A DNA stretch of 64,000 nt from a virus: the IMG/VR virus record IMGVR_UViG_3300009370_000018, positions 4,396-68,395 of that record; one strand, 5' to 3'. This document shows, piece after piece, positions 1-64,000 of this stretch. Position 1 is the first letter of the stretch. The number at the start of each line of letters is the position of its first letter. The notes below the pieces were generated by a model. That model worked only from the letters and a program-made list of their open reading frames with translations, was not told where the DNA came from and made no database searches. The position numbers and the translations under genes were made by a program.

Positions 1-1
1 G

Positions 2-472
2 GGAGAGACGCCTGAGTTTATTGCCACGGCTTATTATGGATCGCCTAAATTTCATTGGGTAGTTCTTTTAACCAACGAAATGACAGATCCACATTGGGAT
101 TGGCCACTGCCTTCTGTTCAATTTGAAAAGTATATAGTTGCCAAGTATGGAAGTCTTGAGGCTGCATCTACGACAACACACCATAACGAGACAATAGAGT
201 TGAAGGCGGAGGTTTCTGGTTATGGCTATGAAGTGGGTGATGTTTATTTGGCTGGGGGAGTACATTGTAACAGCGACTTTACATTTTCTGTTGCCGGAGA
301 GTCTGTAGCTGATTTTCAAAAACATCAATGTGTAAAAAATGTGTCGAATTATGATTATGAACATAAGTTGAACGAGAGTAAAAGGAAAATTAAATTATTA
401 GACAGGCAATATTTGGGTAGTTTGGTTGAGCAGTTTGAAAGAATAGTGGGATCTACAGTCGGCCGAGGATAA
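2..472 (+). CDS. gp53: Baseplate wedge subunit gp53-like (5' truncated)
   Basis: Frame is open from base 2: GETPEFIATAYYGSPKFHWVVLLTNEMTDPHWDWP...NYDYEHKLNESKRKIKLL, matching gp53 motifs; lies upstream of gp5. Confidence 0.9.
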   Translation, partial: GETPEFIATAYYGSPKFHWVVLLTNEMTDPHWDWPLPSVQFEKYIVAKYGSLEAASTTTHHNETIELKAEVSGYGYEVGDVYLAGGVHCNSDFTFSVAGESVADFQKHQCVKNVSNYDYEHKLNESKRKIKLLDRQYLGSLVEQFERIVGSTVGRG

Positions 473-474
473 AC

Positions 475-1806
475 ATGGCGTTTAAAGAAGAAAGATTACA
501 GAGGCCTGGCGAACCAAAGGTCACAAATATTGACATACATGTACCAAGAGGTGATTTGGTTGATGTAATAGGCTTGTTTGGAAGTCTTACATTAACAGAA
601 GATTTATTCACACCTCATATAGCAGGAAGAGTTGAACTTTCCGATTCGATTAATTTACTTGATAGTTATAACTTAACAGGCGAAGAAAGAGTTCGCGTTA
701 GATTTGGCACTCCAACTTTGCCTGTTATTGATTTTGAAGGATCTGTTACGGGATATTCTCCTAGGATTATGCCCACTGATGCTGCAATGATTTATTCATT
801 TGATTTTATATCACCGGAAGCTATTTCATCTATAACAAGAAGGGTTCGTAAAGGATATCATAAATTATCTTATTCTGATATGGCCAAAAAAGTGTACAGC
901 GCATATCTGGCTAGTGTTGGTTCTGTTACTGATCGGCCAGTTAAAAAATTTAGATCTATGCCTTCGACAGGACTTGCTACTATTGCCATTCCTGGTTGGA
1001 GGCCGCTCGACACATTAAGCAAATTGGCTGCTCGGGCTACAGATGTAGTGCCTTATAAAAATTCTACGTTTACATGCACTGAACTTTGCGACGATGGAAC
1101 AGGAACAATAGGAGGATATTATTTTTATTCGTTAGAAAGGTTATGGGAAGATCCCAAGATTTCTGCGAAATATGTTTGGTCGCCAAAAGGTGCTGACACA
1201 TTTAATCAACATAAAAACGCAGACGATTTTTATTCTGTTAATCGTTGGACAGAAAAAAAGAGAATGAATACGGTTGATAATATTTTATCTGGAATGTATT
1301 CTAGTAGAGTTGTTACCCACGATTTATGGAAGAGAGTTTTATATTACACGGATCATAATTATAAGTCATTTTTTGAAAGGTCACTTCATTTAAACACTAG
1401 CACATCTGGACATTCGGCTGCTCATACTAGGACTAAAGAGTTGACCGAAAGGCCTGAGAGTCGTGAATTTTATGTTGTAAAGCAGAAGGCATATGGCGAT
1501 TCATTTGGTCCCACAATGGACGCTTTTAATGAGGTTGATCTTTTGAATCGAAATGCAACAATGCAGGCGTTATTTGGAAATCAAGTCATTGAACTTTCTG
1601 TTCCTGGAGATAGTCGCCGAAGATGTGGAGATATTATTAATTTTTCTATTCCATCGCCCGGATCACGTGGAACGGTTTCAGGAGGAACGCCTTCTAAGGA
1701 CAAGTACATCACAGGTAATTATTTGGTGACTGCCGTGACACATAAAATACTTTCTGATCCGTCGTCATATGAAACTGTTATGGAATGTTGTAAAGAGTCG
1801 TCTTAA
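475..1806 (+). CDS. Putative baseplate hub / tail protein (gp27/gpD-like fold)
   Basis: 443 aa between gp53 and gp5; motifs TEDLFTPHIAG, GYYFYSLERL, SVPGDS..CGDIINF, GNYLVTAVTH resemble phage hub proteins. Confidence 0.65.
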   Translation: MAFKEERLQRPGEPKVTNIDIHVPRGDLVDVIGLFGSLTLTEDLFTPHIAGRVELSDSINLLDSYNLTGEERVRVRFGTPTLPVIDFEGSVTGYSPRIMPTDAAMIYSFDFISPEAISSITRRVRKGYHKLSYSDMAKKVYSAYLASVGSVTDRPVKKFRSMPSTGLATIAIPGWRPLDTLSKLAARATDVVPYKNSTFTCTELCDDGTGTIGGYYFYSLERLWEDPKISAKYVWSPKGADTFNQHKNADDFYSVNRWTEKKRMNTVDNILSGMYSSRVVTHDLWKRVLYYTDHNYKSFFERSLHLNTSTSGHSAAHTRTKELTERPESREFYVVKQKAYGDSFGPTMDAFNEVDLLNRNATMQALFGNQVIELSVPGDSRRRCGDIINFSIPSPGSRGTVSGGTPSKDKYITGNYLVTAVTHKILSDPSSYETVMECCKESS

Positions 1807-1823
1807 AGAAAGGATTTACATCT

Positions 1824-3431
1824 ATGGAAGTATGGAAAGGTGTAGTAGAAAATCGAATGGATCCTGAATTTTTGGGAAGATGCCAGGTGCGTATAACTGG
1901 ATATCATTCTCAATCTAAAGAGGAGACACCGACTAGTACATTACCTTGGGCATATCCTATGATTCCTTTTAATTCCGACCAAGGAAGCGTTAAGGCTCCT
2001 AAAGAAGGAACATGGTGTGTTGGTTTTTTTCAGGATCCTGATTGTGAGCATCCTCTTATTTTGGGGCAATGTGATACAGGACTTGCTAATTTCATGCCAG
2101 ATCCAGATGACCCTAAACGTCCATTGGCCATATTACCAGATGGTGCAGTTCCTGGTGTGACTAGCAGACAATTTATGAGCGAGGCAGCTAATAGCGTGTC
2201 AACTTCAAGTCAAGGAGAGGCAATTATTCGTGATGCTGGTGCAGGTGAGAGCAATGCCGCAAAAATTAGAGGAGTTACATCACAGGTAATTAAGTCTGGT
2301 TTGCGAGCAACTGTTGGTGACCTACCTCGATTGATATATGATGCGACTGGGGAAGAGGACTTTACAACAAGCCAGTATATGGAAGTAAAGGGTATGTTTG
2401 AATCTCTTTCTGAAGAGGATTTAAATAAATTGAATCCCAATGACCGAAGTATAGTAGACGCTGTAATACAGACTACCACAGAAGAATTTTTAGATGCGAT
2501 GACAGGTAAGATAAATTTAGTAGTTAATGAGTATAAACGGGTAGGTGATTATGTTGATGTTACAGATGATGGGGGAAGTGTTTATCGTGTTGCTGTAGCT
2601 AGAACTGCGTCACAGTTAGAGAAAGATGCACTTGAATTAAAGCTCGCCGAAGATGCTTTACAGGGAGATGGAGTTTTAAGTAAGGAAATGGGGAAGTCTC
2701 GTCCTACCTTAGATGAAATTGTGGATCATCTTCGTGCCAAAGATGCAGAAGCTGTTAATATAGAAGCTCCGTCTAGTGTAGAGGGGGAGGTGGTAGAGCC
2801 GGGAATTGTAGAACCGGGAACTCCAGTAGGATCTGGTGCGTCATTGCAAAAGGTTGGACAGGTGGCGTATAATGCAGCAGAACTCATAGGAGGATTAACA
2901 ACGGCTACTGCCTCTCTTGTTACCTTGGATGTTGGGGGAGATAAATTAAAGGCTACGAGTCAGGTACTAAGTGCCACAATTGCTGTGGGGAACCTTGCTC
3001 TTCCGGCAATAGATGCAGGGGTAGCAGTTGTAGATGCGCTAGATGCAGAAGCATTAAGTGCATATGGCGCAGAGATTGAAGGTTGGCTTGCAAATGCTGG
3101 AGAATTAGCCAACCAGGGTGTTGAATCGATTGAAAATGTGGGGAGAAATGTTTTGGAGACTTTTTCAGATGCTCCTGATGTTCTTGATAAGATTGTTAGT
3201 GGGGAGTATGAATGGGATGATATAGAAAAATCAGTAGCCGAATTTAGCACTTCAGGATTAACTGGTGCCGGAATTAGAGTTGGAGTTGTCATTGCATTAC
3301 AGCAACCTGAAGTTCAAAAAGCATTAGCCAGAACACTTCAAGTTATTTCTATTCTTCAGAAAATACAACAAGTTATTAAATTGGGTAAGGTTATTCAGGT
3401 TAAGCTCAAAGCACAGAGCCTCATATCATAA
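1824..3431 (+). CDS. gp5: gp5 N-terminal part (OB-fold) fused to a long Ala/Leu-rich helical region
   Basis: WKGVVENRMDPEFLGRCQVRITGYH...LPWA...EGTWCVGFF is the gp5/VgrG OB-fold signature; no lysozyme motif seen. Confidence 0.8.
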   Translation: MEVWKGVVENRMDPEFLGRCQVRITGYHSQSKEETPTSTLPWAYPMIPFNSDQGSVKAPKEGTWCVGFFQDPDCEHPLILGQCDTGLANFMPDPDDPKRPLAILPDGAVPGVTSRQFMSEAANSVSTSSQGEAIIRDAGAGESNAAKIRGVTSQVIKSGLRATVGDLPRLIYDATGEEDFTTSQYMEVKGMFESLSEEDLNKLNPNDRSIVDAVIQTTTEEFLDAMTGKINLVVNEYKRVGDYVDVTDDGGSVYRVAVARTASQLEKDALELKLAEDALQGDGVLSKEMGKSRPTLDEIVDHLRAKDAEAVNIEAPSSVEGEVVEPGIVEPGTPVGSGASLQKVGQVAYNAAELIGGLTTATASLVTLDVGGDKLKATSQVLSATIAVGNLALPAIDAGVAVVDALDAEALSAYGAEIEGWLANAGELANQGVESIENVGRNVLETFSDAPDVLDKIVSGEYEWDDIEKSVAEFSTSGLTGAGIRVGVVIALQQPEVQKALARTLQVISILQKIQQVIKLGKVIQVKLKAQSLIS

Positions 3432-3452
3432 TAAAAAGGAGGAAGAAATCGA

Positions 3453-4778
3453 ATGGCTGCTCCGCATAAAAACACAACAGAGTTGCAAGAAAAAATTAAT
3501 GATACTTTTAGTCCGCCACCACCTCATAGTTGGGGCCATACTGATGGCGGACCGATTAGTCAAGTTGACCTTGATTCAATAAATATAAGTATTTCAACTT
3601 TACAAGAACAGGTTTTTGGCACCACTAAGGCTTTGCAGTCGCTTATAGAGGCTACCAAATTAGGGCTTATATCCATCCCTACTGATGGCATTACCGAAGG
3701 TCCTGCAAAGGATGCTGTCCTAAATGCCATTGAAAAATTTGGTAAAGCGGAACAAGAAGATGTTGCAGCCACTAAAACTTCTACTAATTTTATTGAGCGA
3801 ACAGCAAAGATACAAGATAGATTAAATGAGGCAACTGATGTATTGAGTTCTATAGATCATCTTCAGAGACTTAGTGAGTTTGTTGACAGGGATGATTATC
3901 CTACCAACCGTCCTGTTCCTGGACTTCCTGCTGCTTCTTTTGTGGATGTTAATGACGCAACAGGAACAGTTACGATTGCAGATGTTCATGATAGTGCTCC
4001 ATATGAACCAAATGAAGTTAATGTTCCTAGGTTGGCGCGTGGTGTATCGAAAGGAACTATAACAGAATCGCATATGGGTAGTAAGGGGCTTGTGATTACT
4101 CCGTCTGGTAGGATTGGAAAAGAACCAGACAATCCTTTCGCGGCAGTTTATCCTTTTAACCGAGTTGAGTTGTCTGAGAGTGGGCATGTTCGTGAGACAG
4201 ATGATACCCCAGGGGCCGAAAGGATCAAGGAGTCGCATCGCACAGGAACTTTTTATGAAATTCATCCAGACGGAAAAAAGGTGAGCAAAGTCATGAATGA
4301 TCATTTTAAGGCAACCATGGGAGACGATTGGCAGAAGGTTGAGGGATCGAGTGCTCTTCATACAGGGGGAGATGCCGAAACGTTTTCTCAAGGCTCGGCT
4401 TCAATAATGGCTGTTGGAGTTGCGTCTATGTTTGGTATGGGGGCAGTTGATATTACATCGGTCGGAACTTTGCAATGCATGGGATATGCCGATGCTACCT
4501 ATGGTTCTTTGGGGATTACAACTGTAGGAGGTGGAGCAGCCCTTACGTTGAGTGCCGATGGGGTTACAGATATTGGAGGCACGGGAGGAGTACATATAGG
4601 ATCGGTTGGTAATATAGGTCTTAAATGCGGTGCCGCTTCGGCAGTACCAGGAGGCCTTGCGGCTGGTTCCAATATTGTTTTATTTCCTGCTGGTATAATG
4701 CTTCAGACGATAGGAGTTATAACACTCTCTGATAGTACCGATCCGTTAGCAGTTGGTGTGAAATCATTAACAGTTTGA
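3453..4778 (+). CDS. gp5: gp5 C-terminal part (central spike beta-helix)
   Basis: YPFNRVELSESGHVRETDDTPGAERIKESHRTGTFYEIHPDG is the gp5 motif preceding the needle; own RBS aaggagga at ~3436-3443. Confidence 0.85.
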   Translation: MAAPHKNTTELQEKINDTFSPPPPHSWGHTDGGPISQVDLDSINISISTLQEQVFGTTKALQSLIEATKLGLISIPTDGITEGPAKDAVLNAIEKFGKAEQEDVAATKTSTNFIERTAKIQDRLNEATDVLSSIDHLQRLSEFVDRDDYPTNRPVPGLPAASFVDVNDATGTVTIADVHDSAPYEPNEVNVPRLARGVSKGTITESHMGSKGLVITPSGRIGKEPDNPFAAVYPFNRVELSESGHVRETDDTPGAERIKESHRTGTFYEIHPDGKKVSKVMNDHFKATMGDDWQKVEGSSALHTGGDAETFSQGSASIMAVGVASMFGMGAVDITSVGTLQCMGYADATYGSLGITTVGGGAALTLSADGVTDIGGTGGVHIGSVGNIGLKCGAASAVPGGLAAGSNIVLFPAGIMLQTIGVITLSDSTDPLAVGVKSLTV

Positions 4779-4816
4779 TTAATTAGGATAAATAGAACAA
4801 ACGAAGGAAAATTAAT

Positions 4817-5212
4817 TTGGCCTATCCATCAACAAAAACATATCACGACTTGGATCTTAATTTTACAGCCCATCCTAATACCAAGAAACTAAATATCCTT
4901 ACAGGAGAACAGTCCATAAAGAGGGCAGTCAGAAATTTGATATTGACAGAGCATAATGAAAGACCCTTTCATCCTGATCTCGGTTCTAGCGTCACGTCAT
5001 ATTTGTTTGAAAATGCAGACACACGCACGGCCACTAAAATACAACATGAAATAGAATCTGTATTAAATAATTATGAACCTAGAATAAATTTAAATAGGGT
5101 TAGTGTTCATGTGAGTCCTGATCAGCATGGTTTTTATGTTACGTTATATTATTTTATTGAAAGAGTACCAGCCGAACAAGTGTCAGAACTATTTTTAGAG
5201 AGAGTAAGATAA
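4817..5212 (+). CDS. gp25: Baseplate wedge subunit gp25
   Basis: DLDLNF..HP...SIKRAVRNLILT...ERPFHPDLGS...YEPRI; TTG start. Confidence 0.93.
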   Translation: MAYPSTKTYHDLDLNFTAHPNTKKLNILTGEQSIKRAVRNLILTEHNERPFHPDLGSSVTSYLFENADTRTATKIQHEIESVLNNYEPRINLNRVSVHVSPDQHGFYVTLYYFIERVPAEQVSELFLERVR

Positions 5213-5213
5213 C

Positions 5214-7169
5214 ATGGCGACTACATCAGTAACAAATGCGTTAAAGGTATCTGAACTTGACTTTGATCAAATAAAGGCTGCCTTTAAAACTTTTTTGAGA
5301 AATCAGGATCAATTTACCGATTATGATTTTGATGGTTCTGGCATGTCTATTCTGTTAGACATTCTTGCATATAACACACACTATAATGCATTTTATGCCA
5401 ATATGCTGGCCAGTGAAATGTTTTTGGATAGTTCTGTTGTTCGTGATAATGTTGTATCAAGAGCAAAACAGTTAGGTTATACACCTAGGTCGATGAAAGG
5501 TTCTGTTGTCGATGTGAGCTTATCATTCATTAGTTCGACTCTTGGTGAGACAGGATCTGCAACACTTAATATTCCTAAGTATACGCCATTTGTGACAACA
5601 ATAAATGATGAGACATATACTTTTTTGACAACTAAAATAGAATCTGCAATAATGGTAGATCCTAATACAACCAGATCTACTTATATTGCCACAAATGTTC
5701 AGTTGAAGGAGGGTGTGGCATTTAGTGAAAGTTATATTTCTACAGGACAGTCATCTCAAAAGTTTATTATACCTAGTGCAAATGTGGATATTAGTACCTT
5801 ATCTGTTACTGTAGATTGAAACAATTTTAATAAAAAAGAAAATTATACTGAATTTGGGGCCACTAGTAATGTCTTCTTTGTGCAAGAGGTAGCGAGTCAG
5901 CACCATGAGATATATTTTGGTGATGGGGTTGTGGGTAGAGGTTTATTGTCTGGGCAGGTTGTGAGGGCTGAATATGCAGTATCTATGTTGGGTCCGGAAG
6001 GAAATAATATAAGAACCTTCACCTTAGGTGATACTTTTTATGCCGAAGATGTTTTAATTAGTTCGGCTATCGTCAACTTGACTGATCCTGATTCCTCATC
6101 TAATGGTGGTGAAGAAAGAGAGACAGTAGATTCAATTAAATTTTTGGCGCCTTTGAATTTTGAATCCCAAAATAGATCGGTGACTACTGGAGATTATCGT
6201 TCTCGGGTATTGAATGATGTTGTGGGAGTAGATGCCGTTAATGTCTGGGGAGGTGAGAATAATAGTCCGCCCGAATATGGCAAAGTTTATATATCAGTTA
6301 AGCCAAAAGAAGGATATGTTTTTTCAAATATAGACAAACAAAACATAAAGACCACAATAAGGGAACAAAATATAGCATCTATTACTCCTGTAATTGTAGA
6401 ACCGGAATATCTATATCCTGCATTAACTATTCAGGTTATGTATGATCCATCTGAGACATCTTATTTGGCGACAAATTTAAGAGGACTTGTTCTTAGTACA
6501 ATTACCAACCATTCGGCTACTGCATTAAATAAATTTAATAGTTATTTCAGGTCATCTATTTTAAGTGGATTAATTGATTCCACAGAGAGGTCTATTAAAA
6601 GTAATTTGATGGATGTGCAATTAAGAAAACCTTTCACACCATCCCTTAATATAAATTTGGATTATGTTATAGGGTTTTCTAATCCAATATATCATCCTCA
6701 CGATGGCCATAAGCCTGTATTAAGATCTACATTGTTTTCTTATCTTCACAATAATTCTATATATTTGGATTGTTCTTTGGATGATACTGATGGTGTCGTG
6801 AGGGTTATTCAAATACGAGTAGACGGCAGTAGAAGAATAATTACAAATGTTGGTACAGTTAATTATTCTACTGGTGTTGTTGTGTTGGAGGACTTTGTTC
6901 CCTTTTCTATTAATAATGGATTGAGCACCATTAGTGTAACAGTAAAACCGAATGCTCGCGATCTTATTCCTTCGTTTAATCAAATTATCACAATTGATCC
7001 ATCTGATATTACTATTACTATGGTTGACGATACTTTATTAACATCTACTAATAGACAAGATATAACTGATGTGTTTAGTGTGTCTAGGGGATTGTATTCT
7101 ACCGATATTGATTCTGGATCTGATAGTGGAGGCGGAGGTGGAGGATCAGGATCTGGCGGGACATATTAG
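5214..7169 (+). CDS. gp6: Baseplate wedge subunit gp6, one reading frame interrupted by a single in-frame TGA at 5817-5819
   Basis: N-part LDFDQIK...DYDFDGSGMSILLDILAYNTHYNAFYANM; C-part QNRSVTTGDY, WGGENNSPPEYGKVYIS, GTVNYSTG. ORFs 5214-5819 and 5880-7169 share a frame and are joined by 20 sense codons after the TGA. Confidence 0.88.
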
Positions 7170-7181
7170 GGTGATATTATA

Positions 7182-10100
7182 ATGGTAACTGCTAATGCAA
7201 TCATACGACAAACTTCATTTTTAATCAAGGATCAAGTTCCTGGTTTTGTTCGTGATGATCATCCGCAGTTTATTTCTTTTTTGGAACGATATTATGAGCA
7301 TCTTCAAAGTGCCAATACTGGAATTTATGATTCCGTATCGAACACTTATTTTATGGGCCCTGTATATTTCAGTAAGAATGCTCTTGAGTATGTGGATCTT
7401 GATACGGCTGATTTTGAGAGATTTCTTGATGGTTTTAAAAAAGAATTTTCGCCTAATATACCAAAGCAATTAGACTCTGTTGTAGACACTTCTACTTTCT
7501 ATAAGAATATTTTGGATTTTTATCGGGCCAAAGGAACAGAAAATTCTTTCAAATTGTTGTTTCGTCTTTTATATAATGAAGAGATTGAACTCTATTATCC
7601 AAATCGAGATATCCTAACGGTTAGTGGGGGATCTTTTTCTCCAGAAGTTCGTATCCGACTTGGGACCACTGATAATATTGAAGATATTGTGGGGAGAAGA
7701 ATCTATGGCGCGACCTCTGGTGTCTATGCGACAGTCGAGCGTATTGAAAGAACCTATGATAACATTCAATTTCCTTGGAGAGATCCTGCGGATAGAGATG
7801 ATGGCATCACCTTTGTATATTTGAATAAGTTTTCTATTGGTAACACTACAGTGACACAGACAGAGTTTGATATAGGTGAACTGATCTATACAGGAAACGT
7901 GACGGGGAATCATGTCAACACGATCATTCATGCATCGCCCACAAAGGCTGTTTTCTATGACGACTTTAGTGGATATGCCAATGCCAATTATTTTCTCGCG
8001 CCTTCTGATAACAGGGGTTCATTGACAGACTCAATAGAAAGGCCTAATGGTGAGTATAGTTTGGTCAATTCAATTTCTACCATCACAGGGTCTTATGGTA
8101 GTCGGTGGTATGATAGATGGAGTAAGAGAGGAGCGAATGTTTATTCGTATGTTCCGTATGGGGCAAGTAATAACTATGTTAATCCAGCCATATCATTTAT
8201 AGAGGATGTATCGGCCTCTGGCGGGAAAGTTTTGGTGGTTGGCAATGAGGGCACAACACATGGTCCTATTCTTAATGGGAGTTTAGGTAAAGAAGACCGT
8301 GTAAATTTAATCCATAACGATAATATTTTAATAGACAAGAATAAGTTGTATAGATTTTCTGTGCGCGTAAAAGATCCACATTCAGATAATTTTGATTTGA
8401 ATTATCGTTATGGCGAAGCCTTACAATTCAATAGTGGGTATTCGGCGTTAGGATCGGATGGCGAGTCCTATATTAAGAGTGGTTATATTCATCCTGGAGA
8501 TCATTTTATTCTTAGTTCTGAATATCCTTCTGGGGCAATGTCTGCCAATGGAGCAGATTTAACTGGAAATAATCCTTCGTGGACTACAGATTGGAGAGTT
8601 TTTCAATCATATGCGACAGGTTCAGGAGCGGGTCAGTTGGCTGGCCACGGAAACGTCATGGAATTCTCTAATACTGCCGCATCAAATTTTGAATATCCTA
8701 GGCGCGTCTTTTCGTATCCAAACGAAACGGCATCTTTTGGTGCAGATACGACATATATACGTCCTATTATTGATGTCGAGCATACTCATAATTATGTGCA
8801 TAGGGCATATTCTGTGTTCGATGCGCCTGTAAGTTCTTATGAGATAGAGGAAAGCCCTTCTGCGTCCAATACCTATCCGATCCACATTCATGGTCCTAGT
8901 TATGGTGGTGGGTGGAGGGGTTATATCAATACGATTTCGAGTCTCATAACAGCATGTACCGATGGGTTTTCTACTGCAAATTCGTTCGAGGTAGAACTAA
9001 TTGACGATCTTTCTACCCAGTCAGCCTGGCCAAAAGCGACAGTATTTGCAAATGCCCATATCTATACGAGATCTGCTTTTGTTTCTAATACGACATACAA
9101 TAAAGATGCTCCCTTTATTATACAAATTCCAAAGGGAAAGCGTTGGGTCTTGTCGTATTATGCCTCTACGAATAATCATACTCAGACGGAATGTCGTATG
9201 GAGGTTTGGTTTAAGGATTCGACGCAGCCTAGTTCAAATATTTTTATGATAACCGACGGAGCGCCTACTAATTCTGCTGATGCGGGTTATTTTCATGCAA
9301 CAGATGCATGGGAAAGAAGGCACCTTGTTTTTAATTTTGCAAATACTACCTCTCCAATTCTTGGTGATGGTACAACTGATGATACAAATGTTACGCTCGT
9401 AGAGCATTACGACCAGGGCCCTAATAGCTTCTCTTCTTTCGTGGGAGGAGGGGGAGGATTAAGATTTGCTAAAGATAGGACAAGTTCAGATGGGGCTGCC
9501 GATCCTTGGTCTGGTGATACCTATGCCGCAAATGTAGATACTATTCTATTAAAGCTCGCCTCTGCAAATTCGTCGGGTGCCTATGGTACTGTTTCGGTTA
9601 GAGTCGCAGGTATTCAATTAGAAGAGGCTGCTAATAATACTACAGTAAATGCCTCTCCTTTTAGATCTCAAGGCGACGACTCTGGTGGCAGTCAGATCTA
9701 TGTGGACTACTACAAGATCGAAGAGATGGGAACGATAGAACCTTTGACAGATGCTCCACAGTATCTTGACGAGTCGTCTCATCTGTCCACAAAGAGTGCA
9801 GTCATGCAGGACAACTATTACTATCAGCAGTATGCCTATGACATCAGATCGCAACAGGACTTTAAGGACTATACGTCTATTGTAGAGGCGGCCGTGCATC
9901 CGGCTGGGTTCAAGAGATTTGGAACAAAGGTTGTGTATCCTGATGATGTTGGGCCAGGCACCAGTGGAACAGCTGGCTATAAAATGGCACCGGATGAGGA
10001 GGGTGGTGGTGATGATGAGAGTGGCGTTGCAATGAAAACATCATTCATTAGCAATCAAGACGATCCTTTTACTCCATATTCTGTCAACTCGTTAGCAGGC

Positions 10101-12803
10101 TGGTGGAGTGCGGATGCTATTTCGCCTATGCATATTGATTATAGAAAATTTTCTTCTGATAGCACGGCAAATGGACTTTGGGGATCCACTAGGAATCGTA
10201 TGGTTACTGGACTGATACCTTGGGGTCCGGTGTTGCCGTCTGGTGTATGGGCGAATGATTCGTGGCTTCATACGGGAGATAGATTTGCGACTTCTAATCC
10301 TGGGGTTTTTGGTGGTCCTGCTTCAGGGTTGCTCGCAAATCTTGTAGTGGAGAAAACAGCATTAAAAGGCGGGATTAGTGGGTTAAATTTGCCTGGGCCT
10401 CTTGGTAATTCATTGCGATTAACAGAGATGCATGATTCTGTTGGATTTTTGAGAATGTGGGGGCACACCGACACATTTACTGGGTTTGAGTACGCTAATA
10501 AAGATATGTTCCTTGACGACCATCATTTTTATCAGGTACTAGAACCATATAAGAAATGGTTGGTTAGTTGTTATGCAATGACATCTAATGTATTATCAGA
10601 CACTTCTGAGAATTCTATTCTTATACGATTCTCTTTGGCAAATACTACGGGCTTTGATGTTGCATCTGCCGGAGGAGATGGTATTGTACAAGGAAATATG
10701 ACTCTGTTTACTGAAGAAAATAAATGGGAAAGATTGTCTACAGTAATAGATCTATCTTCTTTGCCCCATACAAGAAGTTCTATGATAATTCAAATGGCAG
10801 ATAGAACATCACATGCTGATGCCGGGTTGACTACAGGAAATACTGTATATCATATTGAAGGTATGATGATCGAAGAATATGATCCTGTAATACACGGAAC
10901 AGATCCTAACCTCACTCCGTCTCCATATATTGCTCCTGGAGTAAGTGCCGCTAATGTTTATATGTGGATGGATAAGAGTATTAATGAACATCATCTTTTT
11001 GCAAATACACATAAAGGACTTTATTATCCTCCGCAGTATGTGGCTAATTCAGCTAATGGATATCCTGCTCTTCGATTTGCCGCAAACACAGTAAAGAATG
11101 ATGCCAACGTCTATGCATACTCTTCTATTGGCGGTACGGTCAATTCTATTGCATTGGATCATGGAGATTCGACTGCAAGAAAGCTCCCGACATCTGGTCT
11201 ACAGGCTCTAACGAATCTTTCAAATACTGCTCTTCCTCGTCCTGTGTCGAATGCATGGACGATTTTTGCAGTTGCAAAGACGAATCTTGCAGTCAATTCG
11301 ACATCATATGATACCACACTCAATCCAACTATTTTCAATTCTGGTTATGGTGGTAATAGAGATACTAATGTTCTTGTTCCAAATAAAGCCAGGGCAACCA
11401 TGCATCTTGGATATGATGTGGTTGGAGAAACAGGCGCAATTGTTACGAATATTGCAGGGGGCAATGAGGAACTGGCTCAGAGAGATGTAATGGCGCAGGC
11501 TAATACAATCGAGGTGACTCATCTCGGCGTGATGGGTTCGGACTGGAGCGGACTTTCTTCTGCAAACACATCTTCTTCGTTCCGAATTATTGGTATGTCT
11601 ATTCAAGCATCTCAACACGATGGAACCGGTGATCTTTTAAACTTTCATTTAGATGGGAGACGATTTTCAAATTCAGTCATAGGTTTCACGGAAGACTTCT
11701 CGACAGTACACCTTAGTCGGGCGGCATTAGTTGAAGAAGATCAACGTCCTTTTGTGACCTCGATAGGAAAATGGAAGCCAGTAAAGACAGGTTTGTTTCC
11801 CTTCCCTGTGTATCCAGAAGCCAATGGAATCATGGGTGTTGGTGCGACAGGGAATATTGTTTTCGACGTAGGCGTTTCTAATACAAATATACCTCCGCAT
11901 ACAGAGGAGGTCCCGAATCAAGGAGAAATTTGGGTTCGGAATGAAGGAGGAATTGATTTTGTTTCTCCTAATGGTTCTATTATTCCTATAGTAGATGGTG
12001 ATTTTGGAGTCCCGGCAGGTTATAGCGCCAGCCATAGTAGGATGTATACTCCTTATGAATATGGTACGGGGTCGACTGTGGGCTTCGGAGTCACACCAAT
12101 AATAGGAACCGGATCAGAATCATATATTATGTACTCAAACATGAATGCTGCTGCGAGATTTGGTGTGGCAACGGGAGAAGCACATTCGACGGCCTTTGGG
12201 TTTAATGAACATTTTGTTCCTGTTGAATGGGATTCTGCAAATAATTCATGGTATGTGATATATAATGGAAAAACAATAACTCCTGCTCCATATACGGGTA
12301 CCTTTGGGGTTCCTTTTATTCCTGATGCCGCAAACGGAGACTTTATTGTTGCAAGATTTACAAGGGACTCTCTCCTTGCCTGGTTCACAGATACGTTCGA
12401 GTCTTTTGTTTTCGCAAATAATGCAGACACCGCGGGCTACACTAATGCAGTAACGGCCGTTGTCGGAAGATTTCATTTTGATCCTCCTGGTACCGGTTAT
12501 CAGACCCAATTTGTCCATCAGACCAGAGAAGTTAAGGTACTATCTACAAATAACTTTGTTTCTGATTCATATAGAGATCTTGTTACAGGAACGGCAGACT
12601 GGGACGGAGACATTGCCGAGGTTCTTGTGTTCAATGAGAAGCTGGCCAATACAGAAATTGCAAAGGTTGAAGGATACCTTGCATGGAAGTATGGCCTACG
12701 AGAAAATTTGATTGGTAAGGATGGACTTGATTTTCATCCATATAGGTTTGAAGTTCCGCTTGCTGCCGGGGGCATTGCAAATAGCTTTTTTGCAGATTAT
12801 TAA
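7182..12803 (+). CDS. gp7: Baseplate wedge initiator gp7-like with inserted CBM-like and LamG-like domains
   Basis: PGFVRDDHPQFISFLERYYE, FYRAKGTENSFKLLFRLLY, QDNYYYQQYAY..VHPAGFKRFG; C-terminal WDGDIAEVLVFN...VEGYLAWKYG; between gp6 and gp8. Confidence 0.8.
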   Translation: MVTANAIIRQTSFLIKDQVPGFVRDDHPQFISFLERYYEHLQSANTGIYDSVSNTYFMGPVYFSKNALEYVDLDTADFERFLDGFKKEFSPNIPKQLDSVVDTSTFYKNILDFYRAKGTENSFKLLFRLLYNEEIELYYPNRDILTVSGGSFSPEVRIRLGTTDNIEDIVGRRIYGATSGVYATVERIERTYDNIQFPWRDPADRDDGITFVYLNKFSIGNTTVTQTEFDIGELIYTGNVTGNHVNTIIHASPTKAVFYDDFSGYANANYFLAPSDNRGSLTDSIERPNGEYSLVNSISTITGSYGSRWYDRWSKRGANVYSYVPYGASNNYVNPAISFIEDVSASGGKVLVVGNEGTTHGPILNGSLGKEDRVNLIHNDNILIDKNKLYRFSVRVKDPHSDNFDLNYRYGEALQFNSGYSALGSDGESYIKSGYIHPGDHFILSSEYPSGAMSANGADLTGNNPSWTTDWRVFQSYATGSGAGQLAGHGNVMEFSNTAASNFEYPRRVFSYPNETASFGADTTYIRPIIDVEHTHNYVHRAYSVFDAPVSSYEIEESPSASNTYPIHIHGPSYGGGWRGYINTISSLITACTDGFSTANSFEVELIDDLSTQSAWPKATVFANAHIYTRSAFVSNTTYNKDAPFIIQIPKGKRWVLSYYASTNNHTQTECRMEVWFKDSTQPSSNIFMITDGAPTNSADAGYFHATDAWERRHLVFNFANTTSPILGDGTTDDTNVTLVEHYDQGPNSFSSFVGGGGGLRFAKDRTSSDGAADPWSGDTYAANVDTILLKLASANSSGAYGTVSVRVAGIQLEEAANNTTVNASPFRSQGDDSGGSQIYVDYYKIEEMGTIEPLTDAPQYLDESSHLSTKSAVMQDNYYYQQYAYDIRSQQDFKDYTSIVEAAVHPAGFKRFGTKVVYPDDVGPGTSGTAGYKMAPDEEGGGDDESGVAMKTSFISNQDDPFTPYSVNSLAGWWSADAISPMHIDYRKFSSDSTANGLWGSTRNRMVTGLIPWGPVLPSGVWANDSWLHTGDRFATSNPGVFGGPASGLLANLVVEKTALKGGISGLNLPGPLGNSLRLTEMHDSVGFLRMWGHTDTFTGFEYANKDMFLDDHHFYQVLEPYKKWLVSCYAMTSNVLSDTSENSILIRFSLANTTGFDVASAGGDGIVQGNMTLFTEENKWERLSTVIDLSSLPHTRSSMIIQMADRTSHADAGLTTGNTVYHIEGMMIEEYDPVIHGTDPNLTPSPYIAPGVSAANVYMWMDKSINEHHLFANTHKGLYYPPQYVANSANGYPALRFAANTVKNDANVYAYSSIGGTVNSIALDHGDSTARKLPTSGLQALTNLSNTALPRPVSNAWTIFAVAKTNLAVNSTSYDTTLNPTIFNSGYGGNRDTNVLVPNKARATMHLGYDVVGETGAIVTNIAGGNEELAQRDVMAQANTIEVTHLGVMGSDWSGLSSANTSSSFRIIGMSIQASQHDGTGDLLNFHLDGRRFSNSVIGFTEDFSTVHLSRAALVEEDQRPFVTSIGKWKPVKTGLFPFPVYPEANGIMGVGATGNIVFDVGVSNTNIPPHTEEVPNQGEIWVRNEGGIDFVSPNGSIIPIVDGDFGVPAGYSASHSRMYTPYEYGTGSTVGFGVTPIIGTGSESYIMYSNMNAAARFGVATGEAHSTAFGFNEHFVPVEWDSANNSWYVIYNGKTITPAPYTGTFGVPFIPDAANGDFIVARFTRDSLLAWFTDTFESFVFANNADTAGYTNAVTAVVGRFHFDPPGTGYQTQFVHQTREVKVLSTNNFVSDSYRDLVTGTADWDGDIAEVLVFNEKLANTEIAKVEGYLAWKYGLRENLIGKDGLDFHPYRFEVPLAAGGIANSFFADY

Positions 12804-12809
12804 AATCAT

Positions 12810-12817
12810 TATAAATA
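12810..12817 (+). promoter_or_regulatory. T4-type late promoter TATAAATA
   Basis: Exact consensus in the intergenic gap before gp8. Confidence 0.8.
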
Positions 12818-12848
12818 AGGGAACAATATATAACAGGGGAATCATGTA

Positions 12849-14555
12849 GTGGCTGATCCGTTAGTAACAAAACAATTTTCATATCATGCAGCCAAGGCTT
12901 TTGCAAATTCGTTTCTGGCTGATTCTGTTTATTTTTATGCAGGAAAACCTGATAAATGGGGAGAAACTGAAAGCGTAGAGCACGATCCTCATGCCGCCAA
13001 TGATGTCCACCTTAATCATATTTCGATTTGGAATGCAATGGCCGGTGCGGTAAGGATTACCAGAAATGATGTTGCCGTTGGAGTCCATCGTTTTGATTGG
13101 GAAGTAGACACTATTTACGACAAGTACACAGATACCATGTCAAGTTCATATGGATCTGGTGCAAATGGATATTATGTTATGGCTGGACCATCAGGAATTT
13201 TTGGTATTAACCATATATACAAGTGCCTAGATAATAATGGTAATGCCTATTCTACGAGTATGCCTGTCCATACTGATGTAGTGGCCAAGCGAGAACCTGA
13301 TGGATACATATGGAAATATATGTATACAGTGAAATTGGTTGATCGTCTGAGTTTTGTGACCACAAATGTGATTCCTGTTGCGACTGATACAGGAGGAATT
13401 ATGTCAGCAGGGCCAGGGACAATCCTCAACATTCCTCTTCCTGCAAATAACCTAGTAGGAATAGGAGAGAAATATAGAGGTACTGGTTATTCAAATGGAA
13501 CCTTGGGGGTTTCACTCGATACATTAGATGCAACTGCGAATATTAAAACGGCCGTCACAACTGCATGTAATAAGTTACAATTTCAAGCAGAGGGTGGTAT
13601 AGGGGAAGCTGATTTTTATAACAATTGTTCGATTATGATTACGAGTGGATCCAGCAAAAATAAGATATATGACATTACAGATTATGATGGAACAAATCTT
13701 CTTACTATAACACCCAATGCAAATAAAATTGCGGTAGGGGACACATTCAAGATTGGTCCTAAGATTACAGTAATAGGTGATGGTTCAGGATTAAAAGCCA
13801 TTGGTAATGTCAATGGATATGGTAATGTAGTTTCGATTGATGTGGGTTCAATTGGTTCTGGATACTCAAATGTGAGTTCGGTAACTATTGAAGGAATATA
13901 TGATGGGGATAATGGAACAGACGCCTATGCAAATGTTTATATTCCTCCTTTCTCTGGGCATGGATTTAATCCTGCGTCTGAACTTCGGGCTAGATATGCG
14001 ATAATTAATCCCAAATTACCTATAGCGGGGTCTTCTGTAGATGGTGATGGATATTTTGTTGGTATTGATTCAGAGTATCGTCAGGCGGGCCTCTTGAGAA
14101 ATCCTTTGACTATTGATAATGCTAGGGCTAAAGGCACTTCATATGATCTAAGGACACATTTATATTTTAATTCGCAGGACGTTAGTTATTCAGATATACC
14201 TACTTATTTTCCAGCAAATACTATTGTCACTAATTCAAATACTGGGGCAACCGCAATGGTTTGGAATCATCCAGATACAGGGGCAGGAAGTAGGCATATT
14301 ACATTAGTTAATGTGGTGAGTAATAATGGACTGACATTTTCAAATGGTCAGTATATAATTGGTACGGGTGGAGTTGGTGTTGTTTCGTCTGCTAATTTGG
14401 ATCAGTTTTTGTACAAAGGAATCTATCCAATTTCTCCTTCTCTTCCTGGGCAATTGGCTAAATATAGTGGAGACATAGTTTATCACGAAAACCAAAAGGT
14501 TACATATAGAACAGAAGGTTCATCATCAGATATAAAACTTGTGTTTGAATTTTAA
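12849..14555 (+). CDS. gp8: Baseplate wedge subunit gp8
   Basis: YKCLDNNGNAYSTSMP..DGYIWKYMY, GHGFNPASEL, YRQAGLLRNP, YSGDIVY..IKLVFEF; GTG start. Confidence 0.9.
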   Translation: MADPLVTKQFSYHAAKAFANSFLADSVYFYAGKPDKWGETESVEHDPHAANDVHLNHISIWNAMAGAVRITRNDVAVGVHRFDWEVDTIYDKYTDTMSSSYGSGANGYYVMAGPSGIFGINHIYKCLDNNGNAYSTSMPVHTDVVAKREPDGYIWKYMYTVKLVDRLSFVTTNVIPVATDTGGIMSAGPGTILNIPLPANNLVGIGEKYRGTGYSNGTLGVSLDTLDATANIKTAVTTACNKLQFQAEGGIGEADFYNNCSIMITSGSSKNKIYDITDYDGTNLLTITPNANKIAVGDTFKIGPKITVIGDGSGLKAIGNVNGYGNVVSIDVGSIGSGYSNVSSVTIEGIYDGDNGTDAYANVYIPPFSGHGFNPASELRARYAIINPKLPIAGSSVDGDGYFVGIDSEYRQAGLLRNPLTIDNARAKGTSYDLRTHLYFNSQDVSYSDIPTYFPANTIVTNSNTGATAMVWNHPDTGAGSRHITLVNVVSNNGLTFSNGQYIIGTGGVGVVSSANLDQFLYKGIYPISPSLPGQLAKYSGDIVYHENQKVTYRTEGSSSDIKLVFEF

Positions 14556-14570
14556 AGGATAGCTAATCGA

Positions 14571-17500
14571 ATGGCAAATTTTAATAAGTCACCATATTAT
14601 GACGACTATGATGAAAATAAAAAGTTTCTCAGAATTTTATTTCAGCCTGGGCGTCCTGTCCAAGCCAGAGAGTTAACACAACTTCAGTCTATTCTTCAGA
14701 CTCAAATTGAGCGTGGTGGTGCTCATATTTTTAGGAGTGGGTCTAAAGTTTTTGATGTTGGTGTGTCTGGAGGAGAAGAAAATTTTGACCCGATGAGCGT
14801 TCGATATGTCAAACTGAATCGAAATGACAAGTTTGGTAATATTGTAGATGTTTCAAATTTTATTGGAAAACAAATTAGGACTGAGAATTTTTCTGAAAGT
14901 TCGTCAATTGGTACGGTTGTGTCCGGTTCTGCAAATGCAGGAGGTGATCCTACAACATTATTTGTTAAATGGGATGAAGGTGAGCCAGAAGGGCTTATTC
15001 AAGATAATCTTGTTTTAAGAACGTGGGATCCTGATGGTACCGGTTCTTATTATACTGCAAACGTGGCACCAGAATCTGATGTTTCTGGGCCATGTTCGGT
15101 GTATGAAACAAACGATGGTGTGTATTTTGTAAACGGTAAGTATGTGAAGGCCGATGCCCAGACTCTTGTGTTGGGAAAGTATACTTCAAATGTTACATAT
15201 AGAATTGGGTTCGATGTCATAGAAGAAACTGTCACTAGTGCGACTGATAGTTCTTTGTTGGATCCTTCTGCTGGATTTAGTAATTATACAGGGTCTGGTG
15301 CAGATCGTTATAAAATAAATTTGGTTCTAACAAAAAAGGGTGATGGTACTACCATATCAGAAGTCCAGGCGTCGAGTACCATATCGACTGAAATAGGACA
15401 ACTTGTTTCTACAAATAACTTTTTTGAAATTGCAAGAGTTGATGATGGACGACTAGTTCGGCAAGTAAAGACACCTTTTTATGCCGAGTTAGAAAATACG
15501 TTAGCCAGAAAGCTATACGACCAGTCTGGTAATTTTACAGTTGACCCACACATAGGTACTATAAAAGAAAAGACACCCGCAGGAGATGCTGGATTAGCAG
15601 GATCGGATGAGTATATCCTTACAATTGAGGGCGGTAAATCATATGTTCATGGATTTGAATATAATAATATAGGCCAGTCTCTTAAAGTTTCAATACCTAA
15701 AGCCCGAGAGACTGAAGTGGTGGAGCAAAGAGTTCCTATTATTTACAACAACTATGTTATGGTTCATGATATTCAGAATACCTCACCGCTCACTAGTTCT
15801 GGTGTTGGGACGGGTGGACTTCCTGCAAAAGGATTTTTTGATGTAGTTGCACAACCTCTTGTTTCATTGTTCTCGCAAGATAGTTATATCACAAATAGTT
15901 TATTTGGTGCAAATAATAATATTGATACTTTCCAAGGTGTGTCAAAGGCGGCCAATCTTTATAATTCTATTTTTGTGGGTACTGCAAGAGCAGAGGCATT
16001 GATTTATGATAGCGGGGCCACCACTAGTGCGAGAAATCATCAATGGGATCAAGGGCGTTCGTATAGGTTATACCTTACAGATTTTCGGCCTAATTATGTA
16101 GACGGAGCAGCAAATGGAGTCAATAGAGCAGACATTGATGCCGTTTGGTATGACACAGCAGAAAGTTTAACCTACTATAAGTTTAAGAGTTTGGTTCAGA
16201 ATGAACACGGATTTAGTAATAGTAGCGATACTTCTACAGGCATAGAAGATTTTTCTTCAGGAGCCGATCATGTTTCTATTCAAGGGTTTACTGTAGACGG
16301 CGGCTATTGGAATATTGAAAAGGGGAAGGTTGAGGCTGCAAATTCTACTTGGATTGGAGTACGAAGCCTTACTAACTCTACAAACAATTTTTATGCAAGA
16401 AGTTCACCTCCTGCTTCTAATGGTTTTATTTCTAGAACTACGCGCAATGGAATTTCTTCTAGAAGAATGATTCTATTAGACGAAAGGACCAGGGCTCTGT
16501 GGTCGGATGCATATAATGGAGCAACGATTACGATTACTGGAGGCCCTGGAGAAGGTGATCGTAGAACTATTGTAGATTATATTGGAGGATCTACTGCAAA
16601 TCAAGTATATGATCTTCAGGCTGCTGGTGACGAGACATTTATTCCTACTAATAATTTAGATGGAATTGCAAAACGAGGATTGGCTATTGTTGATCGTGAG
16701 TTTAGTGCGCCTCCTACGCGCGAGACGACATATCGTATTGATTTTAGTATGAAGAACGCAAGGTCTGTGGGCATTAATGCGAATACAAATGCGAATGGTT
16801 ATGCCACATCAGACTATAAGTATTACCGACAGCGAGAACAAGACACAAATATGGCGGCTGGAACTCTTACTCCTTTTACTAAAGGTGCGACTCCAAATTT
16901 CACTACGCTTTGGAATATTGATGCTGTTAGTGGTGTCGAGCCTAAGGGAAGTCTTGGTGCCTTTACCAGAGACGGAATCTATTTAGGAACAAGAATAGAC
17001 GGAGATACAATTTACAAAGGGCCGCAAGCCGGAACTTTGTTAGGAGCAACAGGCCGGGCCGGGGTCCAGAGTCTTAATGCCCATGGATCAGGAACTGCAA
17101 CAAGTAGTAATACTCATTTTACTGCACAGCGGACATTTAAAAATCAAACCTTTGCTGGTGTTGGGACTGGTAATAAATTGTCAATTGCTATAGGCCAGGT
17201 TCTTTATGATCATGGTCAAAGATTCTTTCCATATGATGGAGCCAGTAATGTTTTAGAGGAAGATGAATTAAATAGATTTGTTCATGTTGTAGAGCAGACT
17301 ACTGGGCGCGTTGTTGATTTTTCAAAAGGAGACGGAGATGGAAAGGTAGACATAAAATATGTGGCGGCCACTGGTCATTCTGCACATACATTGGATGTGA
17401 CACTACCTACGGGTGATGGATTTGGTGCAGGCGATTATGATGTCATTGCGACTATGCTTCACGAAAACATTGCTCCCAAGAAGAAAACATTAATCAAGGC

Positions 17501-20500
17501 TAACACAGTTGATTTGGCGCCTGGGTTATTGACAACAGGACACAATTTGTCCAATGGACAGATTATAATTAAAAATAATTCTGGAAACAATGCTCTGATC
17601 GAGAAACCCTTTGGCCAGACAGATGATCAGGCACCTCCTAGTTATGTTTTTCAATCATTAGGAATTGCCGATGTTCATTCTGTAAAGATTCTTGATACAT
17701 GGGCTGAAGGAAATCCAACTTCTGATATGATCAAGGCCTTGGCCAATAATAATGCAGAAGCCTTGACGGCAACAGGCGCAAATAACATTACGACAAACTT
17801 TATATTTGATTCTGGCCAGAGAGATCATATTTATGACCATGCATCCTTGAAATTAAAGCCTGATGCTCCTGTTCCCAACGGCCAATGCCTGGTTCTTTTT
17901 GATTATTGGGATCACCAAACTTCGGAGATAGGTGCAGGATCTGTTGCAGGATTGCCTTCATATTTTTCTGTGGATTCTTATCAGCACACAGAAGACTTGA
18001 CTATTACGGATGTAACTGGAACGTTTTCTGTTGGCGATATTATTAAGGGCAATACTACTGGTGTGTCTGCAAAGGTGTTTGATGTTCCTGATAGTTCTAC
18101 TAAGATTCGGGTTGTAAATTTAGATCCTTTTGAGGGGAATACACATTTTACTTCAGAGGATTTTATTCATAAGGTTTCGGGTGTGGCTTCTTCAGATGAA
18201 GCAAAGGTGACTGCCGTAGCTAATCTACAGATTAGATACGAAAACATTCCTAGTTTTGTGGGAACTAGTAGAGTTTATTCTTTAACTGATGTGATTGATT
18301 ATCGACCAGCAAAAAATAGAGCCGATGTATTTAGAGCAAATTCGACAGTAAATAATGTAGTTATTCCTGTTGATGCTTCGGCTTATCCTTTGGGCCAATA
18401 TCAAGATTTGATGCCTAACTATAAATTTAAGGCATACATGGGGAGAATCGATAAGGTTTATTTGACCCCAGGTAGAGCTATAGAAGTTGCCAATGGTGTT
18501 CCTTCTTCTTATCCTGGGCCTCCTCATGTTCCTGAAAGCCAGGGCATGGTATTGTTTGAAGTTTTCTTGCCCCCATATGGTAGAAGAGATCGACAATATG
18601 ATAAGGGAATTCCTTTACTTAATACGGTTACGAATAGGCGTTATACTGTAAAGGATATTGCTCGAATTGATAATAGGGTTAGAAATCTTGAATACTATGT
18701 GGCATTGAATGCGCTAGAACGTGCAGCCAAAGATGATGTCGTTACTGATTCGCAAGGAATGACACGATTCAAGAATGGAATTTTGACTGATAATTTCAAC
18801 GCATTTAATACGGTCAAGAGGCAGGTCGATGAAACTGTAAATATTGTAAATGGAGTTAAAGAGCCTACTTATTCTCTTGACATTAAGGAAGGTCATTTAA
18901 GACCGGCCACAACAGTTAACAGTACATCTTGGTCGTTTCAGTATAGTGATGGATCATCATCTGAAACTACTGCGTCTGGTACAGCAGATGACGCAATTAC
19001 TATAAATTATAATAGTGTTGTATGGTCTGATCCAGATGCTCCTTATCAGTTGTCGGCATCTGAATCGTCTGAATTTATTCAGGAGGAAGACGGTTCAACT
19101 GTGCTAGACGGTACTGGTACTGGAAGTGGTAAGGTCAATATTAATCCATTTAATGTGATGAGCTATCAGGGATTTATGGAAATAAATCCGAACTTTGATA
19201 ACTTTATTGATACAATAGATTCTGGTGAGGTTAGATTTGTCGATTTAACGACTGGTCAAAATGCCTTAGAACATATTGGTATTACTGAAGATGACGTGAG
19301 AAGTAGTGATTTTGTGGGAGGAACATACGAAGAAACATCTCAGATAACTAATCAAGAAATTTTTGGAAGTTGGACTAATACTGATGGTACTCCAGAATTT
19401 ACTGCCGAGACAGAATATGATATTGATATGGCTGCAATGGGAGCCAGAATAACACAGTCAGGAACGCAAGGTGCCTGGGGCGATCTTAGTGACCACTATC
19501 ATGTTACGTTTACAGAACCACAAAAATTTACAGTAGAGTTGGGGGAAACTTATTTTAGATCATTTGCTAAGATTCCTAATATTCCTAAAGTCACAATACA
19601 AAAGACTGAAAATTCTATTGTTGATATAAGGATCGCCACATATATGAGATCAAGAGATATTAGTGTGGTTGCTCGTGGATTGAAACCGAGAACGCCTGTC
19701 TATGGACATTTTGATGGGTTGAACGTGAGTGGATATATGTCTTCGGCGAGTATGGTTAGGTTTGAAGGTAGTGGAAGAGGTGCCGATGCTATTAGTTTAG
19801 GGAAACGTACTGGAACAAGAAGTGGTCAGAGAATACATGAATGGGTTTCTATTGATGTAGAGCCTAATGCCAAGGCAAAGTTAATTGGTGTGCGCGGGAA
19901 CACTGCCTTCCTTACTGAAATAACTTACGGAACAGCTACTCCTAATAAGAAGTTTTCGGATAGTGGAATTACACTTGTGGGAAATACAACAGGGCCTTGT
20001 AATAAGAAAACAAATCAAAATGATATAGGTGTTTCTCAGAACATGATGTTTGATCCATCTCTCCCAGATGATGTTCAATACCGACCAATTACACCAAACC
20101 CAGGGTATGAACATAGGTCTGGATATGCCAGACCATTAGTTGCAGATGGTGATAATCGAAATCCTACGACTTGGATTACATTAGACCATGATGCTCCTTC
20201 AAGATCAAATGCCTTGGCGTTACATTTTGCAGATCCTAGTACAGGAGATCCGGTCGAACTTACCGATACAGAATCGCTAACTACCTTTGGGAATATGATG
20301 ACATCAATTAGTATTGTCAAAGGTAAAAATGCAGGAGCGCATGGTACAATTGTTGAATATGATGGTGCCACTAGATCGGCAAGAGTTGAATGGGGGACGA
20401 GCATGACATCGAATGGTCCTGGTGCGGCTATTGTTGGTACTCTTGGCGCAGATGATAGAGATTATTATACACTTGCAGGTCCATGGAGTCCTGTATCATA

Positions 20501-23294
20501 TGGTCCAGGTTCACTTTATACGTCTCCATATGGGGAGTATTATGGCACATTCCACCTTCCTAAGACCGATACGGCTAAGTTTACCGTAGGAACTAAAGCT
20601 CTGACTATCAATGATCGTGGAGATAATAATCCATTCTTAGTTAGTTGTAGGGCATCTGCGCCTTATTTTTCGAGTGGATCTATTCATAGTCTCGTTGATG
20701 AGGCTTTTGCCACACGCGATGTGATACAAGGCGAGATTGTAAATGATACCCAGAAAGGTGTGAAGATTGCTACTGATGGATCGAATCAACTTTGGGCTAC
20801 TAGACAAACAGATGGCCAGCGTGGTATTTTATGGGTTACTACAGGAATTGATGTTTTACAAACAGGGGGTGTGAATTATCCTTATGTTACTTATGACCGT
20901 AAAACGAGTAGTAAATATCTTCGTGGAGAAATGGTAGGTGCTTATTATAACTCCACAACAAAACAATGGACGTATTCGCCTAAACCTACACAATTACCTG
21001 ACGGAAGTGGTAGTCTAGGTTCTATTACTTGGGATGAATTTTATGATGCACAATATGGAACTGCCGCTGGTTTTAGTACAGGTGAAATATCTAATATGAA
21101 ATCTAGAAAGATAGGTCAGAGGCATAGTCTTGTGCGTGCTGGTGATGATGGAGGAACAGGGAACGGTAGGCAGGATTATTGGAGATTCCATGATCAGCAT
21201 AGTAGATTCCCCTCTATTGTTCCTTCTGGCGGAACTATTGCTGCCTCTAGGGGGTTTGCCACAGTAAAGGATGGAGAAATTATAGCGGCAACAGTTACGG
21301 ATCATGGTGCATGTATACAGAATGAGGGTGTGGAACCCAAACCTTCTAAATGGACTGCATTATGGACTGGTAATCAGCCTTATGGTAAGGCGGTTTCTGG
21401 CGGACTAGAAGGTACGAGATCTAGTCATCAATTCGTGGGCGAATCAAGAATGTCCTCAGATATTAATGATATTAGAAATGCTCTTCCATATGTGGATGAA
21501 ATTTTAACTGATATTGAAAACGGAACACCTGGAACAATTCCGTTTAACTTTTTGACTGATCCTTTGGCGCAATCATTTACTGTGTCGAAAGAGAAATATA
21601 CACATGGAATATTTTTAACTGGTGTAGATTTATGGTTTGCTGAAAAGGGTTCTTCTGCCGCAGCAGATGTTTTTGTTGAAATGAGAAAGATGGTCAATGG
21701 TTATCCTGATCAAGGGCCTATGAATTGTGTTGGTGGTGCCGATCAGGCGATTGCAAAAGTTGATTGGGATGACATAAACCATAAGAATGGTGTAGTGGAA
21801 GGTGCTGGGGCAACTGGATTGCCAAATGCGAGTGATGCAGATATGAACACAGAGGGATCAAGTGTGACTACATTTATGTTCCCGGCTCCTGTATATTTGC
21901 TTCCTGGTCATGACTATTGTTTTGTTGTGCGACCTATGCCAGCAGTTAATAAATCTATTTACTTATGGTCATCAGATCTTCGTGGAAATATATTGGGAAG
22001 TTATGAGAGTAATGCTCCTACTTCTATAGATTTGCACAAGGCCGGGAAGCATTTCAATGGATCTCTTTTCTTGTCGCAGAATGCAAGGACATGGGAACCA
22101 GATCAGTATAAAGATTTGATGTTTAGACTTAGAAGAGCCGAATTTACACAGTCTCAAGGAGAGGCGGTACTCCGAGCAGGAACAAAGAGGTGGGCAATTT
22201 TACGCGATGCAGACGGAAAACGTATTTCTGGCCAACAAGAAATTCCTCTTACGGCAAATGTGGATTTTGATTTCTTCCATTTTACTTCCGAGTCTGTACT
22301 TCCATTCGGGTATGATAAGCAATCTGGAGGAATAACATATCAATATACTGCGCCAGATACTGATGATGTCACATCGGGATATACTACTATTCTTCCTAAG
22401 ACGGATATATATCCCGACAGAACATTAAGATTGGAGAAGAATAAAGAACATGATTTGGGTTCTTTTGAAGTTAAAGTTCTTCTAAGATCACCTGGTGACA
22501 CTAAAGTTAGTCCTGTTCTTGATCGATCTACGATGCAATTAATCGCCTTGAAGAATAATATTACAGACGGACGAATTCAAAATGAGCAAATTGTGTTTTC
22601 GGGTTCTGGCGGACAGGGTTATACAGTAGGCGATAGATTTAAGTTGGTTCCTTCAAATTCAGATCATGCCAATAGTGATATAGGATATGTTGAAGTGTCA
22701 GAAGTTAATGCAGAGGCTAGCGATGCGATTACAAAATTAGTAGTAAGCTCTGATTATCCAGGAAGGAATTATTCAGAAACGCCTACTGTTGTGCAGCACA
22801 CTTCTGGAGGTACTCTTCTTCCTGATAATGCGATTATTATTCAAGGAGAGACAGGTGCCATAGGAGGCAATTCTAAGTTCCGATATGTGACAAAGCCTGT
22901 GAAGTTAAGAAGCGGATTTGATGCAATGGACTTAGAAGTCAAGATGGACATTCATAAGCCATTTGGGTCAAAGGTGCATGTATATTATAAGGTGTTGCAC
23001 AAAGATGATGCCGATCCTTTGGGATTTGATAATAAGAAATGGGTTAAGATGGAGCAGGATAGTCCAAACAACGAGAGGCATACTATTTCTAAGAATGATT
23101 GGAGTTCAAAGAATCGGCTTGATATGATGGAGCATACTTTTGGGACTGGAGATAATGATATGATTTCTTATAAGGATTCCCGTGGACATAATTATGATGG
23201 ATTTAAATACTTTGCAATCAAGATTGTTGGATTTGCTGATAATGCTACGCAAGTCCCTGTTATAGGAAACCTAAGAGTTGTTGCCGTAACATAA
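14571..23294 (+). CDS. Large virion structural protein, DUF4815/VrlC-like
   Basis: SPYYDDYDENKKFLRILFQPGRPVQARELTQLQSILQ, GADRYKI, RVRNLEYYVALNALE, RFKNGILTDNF, DPLAQSF, LFLSQNARTW..QYKDLMFRL, FKYFAIKIV. Confidence 0.85.
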   Translation: MANFNKSPYYDDYDENKKFLRILFQPGRPVQARELTQLQSILQTQIERGGAHIFRSGSKVFDVGVSGGEENFDPMSVRYVKLNRNDKFGNIVDVSNFIGKQIRTENFSESSSIGTVVSGSANAGGDPTTLFVKWDEGEPEGLIQDNLVLRTWDPDGTGSYYTANVAPESDVSGPCSVYETNDGVYFVNGKYVKADAQTLVLGKYTSNVTYRIGFDVIEETVTSATDSSLLDPSAGFSNYTGSGADRYKINLVLTKKGDGTTISEVQASSTISTEIGQLVSTNNFFEIARVDDGRLVRQVKTPFYAELENTLARKLYDQSGNFTVDPHIGTIKEKTPAGDAGLAGSDEYILTIEGGKSYVHGFEYNNIGQSLKVSIPKARETEVVEQRVPIIYNNYVMVHDIQNTSPLTSSGVGTGGLPAKGFFDVVAQPLVSLFSQDSYITNSLFGANNNIDTFQGVSKAANLYNSIFVGTARAEALIYDSGATTSARNHQWDQGRSYRLYLTDFRPNYVDGAANGVNRADIDAVWYDTAESLTYYKFKSLVQNEHGFSNSSDTSTGIEDFSSGADHVSIQGFTVDGGYWNIEKGKVEAANSTWIGVRSLTNSTNNFYARSSPPASNGFISRTTRNGISSRRMILLDERTRALWSDAYNGATITITGGPGEGDRRTIVDYIGGSTANQVYDLQAAGDETFIPTNNLDGIAKRGLAIVDREFSAPPTRETTYRIDFSMKNARSVGINANTNANGYATSDYKYYRQREQDTNMAAGTLTPFTKGATPNFTTLWNIDAVSGVEPKGSLGAFTRDGIYLGTRIDGDTIYKGPQAGTLLGATGRAGVQSLNAHGSGTATSSNTHFTAQRTFKNQTFAGVGTGNKLSIAIGQVLYDHGQRFFPYDGASNVLEEDELNRFVHVVEQTTGRVVDFSKGDGDGKVDIKYVAATGHSAHTLDVTLPTGDGFGAGDYDVIATMLHENIAPKKKTLIKANTVDLAPGLLTTGHNLSNGQIIIKNNSGNNALIEKPFGQTDDQAPPSYVFQSLGIADVHSVKILDTWAEGNPTSDMIKALANNNAEALTATGANNITTNFIFDSGQRDHIYDHASLKLKPDAPVPNGQCLVLFDYWDHQTSEIGAGSVAGLPSYFSVDSYQHTEDLTITDVTGTFSVGDIIKGNTTGVSAKVFDVPDSSTKIRVVNLDPFEGNTHFTSEDFIHKVSGVASSDEAKVTAVANLQIRYENIPSFVGTSRVYSLTDVIDYRPAKNRADVFRANSTVNNVVIPVDASAYPLGQYQDLMPNYKFKAYMGRIDKVYLTPGRAIEVANGVPSSYPGPPHVPESQGMVLFEVFLPPYGRRDRQYDKGIPLLNTVTNRRYTVKDIARIDNRVRNLEYYVALNALERAAKDDVVTDSQGMTRFKNGILTDNFNAFNTVKRQVDETVNIVNGVKEPTYSLDIKEGHLRPATTVNSTSWSFQYSDGSSSETTASGTADDAITINYNSVVWSDPDAPYQLSASESSEFIQEEDGSTVLDGTGTGSGKVNINPFNVMSYQGFMEINPNFDNFIDTIDSGEVRFVDLTTGQNALEHIGITEDDVRSSDFVGGTYEETSQITNQEIFGSWTNTDGTPEFTAETEYDIDMAAMGARITQSGTQGAWGDLSDHYHVTFTEPQKFTVELGETYFRSFAKIPNIPKVTIQKTENSIVDIRIATYMRSRDISVVARGLKPRTPVYGHFDGLNVSGYMSSASMVRFEGSGRGADAISLGKRTGTRSGQRIHEWVSIDVEPNAKAKLIGVRGNTAFLTEITYGTATPNKKFSDSGITLVGNTTGPCNKKTNQNDIGVSQNMMFDPSLPDDVQYRPITPNPGYEHRSGYARPLVADGDNRNPTTWITLDHDAPSRSNALALHFADPSTGDPVELTDTESLTTFGNMMTSISIVKGKNAGAHGTIVEYDGATRSARVEWGTSMTSNGPGAAIVGTLGADDRDYYTLAGPWSPVSYGPGSLYTSPYGEYYGTFHLPKTDTAKFTVGTKALTINDRGDNNPFLVSCRASAPYFSSGSIHSLVDEAFATRDVIQGEIVNDTQKGVKIATDGSNQLWATRQTDGQRGILWVTTGIDVLQTGGVNYPYVTYDRKTSSKYLRGEMVGAYYNSTTKQWTYSPKPTQLPDGSGSLGSITWDEFYDAQYGTAAGFSTGEISNMKSRKIGQRHSLVRAGDDGGTGNGRQDYWRFHDQHSRFPSIVPSGGTIAASRGFATVKDGEIIAATVTDHGACIQNEGVEPKPSKWTALWTGNQPYGKAVSGGLEGTRSSHQFVGESRMSSDINDIRNALPYVDEILTDIENGTPGTIPFNFLTDPLAQSFTVSKEKYTHGIFLTGVDLWFAEKGSSAAADVFVEMRKMVNGYPDQGPMNCVGGADQAIAKVDWDDINHKNGVVEGAGATGLPNASDADMNTEGSSVTTFMFPAPVYLLPGHDYCFVVRPMPAVNKSIYLWSSDLRGNILGSYESNAPTSIDLHKAGKHFNGSLFLSQNARTWEPDQYKDLMFRLRRAEFTQSQGEAVLRAGTKRWAILRDADGKRISGQQEIPLTANVDFDFFHFTSESVLPFGYDKQSGGITYQYTAPDTDDVTSGYTTILPKTDIYPDRTLRLEKNKEHDLGSFEVKVLLRSPGDTKVSPVLDRSTMQLIALKNNITDGRIQNEQIVFSGSGGQGYTVGDRFKLVPSNSDHANSDIGYVEVSEVNAEASDAITKLVVSSDYPGRNYSETPTVVQHTSGGTLLPDNAIIIQGETGAIGGNSKFRYVTKPVKLRSGFDAMDLEVKMDIHKPFGSKVHVYYKVLHKDDADPLGFDNKKWVKMEQDSPNNERHTISKNDWSSKNRLDMMEHTFGTGDNDMISYKDSRGHNYDGFKYFAIKIVGFADNATQVPVIGNLRVVAVT

Positions 23295-23303
23295 TAATAC
23301 TAT

Positions 23304-23552
23304 ATGTCTTCCAATAGTGACAATGAGATTAAAACAGAAGACCCTGGTTTTGTTAAGGACTCTTATAGTAGTGCATTGCTATCGGTGGATACGTCTGCCC
23401 GCGATGAGGTTCTTATTAGGAGAAAACAAATGCAAAGGAGCCAATCTACCGAGAACGATATAAATAGTATGAAACGAGAAATTGATCATTTGAAGAGTGA
23501 CGTTGGAGAGATAAAGGGATTAATAGCACAACTGTTAGATAAGATTTCTTAA
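23304..23552 (+). CDS. Small coiled-coil hypothetical protein commonly found after DUF4815 genes
   Basis: 82 aa; FVKDSYSSALLS..DINSMKREIDHLKSDVGEIKGLIAQLL heptads. Confidence 0.7.
   Translation: MSSNSDNEIKTEDPGFVKDSYSSALLSVDTSARDEVLIRRKQMQRSQSTENDINSMKREIDHLKSDVGEIKGLIAQLLDKIS
23459..23466 (+). promoter_or_regulatory. T4-type late promoter within a CDS, ~110 nt upstream of the giant fibre gene
   Basis: Exact TATAAATA. Confidence 0.6.
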
Positions 23553-23573
23553 TACACAGAGCGCGAGAGATTA

Positions 23574-26500
23574 ATGGGCAAATTAGTATTAGATATTGAT
23601 GTTGAGGGTAGAGGATTTCAATCCTCAAATAATACACCTAGCAATGGTATGTATTTCAAGACTGGATATCAGCCCGACTATCCTGAATATTCCAATAGCG
23701 TGATGATGTACATTTCTAATAAGCGTAGGATTGGTATTAAGACTCAGAATCCTAGAGCAGATTTTCATGTCGATGGTACTATTCTAGCCAAGAGTATTAT
23801 AACTGAAGGGTTTGGTTCTGAACCAAGTGTTCAAGTAGTAGATAATGAATTGTTTGTTCAAGATGGACCTGATTGTGGAGGAACTATTCCAACCTCTGTT
23901 TATCCTGGTGATATTTGGATTGATACCTGTGCAGATGAGAGTGGTTTTCCTAAGATATATACTGCGGCAATAGGTGGTGCAAGCATAATTGCTACTGGGC
24001 ACTGGGTTCTTGGGGAATCGTCTGGTTTAATTTCTTCAGATGTGAATATATTTGTCCAGACAGAAGCACCAACAGCGACTAATATTGGTGACATTTGGTT
24101 TGATTCTGATAATTTTTATTTTGCATATCGCGCCATTAGTCTAGGGACAGATGGTTGGGAACCGGCCGACGATCTTAATGCTGAGTTTGGAGATAATTTT
24201 ACTACTATTGTAGTTACGCTCACTGGAGCAATGGCCGATTCAGAAATCATTGGTTATTTTAATGACGAAGATCCGTCGAAAGGATTTATTCGTGGTCGCG
24301 TTGGAGCACATACTAATGCATCGTTTGGTGATGTTTGGATTGATACATCCGCACATAATAAACTTCCTTCTGGTGAATTAAAAACCAATGCCATCAATCG
24401 ATGGCAGAATAGTACGGGAGGTTTTATTAATAGTTCTGCCGTGACTGTTGTCGAAGGCGAACTATATGGTCAGGGTCTTGCCTGGAGGTATGCACCTTCT
24501 GATGCGACGGGGCAAGTATATCTCGAAACATATTTGACCAGAAATATTGCAGACAGAAAGTCTGTCACATACTACACGAATAGTTATACGACCACTACGG
24601 GTGCGGCCGATGGTGGCGGAGTCTATGGTCCTAATGTTGCATCCACTCCAACGGGACAAGACAATTTTAATCCTCAATATGATACCTGGGTAGACATTAC
24701 TCCTATTGGCGACGAGGAAGGAATACCTGAGTTTAATCCTTACATATATTTGGTTAATAGTTCGTTTGATTACACCTATAGCGATTCACTGGCTGCGGCC
24801 AATGCCTGGGCCCGGCATATCTATCCTGGTGGTGGGTTTGATTTTGATACTAGTGGAACGGGTTGGTGGAATATTCGGGACACTGGAATACTCAGAGTCA
24901 ATAGTGCATTCCAAACTTTGAATGGATATTTTACGGGACTAGAGGGGGAGTTTGCTTCTCTTTCGGGTGACTTTAGTTCTCTTGAAGCTCAGCTTGATGC
25001 GGGGGCGTTTACAATTCCTTTTGCAGATAAGGAAGTTCTTTTATTCATTGGTGATTTTACTAAAGATTTTGGAACAGCCGGTAATAAAAGGCCAGACGCA
25101 TCAAGTAATAATGATGTTTGGATTGTAACAGACTATCTTCTGAATCCTGATGGGTCTGCAAATTCAAATTCAATTTTTGTTTCGACAGCTAACACGACGG
25201 CTGGGGCGGGGCATGAACATGAAACAGATCCGCTTGAGTATGATGAAGGTGGTGTGACAATTAATCACCATTGGACGCAATCACCAAATAATGCTGTTGG
25301 TGGTGTTTTTCTTGACTTATATGCGCGGGGTACCTTAGGAGAGTTTGATCGTGGTGTGAACATCATGCCACGCGGTTACTCGATGTGGGATGCCAATCCG
25401 AATGAATATAAATTTGATTCGTTTGATGAGACGACACCATATCAAATTCAAGTTAGACAAGACGTGCTCACGCCTGCTTTGGGCCTTGTAAATACTACAT
25501 TCGGAGCAGTTTCGCTTGGTTCTCTTCAACTCTCAAGTGGAGGAGTTGCTGGCGAAGGAGATGCCGAAGAGGCATATGCGACTCTTGCAAATACAGGTGG
25601 ATCGACCACTAAGGCAATAATACGCAAAGGGCCTCCTGCTGTCACACTTAGAATCCCAGAAGGAAAGAAATGGATCTTTTCTTATTATGCATATTCAAAT
25701 TCGACAGCAGATGTTAGTGTTCTTCCAAATCATGAACTTGTCATATATTTGGACGACACCAACAATCCCACTTCTAATATTGTGTATTTTGATAATTATC
25801 ATTTGGCAGATTTTACTGCACGAAATACCTGGGAGCGATTTGAATATGTCATAGATCTCTCCAACACACATATTCATGCAAATGCTTCTAGTTATACTGA
25901 TCTTTCGCCTAGACCGTGGGGTGTGGTAGGAGAAAAGATAACGTATGAGGCAACTCCTCCTTCAGATCCTCTTATAGCTCCAACTCATGCAAGACTCTCA
26001 AATTTGAATTCAATGACGATTCGTCTTGATAATAATTCATTTGGTGGTCCTGGAAATACAATTTGGTTTGACGGATTACAATTAGAAGAAGTCGGGCCAT
26101 ATATGACCACGGCATCGAATTTTAAAGAGCCTGGTGATCATGCCTCCCTTCTTTTTGGCCGGGCTCTTACAGATGGTAAGATCGTTGTGCATAGCAGTCC
26201 AGAGTTCGATGAGGGGGACGAGGCCTATCCAGGAGGGCCTACTGTTTATGGTCCAGAGCCACATCTTACTCCTAGAGATAGACGACCAAACCCAGAGCCT
26301 CACGGCGACCTTTGGATCAACACATCCAATAATGATATTATATTCAGGTATCACCAGAACGCCATCAACAATACTGCACAGACGGCATATTATTCATACG
26401 AATCAAACCTGACACAGGCCTCTAATTCTGGTTGGTATTCTACACAAGACGAAAGATTTGGATTGTTCTTTGCAAATATCGTTACATTGAACGCACAGAT

Positions 26501-29500
26501 TTATGATGCTCTGGCCAATGTAGATTCGTTGAGAACTGTTGCAGATCATGACATTATTACGTTCTTTGTTCCCGAAGATGGTTCTCTTTTTGGAAACACA
26601 CAATCAAATCCCTCGGCTAATTTTGGCGACATTTGGATAAACACTTCTGATTATAATGCAAACTTGACACATGGTGGGTTGGCTCCGAATGCAGTTTTCA
26701 GATACCAAAACGGCACGTCAATTACGACTGCTCCTGATCTTCTTTGGGCTCGGTCAAGTCCTCCTGTTGGGTCGGCAGGCACCTTGGCTTGGCATCATGC
26801 TCCAGAGGATAGCTTTGGAAAATTATATCTCTCGACCACTTTTAATAGAAACGTAGCCGATCAAAAGTCTGTTACTTATTTCGAGGATGGTACGACTTCT
26901 GGTGTTCCAACTAGTCAATATTCTGGTCCTAATGTTGCAGTCACGCCTCTTGGTGTTCTAAATCTAAATCCAAAAGACGACTTGTGGTTCGATACTGGAA
27001 ATGGATATGTGCTGCATGTATACAAGGCAAACAACACTTTTGCCGATGAATATTCTGGAATTTCTCTTGCAGTAGGGAATAGGTATTGGGATCGAACTCG
27101 TCGTGCAGGCGTTTGGGAAACAGATGGTACCTCACCTTCTGGATGGTATGATGTACAAGACACACGAATTGGTACTATAGCAGCGGATCTTGCTGGAAAT
27201 GCACTATCTGTTGGGTATGCATTGGCCAATTCTGTAGATGCAAAAGCCATTGCCGACCATGAGATCATAAGTCATTATGCATATGAAGGTGGAAATTTTA
27301 TTGCACAATCGGCTCCTGGTAGCACGGGAGCAGGATTTACTATTCCTGCTGGGTATGGTGACATTTGGATTAATCAGAGTCATTGGAATACACAAGGTGA
27401 TGGTTCTCTGAGCGCAAATGCAATCTTACGATTCCAGAATTCGTCTGGCGGATCAATGAACACCGTTGGAGGAGTTTCTACTGGTGCCACGTCTAATCTT
27501 TCGTGGAATTTTGCCCCAAACAATGCAGTCGGTAGAGTTTTTCTTGATGCCTACCTGGCTAGGAACATTGCAGATAGAAAGACTGTCGTGTTCTATGCTC
27601 CCAACACTGGTTCTCCTGGAGCTTATTTTGGACCTAATCCAAACACCACTCCTTCTGGTCTGAATAATCCAAATCCAGAAGGTGATCTTTGGATTGACAC
27701 AGGAGGCATTCCAAGTTCTAATAAACTCTATGTCTATAAGACGAATGGTTCATTTCTTATAGGACAGTATGTCGAGCCAACGCTACCTATGGATGCCAAG
27801 GCTTGGTCCCAGACAACCTACTCGGGAACTATTTGGGATGTGGGGGGTTCAAGCCCAACGGGTTGGTATGATGCACAAGATTCAGAGATTGCCGATCTTA
27901 GAGCAAACGTAGGCAATATCTTGAATCGAGTGGGAATAGTAGAAAGTCAAGGTGACAGAGAGATTCTTGCATTCTTCCAGGATCTTGGTGACGCCACAGA
28001 AATTCCAGACGCATCAGGTAATAATGATGTCTGGATTCAGACTGATTATGCAGTTCAGATACCAAGCGGTGCACCCAATACGGCTGCCATTTATATATCA
28101 AATTCATCGGCCTCGATTGCACTTTCGGGAGGAGAGTATTGGTCAGATGGTGGAGATGTAAACACCAAGAGATTTTTTACAGATCCAGGCGCTGTTAATG
28201 GTATTCATTATTGGATTCCCTCTCCGTACAATGCCATAGGGCTGTTCTATCTTGAGGCCTATTCTGCTGGGATTAGAGGGCAGTTTTATCGTGGGCCCAA
28301 CATCATACCTCGTGGCTACTCGATGTGGGATGCTAATGAAAATGACTATTTGATTTATAATAATGGCGGCGTTGGCGATACGCTAGATTCAGTCACGCCT
28401 TATCAACTATTCAATTATGAAGGCGGGCTTTCTGTCAATACGACATTTGGTGCTCCAGATGTTCCTGGCACGTCTTCTATTGAATATACGAATATTCGTT
28501 CAGGCACTTATAATGCAACACTCTTTGCAAACACCAATGAATACGATAGCAAACAAGTATATAGCAATAATTATCCCGGGATTATATCCCTTCCAAGAGG
28601 AAAGCGGTGGGTATTTTCTCATTATGCAACTTCAAATTCTATAGACACACCTGTCAGTAGTTTGCCAGATACGAGATTTTATCTCTATTTTAGTGACATT
28701 GACGATCCAGGTGCAAATGTTGTCCAATGGGCTGTTGGTACATCTGACTTTACTACAGGATTGTCAAATAATACATGGCAACGATTTGAGTATGTTGTGG
28801 ATCTTTCAAACACAAGCCCAAGTGCCGTTCCGTCAAACACACTAGACGAGAGTGTGAAAGGTATAACAACTACAAGCGATCTTAGCACTCAACTTCCATC
28901 ATATCATGAATCGCGAGTTGCCAATCTTAATTCAATGATGATTCGTCTTGATGTTATAGGGAGAACTGGAAATACTATTTGGGTCGATGGTATATCGATG
29001 CAAGAAGTGGCGAATGATATTTCGACTGCCGGGCCATTCAGAGAACCTGGCGAACATGCAACTATTGTCTTTGGCCGTCAGATCACAGACGGAAAAGTTG
29101 TTGCGTTTTATAGCCCACAAATTGGTGATAAGGGGCCGGTTGCAAATGTGACCCCAACTGGTTTGCCAAACCCTGAACCACATGGAGACTTCTGGATCAA
29201 TACAAGCAATCTCAATATGTTGTTTGTATACAACCAGGTAGGCACCAACACTAGCGCACACACAGCCAACTATTCATATTATGATACTGATGAATATGAT
29301 ACCATAACCGAGTCTGGATGGTATCTTTCACAAGATAGGCAGATTGGATATTCATATGCGAATCTTGTAACGCAGGCCCAAAACGTAGAGCACTTGTTTG
29401 CCAATGTCAACTTTCAAAGAGGGCTGATAGATCGTGATAGGGTTATATTTTTTGAAGCTCATCCTGGAGGGGTAGGAGATTCAGAATATAGTGATGGCGA

Positions 29501-32500
29501 TTTTGTTCGTGATGGGGCATCAGCAGGTTCAGGCGCACAGTTTGGTGACATTTGGATTAATATTCATCCAGATAATCAACATGCAAATGGTTCTCTTCTT
29601 GCCAATGCAATTCATCGTTATGCAAATGGTTCGGGAGGTGCGAGCACCACTCCTCCTCATGGAGATTCTTTGCGTTGGGAGTTTGCTCCCGACGATGCAA
29701 TTGGTAAAATATATCTAGAGACATGGTATACAAGGAACACAGCCGACCGCAAGACTGCCATATTTTATGAGTCTAATACATTTTCAGGGGGACGATATTA
29801 TGGTCCCAATGTATACTTTACTCAGGGTGCTATTGTTAATCCAAATCCAGACGGGGATCTTTGGATTGATACAGGCGGCGCCAATCGTCTTTATGTCTAT
29901 AGGACAAATACTAGTTTTGTGGTTGGAAGTCATCCTAAGGATGGGGGTTGGGCACAAACAACGCACAATTCAAGTGCAACCGGAGCCGGGGGTAATTTTG
30001 ATCCTACTAGGTCTGATGCCAGAGGTCGAGGTGGTTGGTGGGATATTCAAGGATTCGATTCGACTGAGATTGAAGAGAGTATTCTTCTTAATGCATGGGA
30101 GGCCGCGAACGCTCTTGCAAATGCACAGTTTGCACAGCAACTTGTGGCCAATACACAGGCTATTATAGATGGAGAGATCATATCGTTCTATGCCCCACAT
30201 GATGGTGGAGATTTTGATCCTGGAGAGGATCATCCTACTGCAAAATATGGTGACATCTGGATTGATACACATCCTAATAATCATTTGGCCAATGGTGCCT
30301 TAGATCCAGCTGCAATTTATCGATATTCTAATTCAGAAGGTGGGTCTTCGACTCCTTCTTTAACTGCTCCTACGAATCTTGGATGGTATCAGGCTCCTAA
30401 CAACGCAATAGGCAAAGTGTTCCTTGATTCATGGAAGTCTCAGAACACAGCCGATTCAAAGGTTGTCACATACATTCAGGCTGGCACTCCACTAGGAACT
30501 GTCCCTGCACTCTATGGTCCTAATCCTGCAAACACCCCAAGCGGAGCCTACAATCCAAATCCAGAGAACGATCTTTGGATTGACACTCAGGATAATTATC
30601 GCATCTATCGCTATCAGGTGATTGGCAGCGATGTCACGACAAATACTGCCTATCAGACTCCGAACACAACCCATTCTGGTTGGGCCGATGTTCGCGATGC
30701 ACGAATAGGAGACTTCCCGTTCAGCGAGAGCCGAAAGGCCCATTTGTCCATGACCGAATGGGCCATCGAGGATGTGAGCCATTTGGAAGGTGGCAGCAGC
30801 GAAGAGTTGGTCTTGTATGACGACAGCGGAAACAGGAATCATGCAAGGCAAAGTCTGTCATATAGTAGTAATTTTACCGGCGACACAAATGACTTTGTGG
30901 CCACTACCATTAAAGGTATTTCTACAAAGGCATTGAATAGAGTTAATAGTAGTACGATGGGTTGGCCGCCGGAGACCTCCGCTGCCGGAAAGTATTATAA
31001 AGATCTTGCACTTTTAGATCACGATGCAATTAGGAATGCGAATCAGCAATCATATGCCATTTGGTTTAAACCTTCGGGTCTGGCACAAAGACACGATTGG
31101 AGAATTATTACTAGAGACCAAAATGAATATTGGTCATTAAATATCGGTGGTAATACGACACACCTCTATGGCGGAAGTGAGACGCCGCATGATTATTTCT
31201 TTCCTTCTGATGGATCATATGTAAATGCCATAATCAAAGGTTCGGTTGAATCGACACCAGGTGCAGGGGCAGTAGGTACCGACGGCCGCAAACGTGAAAA
31301 TATATTAAAATACAATACATGGAATTTTATTGCATTTACTCTTGATTACAAAGGTGATAATGAAGTAGGAAATTCTGTATGGTATTTCGCAAATGAAGAT
31401 GATGGTTGGGAAAATGCAAATGTATTTTATTATTCGTTAGATAAAGATGCTAGTGCAAATCTTTCTTATAGTGGTGATTGGGGAGAAGATAGGGGCCGAG
31501 GTGTAGGGCTACAGAATAATGAATCTCCTGGTGCCGGTGCCGATCTTGCTGAAACAGGAGGAGGTTATGCAGCCCCAGGCCACTATGCCGAGTTCAAATA
31601 CTTCGACACCTATCTGAGCCAGAGTTCGATCAAGAAACTCTATGACTTCCCGTTCGGTGTAGAAGATACATCGCGGAACATGTTGCAGACTGTTCGTTCG
31701 CAGGCCATTGCAGACGGGGAGATCATATCGTTCTATGCTCCTGAGTCTTCTCCGGGAGGGGGATTTGTTCGCGGTGAGACTCATCCAACAGCCAACTTTG
31801 GTGACATTTGGATTGACACTTCTGAATCCAACGCAAATTTGACCCATGGTGGTCTGGTTGTAGATGCAATTAACAGATACCAGAACACTTCATTTGGTCC
31901 TTCACAGTCAGAAGGAATACTTGTATGGGAGGCTGCACCTACCAATGCAGTAGGTAAAGTTTTTCTTGACGCAGCCTTGGCCAGAAATGTGGCCGATCAA
32001 AAGACGGTTGCATATTACATAGGTAATGATGCGGTTGGTACTACAGGATATGGTCCAAATGTTGCAGTCACTCCGTCAGATGTTCTTAATCCAAATCCAG
32101 ATCGGGACTTATGGATCGACACCTATGGTGGCAATAGACTTTATATCTATTTGACAAATTCTGAATTTTCTAGCGTCTATGTAAATCCAGATAGTGGAAC
32201 CGACAAGTCTGCCTGGGCTCAGACGATTCATTCCGGAATTTTTGCTCTTGATGGTAGTAGTTTTAGTGGTTGGTGGGATGTTCAGGATACAGAACTAAGA
32301 GATTTGATACGTGTAAACGAATGGTCGGCTGCAAACGCTCTGGCTGATGCCGCAAATGCACAGTCCTCTGCGGATCATGAGATTCTTGCATTTTTTGAAC
32401 CAGAGGCGGCCGTTGGTCCTGACGCAACAGGCAACGGAGACATCTGGATCTTTACTGGTTACCCTGTCGATCTAGATGGTACACCTAATATTGCTTCTAT

Positions 32501-35500
32501 CTACATTGCAAACACATTAGGCACAGGTATACCAGATCATGTATCAGCGCCAGACCATTGGTGGAACCCTGCTCCGAACAATGCAATTGGTAGAATGTAT
32601 CTTGAGAGCTATTCAGCAGGGGTGAGTGGGCAGTTTGCAGTTGGATCAAACTGGTGGCCCAGAGGATACTCTACGTTTGATGCTCCTGCGTCAGACTATT
32701 CTAATAATACATTTACCATAGGGGAGTTTGCATATCCATTTAGAGTGGCGGATTCTACTACACCACGACTTACTGATGTGGATATTGTTGATGATGGAGA
32801 ATCGCCCATTGGTGGAAATAATAAGGTTCTTCGTCTGAAGAAAGCTAAGGCTGCCGCAGTTCTATATAAGTCTTCCCAAACGTCTGGTACTTATCATAGT
32901 GATCCGACAGTTATAATTCCAAAGGGAAAGAAGTGGATTCTTTCTTGGTACGCCAAGATTGATACTGTTTATCCCGACACACTAAACTCTGGTGTCTTTG
33001 TTATACCAGCAAATTCGTCAGGGCTTCAAGGAGGAAAAACTACTTTTGCAAGTAAAGAACACCCCTTAGACGATGGCGACTCTACTTATTACCTCAATAC
33101 AACTGATTGGGAACGAAAATGGGTCAATATTGACCTAAGAACAGAAGCCAATACGTTATGGCAGCATGGTGATGGAACACATCGATGGTATTATGCTAAG
33201 GGCAGTGGCGCTGGCGAAGTGAACATGACAGCCAATCTTCAATTGATTAGTGCAAATACAATAGATCGATTAATTCTTCGGATAGATGCTGGCGGTTGGA
33301 ATGATTCAACTAATGAAAATATTGTCGGTAATACTGTTTACTATACTGGCTTTCAATTAGAAGAAGTCCCGGCTGATAGATCTACCCCAACAGATTTTAA
33401 AGACCCCTCTGATGCATCTGCGGTTGTCTTTGGCAGACAGATCACAGACGGAAAGATCGTCACGCACTATAGCCCAGACTTTGACAACGGAGCCTATGGT
33501 CCGCAGCCCAATACCACACCAACTGGTTTGCCAAACCCAGAGCCTCATGGCGACTTCTGGATCAACACATCCAATGGTAACATGATCTTCAGGTATCACC
33601 AGAATGATGACAACAACAGCGCACAGACTGCCAACTATGCATACTTCCCGGTGCTGTCAGGCGATGATTATTCTGGTTGGTATACAGGACAAGATACACA
33701 AATAATCTACAATCTTTCAAATACACAACAGCAATGGCTTGACATCGCCAACACATTGGCCCAGACTGCATTTGCACAGAGCAGAATCGACAATGACATT
33801 GCTGCATACTTCTATCCATCGGGCACTAGTATAAGTGGTATAACTTTTGCTACTGATGGTGTTTCTGGTGCGGCTGAATTTGGAGACATTTGGATCGATA
33901 CAGGTGGCACTCATATGCTGGCCAACGGAACATTAGGTGCCGCGGCCATTCATAGGTCTCAAAATGGAACGAGTGGGGGTGGTGGCGATTTAGTTGATAC
34001 ACTATACTGGAGGCAGGCTGCCGGTAATCAACTCGGCCGCGTTTATCTAGAAACTTGGGCCACAAAGAACTCGGTAGACAGACAGACAATAACCGTCTTT
34101 AGTAACTCGTTTGGCGAGACTGCACACGGTACGCATGGTCCAAATACATGGTTCACACCAGACGGTGTTCTTAATCCTTATCCACATGGAGATTTCTGGC
34201 TGAACACAAGAAACGATGGGCCAGATGGCGCATCGAATAATCAACTGTTTATATATCTGACAAATTCTACCTGGAGTGCTGATCAGACTGAATCATTGAT
34301 TAATTCATCTAAGAAAAAGGCATGGGCCCAGACAATTCTTTCTGGAGTCTTTACGCCTGGTGATAGTCAGACTGGTTGGTGGGATGCAACAGATTCGCGT
34401 GTCAATACGGCACTTGTCATTGCCGAAGGGGCTCAGTCTACACTTTCTACAGATGTTTTTGGTCCTGGTGGTCTGAGCGCACAGACAATTTGGGCTCTTC
34501 AAAATACGGTATTCAATAGAACCGAAGCAGATAATGATAGAGTCATTTTGTATTATTCCTATGGGGCTTCGTCGCCCAGCCCTTCTTATAATTTCCAGAC
34601 ATCTATTAGTAGTAGTGGGGCTCCAGATTTTCCTGATGCCCAGGCTTCGTTTGGCGACATCTGGATTAATACATCAGGATTGAATCAAAATGCAGATGGA
34701 TCTCTTCACACAAATGCAATTCATAGGGCTCAAAATAGCACAAGTGGTGCCGCCGGATCTTTAGGATGGTATCGAACACCAACTAATCAGTTGGGCTTGG
34801 TTTATCTTGATGCATTTTTGACAAGAAATGTTGCAGATAGAAAAGTTGCTATTTTTGTGAGTAGAGGGTTCACAGCAGGCGATGATGCTCCAACTAGATT
34901 CGACGGAACTGGAGATTTGGTAACTACGTTGGGTTACTTTGGTCCTAATGTGGCGTACACAGACATTGATGATCAAGAGATTTTTAATCCAAATCCGGAT
35001 GGTGACCTGTGGTATGACACTACAATTCCAACAGGAACTAGTAGTCCTCGTAATGTTCTGTATGTCTATAAGACAAACGCTGCTTTCCATATTGGAGAGA
35101 ATATACACGACTATACGAACCAGGGAGTTTGGGCCCAGACAGTTCATCGAGATACTGTATTTGATTCTACGAAACCAACTGGTTGGTATGATGTAACAGA
35201 CACTCGATTAAGCTCGGCAGGGATTGCAGCAGACCGAGAGATCATTTCATTCTTCCAGACATCTAGGGCCGGCCAGCCAACTGGATCAGGAAATGGTGAT
35301 ATTTGGATTGTGACAGATTGGGTAAACGGTGGAGCGAACACTGGAGCGATTTATCGTTTTGATACTCGCGTTGGTCCTGGTTGGACTGGTCCAACTGTCT
35401 TTGGAGGAGTTAGTGGTACAACTAATCAATGGGTGTTGGCCGAGGAAAATGCTCTTGGTCTGATGTATCTCAGTTCATATGCTGCTGGAACAACTTTGGG

Positions 35501-38042
35501 TTTAAATATTTTACCGGCACCCTATTCAGATTTTAGTGCACCAAAAGATGATTATGCATTTAGTTCGGTGTCTGCTGGTGATGTAGTTTCCGGAACAGGA
35601 GTTCCGTATCCTATTTGGAACAAAAATATAACACGACTTGTCATGAATCTTAATAGTGATGTAGGGTTCACTACTAGGGGCGCTTCTATTGAAGCTACTA
35701 TGACACCCACTAATCTGGCGTGGCCCACTGAAGAGTTTTCATTCAGTAATAATCAATTGAGTAGTGATGCCACTTCTAGAGTGACAGATTGGACGGCTCC
35801 GAATTCTCCTCCTGGTTCACCCTTTATTGTAAATATTCCTAAGGGGAAGCGTTGGATCTTTTCTTATTATGCAAGGTCAAATAATTATCTTAAAGCGCAC
35901 ACTAGATGCGATTTAAGGATTAAAGATTCCACGCAACCCACTTCTAATACGTTCTTCATTCATGATGGAAATCCTTTCAATTCTGGATCATCTGGGGGCT
36001 TTTCTGCAAATAATGAATGGAATCGAAGATGGGTTATTTTTGATCTATCTAATACGACACACATTATGTACGGGAATAAAGACGACGAAGGGGACCAGCA
36101 GGCGCGCGTAGTACAAAGTTATAATCAGGGTGTATCTTATCCCGCAGATGGGAATTTTACTTTTAATCCAAATTCAATTAGTTTTAAAGAATTTCCAAAG
36201 AATGATTCTCCTAATTCTACAGGTGCTGCTGGAGCACATACATATCCTGCAAATGTAGATCAGATTATGATAGGATTTACACTATCAAATACTTCTAGTT
36301 ATTGGTTTGAGGCTGGAGGTGATCCGGCATCGCATGGAATTGGGAGTTCCTCTGATCCCGCAGATGGACAGGCACTTGATTCCCCTGTTTCAGTCTTCTA
36401 TGATGGCCTTCAGTTAGAAGAAGTTGCTCTTGATGTTTATGAACCGACGCCATTTAAGGAACCATCTGGTTCATTTGGTGCTTCTTTTGGCCGCGTAATC
36501 GCCGATGGAAAGGTAGTGGCCCACTTTGCAGATGGAATAGAGGACGATACCGGCGCTGGAATATATTTGTCAGATAGGCTTGGTCCTCCGCCGAACACAA
36601 CTCCAGCAGGACTTCCTAATCCTGATCCTAATGGTGACATGTGGATTGATACTGCAAATGGCCATGCCGTATACCAATACTATGCAAATAGTGTCTATGG
36701 AACTGGGCTCCCGGGAGACATTGCAGACACCATAGATTCACAGAGAGTTTTTTATGTCAGGCCTCCTCTAGCCGGTGAACGCGATAACGTCTATGTTGGT
36801 TGGATTTCAACACAGGATACAGGCATCGCCGCTGCAAACCTGGCTGCATATGAAGGAATTGCGCGAGGCGAATGGGCCCAAACTAATCTTAGTACAGTAT
36901 TTACGGTTCCGTATCCTCCTGATGATATTCCAACGGCATATAAGGCAAATGACATATGGTTCAATACATCAGATCCAAACGACTTTCTTGATGGAGCCGG
37001 AGTTCCGACACATGCCGGGCACTATTCTAATGCACTAACCTATGGAATGAATAGACAGTACAGAGCATTTGCGGCAGAGGTCGATCATATTGGACCTGAG
37101 GGATGGATAGAAGCCAGAGACAATGCCACCTTGTTTAGTTTGGCTGGGGATGATCCCTTTGACCTGAATCCCTTCTTTGCCAAGTGGGGTAATCGTGTAG
37201 GAACAGTTGCCGATGGAGCTCCTGATGGTTGGGTTTTTAGTCAGCATCTTGGTACCGGAGAAATTGTTGCAAATAATACAATATATCAATCAGGAGATGC
37301 AGATAATAGACTTAGTGTGCAAATTACAGGTGGTGGAGAAAGTAGATATATCTATCGGACAATTAGATTCCCAACTCCTCTCTTTGCAAATAGTTTTATT
37401 ACAGGTGCCTATGTGGGAATGGTTGGTTCGGGAGATGGACAGGGATATAATACTGGCGTCGGCGGGCTTGTTATTACTGTAGAGCATCAGCCAGCAGGGG
37501 GAGGTACAGTTAGAACAGATGACTTCCAGGCGTCACTCGGAAATAACTTTTCGGGGGGTTCTAGTAGTTGGGAAGTTGTTCCGTTTAGGGCCACCACAGA
37601 TCAAGTGTTTGGAGGTCCAGGTGGATCAAGAGAAATCACGGCGGTCACCTTTCATTTAGGGGTATTTGCAAACTCTTCTGAACATACAGGTGGTAGTGGC
37701 GAGGACATGAAACAAGGAGCCACCACAGTAAACTTTGATCAAATTTATTTTGACATTTTACATCCATTCTTGCGACTAGACGCAAATGGATCTATCAAGG
37801 GTACATATCTAGAAGATGCGACTATTACGACTGCAAAGATAGGCGACCTTCAGGTTACAAATGAGCTACTTGCTGCTGATATTGATGCAAGTAAGATTAC
37901 CACAGGAACCTTACAGGTAGGCACCACGGTGTCAATAGGTGGGCATTTCAATTCTGCAATAGGAGTCCAGGCTGCCGCAGAGACTGCAAAGATTGTCATT
38001 GATGGAGTTAATGGACGAATTATTATTAGAGATTCAAATTAA
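23574..38042 (+). CDS. Giant repetitive tail-fibre/adhesin-like protein (4822 aa)
   Basis: Many GD[IL]WI[DN]T repeats, CBM-like PxGK[KR]W..LEEV domains, a LamG-like domain, and C-terminal ATITTAKIGDL..IDASKITTGTL. Confidence 0.8.
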   Translation: MGKLVLDIDVEGRGFQSSNNTPSNGMYFKTGYQPDYPEYSNSVMMYISNKRRIGIKTQNPRADFHVDGTILAKSIITEGFGSEPSVQVVDNELFVQDGPDCGGTIPTSVYPGDIWIDTCADESGFPKIYTAAIGGASIIATGHWVLGESSGLISSDVNIFVQTEAPTATNIGDIWFDSDNFYFAYRAISLGTDGWEPADDLNAEFGDNFTTIVVTLTGAMADSEIIGYFNDEDPSKGFIRGRVGAHTNASFGDVWIDTSAHNKLPSGELKTNAINRWQNSTGGFINSSAVTVVEGELYGQGLAWRYAPSDATGQVYLETYLTRNIADRKSVTYYTNSYTTTTGAADGGGVYGPNVASTPTGQDNFNPQYDTWVDITPIGDEEGIPEFNPYIYLVNSSFDYTYSDSLAAANAWARHIYPGGGFDFDTSGTGWWNIRDTGILRVNSAFQTLNGYFTGLEGEFASLSGDFSSLEAQLDAGAFTIPFADKEVLLFIGDFTKDFGTAGNKRPDASSNNDVWIVTDYLLNPDGSANSNSIFVSTANTTAGAGHEHETDPLEYDEGGVTINHHWTQSPNNAVGGVFLDLYARGTLGEFDRGVNIMPRGYSMWDANPNEYKFDSFDETTPYQIQVRQDVLTPALGLVNTTFGAVSLGSLQLSSGGVAGEGDAEEAYATLANTGGSTTKAIIRKGPPAVTLRIPEGKKWIFSYYAYSNSTADVSVLPNHELVIYLDDTNNPTSNIVYFDNYHLADFTARNTWERFEYVIDLSNTHIHANASSYTDLSPRPWGVVGEKITYEATPPSDPLIAPTHARLSNLNSMTIRLDNNSFGGPGNTIWFDGLQLEEVGPYMTTASNFKEPGDHASLLFGRALTDGKIVVHSSPEFDEGDEAYPGGPTVYGPEPHLTPRDRRPNPEPHGDLWINTSNNDIIFRYHQNAINNTAQTAYYSYESNLTQASNSGWYSTQDERFGLFFANIVTLNAQIYDALANVDSLRTVADHDIITFFVPEDGSLFGNTQSNPSANFGDIWINTSDYNANLTHGGLAPNAVFRYQNGTSITTAPDLLWARSSPPVGSAGTLAWHHAPEDSFGKLYLSTTFNRNVADQKSVTYFEDGTTSGVPTSQYSGPNVAVTPLGVLNLNPKDDLWFDTGNGYVLHVYKANNTFADEYSGISLAVGNRYWDRTRRAGVWETDGTSPSGWYDVQDTRIGTIAADLAGNALSVGYALANSVDAKAIADHEIISHYAYEGGNFIAQSAPGSTGAGFTIPAGYGDIWINQSHWNTQGDGSLSANAILRFQNSSGGSMNTVGGVSTGATSNLSWNFAPNNAVGRVFLDAYLARNIADRKTVVFYAPNTGSPGAYFGPNPNTTPSGLNNPNPEGDLWIDTGGIPSSNKLYVYKTNGSFLIGQYVEPTLPMDAKAWSQTTYSGTIWDVGGSSPTGWYDAQDSEIADLRANVGNILNRVGIVESQGDREILAFFQDLGDATEIPDASGNNDVWIQTDYAVQIPSGAPNTAAIYISNSSASIALSGGEYWSDGGDVNTKRFFTDPGAVNGIHYWIPSPYNAIGLFYLEAYSAGIRGQFYRGPNIIPRGYSMWDANENDYLIYNNGGVGDTLDSVTPYQLFNYEGGLSVNTTFGAPDVPGTSSIEYTNIRSGTYNATLFANTNEYDSKQVYSNNYPGIISLPRGKRWVFSHYATSNSIDTPVSSLPDTRFYLYFSDIDDPGANVVQWAVGTSDFTTGLSNNTWQRFEYVVDLSNTSPSAVPSNTLDESVKGITTTSDLSTQLPSYHESRVANLNSMMIRLDVIGRTGNTIWVDGISMQEVANDISTAGPFREPGEHATIVFGRQITDGKVVAFYSPQIGDKGPVANVTPTGLPNPEPHGDFWINTSNLNMLFVYNQVGTNTSAHTANYSYYDTDEYDTITESGWYLSQDRQIGYSYANLVTQAQNVEHLFANVNFQRGLIDRDRVIFFEAHPGGVGDSEYSDGDFVRDGASAGSGAQFGDIWINIHPDNQHANGSLLANAIHRYANGSGGASTTPPHGDSLRWEFAPDDAIGKIYLETWYTRNTADRKTAIFYESNTFSGGRYYGPNVYFTQGAIVNPNPDGDLWIDTGGANRLYVYRTNTSFVVGSHPKDGGWAQTTHNSSATGAGGNFDPTRSDARGRGGWWDIQGFDSTEIEESILLNAWEAANALANAQFAQQLVANTQAIIDGEIISFYAPHDGGDFDPGEDHPTAKYGDIWIDTHPNNHLANGALDPAAIYRYSNSEGGSSTPSLTAPTNLGWYQAPNNAIGKVFLDSWKSQNTADSKVVTYIQAGTPLGTVPALYGPNPANTPSGAYNPNPENDLWIDTQDNYRIYRYQVIGSDVTTNTAYQTPNTTHSGWADVRDARIGDFPFSESRKAHLSMTEWAIEDVSHLEGGSSEELVLYDDSGNRNHARQSLSYSSNFTGDTNDFVATTIKGISTKALNRVNSSTMGWPPETSAAGKYYKDLALLDHDAIRNANQQSYAIWFKPSGLAQRHDWRIITRDQNEYWSLNIGGNTTHLYGGSETPHDYFFPSDGSYVNAIIKGSVESTPGAGAVGTDGRKRENILKYNTWNFIAFTLDYKGDNEVGNSVWYFANEDDGWENANVFYYSLDKDASANLSYSGDWGEDRGRGVGLQNNESPGAGADLAETGGGYAAPGHYAEFKYFDTYLSQSSIKKLYDFPFGVEDTSRNMLQTVRSQAIADGEIISFYAPESSPGGGFVRGETHPTANFGDIWIDTSESNANLTHGGLVVDAINRYQNTSFGPSQSEGILVWEAAPTNAVGKVFLDAALARNVADQKTVAYYIGNDAVGTTGYGPNVAVTPSDVLNPNPDRDLWIDTYGGNRLYIYLTNSEFSSVYVNPDSGTDKSAWAQTIHSGIFALDGSSFSGWWDVQDTELRDLIRVNEWSAANALADAANAQSSADHEILAFFEPEAAVGPDATGNGDIWIFTGYPVDLDGTPNIASIYIANTLGTGIPDHVSAPDHWWNPAPNNAIGRMYLESYSAGVSGQFAVGSNWWPRGYSTFDAPASDYSNNTFTIGEFAYPFRVADSTTPRLTDVDIVDDGESPIGGNNKVLRLKKAKAAAVLYKSSQTSGTYHSDPTVIIPKGKKWILSWYAKIDTVYPDTLNSGVFVIPANSSGLQGGKTTFASKEHPLDDGDSTYYLNTTDWERKWVNIDLRTEANTLWQHGDGTHRWYYAKGSGAGEVNMTANLQLISANTIDRLILRIDAGGWNDSTNENIVGNTVYYTGFQLEEVPADRSTPTDFKDPSDASAVVFGRQITDGKIVTHYSPDFDNGAYGPQPNTTPTGLPNPEPHGDFWINTSNGNMIFRYHQNDDNNSAQTANYAYFPVLSGDDYSGWYTGQDTQIIYNLSNTQQQWLDIANTLAQTAFAQSRIDNDIAAYFYPSGTSISGITFATDGVSGAAEFGDIWIDTGGTHMLANGTLGAAAIHRSQNGTSGGGGDLVDTLYWRQAAGNQLGRVYLETWATKNSVDRQTITVFSNSFGETAHGTHGPNTWFTPDGVLNPYPHGDFWLNTRNDGPDGASNNQLFIYLTNSTWSADQTESLINSSKKKAWAQTILSGVFTPGDSQTGWWDATDSRVNTALVIAEGAQSTLSTDVFGPGGLSAQTIWALQNTVFNRTEADNDRVILYYSYGASSPSPSYNFQTSISSSGAPDFPDAQASFGDIWINTSGLNQNADGSLHTNAIHRAQNSTSGAAGSLGWYRTPTNQLGLVYLDAFLTRNVADRKVAIFVSRGFTAGDDAPTRFDGTGDLVTTLGYFGPNVAYTDIDDQEIFNPNPDGDLWYDTTIPTGTSSPRNVLYVYKTNAAFHIGENIHDYTNQGVWAQTVHRDTVFDSTKPTGWYDVTDTRLSSAGIAADREIISFFQTSRAGQPTGSGNGDIWIVTDWVNGGANTGAIYRFDTRVGPGWTGPTVFGGVSGTTNQWVLAEENALGLMYLSSYAAGTTLGLNILPAPYSDFSAPKDDYAFSSVSAGDVVSGTGVPYPIWNKNITRLVMNLNSDVGFTTRGASIEATMTPTNLAWPTEEFSFSNNQLSSDATSRVTDWTAPNSPPGSPFIVNIPKGKRWIFSYYARSNNYLKAHTRCDLRIKDSTQPTSNTFFIHDGNPFNSGSSGGFSANNEWNRRWVIFDLSNTTHIMYGNKDDEGDQQARVVQSYNQGVSYPADGNFTFNPNSISFKEFPKNDSPNSTGAAGAHTYPANVDQIMIGFTLSNTSSYWFEAGGDPASHGIGSSSDPADGQALDSPVSVFYDGLQLEEVALDVYEPTPFKEPSGSFGASFGRVIADGKVVAHFADGIEDDTGAGIYLSDRLGPPPNTTPAGLPNPDPNGDMWIDTANGHAVYQYYANSVYGTGLPGDIADTIDSQRVFYVRPPLAGERDNVYVGWISTQDTGIAAANLAAYEGIARGEWAQTNLSTVFTVPYPPDDIPTAYKANDIWFNTSDPNDFLDGAGVPTHAGHYSNALTYGMNRQYRAFAAEVDHIGPEGWIEARDNATLFSLAGDDPFDLNPFFAKWGNRVGTVADGAPDGWVFSQHLGTGEIVANNTIYQSGDADNRLSVQITGGGESRYIYRTIRFPTPLFANSFITGAYVGMVGSGDGQGYNTGVGGLVITVEHQPAGGGTVRTDDFQASLGNNFSGGSSSWEVVPFRATTDQVFGGPGGSREITAVTFHLGVFANSSEHTGGSGEDMKQGATTVNFDQIYFDILHPFLRLDANGSIKGTYLEDATITTAKIGDLQVTNELLAADIDASKITTGTLQVGTTVSIGGHFNSAIGVQAAAETAKIVIDGVNGRIIIRDSN
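24230..36830 (+). repeat. Four degenerate intragenic super-repeats (approximate bounds)
   Basis: Recurrent order FGDIWI unit, NPNPxGDLW unit, GNxD[VI]WI unit, CBM-like domain, PNPEPHGD unit; DNA at 26286-26359 and 33531-33604 differs at about 9 of 74 nt. Confidence 0.8.
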
Positions 38043-38044
38043 TT

Positions 38045-41000
38045 ATGTCGTTTACAGATAGGATAATACTAGGTAATCATCCAGCAATAGATGATAATTC
38101 TGGGGTATGGGTTTCTAAACCCAACGTAAATGTTAGTGCCGTGGCCGGAAATACTTATTTGGCAGGGCTTTCTGATTGGTATTCATGGCATGAGGAGTTT
38201 GATTTTACAAATTTGGTTGATGGTAGCTATGTATATGAAGATGCCGAACCTTATGGATCTGGTTTTGCTACAATTCCAAATTCGTCAGGCGTGACGGACA
38301 CAAATCTTATTTCTAAAATTGCAAGACAACCCGAAGGAACATTAAAATTTACTGCTGCTCCTGGGGTTCAAAATCTCTATACAAAAAGAGCAGTTATAAA
38401 TGGGAAGCCTTCTTCTGATGATTCTATTTTAGGAGTTCATTATCCAACAGTAGAAATGAGATTGAGAAGAACCAGTGATTCTCATCCAGCACTTCCTAAT
38501 ACTAGCCTGAAACTTTATTGGACATTAATGACTATTGATGGGGAGCATGAAATAACAGGAGATGGGGATTATAGTGTAAATACTCCCACGATTGATGGAT
38601 CAACTATTAGCGATTATGCAGATATAGATACGCTATTTCCTGTTAATACATGGCGTTCTTTGGAGTGGGATTTGTCGAGTCATAATGGTTGGATTGATGC
38701 GGCTCATGCTGCACATCCTGTACCAGGAGGGGCATATTCATCTGGGGAGTATAGGGCTATTCAATTAAGGTTTGATCTTATAGACGATGATGCATATACA
38801 AACCCTGGAGCAGAGAAGAATGATATTCCTCTTTTTGAAATAGACTATGTGCGAGTAAAAAGACCTAGTATTCCTAGAAATTTTAGTCCGCATGATAATT
38901 CAAAAGATTCTATGTTCATAGACACAGATGCCGTACGCTATGGATCTGTTCATCAGTCTGGATTTGTTCAGATAGGAACAGGGCGAGCAAAGATTGATGG
39001 ATTGGCCGAAATAACAAACGGAAAAGACAGAGCCGATCCTGATGCCAGAGGAACAAATGGTTGTTATTTGGGACATGTAGAGTTTCAACCTTTGCCTTAT
39101 GTTCCTGTGGTTATTTTTCAAAGGTATGATCCTAGTTCTAATACTGTGTATCCTGCGGGAGAAAAAGAGTTTTCTTTCCTGACGACAACTGGAACTGATA
39201 CGATTCCTAGTACAGAGGTTAGAACTTTTGCATATGTTAGATCGGGTAGATCGTATTTTGAAATAACATGTCGTGGAGCACTTGCGCGCGATGGTCTGGA
39301 ATGGGCATTTAATTATGCAAATCAATATCCGCCATCGGCCGAGCTGGATAATCCAGGAGAAGTGACGTTTGCCAATACTGGGATATGGGGAACAAGAGGA
39401 GACCAATTAAGAAAGATAAGTGATAATACAGTAGTGACTACAACTCCTTCCCCAAATACAGCAGGCATATTCAGAAACGATATGTGTGATTGGGGGTTGT
39501 TTCCTTTTTCGAGATTGTTGCATGAACCTGATTGGTTAAGCGATATTAATGCATTGGGTAATGATCCTAAAGGTAATTCTTATCGTAATGAGTATTTCAT
39601 AAACGACAAACATTGGCTAGGCCTTCCTTGGGTTCCTAATGGATTTACTAAACAGCCTGTCTACGATGCCACTACTATAGGAGAAGGGGGTACGGTATTT
39701 GATGATTCTGAGATTGTAGGTGATAGTGCTGGAAAGTCTAGTACCGGAAGTGGATTGCCAAATCTTTCACTTACTGGAGATAACAAACAACCTAAGCGGG
39801 ATCTTTGGGTGAAGAGATCAAGTATGCAAAATGATTTTCGGGAATTTAGGGCTAGAGATCATGGTCCCAGAGGAAAAGGACATGATGCCGAATCTTCAAT
39901 AAACTTGGCATCAATAGGAATTACAAGCGGCGAAATGCCTGGTACTGATGTAGAATCTACAGCTTGGGAGCTTTGGGAAAGATCTAAACGTAATTCACAT
40001 CCCTATTCTATACCAGATCCTAGTTATATGCATGGCCCTATGCAAACATGGGCCGATGGGTATTCAGATATTAGGAGGTCTGGTGATTTTGTGCTGGGGG
40101 ATGGCTCTATTGTGACCCAAAACGATCCTGCGATTGTTCCTATTGGTTTTCCTGGATATGTAGATCCTCAATCTTTATCGGGGGCGTATATGTATACAGG
40201 TCCTTGGGAAATTCCCTGGAATACTCCAAGGGCTAGTACAATTAATAGTTTTTGGGGTAGCAGAGTAACACAAGGAGTGATGGGTTATTGTTCGCAGACG
40301 ATATATAACAGACATCAGGGAGTTTTGTTTTCAGGAGGGAAACATTGGATTCTTGGTGAATATGTTAGCAGTAAAGTAGGAGGAATGAGTAATACAAGTT
40401 TTTATTATAACGATGTCTACATTCCAGCCAAATTTAATTTTAACGGGTCTGATGCCGATATAGCATTTGATGATGTAGTAGATTCGTCGGTGCAACCTGC
40501 GGATATGGGAACACCTCAGGCATGGAGGCCTTCTACTCCATCTTTAGGAGAGGCGCATTATCTTCCTCGTTGGTTGTCTACTGAAGGAAATGCCTATGAA
40601 GTTGCATTTGGTAGCGATGGAAACCAATCGGCTCATGTAATGGCCATGCACGATGATATGCCACCAGAAATTTGGATGTTATCATTTGCCGATGGTGCAG
40701 TTTCAAAATGGAACACTAGTTTTAAAGATCCTACATATTCAAGGTTCGATATAAACCATGATCTATATTTTAAGGGGGAAGGTCCTTCGTATAATATTCC
40801 TGCGAGTGCCACTAATATGTTTACGCAAAAGATAGGAGCTAATACTTCGGGTGTCTGCCATCCATATGGTGTTGTTCCTTTTGATGGAACAACAAATCAA
40901 AATGAGGCGTTACATGATACGGGCGTTACAATAGATGGAACACCAAATATTTCTACCTATTTTGCCAATTACTCTGTCACGAATAATCAGTCTACATATA

Positions 41001-41164
41001 TAGGAGGGGCACCATATAAAGATGTGATTCAATACGAGGCAGATGGAACGACAACCAAACCGTTGAGCGGTCAGACCAATCCCGGCTCAGACGCCTACAA
41101 TCACGATGGGGCGCCTTGGTATAAATATTATGTCATGAGGATTCCAGCAGAGTATGTTCCTTAG
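38045..41164 (+). CDS. Putative fibre-associated virion protein, paralogue 1
   Basis: 1039 aa; N-terminus DRIILG..SGVWVSKP shared with the next two genes. Confidence 0.6.
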   Translation: MSFTDRIILGNHPAIDDNSGVWVSKPNVNVSAVAGNTYLAGLSDWYSWHEEFDFTNLVDGSYVYEDAEPYGSGFATIPNSSGVTDTNLISKIARQPEGTLKFTAAPGVQNLYTKRAVINGKPSSDDSILGVHYPTVEMRLRRTSDSHPALPNTSLKLYWTLMTIDGEHEITGDGDYSVNTPTIDGSTISDYADIDTLFPVNTWRSLEWDLSSHNGWIDAAHAAHPVPGGAYSSGEYRAIQLRFDLIDDDAYTNPGAEKNDIPLFEIDYVRVKRPSIPRNFSPHDNSKDSMFIDTDAVRYGSVHQSGFVQIGTGRAKIDGLAEITNGKDRADPDARGTNGCYLGHVEFQPLPYVPVVIFQRYDPSSNTVYPAGEKEFSFLTTTGTDTIPSTEVRTFAYVRSGRSYFEITCRGALARDGLEWAFNYANQYPPSAELDNPGEVTFANTGIWGTRGDQLRKISDNTVVTTTPSPNTAGIFRNDMCDWGLFPFSRLLHEPDWLSDINALGNDPKGNSYRNEYFINDKHWLGLPWVPNGFTKQPVYDATTIGEGGTVFDDSEIVGDSAGKSSTGSGLPNLSLTGDNKQPKRDLWVKRSSMQNDFREFRARDHGPRGKGHDAESSINLASIGITSGEMPGTDVESTAWELWERSKRNSHPYSIPDPSYMHGPMQTWADGYSDIRRSGDFVLGDGSIVTQNDPAIVPIGFPGYVDPQSLSGAYMYTGPWEIPWNTPRASTINSFWGSRVTQGVMGYCSQTIYNRHQGVLFSGGKHWILGEYVSSKVGGMSNTSFYYNDVYIPAKFNFNGSDADIAFDDVVDSSVQPADMGTPQAWRPSTPSLGEAHYLPRWLSTEGNAYEVAFGSDGNQSAHVMAMHDDMPPEIWMLSFADGAVSKWNTSFKDPTYSRFDINHDLYFKGEGPSYNIPASATNMFTQKIGANTSGVCHPYGVVPFDGTTNQNEALHDTGVTIDGTPNISTYFANYSVTNNQSTYIGGAPYKDVIQYEADGTTTKPLSGQTNPGSDAYNHDGAPWYKYYVMRIPAEYVP
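41120..41127 (+). promoter_or_regulatory. Possible late promoter within the 3' end of a CDS
   Basis: Exact TATAAATA ~60 nt upstream of the next start. Confidence 0.5.
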
Positions 41165-41186
41165 TACAAGGCAGTGAGTGTATAAA

Positions 41187-42551
41187 ATGACAGATCGAGC
41201 GATTTTAGGAAAAAATTTAAAGAAGCCTGTAGAAAATTTAGGTTCTGGTGGATGGGCATTTGCGACTACTAGAGACGTAACTACATATCCTGGTGGTACA
41301 GGAGTTAGAGGAGATGGTGGTGGACTGACTACTTATAGGACTAATGGACAAGATGCCGAAGATTATGATACGACCGACCCGCTAGGGAATTTGGGTTTAG
41401 TGTCGCTTATGACTGGATTGACGGAAGGTGGTGCGGGAGAAGTTGCATATACCTCCACTAATACTATTTCTGGTGTGCAGCTACAAGGAAATGCCTGGAA
41501 GAGAAGTGGGATTAGACTGAAAGATTTCCAATCAGAAGGTCTTGGTTATGCAGTAGATCATACAGCGCAGACTTTTGTTTATACGACAGGAATGTATATG
41601 TCACTTGACTACAAACAAGAGGGGCGCGAGGCAGAAATTCAGGGAATAACATTTGTCGCAAATGACAATGCAACAGGAAGTACATTAGGGGGAGTAGGGG
41701 AAGGGAAATCTGATATTTTTTGGCAGTTTGGAGGTACAGAAGATTATGGAACATCAACACCTAATCCGTACTACCGAACTTATAAGACATCTGATTTTGG
41801 TACCTGGAAAACATATTTTTTTGAATTAACAGGATTGGCCGAAGGCGAAACATATAATATAGTATTAGTGCAAGATGCTGATACTATCACAACGACTCAA
41901 GATTCCGTGGTTGACGTTCCTGCAAATCCTGGTCAAGGTATACCAGCAATCCCAGTTCCTAGAACTTATTTTAAAAACATAAAAATTGGAACACCAAATA
42001 CTGGACTATATATTTCTGCATCTGGGTCGTCAGTAGTGTCAGATAGTCCAGGAGATTTTATATTTTCTAGTGATGATGGTTTTTTTCAGCCATTGAAATC
42101 TGGAAGAGTTGCGATTCCTCCTGCTTCAGAGGACTCTATCGGAAAAGAAGGGGTTGCGAATGTGTATACTGGAATCGTGTCGCCACATTATGACGACACA
42201 CCTTTGATGGTTTCGTGGAATATTGTTGTGGAGTCTGCCAATATTCATCCTTTGTATAACGGTGCGTTATTTGGAGGAATTTTTCCGTATACAGGGCCTG
42301 TCGAGGTAATATCAAACCTTTCATCTATAGGAACACAGTTTATTGATGATGTGAACCAATGGCAATCTGAAATTGAATCGCAAAATAGAGTAATTCCTCA
42401 GGTCGGCTTGAGTTGTATATCGATTGCGAATACTACCACAGATCCCAATTCAATAGATTTGCAATTTAGAAATGGTTCTACGTTAAACACACAATTAGTT
42501 TTTTGGACTGTATATAGGGAAAGAGGAATGCCAGAGGTCAAGGAGCTATAA
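41187..42551 (+). CDS. Putative fibre-associated virion protein, paralogue 2
   Basis: ORF track starts at GTG 41178; ATG 41187 gives MTDRAILG, matching the paralogues; later GLYISASG..DFIFSSD. Confidence 0.6.
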   Translation: MTDRAILGKNLKKPVENLGSGGWAFATTRDVTTYPGGTGVRGDGGGLTTYRTNGQDAEDYDTTDPLGNLGLVSLMTGLTEGGAGEVAYTSTNTISGVQLQGNAWKRSGIRLKDFQSEGLGYAVDHTAQTFVYTTGMYMSLDYKQEGREAEIQGITFVANDNATGSTLGGVGEGKSDIFWQFGGTEDYGTSTPNPYYRTYKTSDFGTWKTYFFELTGLAEGETYNIVLVQDADTITTTQDSVVDVPANPGQGIPAIPVPRTYFKNIKIGTPNTGLYISASGSSVVSDSPGDFIFSSDDGFFQPLKSGRVAIPPASEDSIGKEGVANVYTGIVSPHYDDTPLMVSWNIVVESANIHPLYNGALFGGIFPYTGPVEVISNLSSIGTQFIDDVNQWQSEIESQNRVIPQVGLSCISIANTTTDPNSIDLQFRNGSTLNTQLVFWTVYRERGMPEVKEL

Positions 42552-42552
42552 A

Positions 42553-45500
42553 ATGGATAGAGTTCTTGTAGGAAATGGCATCACTTCTTCTCAAGGGAGT
42601 GGTCTATTTGCTTCTAGATTGGGCGCAAATGTTTTAGACCCTGATCAGGCTCTAACTGGAAATTTGTCATTTGATTCTAGTGATTTTACAGATGGTTCGT
42701 TGGAAGTTATTCAATCGGGACAGTTTACTCTTACTTGTAAAAGAGAAGTAATTCCTGCAAACTTTCCTTCTGGGATCAATTATATGGAAACTGCGGGAGT
42801 AGAAATTGAAATTGAACCGGCAAATAGAGATGGAACGATTCCAGAAATTGCAATATGGTATGCAGTAGGCAATTCTTCTGGGTACTTTCATCCTTGGTAT
42901 ACAGATGTTGCGGTAGACCAAGATAGTTTAGGATCAAATGGTTATGGGCATGATAATGCAACATTTACTGATCGTACAAAAATTAAACATATGGACTCTG
43001 CACAATTTCGCGGAAAATTTAAAAATCAGGCTCAGGTTGGTTATGTAGATCCTAGTATTGAAGTTGTTTCTGATATGAATAGATGGCCGTGGACATACCT
43101 AGGAATAACAGGAATTACAGAGTACAGAGGTTGGGATGATTTTTATTTAGAACCATCAGACGGAACATTTGCAAAGAATGTGGTTGATTGGGTTTGCGAA
43201 ACCACAGGATCTGTGCATGAAGGAACGACAGATAGTACCGTGTTTGGGGATACGTTAGCAGGATATGAAACTTCTCCATTGACCCCATCTTATTCGGTAT
43301 TTAATCATCCAAATAGATCAGGATATACTCATATTAACGAAGGTCTTTATCAAGGTGAAGATATTAAGAGGTCGCCTATTGAAAAGGAGCGTGCAGGGGG
43401 AACTAGATATGCAACGTTGGCAGATTTTCGTGGTGGCGGAGGCGCAAATGTGTCGGCTCTATGGAGCCCTATCATGCAGGCTCGTTTTGGAATTGCTGCC
43501 GAGGATGTAGTATACAGAGCCAATAGTCTAGTTTTTAATACTCCATCAAGAATTAATGCAAATGATTATCCGCACAGTATATTTTCGCAAAATAGTGGGC
43601 TTGTGGGCGTAGTTTATTTTGCAGACAATACAAGATTGATTGTCAATGCATTTATGACGCCCACTTATACTTCAATGGATGGACCCTCACATGAAACGGC
43701 AACATATGAAGAAACGCAGGCAGATTTTACCACACTATATGCTACTGTGGCGCAAGGCGGTTTTGGTGGAAATAGTTATTTGGTTGCATCTAATACCATG
43801 TATCAACAATTGGATCCAGATCGCAGAAAATGGCCACTTTCAAAATTTCATTCGCACACTATCTGCCCTCCAAAAGGAAGAGATTCGTTCTTTAACCCAT
43901 ATTCAAATAATTATATTCAGCATGTTAATTGTTTTCCCGATAATTATTCTTGGTATGATCTTTATGACACTTCTTATTATTTGCAAAGAGTGCAAGAAGC
44001 TGGGCAGGATACATCTAGCGGGAGCAATGATTTAACTAATATTGGTCAGTATTTTAAGGCTGGGCCTACGGGCTCTCCTTTTTACTGGGAAGTAAGTGAT
44101 CCATGGTGTTATGATGGCGCCACCAGTGGAGATCCTTTGAATCCTGGTGGGCCAGGAATCCAAGGAGCAGGTAGTGCTCTTGAATATGAATATCTAGATT
44201 GGATGGATATGGATGGACCCTCGTGGCCCTATCCCCCTCATTTTGATCGAACTTATTGGCTTACAAATCACATTGGGCTTACTTACAATAAAATTGGATG
44301 GCAAACTTATATTGATTCCGTTCTAGGAGCGGGTTTTCGTTTTGGGATAAACGCAGCAAATAATACATTTCCTGCTGGGGATCCTGGGCCTAGTACAATT
44401 GAATACAGAACAAGACCTTATTTGCAATATGCCAATGCTACTTTAACTGATATGGTTGCGCCAGAAGGACATCCTGAATGGGATGCAATTGCACAGAGCC
44501 CTGCCTTAGGTGGTGCAAGCTGGACATATGACCCTGTTTGGGGTCATTTTGAAGGTCAGGCTGGTTGGCATACAACAGGGCCCATACTCCAACCATATAC
44601 TGATGTAGATGGACGGCCTCATTGGCCGGGTGGTGTAATGGGGTTTGGTGACGGGACTAACAATTCTGAACAACCTGCTGTGTTTGATGATATTGATATT
44701 ATTTCTGATGATGATTATGGATTGTGGGCTCATTATAATCACTTATTACCGACTAATTTACAGACATTATATTTTGATCCAGAAAACTTTGAAACAACTG
44801 GACACGAAAAGGGTCTGAGTGTTGGATCGTATCCGGCATGGAAGAATGCCGATGGTACGCTAAATGAAAATTGGAGTCCTTATGGTTCAAAGCCTTGGAA
44901 TAAAAATCCTTCAAAGGTGGTTGCAGCCATGTTCTATCGACATGGTCCGTGGGATAGATTCCAATGGAGAAAAGGATTGTATTCGCCATGGCGCCCTGCG
45001 GCAGAGTGGGGTCCTGGAGGTACACATGGATTTGGACCAGGGCTTGGTGGAGCAGGATCTGTCGATGCGCTACAAGGTGATCAAGACGTATATGATACCT
45101 ATTACTGTAAATATATCATGTATCGTTCAGGAACGACAGGCATAAAAACTCTTGATCCTCCTGTTGTTCCTCAGACGTATAATTTCGATGTCAGGCCGAG
45201 ATGGATACCTGCCCAATTGGAGGGAGGCTCCGTACTGGTAGCCAATACGGGTGGAGATATAACGATTCTGAGCAAAACATACAAGGATTATAGAACTCCC
45301 ACTAGAACAACAATAGGGGAAGGAGCTACCTTTAGTGGTCTCCTTCCCGGGATTGAATCAACAGCCCAGAATCTTGCGTTAACTAATTCGCTTACAGAAC
45401 AACCGCTTTCAGATGGCGAGGTTCTTCTTGCATATCCAGAAGACCTAAAATTTAAAAAATCATCTACGTCTGATCGTACTAAATTTCGTACTGGCACCTC

Positions 45501-48500
45501 GCCGGCGCTTTCCCAAATTAATGATCATAGGGGTTATTATGGATTAGTTTTTCCTGATGATTTTGTAGAAGAAATTGGAGTTGAAGGAAGAGATCCATTT
45601 TTTGATAGACGAGATCCTTCAGGAAGAATATATGGAAATATCGTCATCAATTTTAATATTCCACGATATGTAAATGCCCATGCCAACGGAAAACTTCTCG
45701 ATACTTCTGGAGGTTCCCATCCGGGCTCTGGTAATTTTGACTTTGGTCCGGGTTCTGAAAATATTTTGCGTCATATTAATTTTTTTGGATCAGATAATTA
45801 TTTACACGGAACTCTAAAGGGCGCAGAACAACAGCCAACTCCGGCTATTACTTTTGATTTTACAGACAGCAAATGGTATTTTGGGCCCACCACAAAGAGC
45901 ATTTCGTTAACCGTTAATAATGCAGGAGTAATTGTTGGTGGTGGAGGTCCTGGGGGATGGGGATCTAGGTCGAGAACATTATCAGTAAGCGGGTCGGTTT
46001 TATCTCCTAAACTTGCGGGGTTTATTGAAACAACAGACGCTACTGTAGGAGGAGGAGGAGGTGGAGCAGGAGGAGGAACAGGAGGAACCGATAAAACAAA
46101 GGATCCTAGTGTAATGCCAATTCCAGAGATAGCCTCTAAATATTATTGGTCGTCATATATTGAATCTGGTGCGAACGAACCCCAATTACCTCCTTCTACA
46201 TTTTCGCAACAATATGGTTATAATTATCCTTATATGGCAGAGTTGAGACTAACACATTTTGATTTAGACGGCGAGCCTAAGGCAGGAGCAGGTACAGTCA
46301 CGGGAGGATATTCATATAAAGGGGTGGGAGAGGGTGGATATGGTTGGGCTGATACTTCTATAGGACCAGAATATATTAATGATATTTTTAATGGTGTTCC
46401 GTGGCCAGCAATTTCAGGAAATCGAGAAGATCTTCCCGGAAAAGAAGGATCTGATTCTTCCTTTGAGGTGGTGGATTTTACATCCGAAAGATCGCAATTT
46501 CTTGGTAGCTTTACTGGAACTCTTTCTGATGTTGAAGACCCTAATAATTGGCCAAGATTTGAAGATCAGCAGAGCAGTTTTGGTGGTCCCGGAGGTGCTG
46601 CGGCAACTATTCCATTCAACGAGTTTATTACCCAAGATGATCCTTTACAAGGGTATTCATTGGACGGAAGAGTTCGTTTACCTTATGATGGTTCTGATGG
46701 AGGAGATGCCATTAAGATCTTGGCAGATTTTAAGGCCACAGACATAGATGTCCAAATTATAAATCAAGATGGTGGTTACATATATGGAGGAGGCGGAGGA
46801 GGTGTTGGTGGTTATGGGGGTGATGTTACGGCCCAAGATGGTAAATCTGGTGTTGATATTGCAAGGGATAATCCACAGACGGCACCAGGTTCAAACTCTA
46901 CAGGGCAGGCAACCATTACAAGGAATTCAGGCTATGCAGGACATTTGGTGGGTATGCATTGGTTAGGAACTCACAACTCTTCTATTCGAGTGTATAATTA
47001 TGGATCAAATACATCTGTGGCTGGAAGATTTGCAAATACATCTATACCCCGAGCAGGATCACAAGAATGGGGAGGCCCCTTTAGGTATGAAGGAGAGAGA
47101 GATCTTGTAAATCTTCAGACACACAACCCAGAAGGCGAATATGGTTGGGTTTCTAACGGAGCAGCAACGTCTGGAGAGGTTGGTGTAAAGGAATATCCGA
47201 CATCATTTTCGGATTGGGGAGCAAATGTATTACCAAGATTTAAAGCCAATCTAATTCAAGCAACCGGAAGCGGAATACCTGGTGAATATCCATATCACGG
47301 AGGTGATGGTGAAAATTATAGTCAATTTACAGGGCGTCATCAAGAGCACTTAAATCCTACATCTGCGGCAGATGGGTTAACTCCACTTATCGATACCGGG
47401 TTTAATGCGTCTCAAGTTGTGAATATATCTTTCTCGCCTGATGCCGGTCATAGACATGTGGCTGTGACTATGTTAGATCCATTCAGATTTTCTTTTCGTG
47501 ATGTGTTCATCCTTAATCGCGACGAACTAGAACATCCAAACCAGTTGACTGGTGTTGTAAGATTGATGGGTGGTCATTATGAAGATGGGCTTGGTGACCA
47601 ACATAGTAATGAGACGGACCCTGTCACTGGTGGTGTCTTTGCAGATGGGCATAATCACGAGATCCTGCCTCAAAATTCTACTGAGGATAGCACTTCCGGT
47701 GGCGGTAACCACCACCGGCAGGTATTTGCGGACTATCCAGATGATATAGTTTTTGCTCCGACGCCAAATTTTGAAAAGTCTGGATATAGAAGGTCGATAG
47801 GACATGCAAATTGGATGATCGATGATTTTGGTGGTGTTTCCATAGTTGTTTCTGGTAATAGGCATGGTGGTGAGCCCGGAGTAGGTAGCTATGATTATCC
47901 AAATAGGCTTTATCTTCTTTCTCTTCTTAGAGGTATACCTGATTTAAATTTAACTGGTTCTCCTGGTGTTTTTCATCAGATTAGTTACTATGATAGTGTT
48001 TGGAGAGGTGGTTTACCAACGGCGTCGGGAATTTCAGAAATAAAACAGATTGACCATGTAAATCCAAAGCCACATCCAACACAATATGGTATTGTTATTT
48101 TTCAAGGTAAAACAACAAATGTTGGTGAACCAACGGTTCAGAATTGGAGCCTTTTTGTTTTATTTCATAAATCATTAGCTCAATCCTCAGTTGCAACTAG
48201 TTCACGATTTCCAACTTGGTGCGGTCGTTATGGGCGAGGAGCCAGCACTTTAGAAGAAAGCCCAGGTTCGGCGCCTAATCATCCTGATGGATTATCTTTA
48301 GTCTCGGTAAACACTTATGATGCCTCTTGGTCTCCTGATGGGACTAAAATTGTTTGTGTCAAAAATGGATATCTATATACTTTAGATTTTGATATTGATG
48401 CGATGGCTACTGATCCTCCTGCCAGTAATCCGACATTTATAGGCGGAGGAGCACCTGGAGCCAAAGTACACCATCCTATTTTTACACCAGACGGTAAAAA

Positions 48501-48822
48501 GATTATTTACATAACCGATAAAGAACCAGATCCTACAGACCATCCTACTACTGTTTCTAGCGATGGGGAATATCAACTTTGGATAATGTATTTAGGCGAT
48601 GATGGATTACCAGATCCTAGTAAACCAGAAAGAAGACTCACTAGTCCTGAGAACCTTCCTTGGGATGAAGGGGTTGGGAATCGAGTTAGAATGAGTAGTG
48701 ATTGCCCTCCGACAATATATCCTGGCCTTTCATCTGAATATGGGGGCGGTGGAAAGGTATTATTTGCAGGCGACTATACTGTTTGGGGGACTGGTGGCGT
48801 ATATTCTGTAGATTATTATTAA
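42553..48822 (+). CDS. Multi-domain putative receptor-binding protein: shared scaffold, gp38-like Gly-rich domain, TolB/PD40-like propeller
   Basis: MDRVLVG..GLFASRLG..LSFDSSD; VNNAGVIVGGGGPGG..IINQDGGYIYGGGGGG; ASWSPDGTKI, PIFTPDGKKI. Confidence 0.65.
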   Translation: MDRVLVGNGITSSQGSGLFASRLGANVLDPDQALTGNLSFDSSDFTDGSLEVIQSGQFTLTCKREVIPANFPSGINYMETAGVEIEIEPANRDGTIPEIAIWYAVGNSSGYFHPWYTDVAVDQDSLGSNGYGHDNATFTDRTKIKHMDSAQFRGKFKNQAQVGYVDPSIEVVSDMNRWPWTYLGITGITEYRGWDDFYLEPSDGTFAKNVVDWVCETTGSVHEGTTDSTVFGDTLAGYETSPLTPSYSVFNHPNRSGYTHINEGLYQGEDIKRSPIEKERAGGTRYATLADFRGGGGANVSALWSPIMQARFGIAAEDVVYRANSLVFNTPSRINANDYPHSIFSQNSGLVGVVYFADNTRLIVNAFMTPTYTSMDGPSHETATYEETQADFTTLYATVAQGGFGGNSYLVASNTMYQQLDPDRRKWPLSKFHSHTICPPKGRDSFFNPYSNNYIQHVNCFPDNYSWYDLYDTSYYLQRVQEAGQDTSSGSNDLTNIGQYFKAGPTGSPFYWEVSDPWCYDGATSGDPLNPGGPGIQGAGSALEYEYLDWMDMDGPSWPYPPHFDRTYWLTNHIGLTYNKIGWQTYIDSVLGAGFRFGINAANNTFPAGDPGPSTIEYRTRPYLQYANATLTDMVAPEGHPEWDAIAQSPALGGASWTYDPVWGHFEGQAGWHTTGPILQPYTDVDGRPHWPGGVMGFGDGTNNSEQPAVFDDIDIISDDDYGLWAHYNHLLPTNLQTLYFDPENFETTGHEKGLSVGSYPAWKNADGTLNENWSPYGSKPWNKNPSKVVAAMFYRHGPWDRFQWRKGLYSPWRPAAEWGPGGTHGFGPGLGGAGSVDALQGDQDVYDTYYCKYIMYRSGTTGIKTLDPPVVPQTYNFDVRPRWIPAQLEGGSVLVANTGGDITILSKTYKDYRTPTRTTIGEGATFSGLLPGIESTAQNLALTNSLTEQPLSDGEVLLAYPEDLKFKKSSTSDRTKFRTGTSPALSQINDHRGYYGLVFPDDFVEEIGVEGRDPFFDRRDPSGRIYGNIVINFNIPRYVNAHANGKLLDTSGGSHPGSGNFDFGPGSENILRHINFFGSDNYLHGTLKGAEQQPTPAITFDFTDSKWYFGPTTKSISLTVNNAGVIVGGGGPGGWGSRSRTLSVSGSVLSPKLAGFIETTDATVGGGGGGAGGGTGGTDKTKDPSVMPIPEIASKYYWSSYIESGANEPQLPPSTFSQQYGYNYPYMAELRLTHFDLDGEPKAGAGTVTGGYSYKGVGEGGYGWADTSIGPEYINDIFNGVPWPAISGNREDLPGKEGSDSSFEVVDFTSERSQFLGSFTGTLSDVEDPNNWPRFEDQQSSFGGPGGAAATIPFNEFITQDDPLQGYSLDGRVRLPYDGSDGGDAIKILADFKATDIDVQIINQDGGYIYGGGGGGVGGYGGDVTAQDGKSGVDIARDNPQTAPGSNSTGQATITRNSGYAGHLVGMHWLGTHNSSIRVYNYGSNTSVAGRFANTSIPRAGSQEWGGPFRYEGERDLVNLQTHNPEGEYGWVSNGAATSGEVGVKEYPTSFSDWGANVLPRFKANLIQATGSGIPGEYPYHGGDGENYSQFTGRHQEHLNPTSAADGLTPLIDTGFNASQVVNISFSPDAGHRHVAVTMLDPFRFSFRDVFILNRDELEHPNQLTGVVRLMGGHYEDGLGDQHSNETDPVTGGVFADGHNHEILPQNSTEDSTSGGGNHHRQVFADYPDDIVFAPTPNFEKSGYRRSIGHANWMIDDFGGVSIVVSGNRHGGEPGVGSYDYPNRLYLLSLLRGIPDLNLTGSPGVFHQISYYDSVWRGGLPTASGISEIKQIDHVNPKPHPTQYGIVIFQGKTTNVGEPTVQNWSLFVLFHKSLAQSSVATSSRFPTWCGRYGRGASTLEESPGSAPNHPDGLSLVSVNTYDASWSPDGTKIVCVKNGYLYTLDFDIDAMATDPPASNPTFIGGGAPGAKVHHPIFTPDGKKIIYITDKEPDPTDHPTTVSSDGEYQLWIMYLGDDGLPDPSKPERRLTSPENLPWDEGVGNRVRMSSDCPPTIYPGLSSEYGGGGKVLFAGDYTVWGTGGVYSVDYY

Positions 48823-48838
48823 AAAGGAATGTGTAAAG

Positions 48839-49093
48839 ATGAACAGATTTTCTGCGAACATACATAGTATAAACACATCAAAAGAACAATGCATCGTGAC
48901 AATTATGGATCGAGAATCCGATACCTATATCCTGGATAACAAAAATATTGGGCTTGTATTGAATCCTGATGGGGAGGCCAATACGGCATGGATTAAAGAA
49001 AAGGTGGAGCACATTATTAAAACTAGAATAACTCCAGCGATTAAAAAGAATAAAATTCCTATTAACATAAATGAGAAAGAATCGTCATCATGA
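48839..49093 (+). CDS. Hypothetical protein, paralogue of 52254-52520
   Basis: NIGLVLNPDGEANTAWIKEKV; RBS aagga. Confidence 0.75.
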   Translation: MNRFSANIHSINTSKEQCIVTIMDRESDTYILDNKNIGLVLNPDGEANTAWIKEKVEHIIKTRITPAIKKNKIPININEKESSS

Positions 49094-49581
49094 GAATACA
49101 CACGACAGTAGTAACCAAGGATCATTTTCTTGTTGTATTGCAATCTACACATAGACATGACGAGTTATATGCGGCCGAGAATTATCCTTCTGAAAATCCA
49201 ATAGGTTTTTTGGCCGAAGGAAGTGCAATAACTTTCAAGAAAGATTCAACGACCAAGCCTTGGGTCAAATATGCAGATTCCCTAACTGGACCGATTTTAC
49301 ATATTCGTTCAGTGTTTTCTTTGTTTGGTGCCGTGGCATCAGAAAATAAAGACCTTACTTACTTGACTATTATGCCTAGAAGCGACAATTCAATGGCGCT
49401 TTTGAAAAAGTTGGGACAGGAAATAACGCCTAAAGAAAGTGAAGAGATTGAAACTTCGGACAATTCATTTCAGCTTGGTCTGCAATGTAGGCATCCTTTA
49501 CAGAGAGATTTGAATACTTTTGCGCTTGGTTCTTTTGATGTGGCCGAAGACGTGGGCGAAATAGATTTTGATGGAATATAA
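49090..49581 (+). CDS. Hypothetical protein, paralogue of 53035-53520
   Basis: TKDHFL..IGF..GS..G.VAS..QC..RD..TFAL; ATGA overlap with the upstream gene. Confidence 0.75.
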   Translation: MRIHTTVVTKDHFLVVLQSTHRHDELYAAENYPSENPIGFLAEGSAITFKKDSTTKPWVKYADSLTGPILHIRSVFSLFGAVASENKDLTYLTIMPRSDNSMALLKKLGQEITPKESEEIETSDNSFQLGLQCRHPLQRDLNTFALGSFDVAEDVGEIDFDGI

Positions 49582-49596
49582 TAGGAGATAGTAGAG

Positions 49597-50064
49597 ATGT
49601 CCAAAACAATATATGTATATGATCCTAGTACAGGAAAGATTTCGTATACTATAGAAAATGCAAAGACCGAAAATGCGATTTCATTAAAAAATAGAGGAAT
49701 TAATTTTTTTGCCGATACGATCAATCATAAAATAATTGGAACTTATGTAGTAAAGCATGAGGTTACGGGGCAGCCCATTGGGATTGAAAATATTAAAGAG
49801 ATGACGAGTGTGATAATTAATAAGACACAGGTCGTGGCCGATGGAAATGATACTGTAATTATTGCCCCTTTATTAGAAGGAACGACAGTAAACATATCTA
49901 AAGAGAATTTTAGTTTTGTCTCTGATTTAGAGAATAATTCAGTAGAGATCACCGCAGATGGATATTCATTGGACGAAACTGAAAATGTTATCTATGTGAG
50001 TTTATCTAAATATGGGTATAAGAACAAAGGGTTTATGATTAATATAATCCCAGATGTAGTTTAA
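49597..50064 (+). CDS. Hypothetical protein, possibly fibre-associated
   Basis: 155 aa, RBS aggag, co-oriented in the operon. Confidence 0.65.
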   Translation: MSKTIYVYDPSTGKISYTIENAKTENAISLKNRGINFFADTINHKIIGTYVVKHEVTGQPIGIENIKEMTSVIINKTQVVADGNDTVIIAPLLEGTTVNISKENFSFVSDLENNSVEITADGYSLDETENVIYVSLSKYGYKNKGFMINIIPDVV

Positions 50065-50079
50065 TGGGAGTCTTATAGC

Positions 50080-50415
50080 ATGAAGTTTCAAAAAGACAAT
50101 ACGAAAAACAGATTGACGGCTGAGATTATTACCAAAAGAAAAGAGAATGCGGAAAATAAACGAAAGGTGGAAGAGGAAAAACAAAAAGAACAAGAACAAT
50201 TAAAAGCCAAGTACATAGAAGAATTGAAAAGGCGTGCAAAAGAAAGAGAGCCTTATGTTAATAGAATAGCTGCATATCCAGAAATAACACATCAATTAGA
50301 CATGCTATGGCATGATATGGATAGTGGAATAATTAAAGTAGACAAAAGAAAAGCAAATACTTGGTATCAAATGATAAAAACTGTAAAAAAAGAAAATCCT
50401 TTACCAACTAAATAG
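50080..50415 (+). CDS. Putative tail-fibre assembly/chaperone-like protein
   Basis: C-terminal RIAAYPEITHQLDMLWHD..W...IKTVKKENP motif, as seen in small genes beside phage fibre genes. Confidence 0.6.
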   Translation: MKFQKDNTKNRLTAEIITKRKENAENKRKVEEEKQKEQEQLKAKYIEELKRRAKEREPYVNRIAAYPEITHQLDMLWHDMDSGIIKVDKRKANTWYQMIKTVKKENPLPTK

Positions 50416-50437
50416 TATGTAAAAAGGAAGGTATAAT

Positions 50438-50848
50438 ATGGCCAGTAGGTATCAAAATATCACTATAGACCAGGGAGCAGATTTTGTAATGAATGTTGTT
50501 GCCTATAGATCCCAGTCAGAGACATCGGCATCTCTTGTTCTTACTACTGGTGGCGGAGCCCAGCCTAATTTTTATTCCAATGCACATTTACGAAAAAGTC
50601 ATTATCATGCAAATGCCACATTAGAATTTTCTACGTCAATAATTTCTGATGGAGACGGCTCGGCTGACCCAGTAATAGAATTTTCCCTTCATAGAAATAA
50701 TACTGCCATATTAACACCAGGAAGATATGTTTATGATGTAGAACTAACTTCTCCGACAACTCATGGTGAGAATCCAGATGCAGATGATGATAAGAGATGG
50801 AGAATCCTGGAAGGCATTGCAACAGTAACACCGGAGGCGACGAAGTAA
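50438..50848 (+). CDS. Conserved T4-like virion protein (BppU N-terminal-like Ig fold)
   Basis: NITIDQGADF...PGRYVYDVEL...RILEGIATVTP. Confidence 0.65.
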   Translation: MASRYQNITIDQGADFVMNVVAYRSQSETSASLVLTTGGGAQPNFYSNAHLRKSHYHANATLEFSTSIISDGDGSADPVIEFSLHRNNTAILTPGRYVYDVELTSPTTHGENPDADDDKRWRILEGIATVTPEATK

Positions 50849-50850
50849 AA

Positions 50851-51147
50851 ATGGCCAGAAATTTTGACGATCCTTTTACTACCTATCGATCTGATTTAGA
50901 TAGTCCGGCTCAGTATGCCGTAGAAATCACGCCAACAGATGCTACGGTTTTAACTACTTCTATTAGGGGATTATATGTCGGGGTTACAGGAAATGTGTCG
51001 TGTAGATTAGTTGGAAATGCAAGTGCAACACAAACCCAAGCCAATGTTAAATTTGCCTTTATTCCCGCAGGAACTATTCTTCCTGTTCGGTTAGAGGGAG
51101 TCTGGGCAACCGACACAACAGCAGATGATCTTATTGGATTGTACTAA
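50851..51147 (+). CDS. Head spike base protein, RcGTA Rcc01079-like
   Basis: DPF...LDSPA..AVEITPTD..L..RGLYVGVTGNV...F..IPAGTILPVRL..VWATDTTA..LIGL; ATG 50851 with ggagg upstream (ORF track starts at 50797). Confidence 0.8.
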   Translation: MARNFDDPFTTYRSDLDSPAQYAVEITPTDATVLTTSIRGLYVGVTGNVSCRLVGNASATQTQANVKFAFIPAGTILPVRLEGVWATDTTADDLIGLY

Positions 51148-51162
51148 AAGGGGTCTACACCA

Positions 51163-52233
51163 ATGAGGCTTGGTAACCTTGGTATAAGATTAACAAATCC
51201 TGGATTGCCAGTTATTGTGGCCGAAGAAGAAGATGATGGCCGCACAGCCATCATCTTGAATGCCCAACACACAGATTTTGGAGGGGATAGTTCAGGAATC
51301 TATCACACCGGAGAAAATAAGCATCTCAATCTAGCTTTTCCTAGAGATTTTTTGCTTTCAAGCAAATTAGATGACCACTTAGACGGATCAGATGTATTTA
51401 CTACAGCTAATGTAGACCTTACTATTGTAGTTCCGGCAGGAAATACATTTACTTCAAATACAGCATTAGACTTTGGTGAGTTTGGGAAATCGGGTGTGGC
51501 GCCCACCCCAGCGCGTAATACACAAGGATGTATTGTCATTGATCTTCAGACGAGTAGTATATCTACTGCCTCTGCAAATACAATGAATGTGACTATCGAT
51601 AATTCTGGGACCTTGTATGCTCCTGGAGGTTCTGGAGGAAAAGGAGGAGGTGTTAAATCCGGTGTCTTCGGTGGTGGCGGTGGTGGAGGTCAAGGAGGCC
51701 ATTTGACTCCTTCGGATACATGGGATAATACTGCCGCTGATAATAAAGGAGGTCAAGGCGGCTCGCCGCACTCTTCTTCTAATGCCCCGGATGCTGATGG
51801 TGATCCCGGAACTGCCGCGGCACCTGGTGCCGGAGGTGATTGGGGCGGCAGCGGAGCAGGTGGTTATACCGGTACCTCAGGAGCCTATGGAGGTTCGGTT
51901 GTGCAAATTGCCGCAAAATCCGGCACTACAGAAGTAGATGGATTTCACATTAATATGATCAATCGAACAGGTGGAGTAATGATAGGTGGCGGCGGCGGTG
52001 GTAGCGGAGGAACTGGAGCAGATGGCCAGGTAGGCGGCGCAAATGGGGTATATTTAGGAGAATATACATCTGGATCCTACGCCGGTCTAGGGGGAAGAGT
52101 TATTCAATGGAATGTTCCGGCCGCCTGGGGCGGAGATAACGTTGGAAACCAGCCTACTAATTCTACGAACACAATTATAAATATGGGTGCGACCGGAAGT
52201 GTAATGGGATATGATGGAACCTTTGATCCATGA
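51163..52233 (+). CDS. Putative head spike fibre with gp38-like glycine-rich adhesin domain
   Basis: Follows the spike base; N-terminal MRLGNLGIRL recalls the LGLGL anchor of Rcc01080; IDNSGTLYAPGGSGG, INRTGGVMIGGGGGGSGG. Confidence 0.6.
   Translation: MRLGNLGIRLTNPGLPVIVAEEEDDGRTAIILNAQHTDFGGDSSGIYHTGENKHLNLAFPRDFLLSSKLDDHLDGSDVFTTANVDLTIVVPAGNTFTSNTALDFGEFGKSGVAPTPARNTQGCIVIDLQTSSISTASANTMNVTIDNSGTLYAPGGSGGKGGGVKSGVFGGGGGGGQGGHLTPSDTWDNTAADNKGGQGGSPHSSSNAPDADGDPGTAAAPGAGGDWGGSGAGGYTGTSGAYGGSVVQIAAKSGTTEVDGFHINMINRTGGVMIGGGGGGSGGTGADGQVGGANGVYLGEYTSGSYAGLGGRVIQWNVPAAWGGDNVGNQPTNSTNTIINMGATGSVMGYDGTFDP
52176..52183 (+). promoter_or_regulatory. Possible late promoter within the 3' end of a CDS
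   Basis: Exact TATAAATA ~70 nt upstream of 52254. Confidence 0.45.
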
Positions 52234-52253
52234 TCATCTGGAGCAATAGATAA

Positions 52254-52520
52254 ATGGCAATAAAAACAGAAATTGTTTCTATGAATACTGATAACCGGTC
52301 GTGTGTTATTCGGGTATATGATGACCCAGAAATATCATCTTTGGCACTAGAGGATAATCTTATAATTGATAGAGTAAATATAGGCCTTGAATTAAATCCA
52401 GATGGATCTGCAAATACGACATGGATAAAAGAACGAGTAAAAGATAAAGTTTTTTATAATAGAAATTATAAACCCATAACGTATTCTAATACAATTTCTT
52501 TCAACGTGATTGGAGACTAA
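52254..52520 (+). CDS. Hypothetical protein, paralogue of 48839-49093
   Basis: NIGLELNPDGSANTTWIKERV; RBS ggag. Confidence 0.75.
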   Translation: MAIKTEIVSMNTDNRSCVIRVYDDPEISSLALEDNLIIDRVNIGLELNPDGSANTTWIKERVKDKVFYNRNYKPITYSNTISFNVIGD

Positions 52521-52527
52521 AAAAATT

Positions 52528-53031
52528 ATGGCGAACATAAAAACGACATTTGATCCAAAAAGTTTGGTGATTGCAAATATATTAACAGCAGGCGAAACAA
52601 TTGTTCATGACTGGTCGATTGATGAGATGTATCAAATTGTGGTTACAAAAGGACTTGTTTCTATTAATGGGATTACAATGTCGGTGCCTATAGCAGGGGC
52701 CACCTATAGTGCAATTTCAGTTAATGATGTTCCGCCAAATACTACGCTCTCAGTAGAGGCTATTACAGATGCTTCTTTTTTGATCTTGCTCAGATCGGAT
52801 AATGAATCTGTCGTCAATCAGTTATTACCCGGAGACGGAAACGTTTCATCATACTATGAATATATGAGAGATTTTCTTCCTTCTTGGCACAGTCAGGGTT
52901 TTCCGCCTAATCCACCAGACACCATTACAGATGATATAGACGACACAACCTACCCTGGCTGGCATATTTCTGGTACTTTGACAATATCCACGGATCGTCT
53001 AAAGACCTTGATTCTAGAGGGTTGGGTTTAA
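52528..53031 (+). CDS. Hypothetical protein, possibly cupin-like
   Basis: ATG 52528 with ggag upstream (ORF track starts at 52510); pattern IVVTKGLVSING..DVPPNTTLSVEAITDASFL. Confidence 0.6.
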   Translation: MANIKTTFDPKSLVIANILTAGETIVHDWSIDEMYQIVVTKGLVSINGITMSVPIAGATYSAISVNDVPPNTTLSVEAITDASFLILLRSDNESVVNQLLPGDGNVSSYYEYMRDFLPSWHSQGFPPNPPDTITDDIDDTTYPGWHISGTLTISTDRLKTLILEGWV

Positions 53032-53034
53032 GGT

Positions 53035-53520
53035 ATGAGAAATATTACATTGGTATCTACTAAAGACCATTTTCTTTTTATTATTACATGCGAATTTGAA
53101 CAAGAGGAGTTATGGATTGGAGAAGTAGAATCATGCATTGGGTTTTCACCTACTGGATCTATGAATAGTTTTTTCGGAAATGACACTATAGGATGGACAC
53201 CATGGACAGCCAATTCAATTGTAGATTCGCCGTTTCTTCATTCTTCCCCAATAAACACTAATCTTGGTGGAGTTGCCTCTAGCAATAACACTACATGTTT
53301 TACAGTTATGGCAAAAGAAAATGCATTTGCTGGTGTGATGGAAGAACAAACTACTACATTAGCAAATACGACAGAACGAGAAATGGTCGAACAAGATTCG
53401 GAGTCTGTATTTGTTATTATGGAGCAATGTCACTTTACTTCTCTTCGTGACGTTGATACTTTTGCACTAATACCAGATCCAGTAAATCCTATTACCGTAG
53501 ACGATGTAGAAATTATATAA
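53035..53520 (+). CDS. Hypothetical protein, paralogue of 49090-49581
   Basis: STKDHFL..IGFSPTGS..GGVAS..QC..RDVDTFAL. Confidence 0.75.
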   Translation: MRNITLVSTKDHFLFIITCEFEQEELWIGEVESCIGFSPTGSMNSFFGNDTIGWTPWTANSIVDSPFLHSSPINTNLGGVASSNNTTCFTVMAKENAFAGVMEEQTTTLANTTEREMVEQDSESVFVIMEQCHFTSLRDVDTFALIPDPVNPITVDDVEII

Positions 53521-53523
53521 ATA
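53516..53523 (+). promoter_or_regulatory. T4-type late promoter
   Basis: Exact TATAAATA just upstream of gp13. Confidence 0.8.
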
Positions 53524-53562
53524 GGGGTAGGTAGATTATAGAAAAAGGGGTTTTAAGTAAAA

Positions 53563-54375
53563 ATGCCTAAACCATCGACTAGAGAAGAACTAAAGACATA
53601 TTGTCTGAGAAAACTTGGTCATCCAGTTATTGACATCAATGTAGACGACCTTCAGGTAGAGGATCGTGTAGACGATGCACTACAGTTTTTCCAAGAATAT
53701 CATTTTGATGCAGTCGAAAAGGTATACGAAAAACATCAAATAACACAGACCGATATAGATAATCAGTATATTAGTGTGCCTTCTGTTGGTTGGTCAAATA
53801 CTTCGGGAGGGTCTATTTCTGAAGATCAATTGCCAGATACTTCTGATTCGTATATAGGAATCACAAAGATTTTTAGGCCCACTAGCTCTACGATTGGTAT
53901 GTGGGACATTAGATACCAAATGAGATTGAGCGATCTGACGACTTTTGGTACCTATCTGGGAGGGTATCAATTATTGACATATGAAATGAGAATGAAAAAT
54001 ATTTCTCTCATTGAAGAGTTATTAACGGGCCAAGTTCCAGTTAGATTTAGTAAAAATATGAATAAATTATACGTTGATTGGGATTGGAAAAATGATGCTC
54101 AGCTTGGAGAGTTTCTTATTATCGAAGCCTTTAAGATAATTGATCCGGCCAATTATACTGATGTGTATAATGATCATTTTCTAAAACAGTATTTGACATC
54201 ATTAGTAAAAGAGCAATGGGGAATGAATCTTAGTAAATATGATGGAGTTCAATTGCCAGGAGGTGTAACTCTAAACGGAAGAGCTATTCTGGAAGATGCC
54301 AGGACGGAATTAGAAAGACTACGAGAAGAAATGTCACTCAAATATGAGCTTCCTGTTGATATGATGATGGCTTAG
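53563..54375 (+). CDS. gp13: Neck protein gp13
   Basis: STREELKTYCLRKLGHPVIDINVDD..QWGMNLSKYDGVQLPGGVTLNG. Confidence 0.95.
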   Translation: MPKPSTREELKTYCLRKLGHPVIDINVDDLQVEDRVDDALQFFQEYHFDAVEKVYEKHQITQTDIDNQYISVPSVGWSNTSGGSISEDQLPDTSDSYIGITKIFRPTSSTIGMWDIRYQMRLSDLTTFGTYLGGYQLLTYEMRMKNISLIEELLTGQVPVRFSKNMNKLYVDWDWKNDAQLGEFLIIEAFKIIDPANYTDVYNDHFLKQYLTSLVKEQWGMNLSKYDGVQLPGGVTLNGRAILEDARTELERLREEMSLKYELPVDMMMA

Positions 54376-54389
54376 GGAGGGAAGCTATA

Positions 54390-55085
54390 ATGCCTACTAA
54401 TCTCTACATTAATAATTTTGAAAACGTCCAAGAACAAAATCTATTAAACGATTTAGTCGAAGAGTCTATTAGGTTTTACGGAATTGATGTCTATTGGATG
54501 CCTAGATCTCTTGTAGTTGAAGATAGGATATATGGGGAGGATCTTTTTTCACAGTTTAATCATGCCTATGTAATTGAAATGTATGTTAAAAATGTAGAGG
54601 GATTTGAAGGGGAAGGTGATTTCCTTTCTAGGTTTGGATTAGAGATTCGCGATCAAATTACATTTACAGTTTCGCAAAGAAGATTTGACAGTATGGTTTC
54701 TGGATATTCAACACTTCCTGCAACACAAGCCGACTATTCCAGACCAAGAGAAGGCGATTTGATATATTTCCCATTGAATAAAAAGATTTTTGAGATAAAG
54801 TTTGTAGAACACGAAGAAAGATTTTATCCGTTGGGAACATTGCCTGTATATGATTTAAAATGTGAATTGTTTGTCTATGGTAGTGAGAAGATTGATACTG
54901 GTATTTCAGAGGTTGATAAACTCGAAACAGACTTTACATATGCCAACACTGATGTTGATAGCACGACAAATGAAGCTACTGCGATAGAGACTTTTAGAAA
55001 CCCTGAAGATGACAATATTTCTATCGAGAACGCGGCCGATAATATTCTTGATTTTAGCGACGGCAATCCGTTTGGTAATTTCTGA
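54390..55085 (+). CDS. gp14: Neck protein gp14
   Basis: EQNLLNDLVEESIRFYG, FLSRFGLEIRD, RPREGDLIYFP, FEIKFVEHE, NPFG. Confidence 0.95.
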   Translation: MPTNLYINNFENVQEQNLLNDLVEESIRFYGIDVYWMPRSLVVEDRIYGEDLFSQFNHAYVIEMYVKNVEGFEGEGDFLSRFGLEIRDQITFTVSQRRFDSMVSGYSTLPATQADYSRPREGDLIYFPLNKKIFEIKFVEHEERFYPLGTLPVYDLKCELFVYGSEKIDTGISEVDKLETDFTYANTDVDSTTNEATAIETFRNPEDDNISIENAADNILDFSDGNPFGNF

Positions 55086-56269
55086 TGTTAGGTGTAACAT
55101 ATGGCCACGGAATATTAAGAGACTATGTTGTTGCCTTTGGAACAATATTTAATAATGTTTCTGTAATTAGAGAAGATCCTAATAGTGTTCAAGCTACAAG
55201 ATACCTTCGGGTTCCTCTTTCTTATGCTCCTCAAGAAAGATTTTTGGCTAGATTGACACAAGATCCAAATTTGACAAGACAGCCTGCGATTGTTCTTCCC
55301 CGTATGAGTTTTGAGATGACTACTATGAATTATGCAGGGGAACGTAAACTAAGTACCGTTAACAAGTTTAGAAAATATACTAATTCTTCAAATGCGACTC
55401 ATCTGTCATCGGTTTTTTCTCCAGTTCCATATGACATAGGATTTTCTTTACATATCTATTCAAGAAATACCGAAGATGCATCTAATATTGTGGAGCAGAT
55501 TCTTCCCTTCTTTACTCCAGAGTTTACTGTATCTATTGCAAGTATGACAAGTTTGGGGATACAGTCCGATGCTCCTATTGTTCTAAATGGTATAAGTAAA
55601 GAGGATAACTATGAAGGAGGGTTTGAGGAACGACGAATATTGGTATGGACGCTAGATTTTACACTAAAGGGTTATCTGTATGGACCAGTAAAGGAAGGCG
55701 GAGGGCTAATCAAGAAGGCTTATATAGAATTTTACACTCCGTCACAATATTCAGTCGAGACTGCAACTGCCAGGTCTACTAATACTACTGCGATCAATCA
55801 AATTAGGTTGGCTAATACTGCCTCTATTGTAGGCGACTTCTATAATGGAGCAACTATAAACATCACTTCAGGAACAGCAAAGGGAGTTTTTGGAACAGAA
55901 AGAAAAGTTGTTGGATATGATGCGTCTTCACAGACTGCAAACGTTTCACCTGCGTTTAGTACAATACCAGACGCCACATCAGTTTATAAACTTTCGTTCA
56001 ATATTCCAGACGGTGAATATGATGCGGGGGATATTAGCCAAGGAGCACAAAATGCATCCAAGTTGGCTTCTAGAGTTTATCTACAGCCTGGGTTAACATC
56101 GAATGGTTTACCAACTTCAAATAGTTGGAGCAGCAATGCCAGTCCATATATTCCGTCAATAGCAGTAGATCTTATTGATGCTAATGATGATTGGGGAATA
56201 ATCGAGACAACCACATTCTTTGATGATGGAAGAAGAAGAAATTTGACAACAGGAGATGATGAATATTAA
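55085..56269 (+). CDS. gp15: Tail sheath stabiliser/terminator gp15 with an inserted domain
   Basis: VVAFGTIFN, VPLSYAP, LPRMSFE, PVPYDI, VEQILPFFTP, WTLDFTLKGYLYGP. Confidence 0.93.
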   Translation: MLGVTYGHGILRDYVVAFGTIFNNVSVIREDPNSVQATRYLRVPLSYAPQERFLARLTQDPNLTRQPAIVLPRMSFEMTTMNYAGERKLSTVNKFRKYTNSSNATHLSSVFSPVPYDIGFSLHIYSRNTEDASNIVEQILPFFTPEFTVSIASMTSLGIQSDAPIVLNGISKEDNYEGGFEERRILVWTLDFTLKGYLYGPVKEGGGLIKKAYIEFYTPSQYSVETATARSTNTTAINQIRLANTASIVGDFYNGATINITSGTAKGVFGTERKVVGYDASSQTANVSPAFSTIPDATSVYKLSFNIPDGEYDAGDISQGAQNASKLASRVYLQPGLTSNGLPTSNSWSSNASPYIPSIAVDLIDANDDWGIIETTTFFDDGRRRNLTTGDDEY

Positions 56270-56639
56270 AATGGCAGAACAAGAATTGGAAATAGTGGAA
56301 GACTTTACTGAGAAGGCAAACGCCGATGTAGACCAAGACTATAATTACACACGAGACAATCTCAAAGAAATTATCACAAAGGGTTCATCTGCACTTGATG
56401 GAATATTAGAACTAGCCCAAGAGAGTGAGCATCCAAGAGCCTATGAGGTTGTGGGGCAAATCATCAAGAACATGGTAGAGGCTAATCAGCAGTTGATCGA
56501 ACTACAAAAGAGTATGAAGACATTGAAAAAGAAAGAGAATGCCAACCCAAGAACAATCAAAAACGCTCTCTTTGTAGGAAGTACACATGAACTCCAGAAA
56601 CTTCTTAAAGGAGATAAACTAGATGGCGCAGACGAGTAG
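56256..56639 (+). CDS. gp16: Terminase small subunit gp16
   Basis: DYNYTRDNL..ESEHPRAYEV..NALFVGSTHELQKLLK; start could be 56271. Confidence 0.93.
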   Translation: MMNIKMAEQELEIVEDFTEKANADVDQDYNYTRDNLKEIITKGSSALDGILELAQESEHPRAYEVVGQIIKNMVEANQQLIELQKSMKTLKKKENANPRTIKNALFVGSTHELQKLLKGDKLDGADE

Positions 56640-58275
56640 TAATGACGCCTATCTAGGCAATCCTTTACTAAAGGGAACAAATGCTCCACATGAATTCACA
56701 AAAGAAGAAGTTGAGGAGTATGTAAAGTGTTCAAAGGATCCTATATATTTCATTGAAAATTTTATCAAAATTGTCAATGTGGACCAAGGTATTATTCCTT
56801 TTGATTTGTATGACTTTCAAAAAAAGATTGTCAATACAGTCCACAGCAACAGATTTACGATTGCAAAGCTCCCGAGACAGTCCGGAAAGACGACCACGGT
56901 TATTGCCTACTTCTTGCATTTCATTTTGTTCAATGAGAATGTCAATATTGCCATCCTTGCAAATAAGGGGTCGTTGGCCCGAGAGATTCTAGGCAGACTG
57001 CAACTGGCCTATGAGAATCTTCCTAAGTTCCTACAACAAGGAATCAAGATTTGGAATCGTGGGGACATGCAGCTAGAGAACGGTTCTAAGATTGTTGCTG
57101 CTGCAACCTCATCTAGTGCAATTCGTGGTGGGTCGTTTAACATGATTCTGTTAGACGAGTTTGCCTTTGTGCCTCGAAATATTGCAGACGAGTTCTTTAG
57201 TTCTGTCTATCCTACAATTTCTTCTGGTGAGTCCACAAAGGTCATTATTGTCAGCACACCTTATGGTATGAATCATTTCTATAAACTCTGGTGTGATGCC
57301 GAAGAAAAGAAGAATGACTATGTACCAATCGAGGTTCATTGGAGAGAAGTACCAGGGCGTGACGATAAGTGGCGCGATGAAACGATTAGAAATACGAGCA
57401 AGGAGCAGTTTGCCCAAGAATTTGAGTGTGATTTTGTTGGATCAATAAACACACTCATCAGCGCAGCCAAGTTAAAGACAATGCCATTCAAAGAACCTGT
57501 CGAAGTCAGACAACACTTGGACATCTATGAACAACCGAAAGATGGAAAGGCCTATGTCATTGTTGTCGATGTATCACATGGCGAAGAGTTGGACTATTCT
57601 GCATTTTCTGTCATCGACTCATCGCAAATACCATATAAACAGGTGGCCAAGTACAGAAGTAACTCGATTGCCCCTATGTTGTATCCCAGTATCATTCATG
57701 ACGTGGCCAAAAAATATAATAATGCCTATGTCTTTATCGAAATAAATGACATCGGGCAGCAAGTGGCCGATATTATGCACTATGAACTAGAGTATGAGAA
57801 CATGTTAATGGTCACGCAAAGAGGTCGAGCCGGCCAATGCCTTGGAGGGGGATTTGGTGCCGGGCAGTCGCAGTTGGGAATAAAGACGACACAGAAGGTA
57901 AAGCAGGTGGGGTGTCTCAATCTCAAGAACGCAATCGAGGATGATAAGCTGCTCATTGAGGATTTTGATACTATATCGGAATTAACCTCTTTCATCTCAA
58001 AAGGATATTCCTATGAGGCCGATGCAGGATACAATGATGACTTGGTTATGACGCTGGTTCTTTTTGCATGGCTGACAACCCAGCCTTACTTTACCGAGAT
58101 GACCAATCTCGATCTGCGTCGAAAGATGTTAGAAGAAAAGGCTTCTCTTGAGATGGAAAACATGCTTCCCTTTGGAATCATAGACGACGGAATGTATATG
58201 GTAGAGGATAGCTTTGTCGATAATAGCGGAACTCTATGGCAGACAGTAAAACCCTTGAAGGATGACTTCTATTAG
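56623..58275 (+). CDS. gp17: Terminase large subunit gp17
   Basis: YLGNPLLK, PRQSGKTT (Walker A), LLDEFAF (Walker B), STPYGMNHFY, DDLVM. Confidence 0.97.
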   Translation: MAQTSSNDAYLGNPLLKGTNAPHEFTKEEVEEYVKCSKDPIYFIENFIKIVNVDQGIIPFDLYDFQKKIVNTVHSNRFTIAKLPRQSGKTTTVIAYFLHFILFNENVNIAILANKGSLAREILGRLQLAYENLPKFLQQGIKIWNRGDMQLENGSKIVAAATSSSAIRGGSFNMILLDEFAFVPRNIADEFFSSVYPTISSGESTKVIIVSTPYGMNHFYKLWCDAEEKKNDYVPIEVHWREVPGRDDKWRDETIRNTSKEQFAQEFECDFVGSINTLISAAKLKTMPFKEPVEVRQHLDIYEQPKDGKAYVIVVDVSHGEELDYSAFSVIDSSQIPYKQVAKYRSNSIAPMLYPSIIHDVAKKYNNAYVFIEINDIGQQVADIMHYELEYENMLMVTQRGRAGQCLGGGFGAGQSQLGIKTTQKVKQVGCLNLKNAIEDDKLLIEDFDTISELTSFISKGYSYEADAGYNDDLVMTLVLFAWLTTQPYFTEMTNLDLRRKMLEEKASLEMENMLPFGIIDDGMYMVEDSFVDNSGTLWQTVKPLKDDFY

Positions 58276-58304
58276 AAGAATATTGTACTCAAATCTTGCT
58301 ATTT

Positions 58305-58312
58305 TATAAATA
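58305..58312 (+). promoter_or_regulatory. T4-type late promoter
   Basis: Exact TATAAATA in the gap before gp18. Confidence 0.85.
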
Positions 58313-58373
58313 TCAGCAGAAGTGCAAAATATACTTTTGATATACAATATTTTTTACTACAAGGAGTTTTAAA

Positions 58374-60380
58374 ATGCCATTTCAAGTTTCACCAGGCGTA
58401 AGCGTTAGAGAAATTGACTTGACTACCACTATTCCCTCTGTTTCTACTACAGACGGAGGTACTGTAATCGATGCCCAATGGGGCCCGGCTGAAGTAGTCA
58501 TGCTGGTTTCAAGTGAACAAGATTTAATCAGTTTATTTGGACGCCCTACTTCAAATTCACAGGACACGACTCAGGAGTCATGGTTATCAGCGGCTCAGTT
58601 TTTGAAGTATAGCAATAAATTAAGAGTTGTCAGAGCAAATAATAGCTCAAATAATGCAGCTTCTGGAGCAGATGCTCCCAAAATCAATCACCATAACCAG
58701 TTTAATGAATCGTATGCAAAGAAAGCTGGTGTTAAATGGGTGGCTAGGTATCCTGGGGTTTTAGGAAATTCATTAAAAGTTTCTATGGCTACGGGTGCGG
58801 CTGCATATTCAAATGCCGCTGCAAATTATGCAAATGCTTCCTATAAGGGTGGGCCAATAGTTACAGGACAAACTTCATTTAATTTTGGTGGCGACTATGC
58901 TACTGCTTCGGCTATGGATAAGGGAGCAATTAAGGTGGGTGATATTATTTCATTCCCGGCACAAACTTATCCTAGCCAAACATATAGAGTTACGGCACTT
59001 GCCGCAGGGCCTGATAACTACGGGAATACTGTAACTGTTTTCCCTGGCCTTGTTGAAAATATTACAGACACGGCTGCAATCAAGAGAGAATGGGAATATG
59101 CAAGATATTTTGATGCCGCACCCACTACAACAACTTGGGGCAAAGGATTCAATGTAGACGGCGTGAACAATGTGGTTGCGGATGCTCTACATATTGCTAT
59201 TGTAGATGAAGACGGGGGAATCACGGGCACTAAAGATACGGTTCTTGAACTTCATACAGGACTCTCAAAAGCCAAGAACGCAACAGATCCAGAAACAGGA
59301 AGAAGACTTTATTATGCAGATTCGATTAATGAAAGGTCTGCCTGGGTTTACTGGGGCGATACTGTCCATCCTGGTGGAAATACTACCGAATGGGGAACGA
59401 CAGTCAATGCGGCCGCTGTAGAATTTGGGATCGAGCCCAATTCAAATGCAGAATCGTTAACTGGAGCATCTTCAGGATCTGCCACCGATGGTGGTAAGAA
59501 ACTTGCCTATGACTTGTATCGAAATACAGAGGATATTGATCTTTCTGTTATCTTTACTGGTGATGCAAGCGCAACAGTTTCTAAGCATGTTATTGAAAAT
59601 ATTGCAGAGGCGCGAAAGGATTGTATTGTATGTGTCTCGCCTGAAAGGGCCGATGTTGTTCCTACTGGATACAACAGCGTCGAACAAGTTCTTGGTAATG
59701 TATTAGATTGGAGAAACAATGTGCTTGGTGTCAGTAGTTCTTATGCAATGGCCGATAGCGGTTGGAAGTATATCCATGATAAGTATACCGATGCATTCCG
59801 TTGGATTCCATTGAACGCTGACGTAGCTGGTTGTATTGTCCGGACAGACACCGAACGTGATCCATGGTTCTCGCCTGCTGGTTATAATCGAGGGCAGATT
59901 AAGAATGTTGTCAAGTTAGCCTGGAGTCCAAATAAGGCTCAAAGAGATGATCTCTATAGGGCTGAAGTTAATCCTGTGGTAACATTCCCAGGTAGAGGAA
60001 CAGTTTTGTTTGGCGATAAAACTCTCTATGGCAGAAATAGCGCATTTGATCGAGTTAATGTGCGAAGATTGTTTATTGTTTTGGAGAAGGCAATCTCAAC
60101 GGCTGCTAAGTTCTTGCTCTTTGAGTTCAACGATGAATTTACGCGAGCACAATTCCGAAATATGGTTGAACCATTCCTTCGAGATATTAAGGGACGTAGA
60201 GGCATTACAGACTTCAAGGTCATTTGCGATGATTCAAACAATCCAGGAAGTGTAATCGATAGAAACGAGTTTGTTGGTGATATTTACATTAAGCCTGCTC
60301 GTTCAATCAATTACATCCAACTGAACTTTGTTGCTGCTTCGACAGGTGTCGAATTTAGTGAAATTGTAGGAGCAATTTAA
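58374..60380 (+). CDS. gp18: Tail sheath protein gp18
   Basis: SPGVSVREID, WGP, PWFSPAG..RG, FGDKT, SAFDRVNVRRLF, IKPARSINYIQLNFVA. Confidence 0.97.
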   Translation: MPFQVSPGVSVREIDLTTTIPSVSTTDGGTVIDAQWGPAEVVMLVSSEQDLISLFGRPTSNSQDTTQESWLSAAQFLKYSNKLRVVRANNSSNNAASGADAPKINHHNQFNESYAKKAGVKWVARYPGVLGNSLKVSMATGAAAYSNAAANYANASYKGGPIVTGQTSFNFGGDYATASAMDKGAIKVGDIISFPAQTYPSQTYRVTALAAGPDNYGNTVTVFPGLVENITDTAAIKREWEYARYFDAAPTTTTWGKGFNVDGVNNVVADALHIAIVDEDGGITGTKDTVLELHTGLSKAKNATDPETGRRLYYADSINERSAWVYWGDTVHPGGNTTEWGTTVNAAAVEFGIEPNSNAESLTGASSGSATDGGKKLAYDLYRNTEDIDLSVIFTGDASATVSKHVIENIAEARKDCIVCVSPERADVVPTGYNSVEQVLGNVLDWRNNVLGVSSSYAMADSGWKYIHDKYTDAFRWIPLNADVAGCIVRTDTERDPWFSPAGYNRGQIKNVVKLAWSPNKAQRDDLYRAEVNPVVTFPGRGTVLFGDKTLYGRNSAFDRVNVRRLFIVLEKAISTAAKFLLFEFNDEFTRAQFRNMVEPFLRDIKGRRGITDFKVICDDSNNPGSVIDRNEFVGDIYIKPARSINYIQLNFVAASTGVEFSEIVGAI

Positions 60381-60427
60381 GTACAAGGCATAAATACTAC
60401 TACAGATAGTAGAAAAGGAGACACAAA

Positions 60428-61018
60428 ATGCCCTTTAGCGTTGACGATTTTAAGAGTGGACTGACTCGTGGAGGAGCAAGGCCTAATCTATTTGAAGTCC
60501 AAATGGAATTTCCTGCATTGGCTTCAGGTTTAGGAGCCGATACGGGAATCAACAGAAAGATGACCTTCACATGTAAGGCTGCTTCGCTTCCAGAGTCTAC
60601 CATAGGGATGATTGACTTGCCATATTTTGGCCGTACTGCCAAATTTGCTGGGAATAGGACATATGGAGATTGGACTACAACAGTATTCAACGATGAAGAT
60701 TTTGCAGTCCATGATGGTGTTAGGAATTGGATTGAGTTAATGAATGGTCCATTGAGTAATATTAGATTGGCTGGATCTGTGAGACAGTATCAGACCGATG
60801 CGACAGTTTCGCAGTTTGGTATGAATGGTGATAGACTCAAGACCTTTACCTTTCATAATATTTGGCCTAGCACGTTATCTGCAATCGATCTTGATTGGGG
60901 AACAAATGATTCATTAGAAGAGCTTACGGTCACATGGCAATATGATTATTGGGTTGCGGGCTTTTCTGGAGAAGCAGGTGGCCTAACCAGTAAGGTTGTA
61001 GACTCGTTAAATTTCTAA
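60428..61018 (+). CDS. gp19: Tail tube protein gp19
   Basis: GGARPNLFEV, CKAASLP, GRTAKFAGNRTYGDWTTT..NDEDF, TVTWQYDYW. Confidence 0.96.
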   Translation: MPFSVDDFKSGLTRGGARPNLFEVQMEFPALASGLGADTGINRKMTFTCKAASLPESTIGMIDLPYFGRTAKFAGNRTYGDWTTTVFNDEDFAVHDGVRNWIELMNGPLSNIRLAGSVRQYQTDATVSQFGMNGDRLKTFTFHNIWPSTLSAIDLDWGTNDSLEELTVTWQYDYWVAGFSGEAGGLTSKVVDSLNF

Positions 61019-61050
61019 TAAATACAAGTGAAAATAAATAGATTTGGAGT

Positions 61051-61086
61051 GTGGGTCTTAACGGGCCCATGTTCTTTATCTTTCCT
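61051..61086 (+). terminator. Possible intrinsic terminator or RNA hairpin between gp19 and gp20
   Basis: gtgggtc-ttaacg-ggcccat stem with G-U pairs, followed by a pyrimidine-rich tract. Confidence 0.35.
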
Positions 61087-61109
61087 TAATCTAGATAGGA
61101 AATTATAAT

Positions 61110-62732
61110 ATGGCATTAAAGTTATTTGGTTTTAAAATTGGGAGGGAAGAGACTGATCAGGAGGCAGCATCAAAACCTAGTTTTGCTCTTCCTGAGAACG
61201 AAGATGGTGCAATTACCATCCAACCTACTTATGCTGTTGGCCAAGCCTATGGAAGTTATCTCGACCTAGAAGCCGCAGCAAAAAATGAAGCTGAACTTGT
61301 TACTCGTTATCGTGAAATGTCACTCTATCCAGAGTGTAGTTTTGCAATTGATGATATTGTCAATGAAACACTAGTTATTCAAGATAAGAAAGAACCTATT
61401 AGAATAGATCTTGACAATTTAGATCAGCCAAATGCTATCAAAACAAAAATATATGATGAATTTGATAACATTATACACCTCTTAGATTTCAATGACCATT
61501 GTTTTGATGTTTTTAGAAGATGGTATGTGGATGGGAGATTGTATTACCATATTGTTATTGACGTAGAGAATCCCAATCAAGGAATACAAGAACTAAGGGC
61601 CCTTGATCCCAGAAAAATTAGAAAAGTAAGAGAGACTAAAAAAGTTAAAGGACCTAATGATGTTCCCTTGATCAAAAAACCCAAAGAGTTTTTCATTTAC
61701 AATGAACAGGGGTTTGAACAGAAACAAGGGACGGATGTAAAGATCGCAAAAGACAGTATTCTACATGTCCACTCTGGCATTTTAAATTCCAAGAGAAACA
61801 TGGTGCTAGGGAATCTTCATCAATCTATCAAGCCTTATAATCAGCTTCGCATGATCGAAGATGCAGTAGTAATCTATAGAATCTCCCGCGCACCAGAGCG
61901 TAGAATTTTCTATGTTGACGTTGGGAATCTTCCTAAGATCAAGGCCGAACAATATCTACGAGATATTATGACACGATTCAAGAATCGTCTCGTTTATGAT
62001 TCTAATACAGGTGAGATTCGTGACGAACGAACTCATCGTACCATGCTAGAAGACTATTGGTTGCCCCGACGAGAGGGTGGTAGAGGTACAGAGATCACTA
62101 CCCTTCCTGGTGGACAAAATCTAGGAGAGATTGAAGACATTCAATATTTCCGAAAGAAGTTGTACCAGTCTTTGCGCGTTCCTGCATCCAGACTAGAGTC
62201 AGAATCAGGATTTAACATTGGTCGATCCGCAGAGATCACGCGCGACGAAGTTAAGTTTGGAAAATATATCTCAAGGGTGCGCCATCGTTTCAATCATCTT
62301 TTCTTGAATCTTCTTGAAACACAATTAAGACTAAAGGGTGTCATTGTAAAAGAAGATTGGGAAGATATGAAATCTTTTATTAAGTTCGATTATACAAAAG
62401 ATACACATTTCATGGAGCTTCAAGAAGCAGAGATGATAAGAAATCGTGTAGAGTTGGTGCGCGACATGGAAGAGTTTAAAGGTATGTACTACTCGGCCGA
62501 ATGGTTACGCAAAAATATTCTAAAGCAATCCGACGAAGAAATAGAAGAGATTGATAAGCAGATTAATGCAGAACCTGATCCTGAGCCCGTAGGCGGGGAT
62601 GAGTTTGGAGCACCACCAATGCCTCCAGCTCCTCCTGCGGCTGCCGGCCCTGCTCCTGCACCGGCTAGGCCCAATGGGAATGGCCGACCAAAATCTTCTA
62701 ATAACAATAATAATGGCCCAGGAGTTTCTTAG
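61110..62732 (+). CDS. gp20: Portal vertex protein gp20
   Basis: RRWYVDGR, NQLRMIEDAVVIYRISRAPERRIFYVDVGNLPK, EDYWLPRREGGRGTEITTLPGG. Confidence 0.97.
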   Translation: MALKLFGFKIGREETDQEAASKPSFALPENEDGAITIQPTYAVGQAYGSYLDLEAAAKNEAELVTRYREMSLYPECSFAIDDIVNETLVIQDKKEPIRIDLDNLDQPNAIKTKIYDEFDNIIHLLDFNDHCFDVFRRWYVDGRLYYHIVIDVENPNQGIQELRALDPRKIRKVRETKKVKGPNDVPLIKKPKEFFIYNEQGFEQKQGTDVKIAKDSILHVHSGILNSKRNMVLGNLHQSIKPYNQLRMIEDAVVIYRISRAPERRIFYVDVGNLPKIKAEQYLRDIMTRFKNRLVYDSNTGEIRDERTHRTMLEDYWLPRREGGRGTEITTLPGGQNLGEIEDIQYFRKKLYQSLRVPASRLESESGFNIGRSAEITRDEVKFGKYISRVRHRFNHLFLNLLETQLRLKGVIVKEDWEDMKSFIKFDYTKDTHFMELQEAEMIRNRVELVRDMEEFKGMYYSAEWLRKNILKQSDEEIEEIDKQINAEPDPEPVGGDEFGAPPMPPAPPAAAGPAPAPARPNGNGRPKSSNNNNNGPGVS

Positions 62733-62735
62733 TTT

Positions 62736-62743
62736 TATAAATA
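62736..62743 (+). promoter_or_regulatory. T4-type late promoter
   Basis: Exact TATAAATA after the gp20 stop. Confidence 0.85.
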
Positions 62744-62775
62744 GGGATACAGTTTTTTTATAGGAGGCAAAAGTA

Positions 62776-63126
62776 ATGAGTGTTAGAGATGCGATTAATT
62801 GTGCTCTTAATGATGATCCTACTGGAATGAAGGATAGTATTTTCGCTGCACTAGATTCTAAAGTTGCAGATGCATTAGAATTAGAAAAGATTTCTATGGC
62901 TAGTGAAATGTTCAACGAAAAGGCCGATGATGACGATGACGCCGAAGAAAACGGGAAGAAGAAAAAGAAGAAGAACCCGTTTGCGAAGAATGGCGATGAT
63001 GATGACAACGGCGACGATGAGAATGGAAATGGCGACGATGACGACAACGGCGACGATGATAATGATGATGACAATGGAAAAAAGAAAAAGAAAAAGAAAA
63101 ATGGAGACGATGAAGAGGACGACTAA
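62776..63126 (+). CDS. Prohead core protein gp67-like with a D/K low-complexity tail
   Basis: Directly after gp20; AALDSKVADALELEKISMASEMF; strong RBS aggagg. Confidence 0.7.
   Translation: MSVRDAINCALNDDPTGMKDSIFAALDSKVADALELEKISMASEMFNEKADDDDDAEENGKKKKKKNPFAKNGDDDDNGDDENGNGDDDDNGDDDNDDDNGKKKKKKKNGDDEEDD
62925..63123 (+). repeat. Low-complexity coding repeat (NGDDD units and poly-Lys tracts)
   Basis: Repeated gacaacggcgacgatga-like units and two aag/aaa tracts. Confidence 0.75.
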
Positions 63127-63128
63127 TC

Positions 63129-64000
63129 ATGCCTAAAACATTTCGAGAGATTAGACAAGATAGACGGCAACATATGTGGGAAGTTGCGGCCGACCGAGAG
63201 GACGACAAAAACGTCAAACTTGGTCCAGATAAGGTCGCTTCTGATCCTTCTGATCCAGACGAGTTTGACGAACTTGAAGATGACCTTGATCGCACACACA
63301 CAGAAGTCGATGCTGTACGTCCAATCTATGTAAAAGATAAACTTGGGCAGTATACTACAGCCGCTGGTCGTGTGACATCATCCGGCACAATGGCACAGAT
63401 GACACAACAGGCTGCAACCAAGAACCTAAAGTCTGAGTACATGCAAGAAGAAGTTGAAGAAGAGCTTGATGAAAATGCGTTTGATACTTTAAAGAAAATC
63501 GTTGCAAGAAAACAGGCCCAGACGATTAGATTAGAAGATGGGTCTAGTATGGCAGTTGACATGACGACAGCCAATGCCCTCCTGGCTGTTCATGGTGCAT
63601 TAAATGTACACAATCAAAAAAAGATGGCAGGTCTTTTAAATGCTAATAAGGCTGGCTTTGCAAAGATGAGCAAGTTTGCATTTAAGCAATTTGGTGCTCC
63701 TCTTGGGAAACTGGCCAATGCTCCTGTTTCGGAGGAAGATGTCGAAGAAGCGAAGGGCTATGCATCAATACCTGCAAATCCAAACACCACGGCAGAACGA
63801 GATAGGGATAGGAAAGCAAAGATTGCCAGAGCAGCAAAGGCTCGCGAAAAAGATCAGGCAAAGAATAAAGAACCCGGCGTAAAGCAGCGTAAAATCCCTG
63901 GAGTTTATACTAAGTATCGTAAGGGTAATGAGAAGTTTAGTGAAGACGTAGAGATTGATGAAGGTGGAATGGGCGGAAAGGCAAAGAAGGCTGGAAAATA
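63129..64000 (+). CDS. Putative internal head/prohead core protein (3' truncated; absent from the ORF track)
   Basis: Manual translation from ATG 63129 (MPKTFREIR...EEELDENAFDTLKKIVARKQAQTIRLEDGSSMAVDMTTANALL...) stays open to the window end; charged, with LDE/IDE/VEE sites. Confidence 0.75.
   Translation, partial: MPKTFREIRQDRRQHMWEVAADREDDKNVKLGPDKVASDPSDPDEFDELEDDLDRTHTEVDAVRPIYVKDKLGQYTTAAGRVTSSGTMAQMTQQAATKNLKSEYMQEEVEEELDENAFDTLKKIVARKQAQTIRLEDGSSMAVDMTTANALLAVHGALNVHNQKKMAGLLNANKAGFAKMSKFAFKQFGAPLGKLANAPVSEEDVEEAKGYASIPANPNTTAERDRDRKAKIARAAKAREKDQAKNKEPGVKQRKIPGVYTKYRKGNEKFSEDVEIDEGGMGGKAKKAGK

Follow-up and report, generated by a model that had tools for sequence, protein, structure and literature searches.

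A small scaffold opened at different loops by inserts in three tandem genes behind a giant fibre-like gene of a marine T4-like phage

In an uncultured marine T4-like phage, three tandem genes (P0001, P0002 and P0003, the triad; 1039, 457 and 2089 aa) are, as judged from profile comparisons, related: all are built on a single small beta-sheet domain, opened at different loops by large inserts. They directly follow a 4822-aa ORF (23574-38042) in the window, the whole stretch of 64,000 nt analysed here, which holds a T4-like tail and baseplate module from gp5 to gp20. The initial annotation had described one small scaffold in three tandem paralogues with passenger domains at different loops. This observation was confirmed by split profile matches, by uninterrupted natural relatives and by one passenger type present at two loops in two paralogues. 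Its interpretation as a whole, which extends to a possibly heterotrimeric hub at the tip of the giant fibre, is partly supported: the evidence bears out the shared scaffold with its passengers and, indirectly, the link to the giant fibre. One copy of each paralogue would most likely form a mixed three-part knob where the trimeric giant fibre ends distally, at its C-terminus, an explanation to which we assign a probability of roughly 0.5 in its entirety.

Motif and profile evidence for the scaffold

Three motifs reported as common to the triad were each located by motif search. DR..[LV]G was present once per triad protein (residue 5 in P0001, 6 in P0002 and 2 in P0003) and was not found in the 4822-aa giant protein; G[LV][WFY].S was located at residues 20, 276 and 17, and [QK]SG at residues 304, 307 and 54, respectively. 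A fourth, F.[ST]D, fitted only P0002 (FSSD at 296) and was slightly miswritten for P0001 and P0003, which read F..[ST]D (FIDTD, FDSSD). Pairwise BLASTP among the three proteins gave no significant match (best E 0.26).

The 594 window ORFs were searched with a block-A HMM, built from relatives of P0003 only, and with a bare-scaffold HMM (A11), built from 25 bare proteins of distant phages (about 125 aa) and P0040. Both profiles ranked the triad genes as the top three, and none of 500 shuffles of any triad protein attained the real score. Block A matched P0001 (E 1.1e-6, HMM 1-28 = residues 5-32) and, in two co-linear pieces, P0002 (E 0.013; HMM 1-10 = residues 6-15, HMM 14-44 = residues 274-301). 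HMM A11 matched P0003 contiguously over residues 2-111 (E 7e-9), P0001 over residues 4-45 and weakly also 287-380 (E 1.1e-7), and P0002 over residues 4-12 and 274-449 (E 8.2e-7). The same split was recovered by block A in the L007 orthologue of P0002 (E 1.8e-10; residues 2-17 and 269-309), and block A also matched the second-position proteins of L006, L005 and L004, which are uninterrupted, at E about 2-3e-9. By hhalign, class 2 aligned to class 3 (block A) with 97.6% probability (E 3.4e-12) and class 1 to class 3 with 94.2% (E 1.2e-7). Blocks B-D gave E of at least 0.049 between classes, and past the first ~60 residues no likeness among the three classes was detectable by profile; that the later strands of P0001 and P0003 adopt a common fold is therefore deduced from co-linearity, from the terminal motifs and from the bare relatives.

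Uninterrupted scaffold proteins were found elsewhere at 118-269 aa. P0040 (208 aa), a relative of P0002, represents class 2 as a bare scaffold, and in relatives a PD40 propeller sits at another loop. The scaffold family is real and undescribed: it was given no name by Pfam, PHROGs or NCBIfam and matched no solved structure by sequence, one weak Pfam match to Gp53-like_C (E 0.0022) falling below cut-off.

Positions of the inserts

Features are listed in Table 1. Resumption of the scaffold had been placed near nt 38906 in P0001 and near 42000 in P0002, and both positions were confirmed. In P0002, the insert reported right after DRAILGK was borne out by a profile match broken after the first strand, which was also aligned by hhalign as a separate 8-column match (E 0.0019); strands 2-9 were covered in a single alignment (HMM A11 positions 13-148, i-E 1.5e-6), and HMM A9, built from bare second-position proteins only, matched P0002 at E 7.9e-6. 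Homologues of the insert were found in L002 (E 1.9e-17) and L003 (E 2.2e-12), and it is absent from P0040, P0037 and P0038; ESM Atlas placed it near CBM-like clusters (score 0.85, a language-model lead only). P0002 probably starts at the ATG at 41187, giving 454 aa, the length of its database copy P0005; all relatives start with M(x)DR.

In P0001, the split after GVWVSKPNVNV was recovered as annotated, and a second, larger insert had been missed. Insert 1 is homologous (E 1.1e-5) to residues 16-254 of P0036, a second-position protein of L007, where it follows strand 1; one passenger type thus occupies different loops of different paralogues, which argues for passenger shuffling. It is possibly of carbohydrate-binding-module type, the lead being ESM Atlas clusters of CBM and galactose-binding-like proteins (score 0.90, language model only). 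Matches to the resumed scaffold are weak though consistent (HMM A11 positions 31-103, 5.2 bits only; hhalign E 0.14), with co-linear weak matches in the orthologues P0035 (898 aa, 38% identity) and that of L007; its end at residue 411 was set by eye. Insert 2 is partly conserved in P0035. Among 673 ORFs of at least 100 aa, 20 carried the C-terminal motif [VI][LMF][RK][IVN][PFN] within their final 25 aa; every one of these is a triad gene, 16 of them in first position.

P0003 has 28 representative relatives at E<=1e-3 among 1.84 billion proteins searched. Its scaffold had been described as contiguous at the start, which held for roughly the first seven strands; later conserved blocks lie further downstream, at residues 344-378 and 805-880. 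Among 32 class-3 proteins examined, block C, a candidate late scaffold strand, was kept in 22 and block D in 18, always in the order A-B-C-D, and several proteins terminate directly after block D (e.g., ..DTYIGKYIIYDLEGG). By eye, block D resembles the ends of bare third-position proteins (..FYIIWDYDL). P0043, L004, L005 and class-3 relatives share the VFPDDFV and glycine-rich parts of the extension, and PF07676 (PD40) was matched near the end of P0003 (nt 48472-48537; E 4.5e-5, 23.7 bits vs a cut-off of 20.9).

Table 1. Coordinates of triad features in the window.
Feature	Position (nt)	Strand	Basis
Giant fibre-like protein, C-terminal ~94 residues, ending ..VIDGVNGRIIIRDSN	37758..38039	+	BLASTP to L022 giant
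First triad gene P0001	38045..41164	+	ORF, 1039 aa; block-A HMM E 1.1e-6; bare-scaffold HMM E 1.1e-7
P0001 scaffold strands 1-2 (DRIILG, GVWVSKPNVNV), residues 4-45	38054..38179	+	HMM A11 positions 2-40, i-E 6.7e-5; block A 1-28
P0001 insert 1, residues 33-290, after strand 2	38141..38914	+	homologous to P0036 insert
P0001 scaffold resumed (DSMFIDTD, VHQSG, PYVPVVIFQRYD, RSYFEITCRG), residues 287 to about 411	38903..39277	+	weak HMM A11 match
P0001 insert 2, about residues 413-1022, before last strand	39281..41110	+	between last scaffold match and C-terminal strand; boundaries inferred
P0001 last strand YKYYVMRIPAEYVP	41120..41161	+	C-terminal motif
Second triad gene P0002	41178..42551	+	ORF, 457 aa from GTG start
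P0002 scaffold strand 1 (MTDRAILGK), residues 4-12	41187..41213	+	HMM A11 positions 1-9; block A 1-10
P0002 insert, residues 13-273, passenger after strand 1	41214..41996	+	homologous inserts in L002, L003
P0002 scaffold strands 2-9 (TGLYISASG ... IDLQFRNGS ... FWTVYR), residues 274-449	41997..42524	+	HMM A11, hhalign
Third triad gene P0003	42553..48822	+	ORF, 2089 aa
P0003 contiguous scaffold start, blocks A and B, residues 2-156, including IPEIAIWYAVGNSSGYFHPWY	42556..43020	+	HMM A11 positions 3-108 = residues 2-111, i-E 3.4e-8
P0003 block C (GLVGVVYFADNTRLIVNAFMTPT), residues 344-378	43582..43686	+	conserved block after ~190-aa insert
P0003 block D, residues 805-880, with candidate last strand CKYIMYR (45106-45126)	44965..45192	+	conserved block
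P0003 C-terminal extension: VFPDDFV region, glycine-rich region, PD40 beta-propeller repeat	45193..48819	+	Pfam and relatives

The three-gene set and the fibre gene upstream

A three-gene set was identified downstream of a lambda-J-like or giant fibre gene at 13 loci (16 contigs or records: the window, L006, L007-L010, L020/L021 and L022-L031), each with exactly three block-A-positive tandem genes. These loci include Rhizobium phage RHEph10, whose complete 115-kb genome gave exactly 3 matches and whose triad is gp019-gp021, and Nitratireductor and Rhodovulum prophages. L002 and L005 carry the second and third genes and a first gene truncated at its N-terminus. Wherever the upstream gene was visible, it encoded a J-like protein (phrog_31, PF13550) or a giant, ending ..N[NGS]R[IL][IL][IV].D. 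In a tree, positional labels clustered (4 changes vs a shuffle mean of 13.6) and third-position genes from three lineages formed one 99/99 clade; deep nodes were not resolved and second-position genes did not form a single group, so orthology is not established as strictly one-to-one over the whole set of phages.

The terminal motif, a short one picked after the sequences were seen, is the basis for a likeness of the giant's end to siphophage J C-termini; it occurred once among the 594 window ORFs, at the end of the giant. Residues 4729-4820 of the giant were matched by BLASTP to residues 3245-3321 of the L022 giant (37% identity, E 7e-6), which precedes a bare triad; an HMM of siphophage J C-termini gave no significant match to the giant's end (E 0.43). 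The triad is therefore linked to the giant fibre only indirectly, by its place behind a J-like or giant gene wherever that gene is visible and by this homology, and the C-terminal ~94 residues of the giant are a candidate docking end.

Fold, known systems and the place of the triad

An AF2 model of a bare member (pLDDT 86.5) had nine strands; that of P0040 was poor (pLDDT 57). Best structural neighbours (Z 5.0-6.7, all below Z 8 and covering residues 40-128 of the bare-member model only) were H-type lectins, tailspike C-domains, R1/R2 pyocin fibre feet, the AP22 gp53 fibre and the minor pilins TcpB/CofB. TNF/C1q-type chains (4-1BB ligand) reached Z about 4.1-4.3 only, and Foldseek against the PDB returned nothing at E<=1e-3. 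A likeness of the last six strands to H-type lectins and to tailspike and pyocin fibre end domains is therefore taken as a lead, not a finding. The structural neighbours form trimers at fibre ends. The comparison took in the R1/R2 pyocin foot (6cl6, 6cl5), Acinetobacter phage AP22 gp53 (4mtm), the tailspike C-terminal domains of Pam1, LKA1 gp49 and AP22 gp54, and the lectins Helix pomatia agglutinin, SLL-2 and discoidin I. Fibre and tailspike ends resemble the triad domain in the size and topology of a six-stranded beta-sandwich and, if the triad is placed correctly, in a distal position on a host-recognition fibre. They are the covalent C-termini of fibre chains and form homotrimers, whereas the triad comprises three separate paralogous genes after the fibre gene, and its domain bears three additional, very conserved strands at the N-terminus and, in this phage, large loop insertions. 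No significant sequence or Foldseek match was obtained.

Three separate receptor-binding proteins, each its own homotrimer anchored to fibre or baseplate by the N-terminal ~60 residues, are a less probable alternative, which would give three different side knobs or fibres instead of a single mixed knob. The strongest between-class conservation is confined to those residues, as in anchor domains, and the sandwich's structural neighbours are homotrimers. A precedent for side fibres on a central fibre is the F-type pyocin, in which three copies of homotrimeric PyoF13 are bound to the helical shaft of the central fibre via OB domains, and two genes further downstream are suggested to encode chaperones (PMC13455828). 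As proposed for the triad, accessory recognition proteins occur there in threes on a lambda-J-like central fibre and are encoded just downstream; unlike the triad, one homotrimeric fibre is used three times, with another fold, rather than three different paralogues. Against separate proteins, the paralogue number is exactly three in all 13 full loci, in siphophages and myoviruses, both the order of the genes and the end motifs typical of each position are conserved, and bare forms have only 118-154 aa, leaving nothing past the scaffold for a separate fibre. Alternative receptor-binding proteins usually differ in number.

Small genes directly 3' of fibre genes are often chaperones (lambda Tfa, T4 gp38/gp57-type helpers), and the triad could by that token assist assembly of the giant or J-like fibre from outside the finished virion. 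This is improbable: proteins of 457-2089 aa with lectin/CBM-like, PD40 and glycine-rich domains are hard to reconcile with it, the scaffold resembles fibre end domains and not known chaperones, and small conserved genes further downstream (an 84/163-aa pair and its duplicate) are better candidates. Chance or compositional likeness between unrelated genes, as non-significant BLASTP might suggest, was rejected on the profile ranks, the shuffles, the split orthologues (E 1e-10) and hhalign.

The proposed mixed knob fits the fixed number of three paralogues. It would resemble, without homology, the globular head of complement C1q, where three tandem genes supply the paralogous jelly-roll domains of an A/B/C heterotrimer; as there, three tandem small-beta-sandwich paralogues would form one mixed head at the end of a trimeric stalk, which in C1q lies in the same chains and here would be a separate protein. 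The gp38 adhesin of T2/T6/S16-type phages is likewise separately encoded and caps the tip of the trimeric T4-like long tail fibre, a role the triad may share; unlike the triad, gp38 is only one protein, with a different fold and glycine-rich motifs, and Pfam gave no match to gp38 families in P0001-P0003.

The triad would represent a decorated version of an ancient and conserved module of three genes behind the main fibre gene, which encodes the central fibre J in lambda-like siphophages and a giant fibre-like protein in this marine T4-like myovirus group. In very different phages the set stands, in bare form, behind the main tail-fibre gene, and it therefore probably makes up the end of that fibre which recognises the host. 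Each gene would encode one and the same domain of nine strands and about 125 residues, in which a strongly conserved N-terminal portion (strand 1 ..RVLLG, strand 2 GLFVSKPG.DV, strand 3 L.F.S) is joined to a six-stranded beta-sandwich like those of H-type lectins and trimer-forming tailspike and pyocin fibre ends. Large passengers sit after strand 1 in P0002, after strand 2 and before the last strand in P0001, and between later strands in P0003, which further carries a 1200-residue C-terminal extension. If the proteins are present in the virion and assemble 1:1:1, the scaffold would serve assembly and docking at the fibre end, and the passengers, which probably comprise beta-sandwiches that bind sugars, a beta-propeller and domains rich in glycine, would bind receptors and so provide host recognition.

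Profile evidence for one scaffold in three tandem genes

The initial annotation had placed one small scaffold in three tandem ORFs, P0001, P0002 and P0003 (first-, second- and third-position genes of the triad), and its ORFs and motif positions were borne out, except for F.[ST]D, which fits literally only in the 457-aa P0002 and not in the other two. Pairwise BLASTP among the three proteins was not significant, and the shared scaffold was therefore tested with profiles. Exhaustive phmmer with P0003 residues 1-130 as query returned 28 representative relatives at E<=1e-3, in which four conserved blocks (A to D) follow a fixed order with spacers of very different length; 4 members of this family carry 60-130 residues between strand 1 (..R..LG) and strand 2 (GL.VS). 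An HMM of block A, built from P0003-family proteins alone, was used to search all 594 stop-to-stop ORFs in the window. It matched P0001 at E 1.1e-6 (HMM 1-28 = residues 5-32) and P0002 at E 0.013, the latter as two co-linear segments (residues 6-15 and 274-301); the best ORF beyond the triad reached E 0.61. With HMM A11 (25 naturally bare proteins plus P0040, a scaffold-only relative) the triad occupied the top three places among the 594 ORFs (P0003 E 7e-9, P0001 E 1.1e-7, P0002 E 8.2e-7), and the P0002 alignment (residues 274-449) spanned almost all of the domain, last strand included. HMM A9, made from bare second-position proteins only, gave E 7.9e-6 for P0002, 3.1e-4 for P0001 and 4.2e-4 for P0003. 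With none of the three HMMs did any of 500 shuffles of each triad protein score as high as the protein itself. The N-terminal block ..R[VI].[LI]G / GL.[VI]SKPG.[DN]V / L.F.S is thus profile-matched in P0001-P0003, and these are the only window ORFs to match the scaffold profiles, making exactly three tandem paralogues.

Profile-profile comparison aligned block A with second-position (97.6%, E 3.4e-12) and first-position proteins (94.2%, E 1.2e-7). Blocks B-D showed no likeness between classes (E>=0.049), and the P0003-family profiles of blocks B, C and D were not significant against P0001 and P0002. The hydrophobic-aromatic last strand of the domain is HMM-aligned through residue 449 in P0002, is represented in P0001 by a triad-specific end motif, and in P0003 would lie in block D. 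The end motif, [VI][LMF][RK][IVN][PFN] within the last 25 residues, occurred in 20 of 673 ORFs; all 20 are triad genes, 16 of them first-position. In P0001 and P0003 the later strands are putative, assigned by co-linearity and end motifs and not by significant alignment. Equating GNSSGHFHPW of block B with ANTSGVCHPYG of P0001 (residues 932-942) was tried and dropped (-0.8 bits; the bare-scaffold HMM puts the scaffold at residues 287-380).

Homologues of P0002 came only with a profile; a word-based search with P0002 alone found itself only, and the related-locus search with P0001 as query found no locus. Against 50,697 phage records, neither megablast of the region nor tblastn with P0002 or with residues 1-130 of P0003 gave a match. 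The P0002 ORF begins at a GTG codon, and the true start is probably the ATG three codons on, which gives M-T-D-R.. as in all relatives and agrees with a 454-aa database copy.

Coordinates and sizes of the genes and features discussed
Feature	Source	Position	Size	Remark
gp5-like hub and lysozyme, over two ORFs	window	1824-3431 and 3453-4778		phrog_430 positions 19-104 and 322-470
gp6 homologue, over two ORFs	window	5214-5819 and 5880-7169		N- and C-terminal parts of phrog_219 (positions 4-189 and 218-597)
Giant protein	window	23574-38042	4822 aa	
P0001	window	38045-41164	1039 aa	first position
P0002	window	41178-42551	457 aa	second position; start region 41178-41189 (GTG start, ATG at 41187)
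P0003	window	42553-48822	2089 aa	third position
Block A	P0003	residues 1-72		
Block B	P0003	residues 73-160		
Block C	P0003	residues 335-390		
Block D	P0003	residues 795-890		
Duplicated pair, first gene	window	48839-49093 and 52254-52520	84 and 88 aa	39% identity, E 2.9e-15
Duplicated pair, second gene	window	49090-49581 and 53035-53520	163 and 161 aa	31% identity, E 9.7e-17
Glycine-rich ORF	window	51163-52233	356 aa	GGGGG runs
Triad	L007-L010		908, 440, 1379 aa	
Triad	L006		1350, 553, 1249 aa	
Triad	L002, L005			same set, first gene cut at N-terminus
Triad	L003, L004, L011, L012			contig ends before set complete
Triad, bare	L022		148, 128, 589 aa	
Extended second-position gene	L004	272-4603		
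Extended second-position gene	L005	5468-9208		
Middle triad gene	RHEph10 (NC_034248)	8995-9348	118 aa	annotated as 86 aa (gp020, 9091-9351)
Neck genes to giant VrlC-like gene	Mosig (MT647606)	39650-73446		

Passenger domains in the scaffold loops

One domain is common to the three genes and carries loop insertions at different places. In the 440-aa P0002 orthologue the block-A HMM matched at E 1.8e-10 with the same split as in P0002 (residues 2-17 and 269-309); the orthologues of L002 and L003 were matched at residues 210-252 and 236-270, and in the second-position proteins of L006, L005 and L004 the match was unbroken. Searching with the second-position alignment as a profile retrieved P0040, a 208-aa protein consisting of the scaffold alone, together with relatives that carry an inserted PD40 beta-propeller between two of the late strands. 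The P0001 insert (residues 33-290), which follows strand 2, has a homologue in the L007 second-position protein, where the insert lies after strand 1 (E 1.1e-5). Passengers therefore not only sit at different loops, as first proposed, but move between paralogues and loops.

Passenger types were searched with Pfam and the ESM Atlas. P0003 contains a C-terminal PD40 / WD40-like beta-propeller match (PF07676) at residues 1974-1995 (E 4.5e-5, 23.7 bits vs a cut-off of 20.9), stronger in the relative P0041 (E 4.6e-20). For the P0001 and P0002 inserts, Pfam gave no carbohydrate-binding module (CBM) or galactose-binding-like domain; ESM Atlas feature scores were 0.90 and 0.85, respectively, to CBM27, CBM30, CBM_4_9 and SGBP_B_XBD clusters, which are leads only by the tool's rating.

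In the sub-group of L004, L005 and the relative P0043, the second-position gene combines an N-terminus of its own class with the C-terminal VFPDDFV / glycine-rich extension that elsewhere characterises third-position genes, and a 177-aa ORF lies between the second and third genes. The extension of the L022 third gene had no BLAST match among third-position extensions.

Related loci and the bare domain

Back-translated pattern scans of IMG/VR yielded 11 and then 15 loci. In the closest relatives the three genes also stand in this order behind a giant protein that ends ..VIDGVNNRIIVKD. The pattern GLF[IV]SKPG also matched unrelated-looking contigs (L020-L026), a genome scan added prophages in three Nitratireductor genomes and one Rhodovulum genome (L028-L031), and tblastn added Rhizobium phages including RHEph10. 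These distant phages and prophages each encode a tail-tip module of lambda type, whose J-like protein (phrog_31, PF13550) ends ..NNRILVAD, ..NGRLLMSDNT or similar. Directly after it stand exactly three tandem genes of 118-269 aa (the L022 third gene being longer), all of which match the block-A HMM (E 3e-12 to 2e-3). The whole RHEph10 genome contains exactly three matches to the bare-scaffold profile. In the contig L022 a bare triad accompanies a giant of >3321 aa, and the gene downstream of the triad is homologous to a 155-aa ORF of the window (E 3.9e-5); L022 links the bare-triad phages with the window-type phages. In a gene tree the positional labels cluster (4 changes vs 13.6 in shuffles) and third-position genes of three lineages form a 99/99 clade, the deep nodes being without resolution. 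Siphophages and myoviruses alike keep the triad at three genes and in the same place.

For the middle triad gene of RHEph10, an open frame with the conserved ..NRVLFG.. start extends upstream of the annotated one, and the annotated start of gp020 is probably too far downstream. The RHEph10 triad genes, gp019-gp021, are annotated as hypothetical proteins, and the matches in the other Rhizobium phages likewise fall under hypothetical proteins.

A bare second-position protein (132 aa; 26-sequence alignment) was modelled with AF2 at mean pLDDT 86.5 and pTM 0.62, with nine strands. The AF2 model of P0040 (10 sequences) was poor (pLDDT 57) and, when searched for similar folds, matched nothing more specific than generic sandwiches (Z<=5.8). 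Foldseek with the bare-member model found nothing in the PDB at E<=1e-3; in BFVD it found nine matches at that threshold, all unnamed or uncharacterised viral proteins. VIA-align placed at the top H-type lectins, tailspike C-terminal domains, R1/R2 pyocin fibre feet, the AP22 gp53 fibre and the minor pilins TcpB/CofB, at Z 5.0-6.7 over model residues 40-128 only, a likeness that by the tool's guide value of Z 8 may be no more than a common arrangement. The H-type lectins, with the fold of Helix pomatia agglutinin, SLL-2 and the discoidin I C-domain, are six-stranded beta-sandwiches that form trimers with their sugar-binding sites between subunits; they scored Z 6.7 (SLL-2, rmsd 4.4, 82 aligned), 6.5 (4q56) and 6.2 (2ccv, 2w94), all below Z 8; AP22 gp53 (PDB 4mtm) scored Z 5.7 (rmsd 4.7, 77 aligned) and T4 gp9 only Z 4.1. 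The conserved N-terminal three strands of the model had no structural match.

Family searches were run alongside. At E<=0.01 Pfam gave no family in 9 of 11 small triad proteins and none in P0040; the other two had weak unrelated matches only (DUF5406, Gp53-like_C). The Gp53-like C-terminal domain (PF21882) fell below its cut-off in the L020 first gene (E 0.0022, 19.0 vs 24.9 bits), the other 10 of 11 being without a match. P0001-P0003 had no H_lectin match in Pfam at E<=0.1, and P0001-P0004 no Pfam or PHROG match to T4 gp9-gp12. Across Pfam, PHROGs and NCBIfam, P0001-P0004 and the small triad proteins gave only PD40 in P0003 and sub-threshold matches, and a PDB sequence search with the bare-scaffold profile gave only chance-level Fab and trehalase rows (E>=0.35). 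No family model in the three collections names the scaffold domain, and no solved structure matches it by sequence. The modelled likeness to trimer-forming fibre ends is a lead, one that agrees with the genomic position and with the single sub-threshold Gp53-like_C match.

Genomic setting and proposed assembly at the fibre end

The window is part of a 68,395-bp IMG/VR viral contig with a completeness rating of 38%, and holds a T4-type virion module with its genes in the usual order: gp5-like hub, gp25, gp6, a gp7-like 1873-aa protein, gp8 and a 2907-aa DUF4815/phrog_358 protein; then the giant ORF without family, P0001-P0003 and small ORFs; and finally gp13, gp14, gp15, gp16, gp17, gp18, gp19 and gp20. 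It was assigned to an uncultured marine T4-like myovirus because of this module and because its portal protein is ~55% identical to those of pelagiphage Mosig and cyanomyoviruses. The gp6 homologue and the gp5-like hub with lysozyme are each split over two ORFs. Mosig, the nearest cultured phage by portal protein, had 0 matches to the bare-scaffold profile and no triad; at the place of the triad, between the neck genes and the giant VrlC-like gene, its genome holds numerous auxiliary metabolic genes, among them those for 2OG-Fe(II) oxygenases, haem oxygenase, ferrochelatase and MoaA-like proteins.

Neither Pfam nor PHROGs assigned the giant protein to a family. Inspection by eye shows some ten long internal repeats in it, with recurring strings such as GD[IL]WIDT.. 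and ..ADRKT..YY..GPN...TP.G..NPNP.GDLWIDT, and its relatives in L007-L010 and L022 are likewise giants. The giant ends ..GVNGRIIIRDSN, 2 nt before the P0001 start; in the window, too, the triad immediately follows a large fibre gene with the terminus ..N.R[IL][IL][IV].D. The end is homologous to that of the L022 giant (37% identity over the last 77 residues of the latter, E 7e-6). An HMM of siphophage J C-termini was not significant against it (E 0.43), and the likeness between the giant end and the J protein end is a short motif only.

Downstream of the triad a pair of small genes is duplicated, one copy after P0003 and the other after the glycine-rich 356-aa ORF. Homologues of its 163-aa member lie after or within the triad in related loci (e.g. 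the 177-aa ORF of L004 and L005), and the pair is a candidate for fibre assembly helpers. The 356-aa ORF recalls the glycine-rich part of P0003, to which BLAST found no significant match (best E 0.40).

Fibres of this type are trimeric and the paralogues invariably come as three; on that basis a single copy of each may join in a mixed knob at the C-terminal end of the fibre, for which we put the odds at even. The conserved N-terminal part of the scaffold would serve assembly or docking, and the passengers (CBM-like by the language-model leads, PD40, glycine-rich) would bind the host. The wider reading, to which we give a probability of roughly 0.45, is a widespread three-gene knob: anciently diverged paralogues would form a pseudo-threefold heterotrimer capping the trimeric central or giant fibre, and in the marine T4-like phages the scaffold would have become a display platform whose loops take whole receptor-binding domains swapped between paralogues and loops. 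The main rival is that the three proteins are separate homotrimeric binders with a common anchor; the F-type pyocin side fibres offer it a partial precedent (PMC13455828), and we regard it as less likely than the mixed knob. The sizes and domains of the window triad proteins make a role as chaperones unlikely.

The heterotrimers reported for phage T1 are capsid cement proteins. The literature searched on phage tail tips and fibres, H-type lectin fibres, RHEph10 and paralogous pseudo-threefold receptor-binding proteins was not found to describe the module. We rated the finding as falling among phage fibre-end recognition proteins, the unusual aspects being the heteromeric gene set and the loop-insertion architecture.

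How the abundant marine T4-like phages recognise their hosts is not well understood; neither their giant structural proteins nor the genes that follow carry annotation. The three window genes are now tied to a compact domain family, which recurs as an invariant trio downstream of the central fibre gene in cultured Rhizobium phages and alphaproteobacterial prophages; with RHEph10 in culture, the knob question is directly testable. Should the three chains assemble into a single mixed knob, the triad would be a rare heteromeric tip among phage fibres and a natural example of receptor-binding module exchange by domain insertion into loops, useful for host-range prediction from metagenomes and for engineering phage specificity in laboratory systems. 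A three-gene knob, if true, would make three different faces possible per fibre end and would be a new principle of host-range modularity, common to lambda-like siphophages and T4-like myoviruses.
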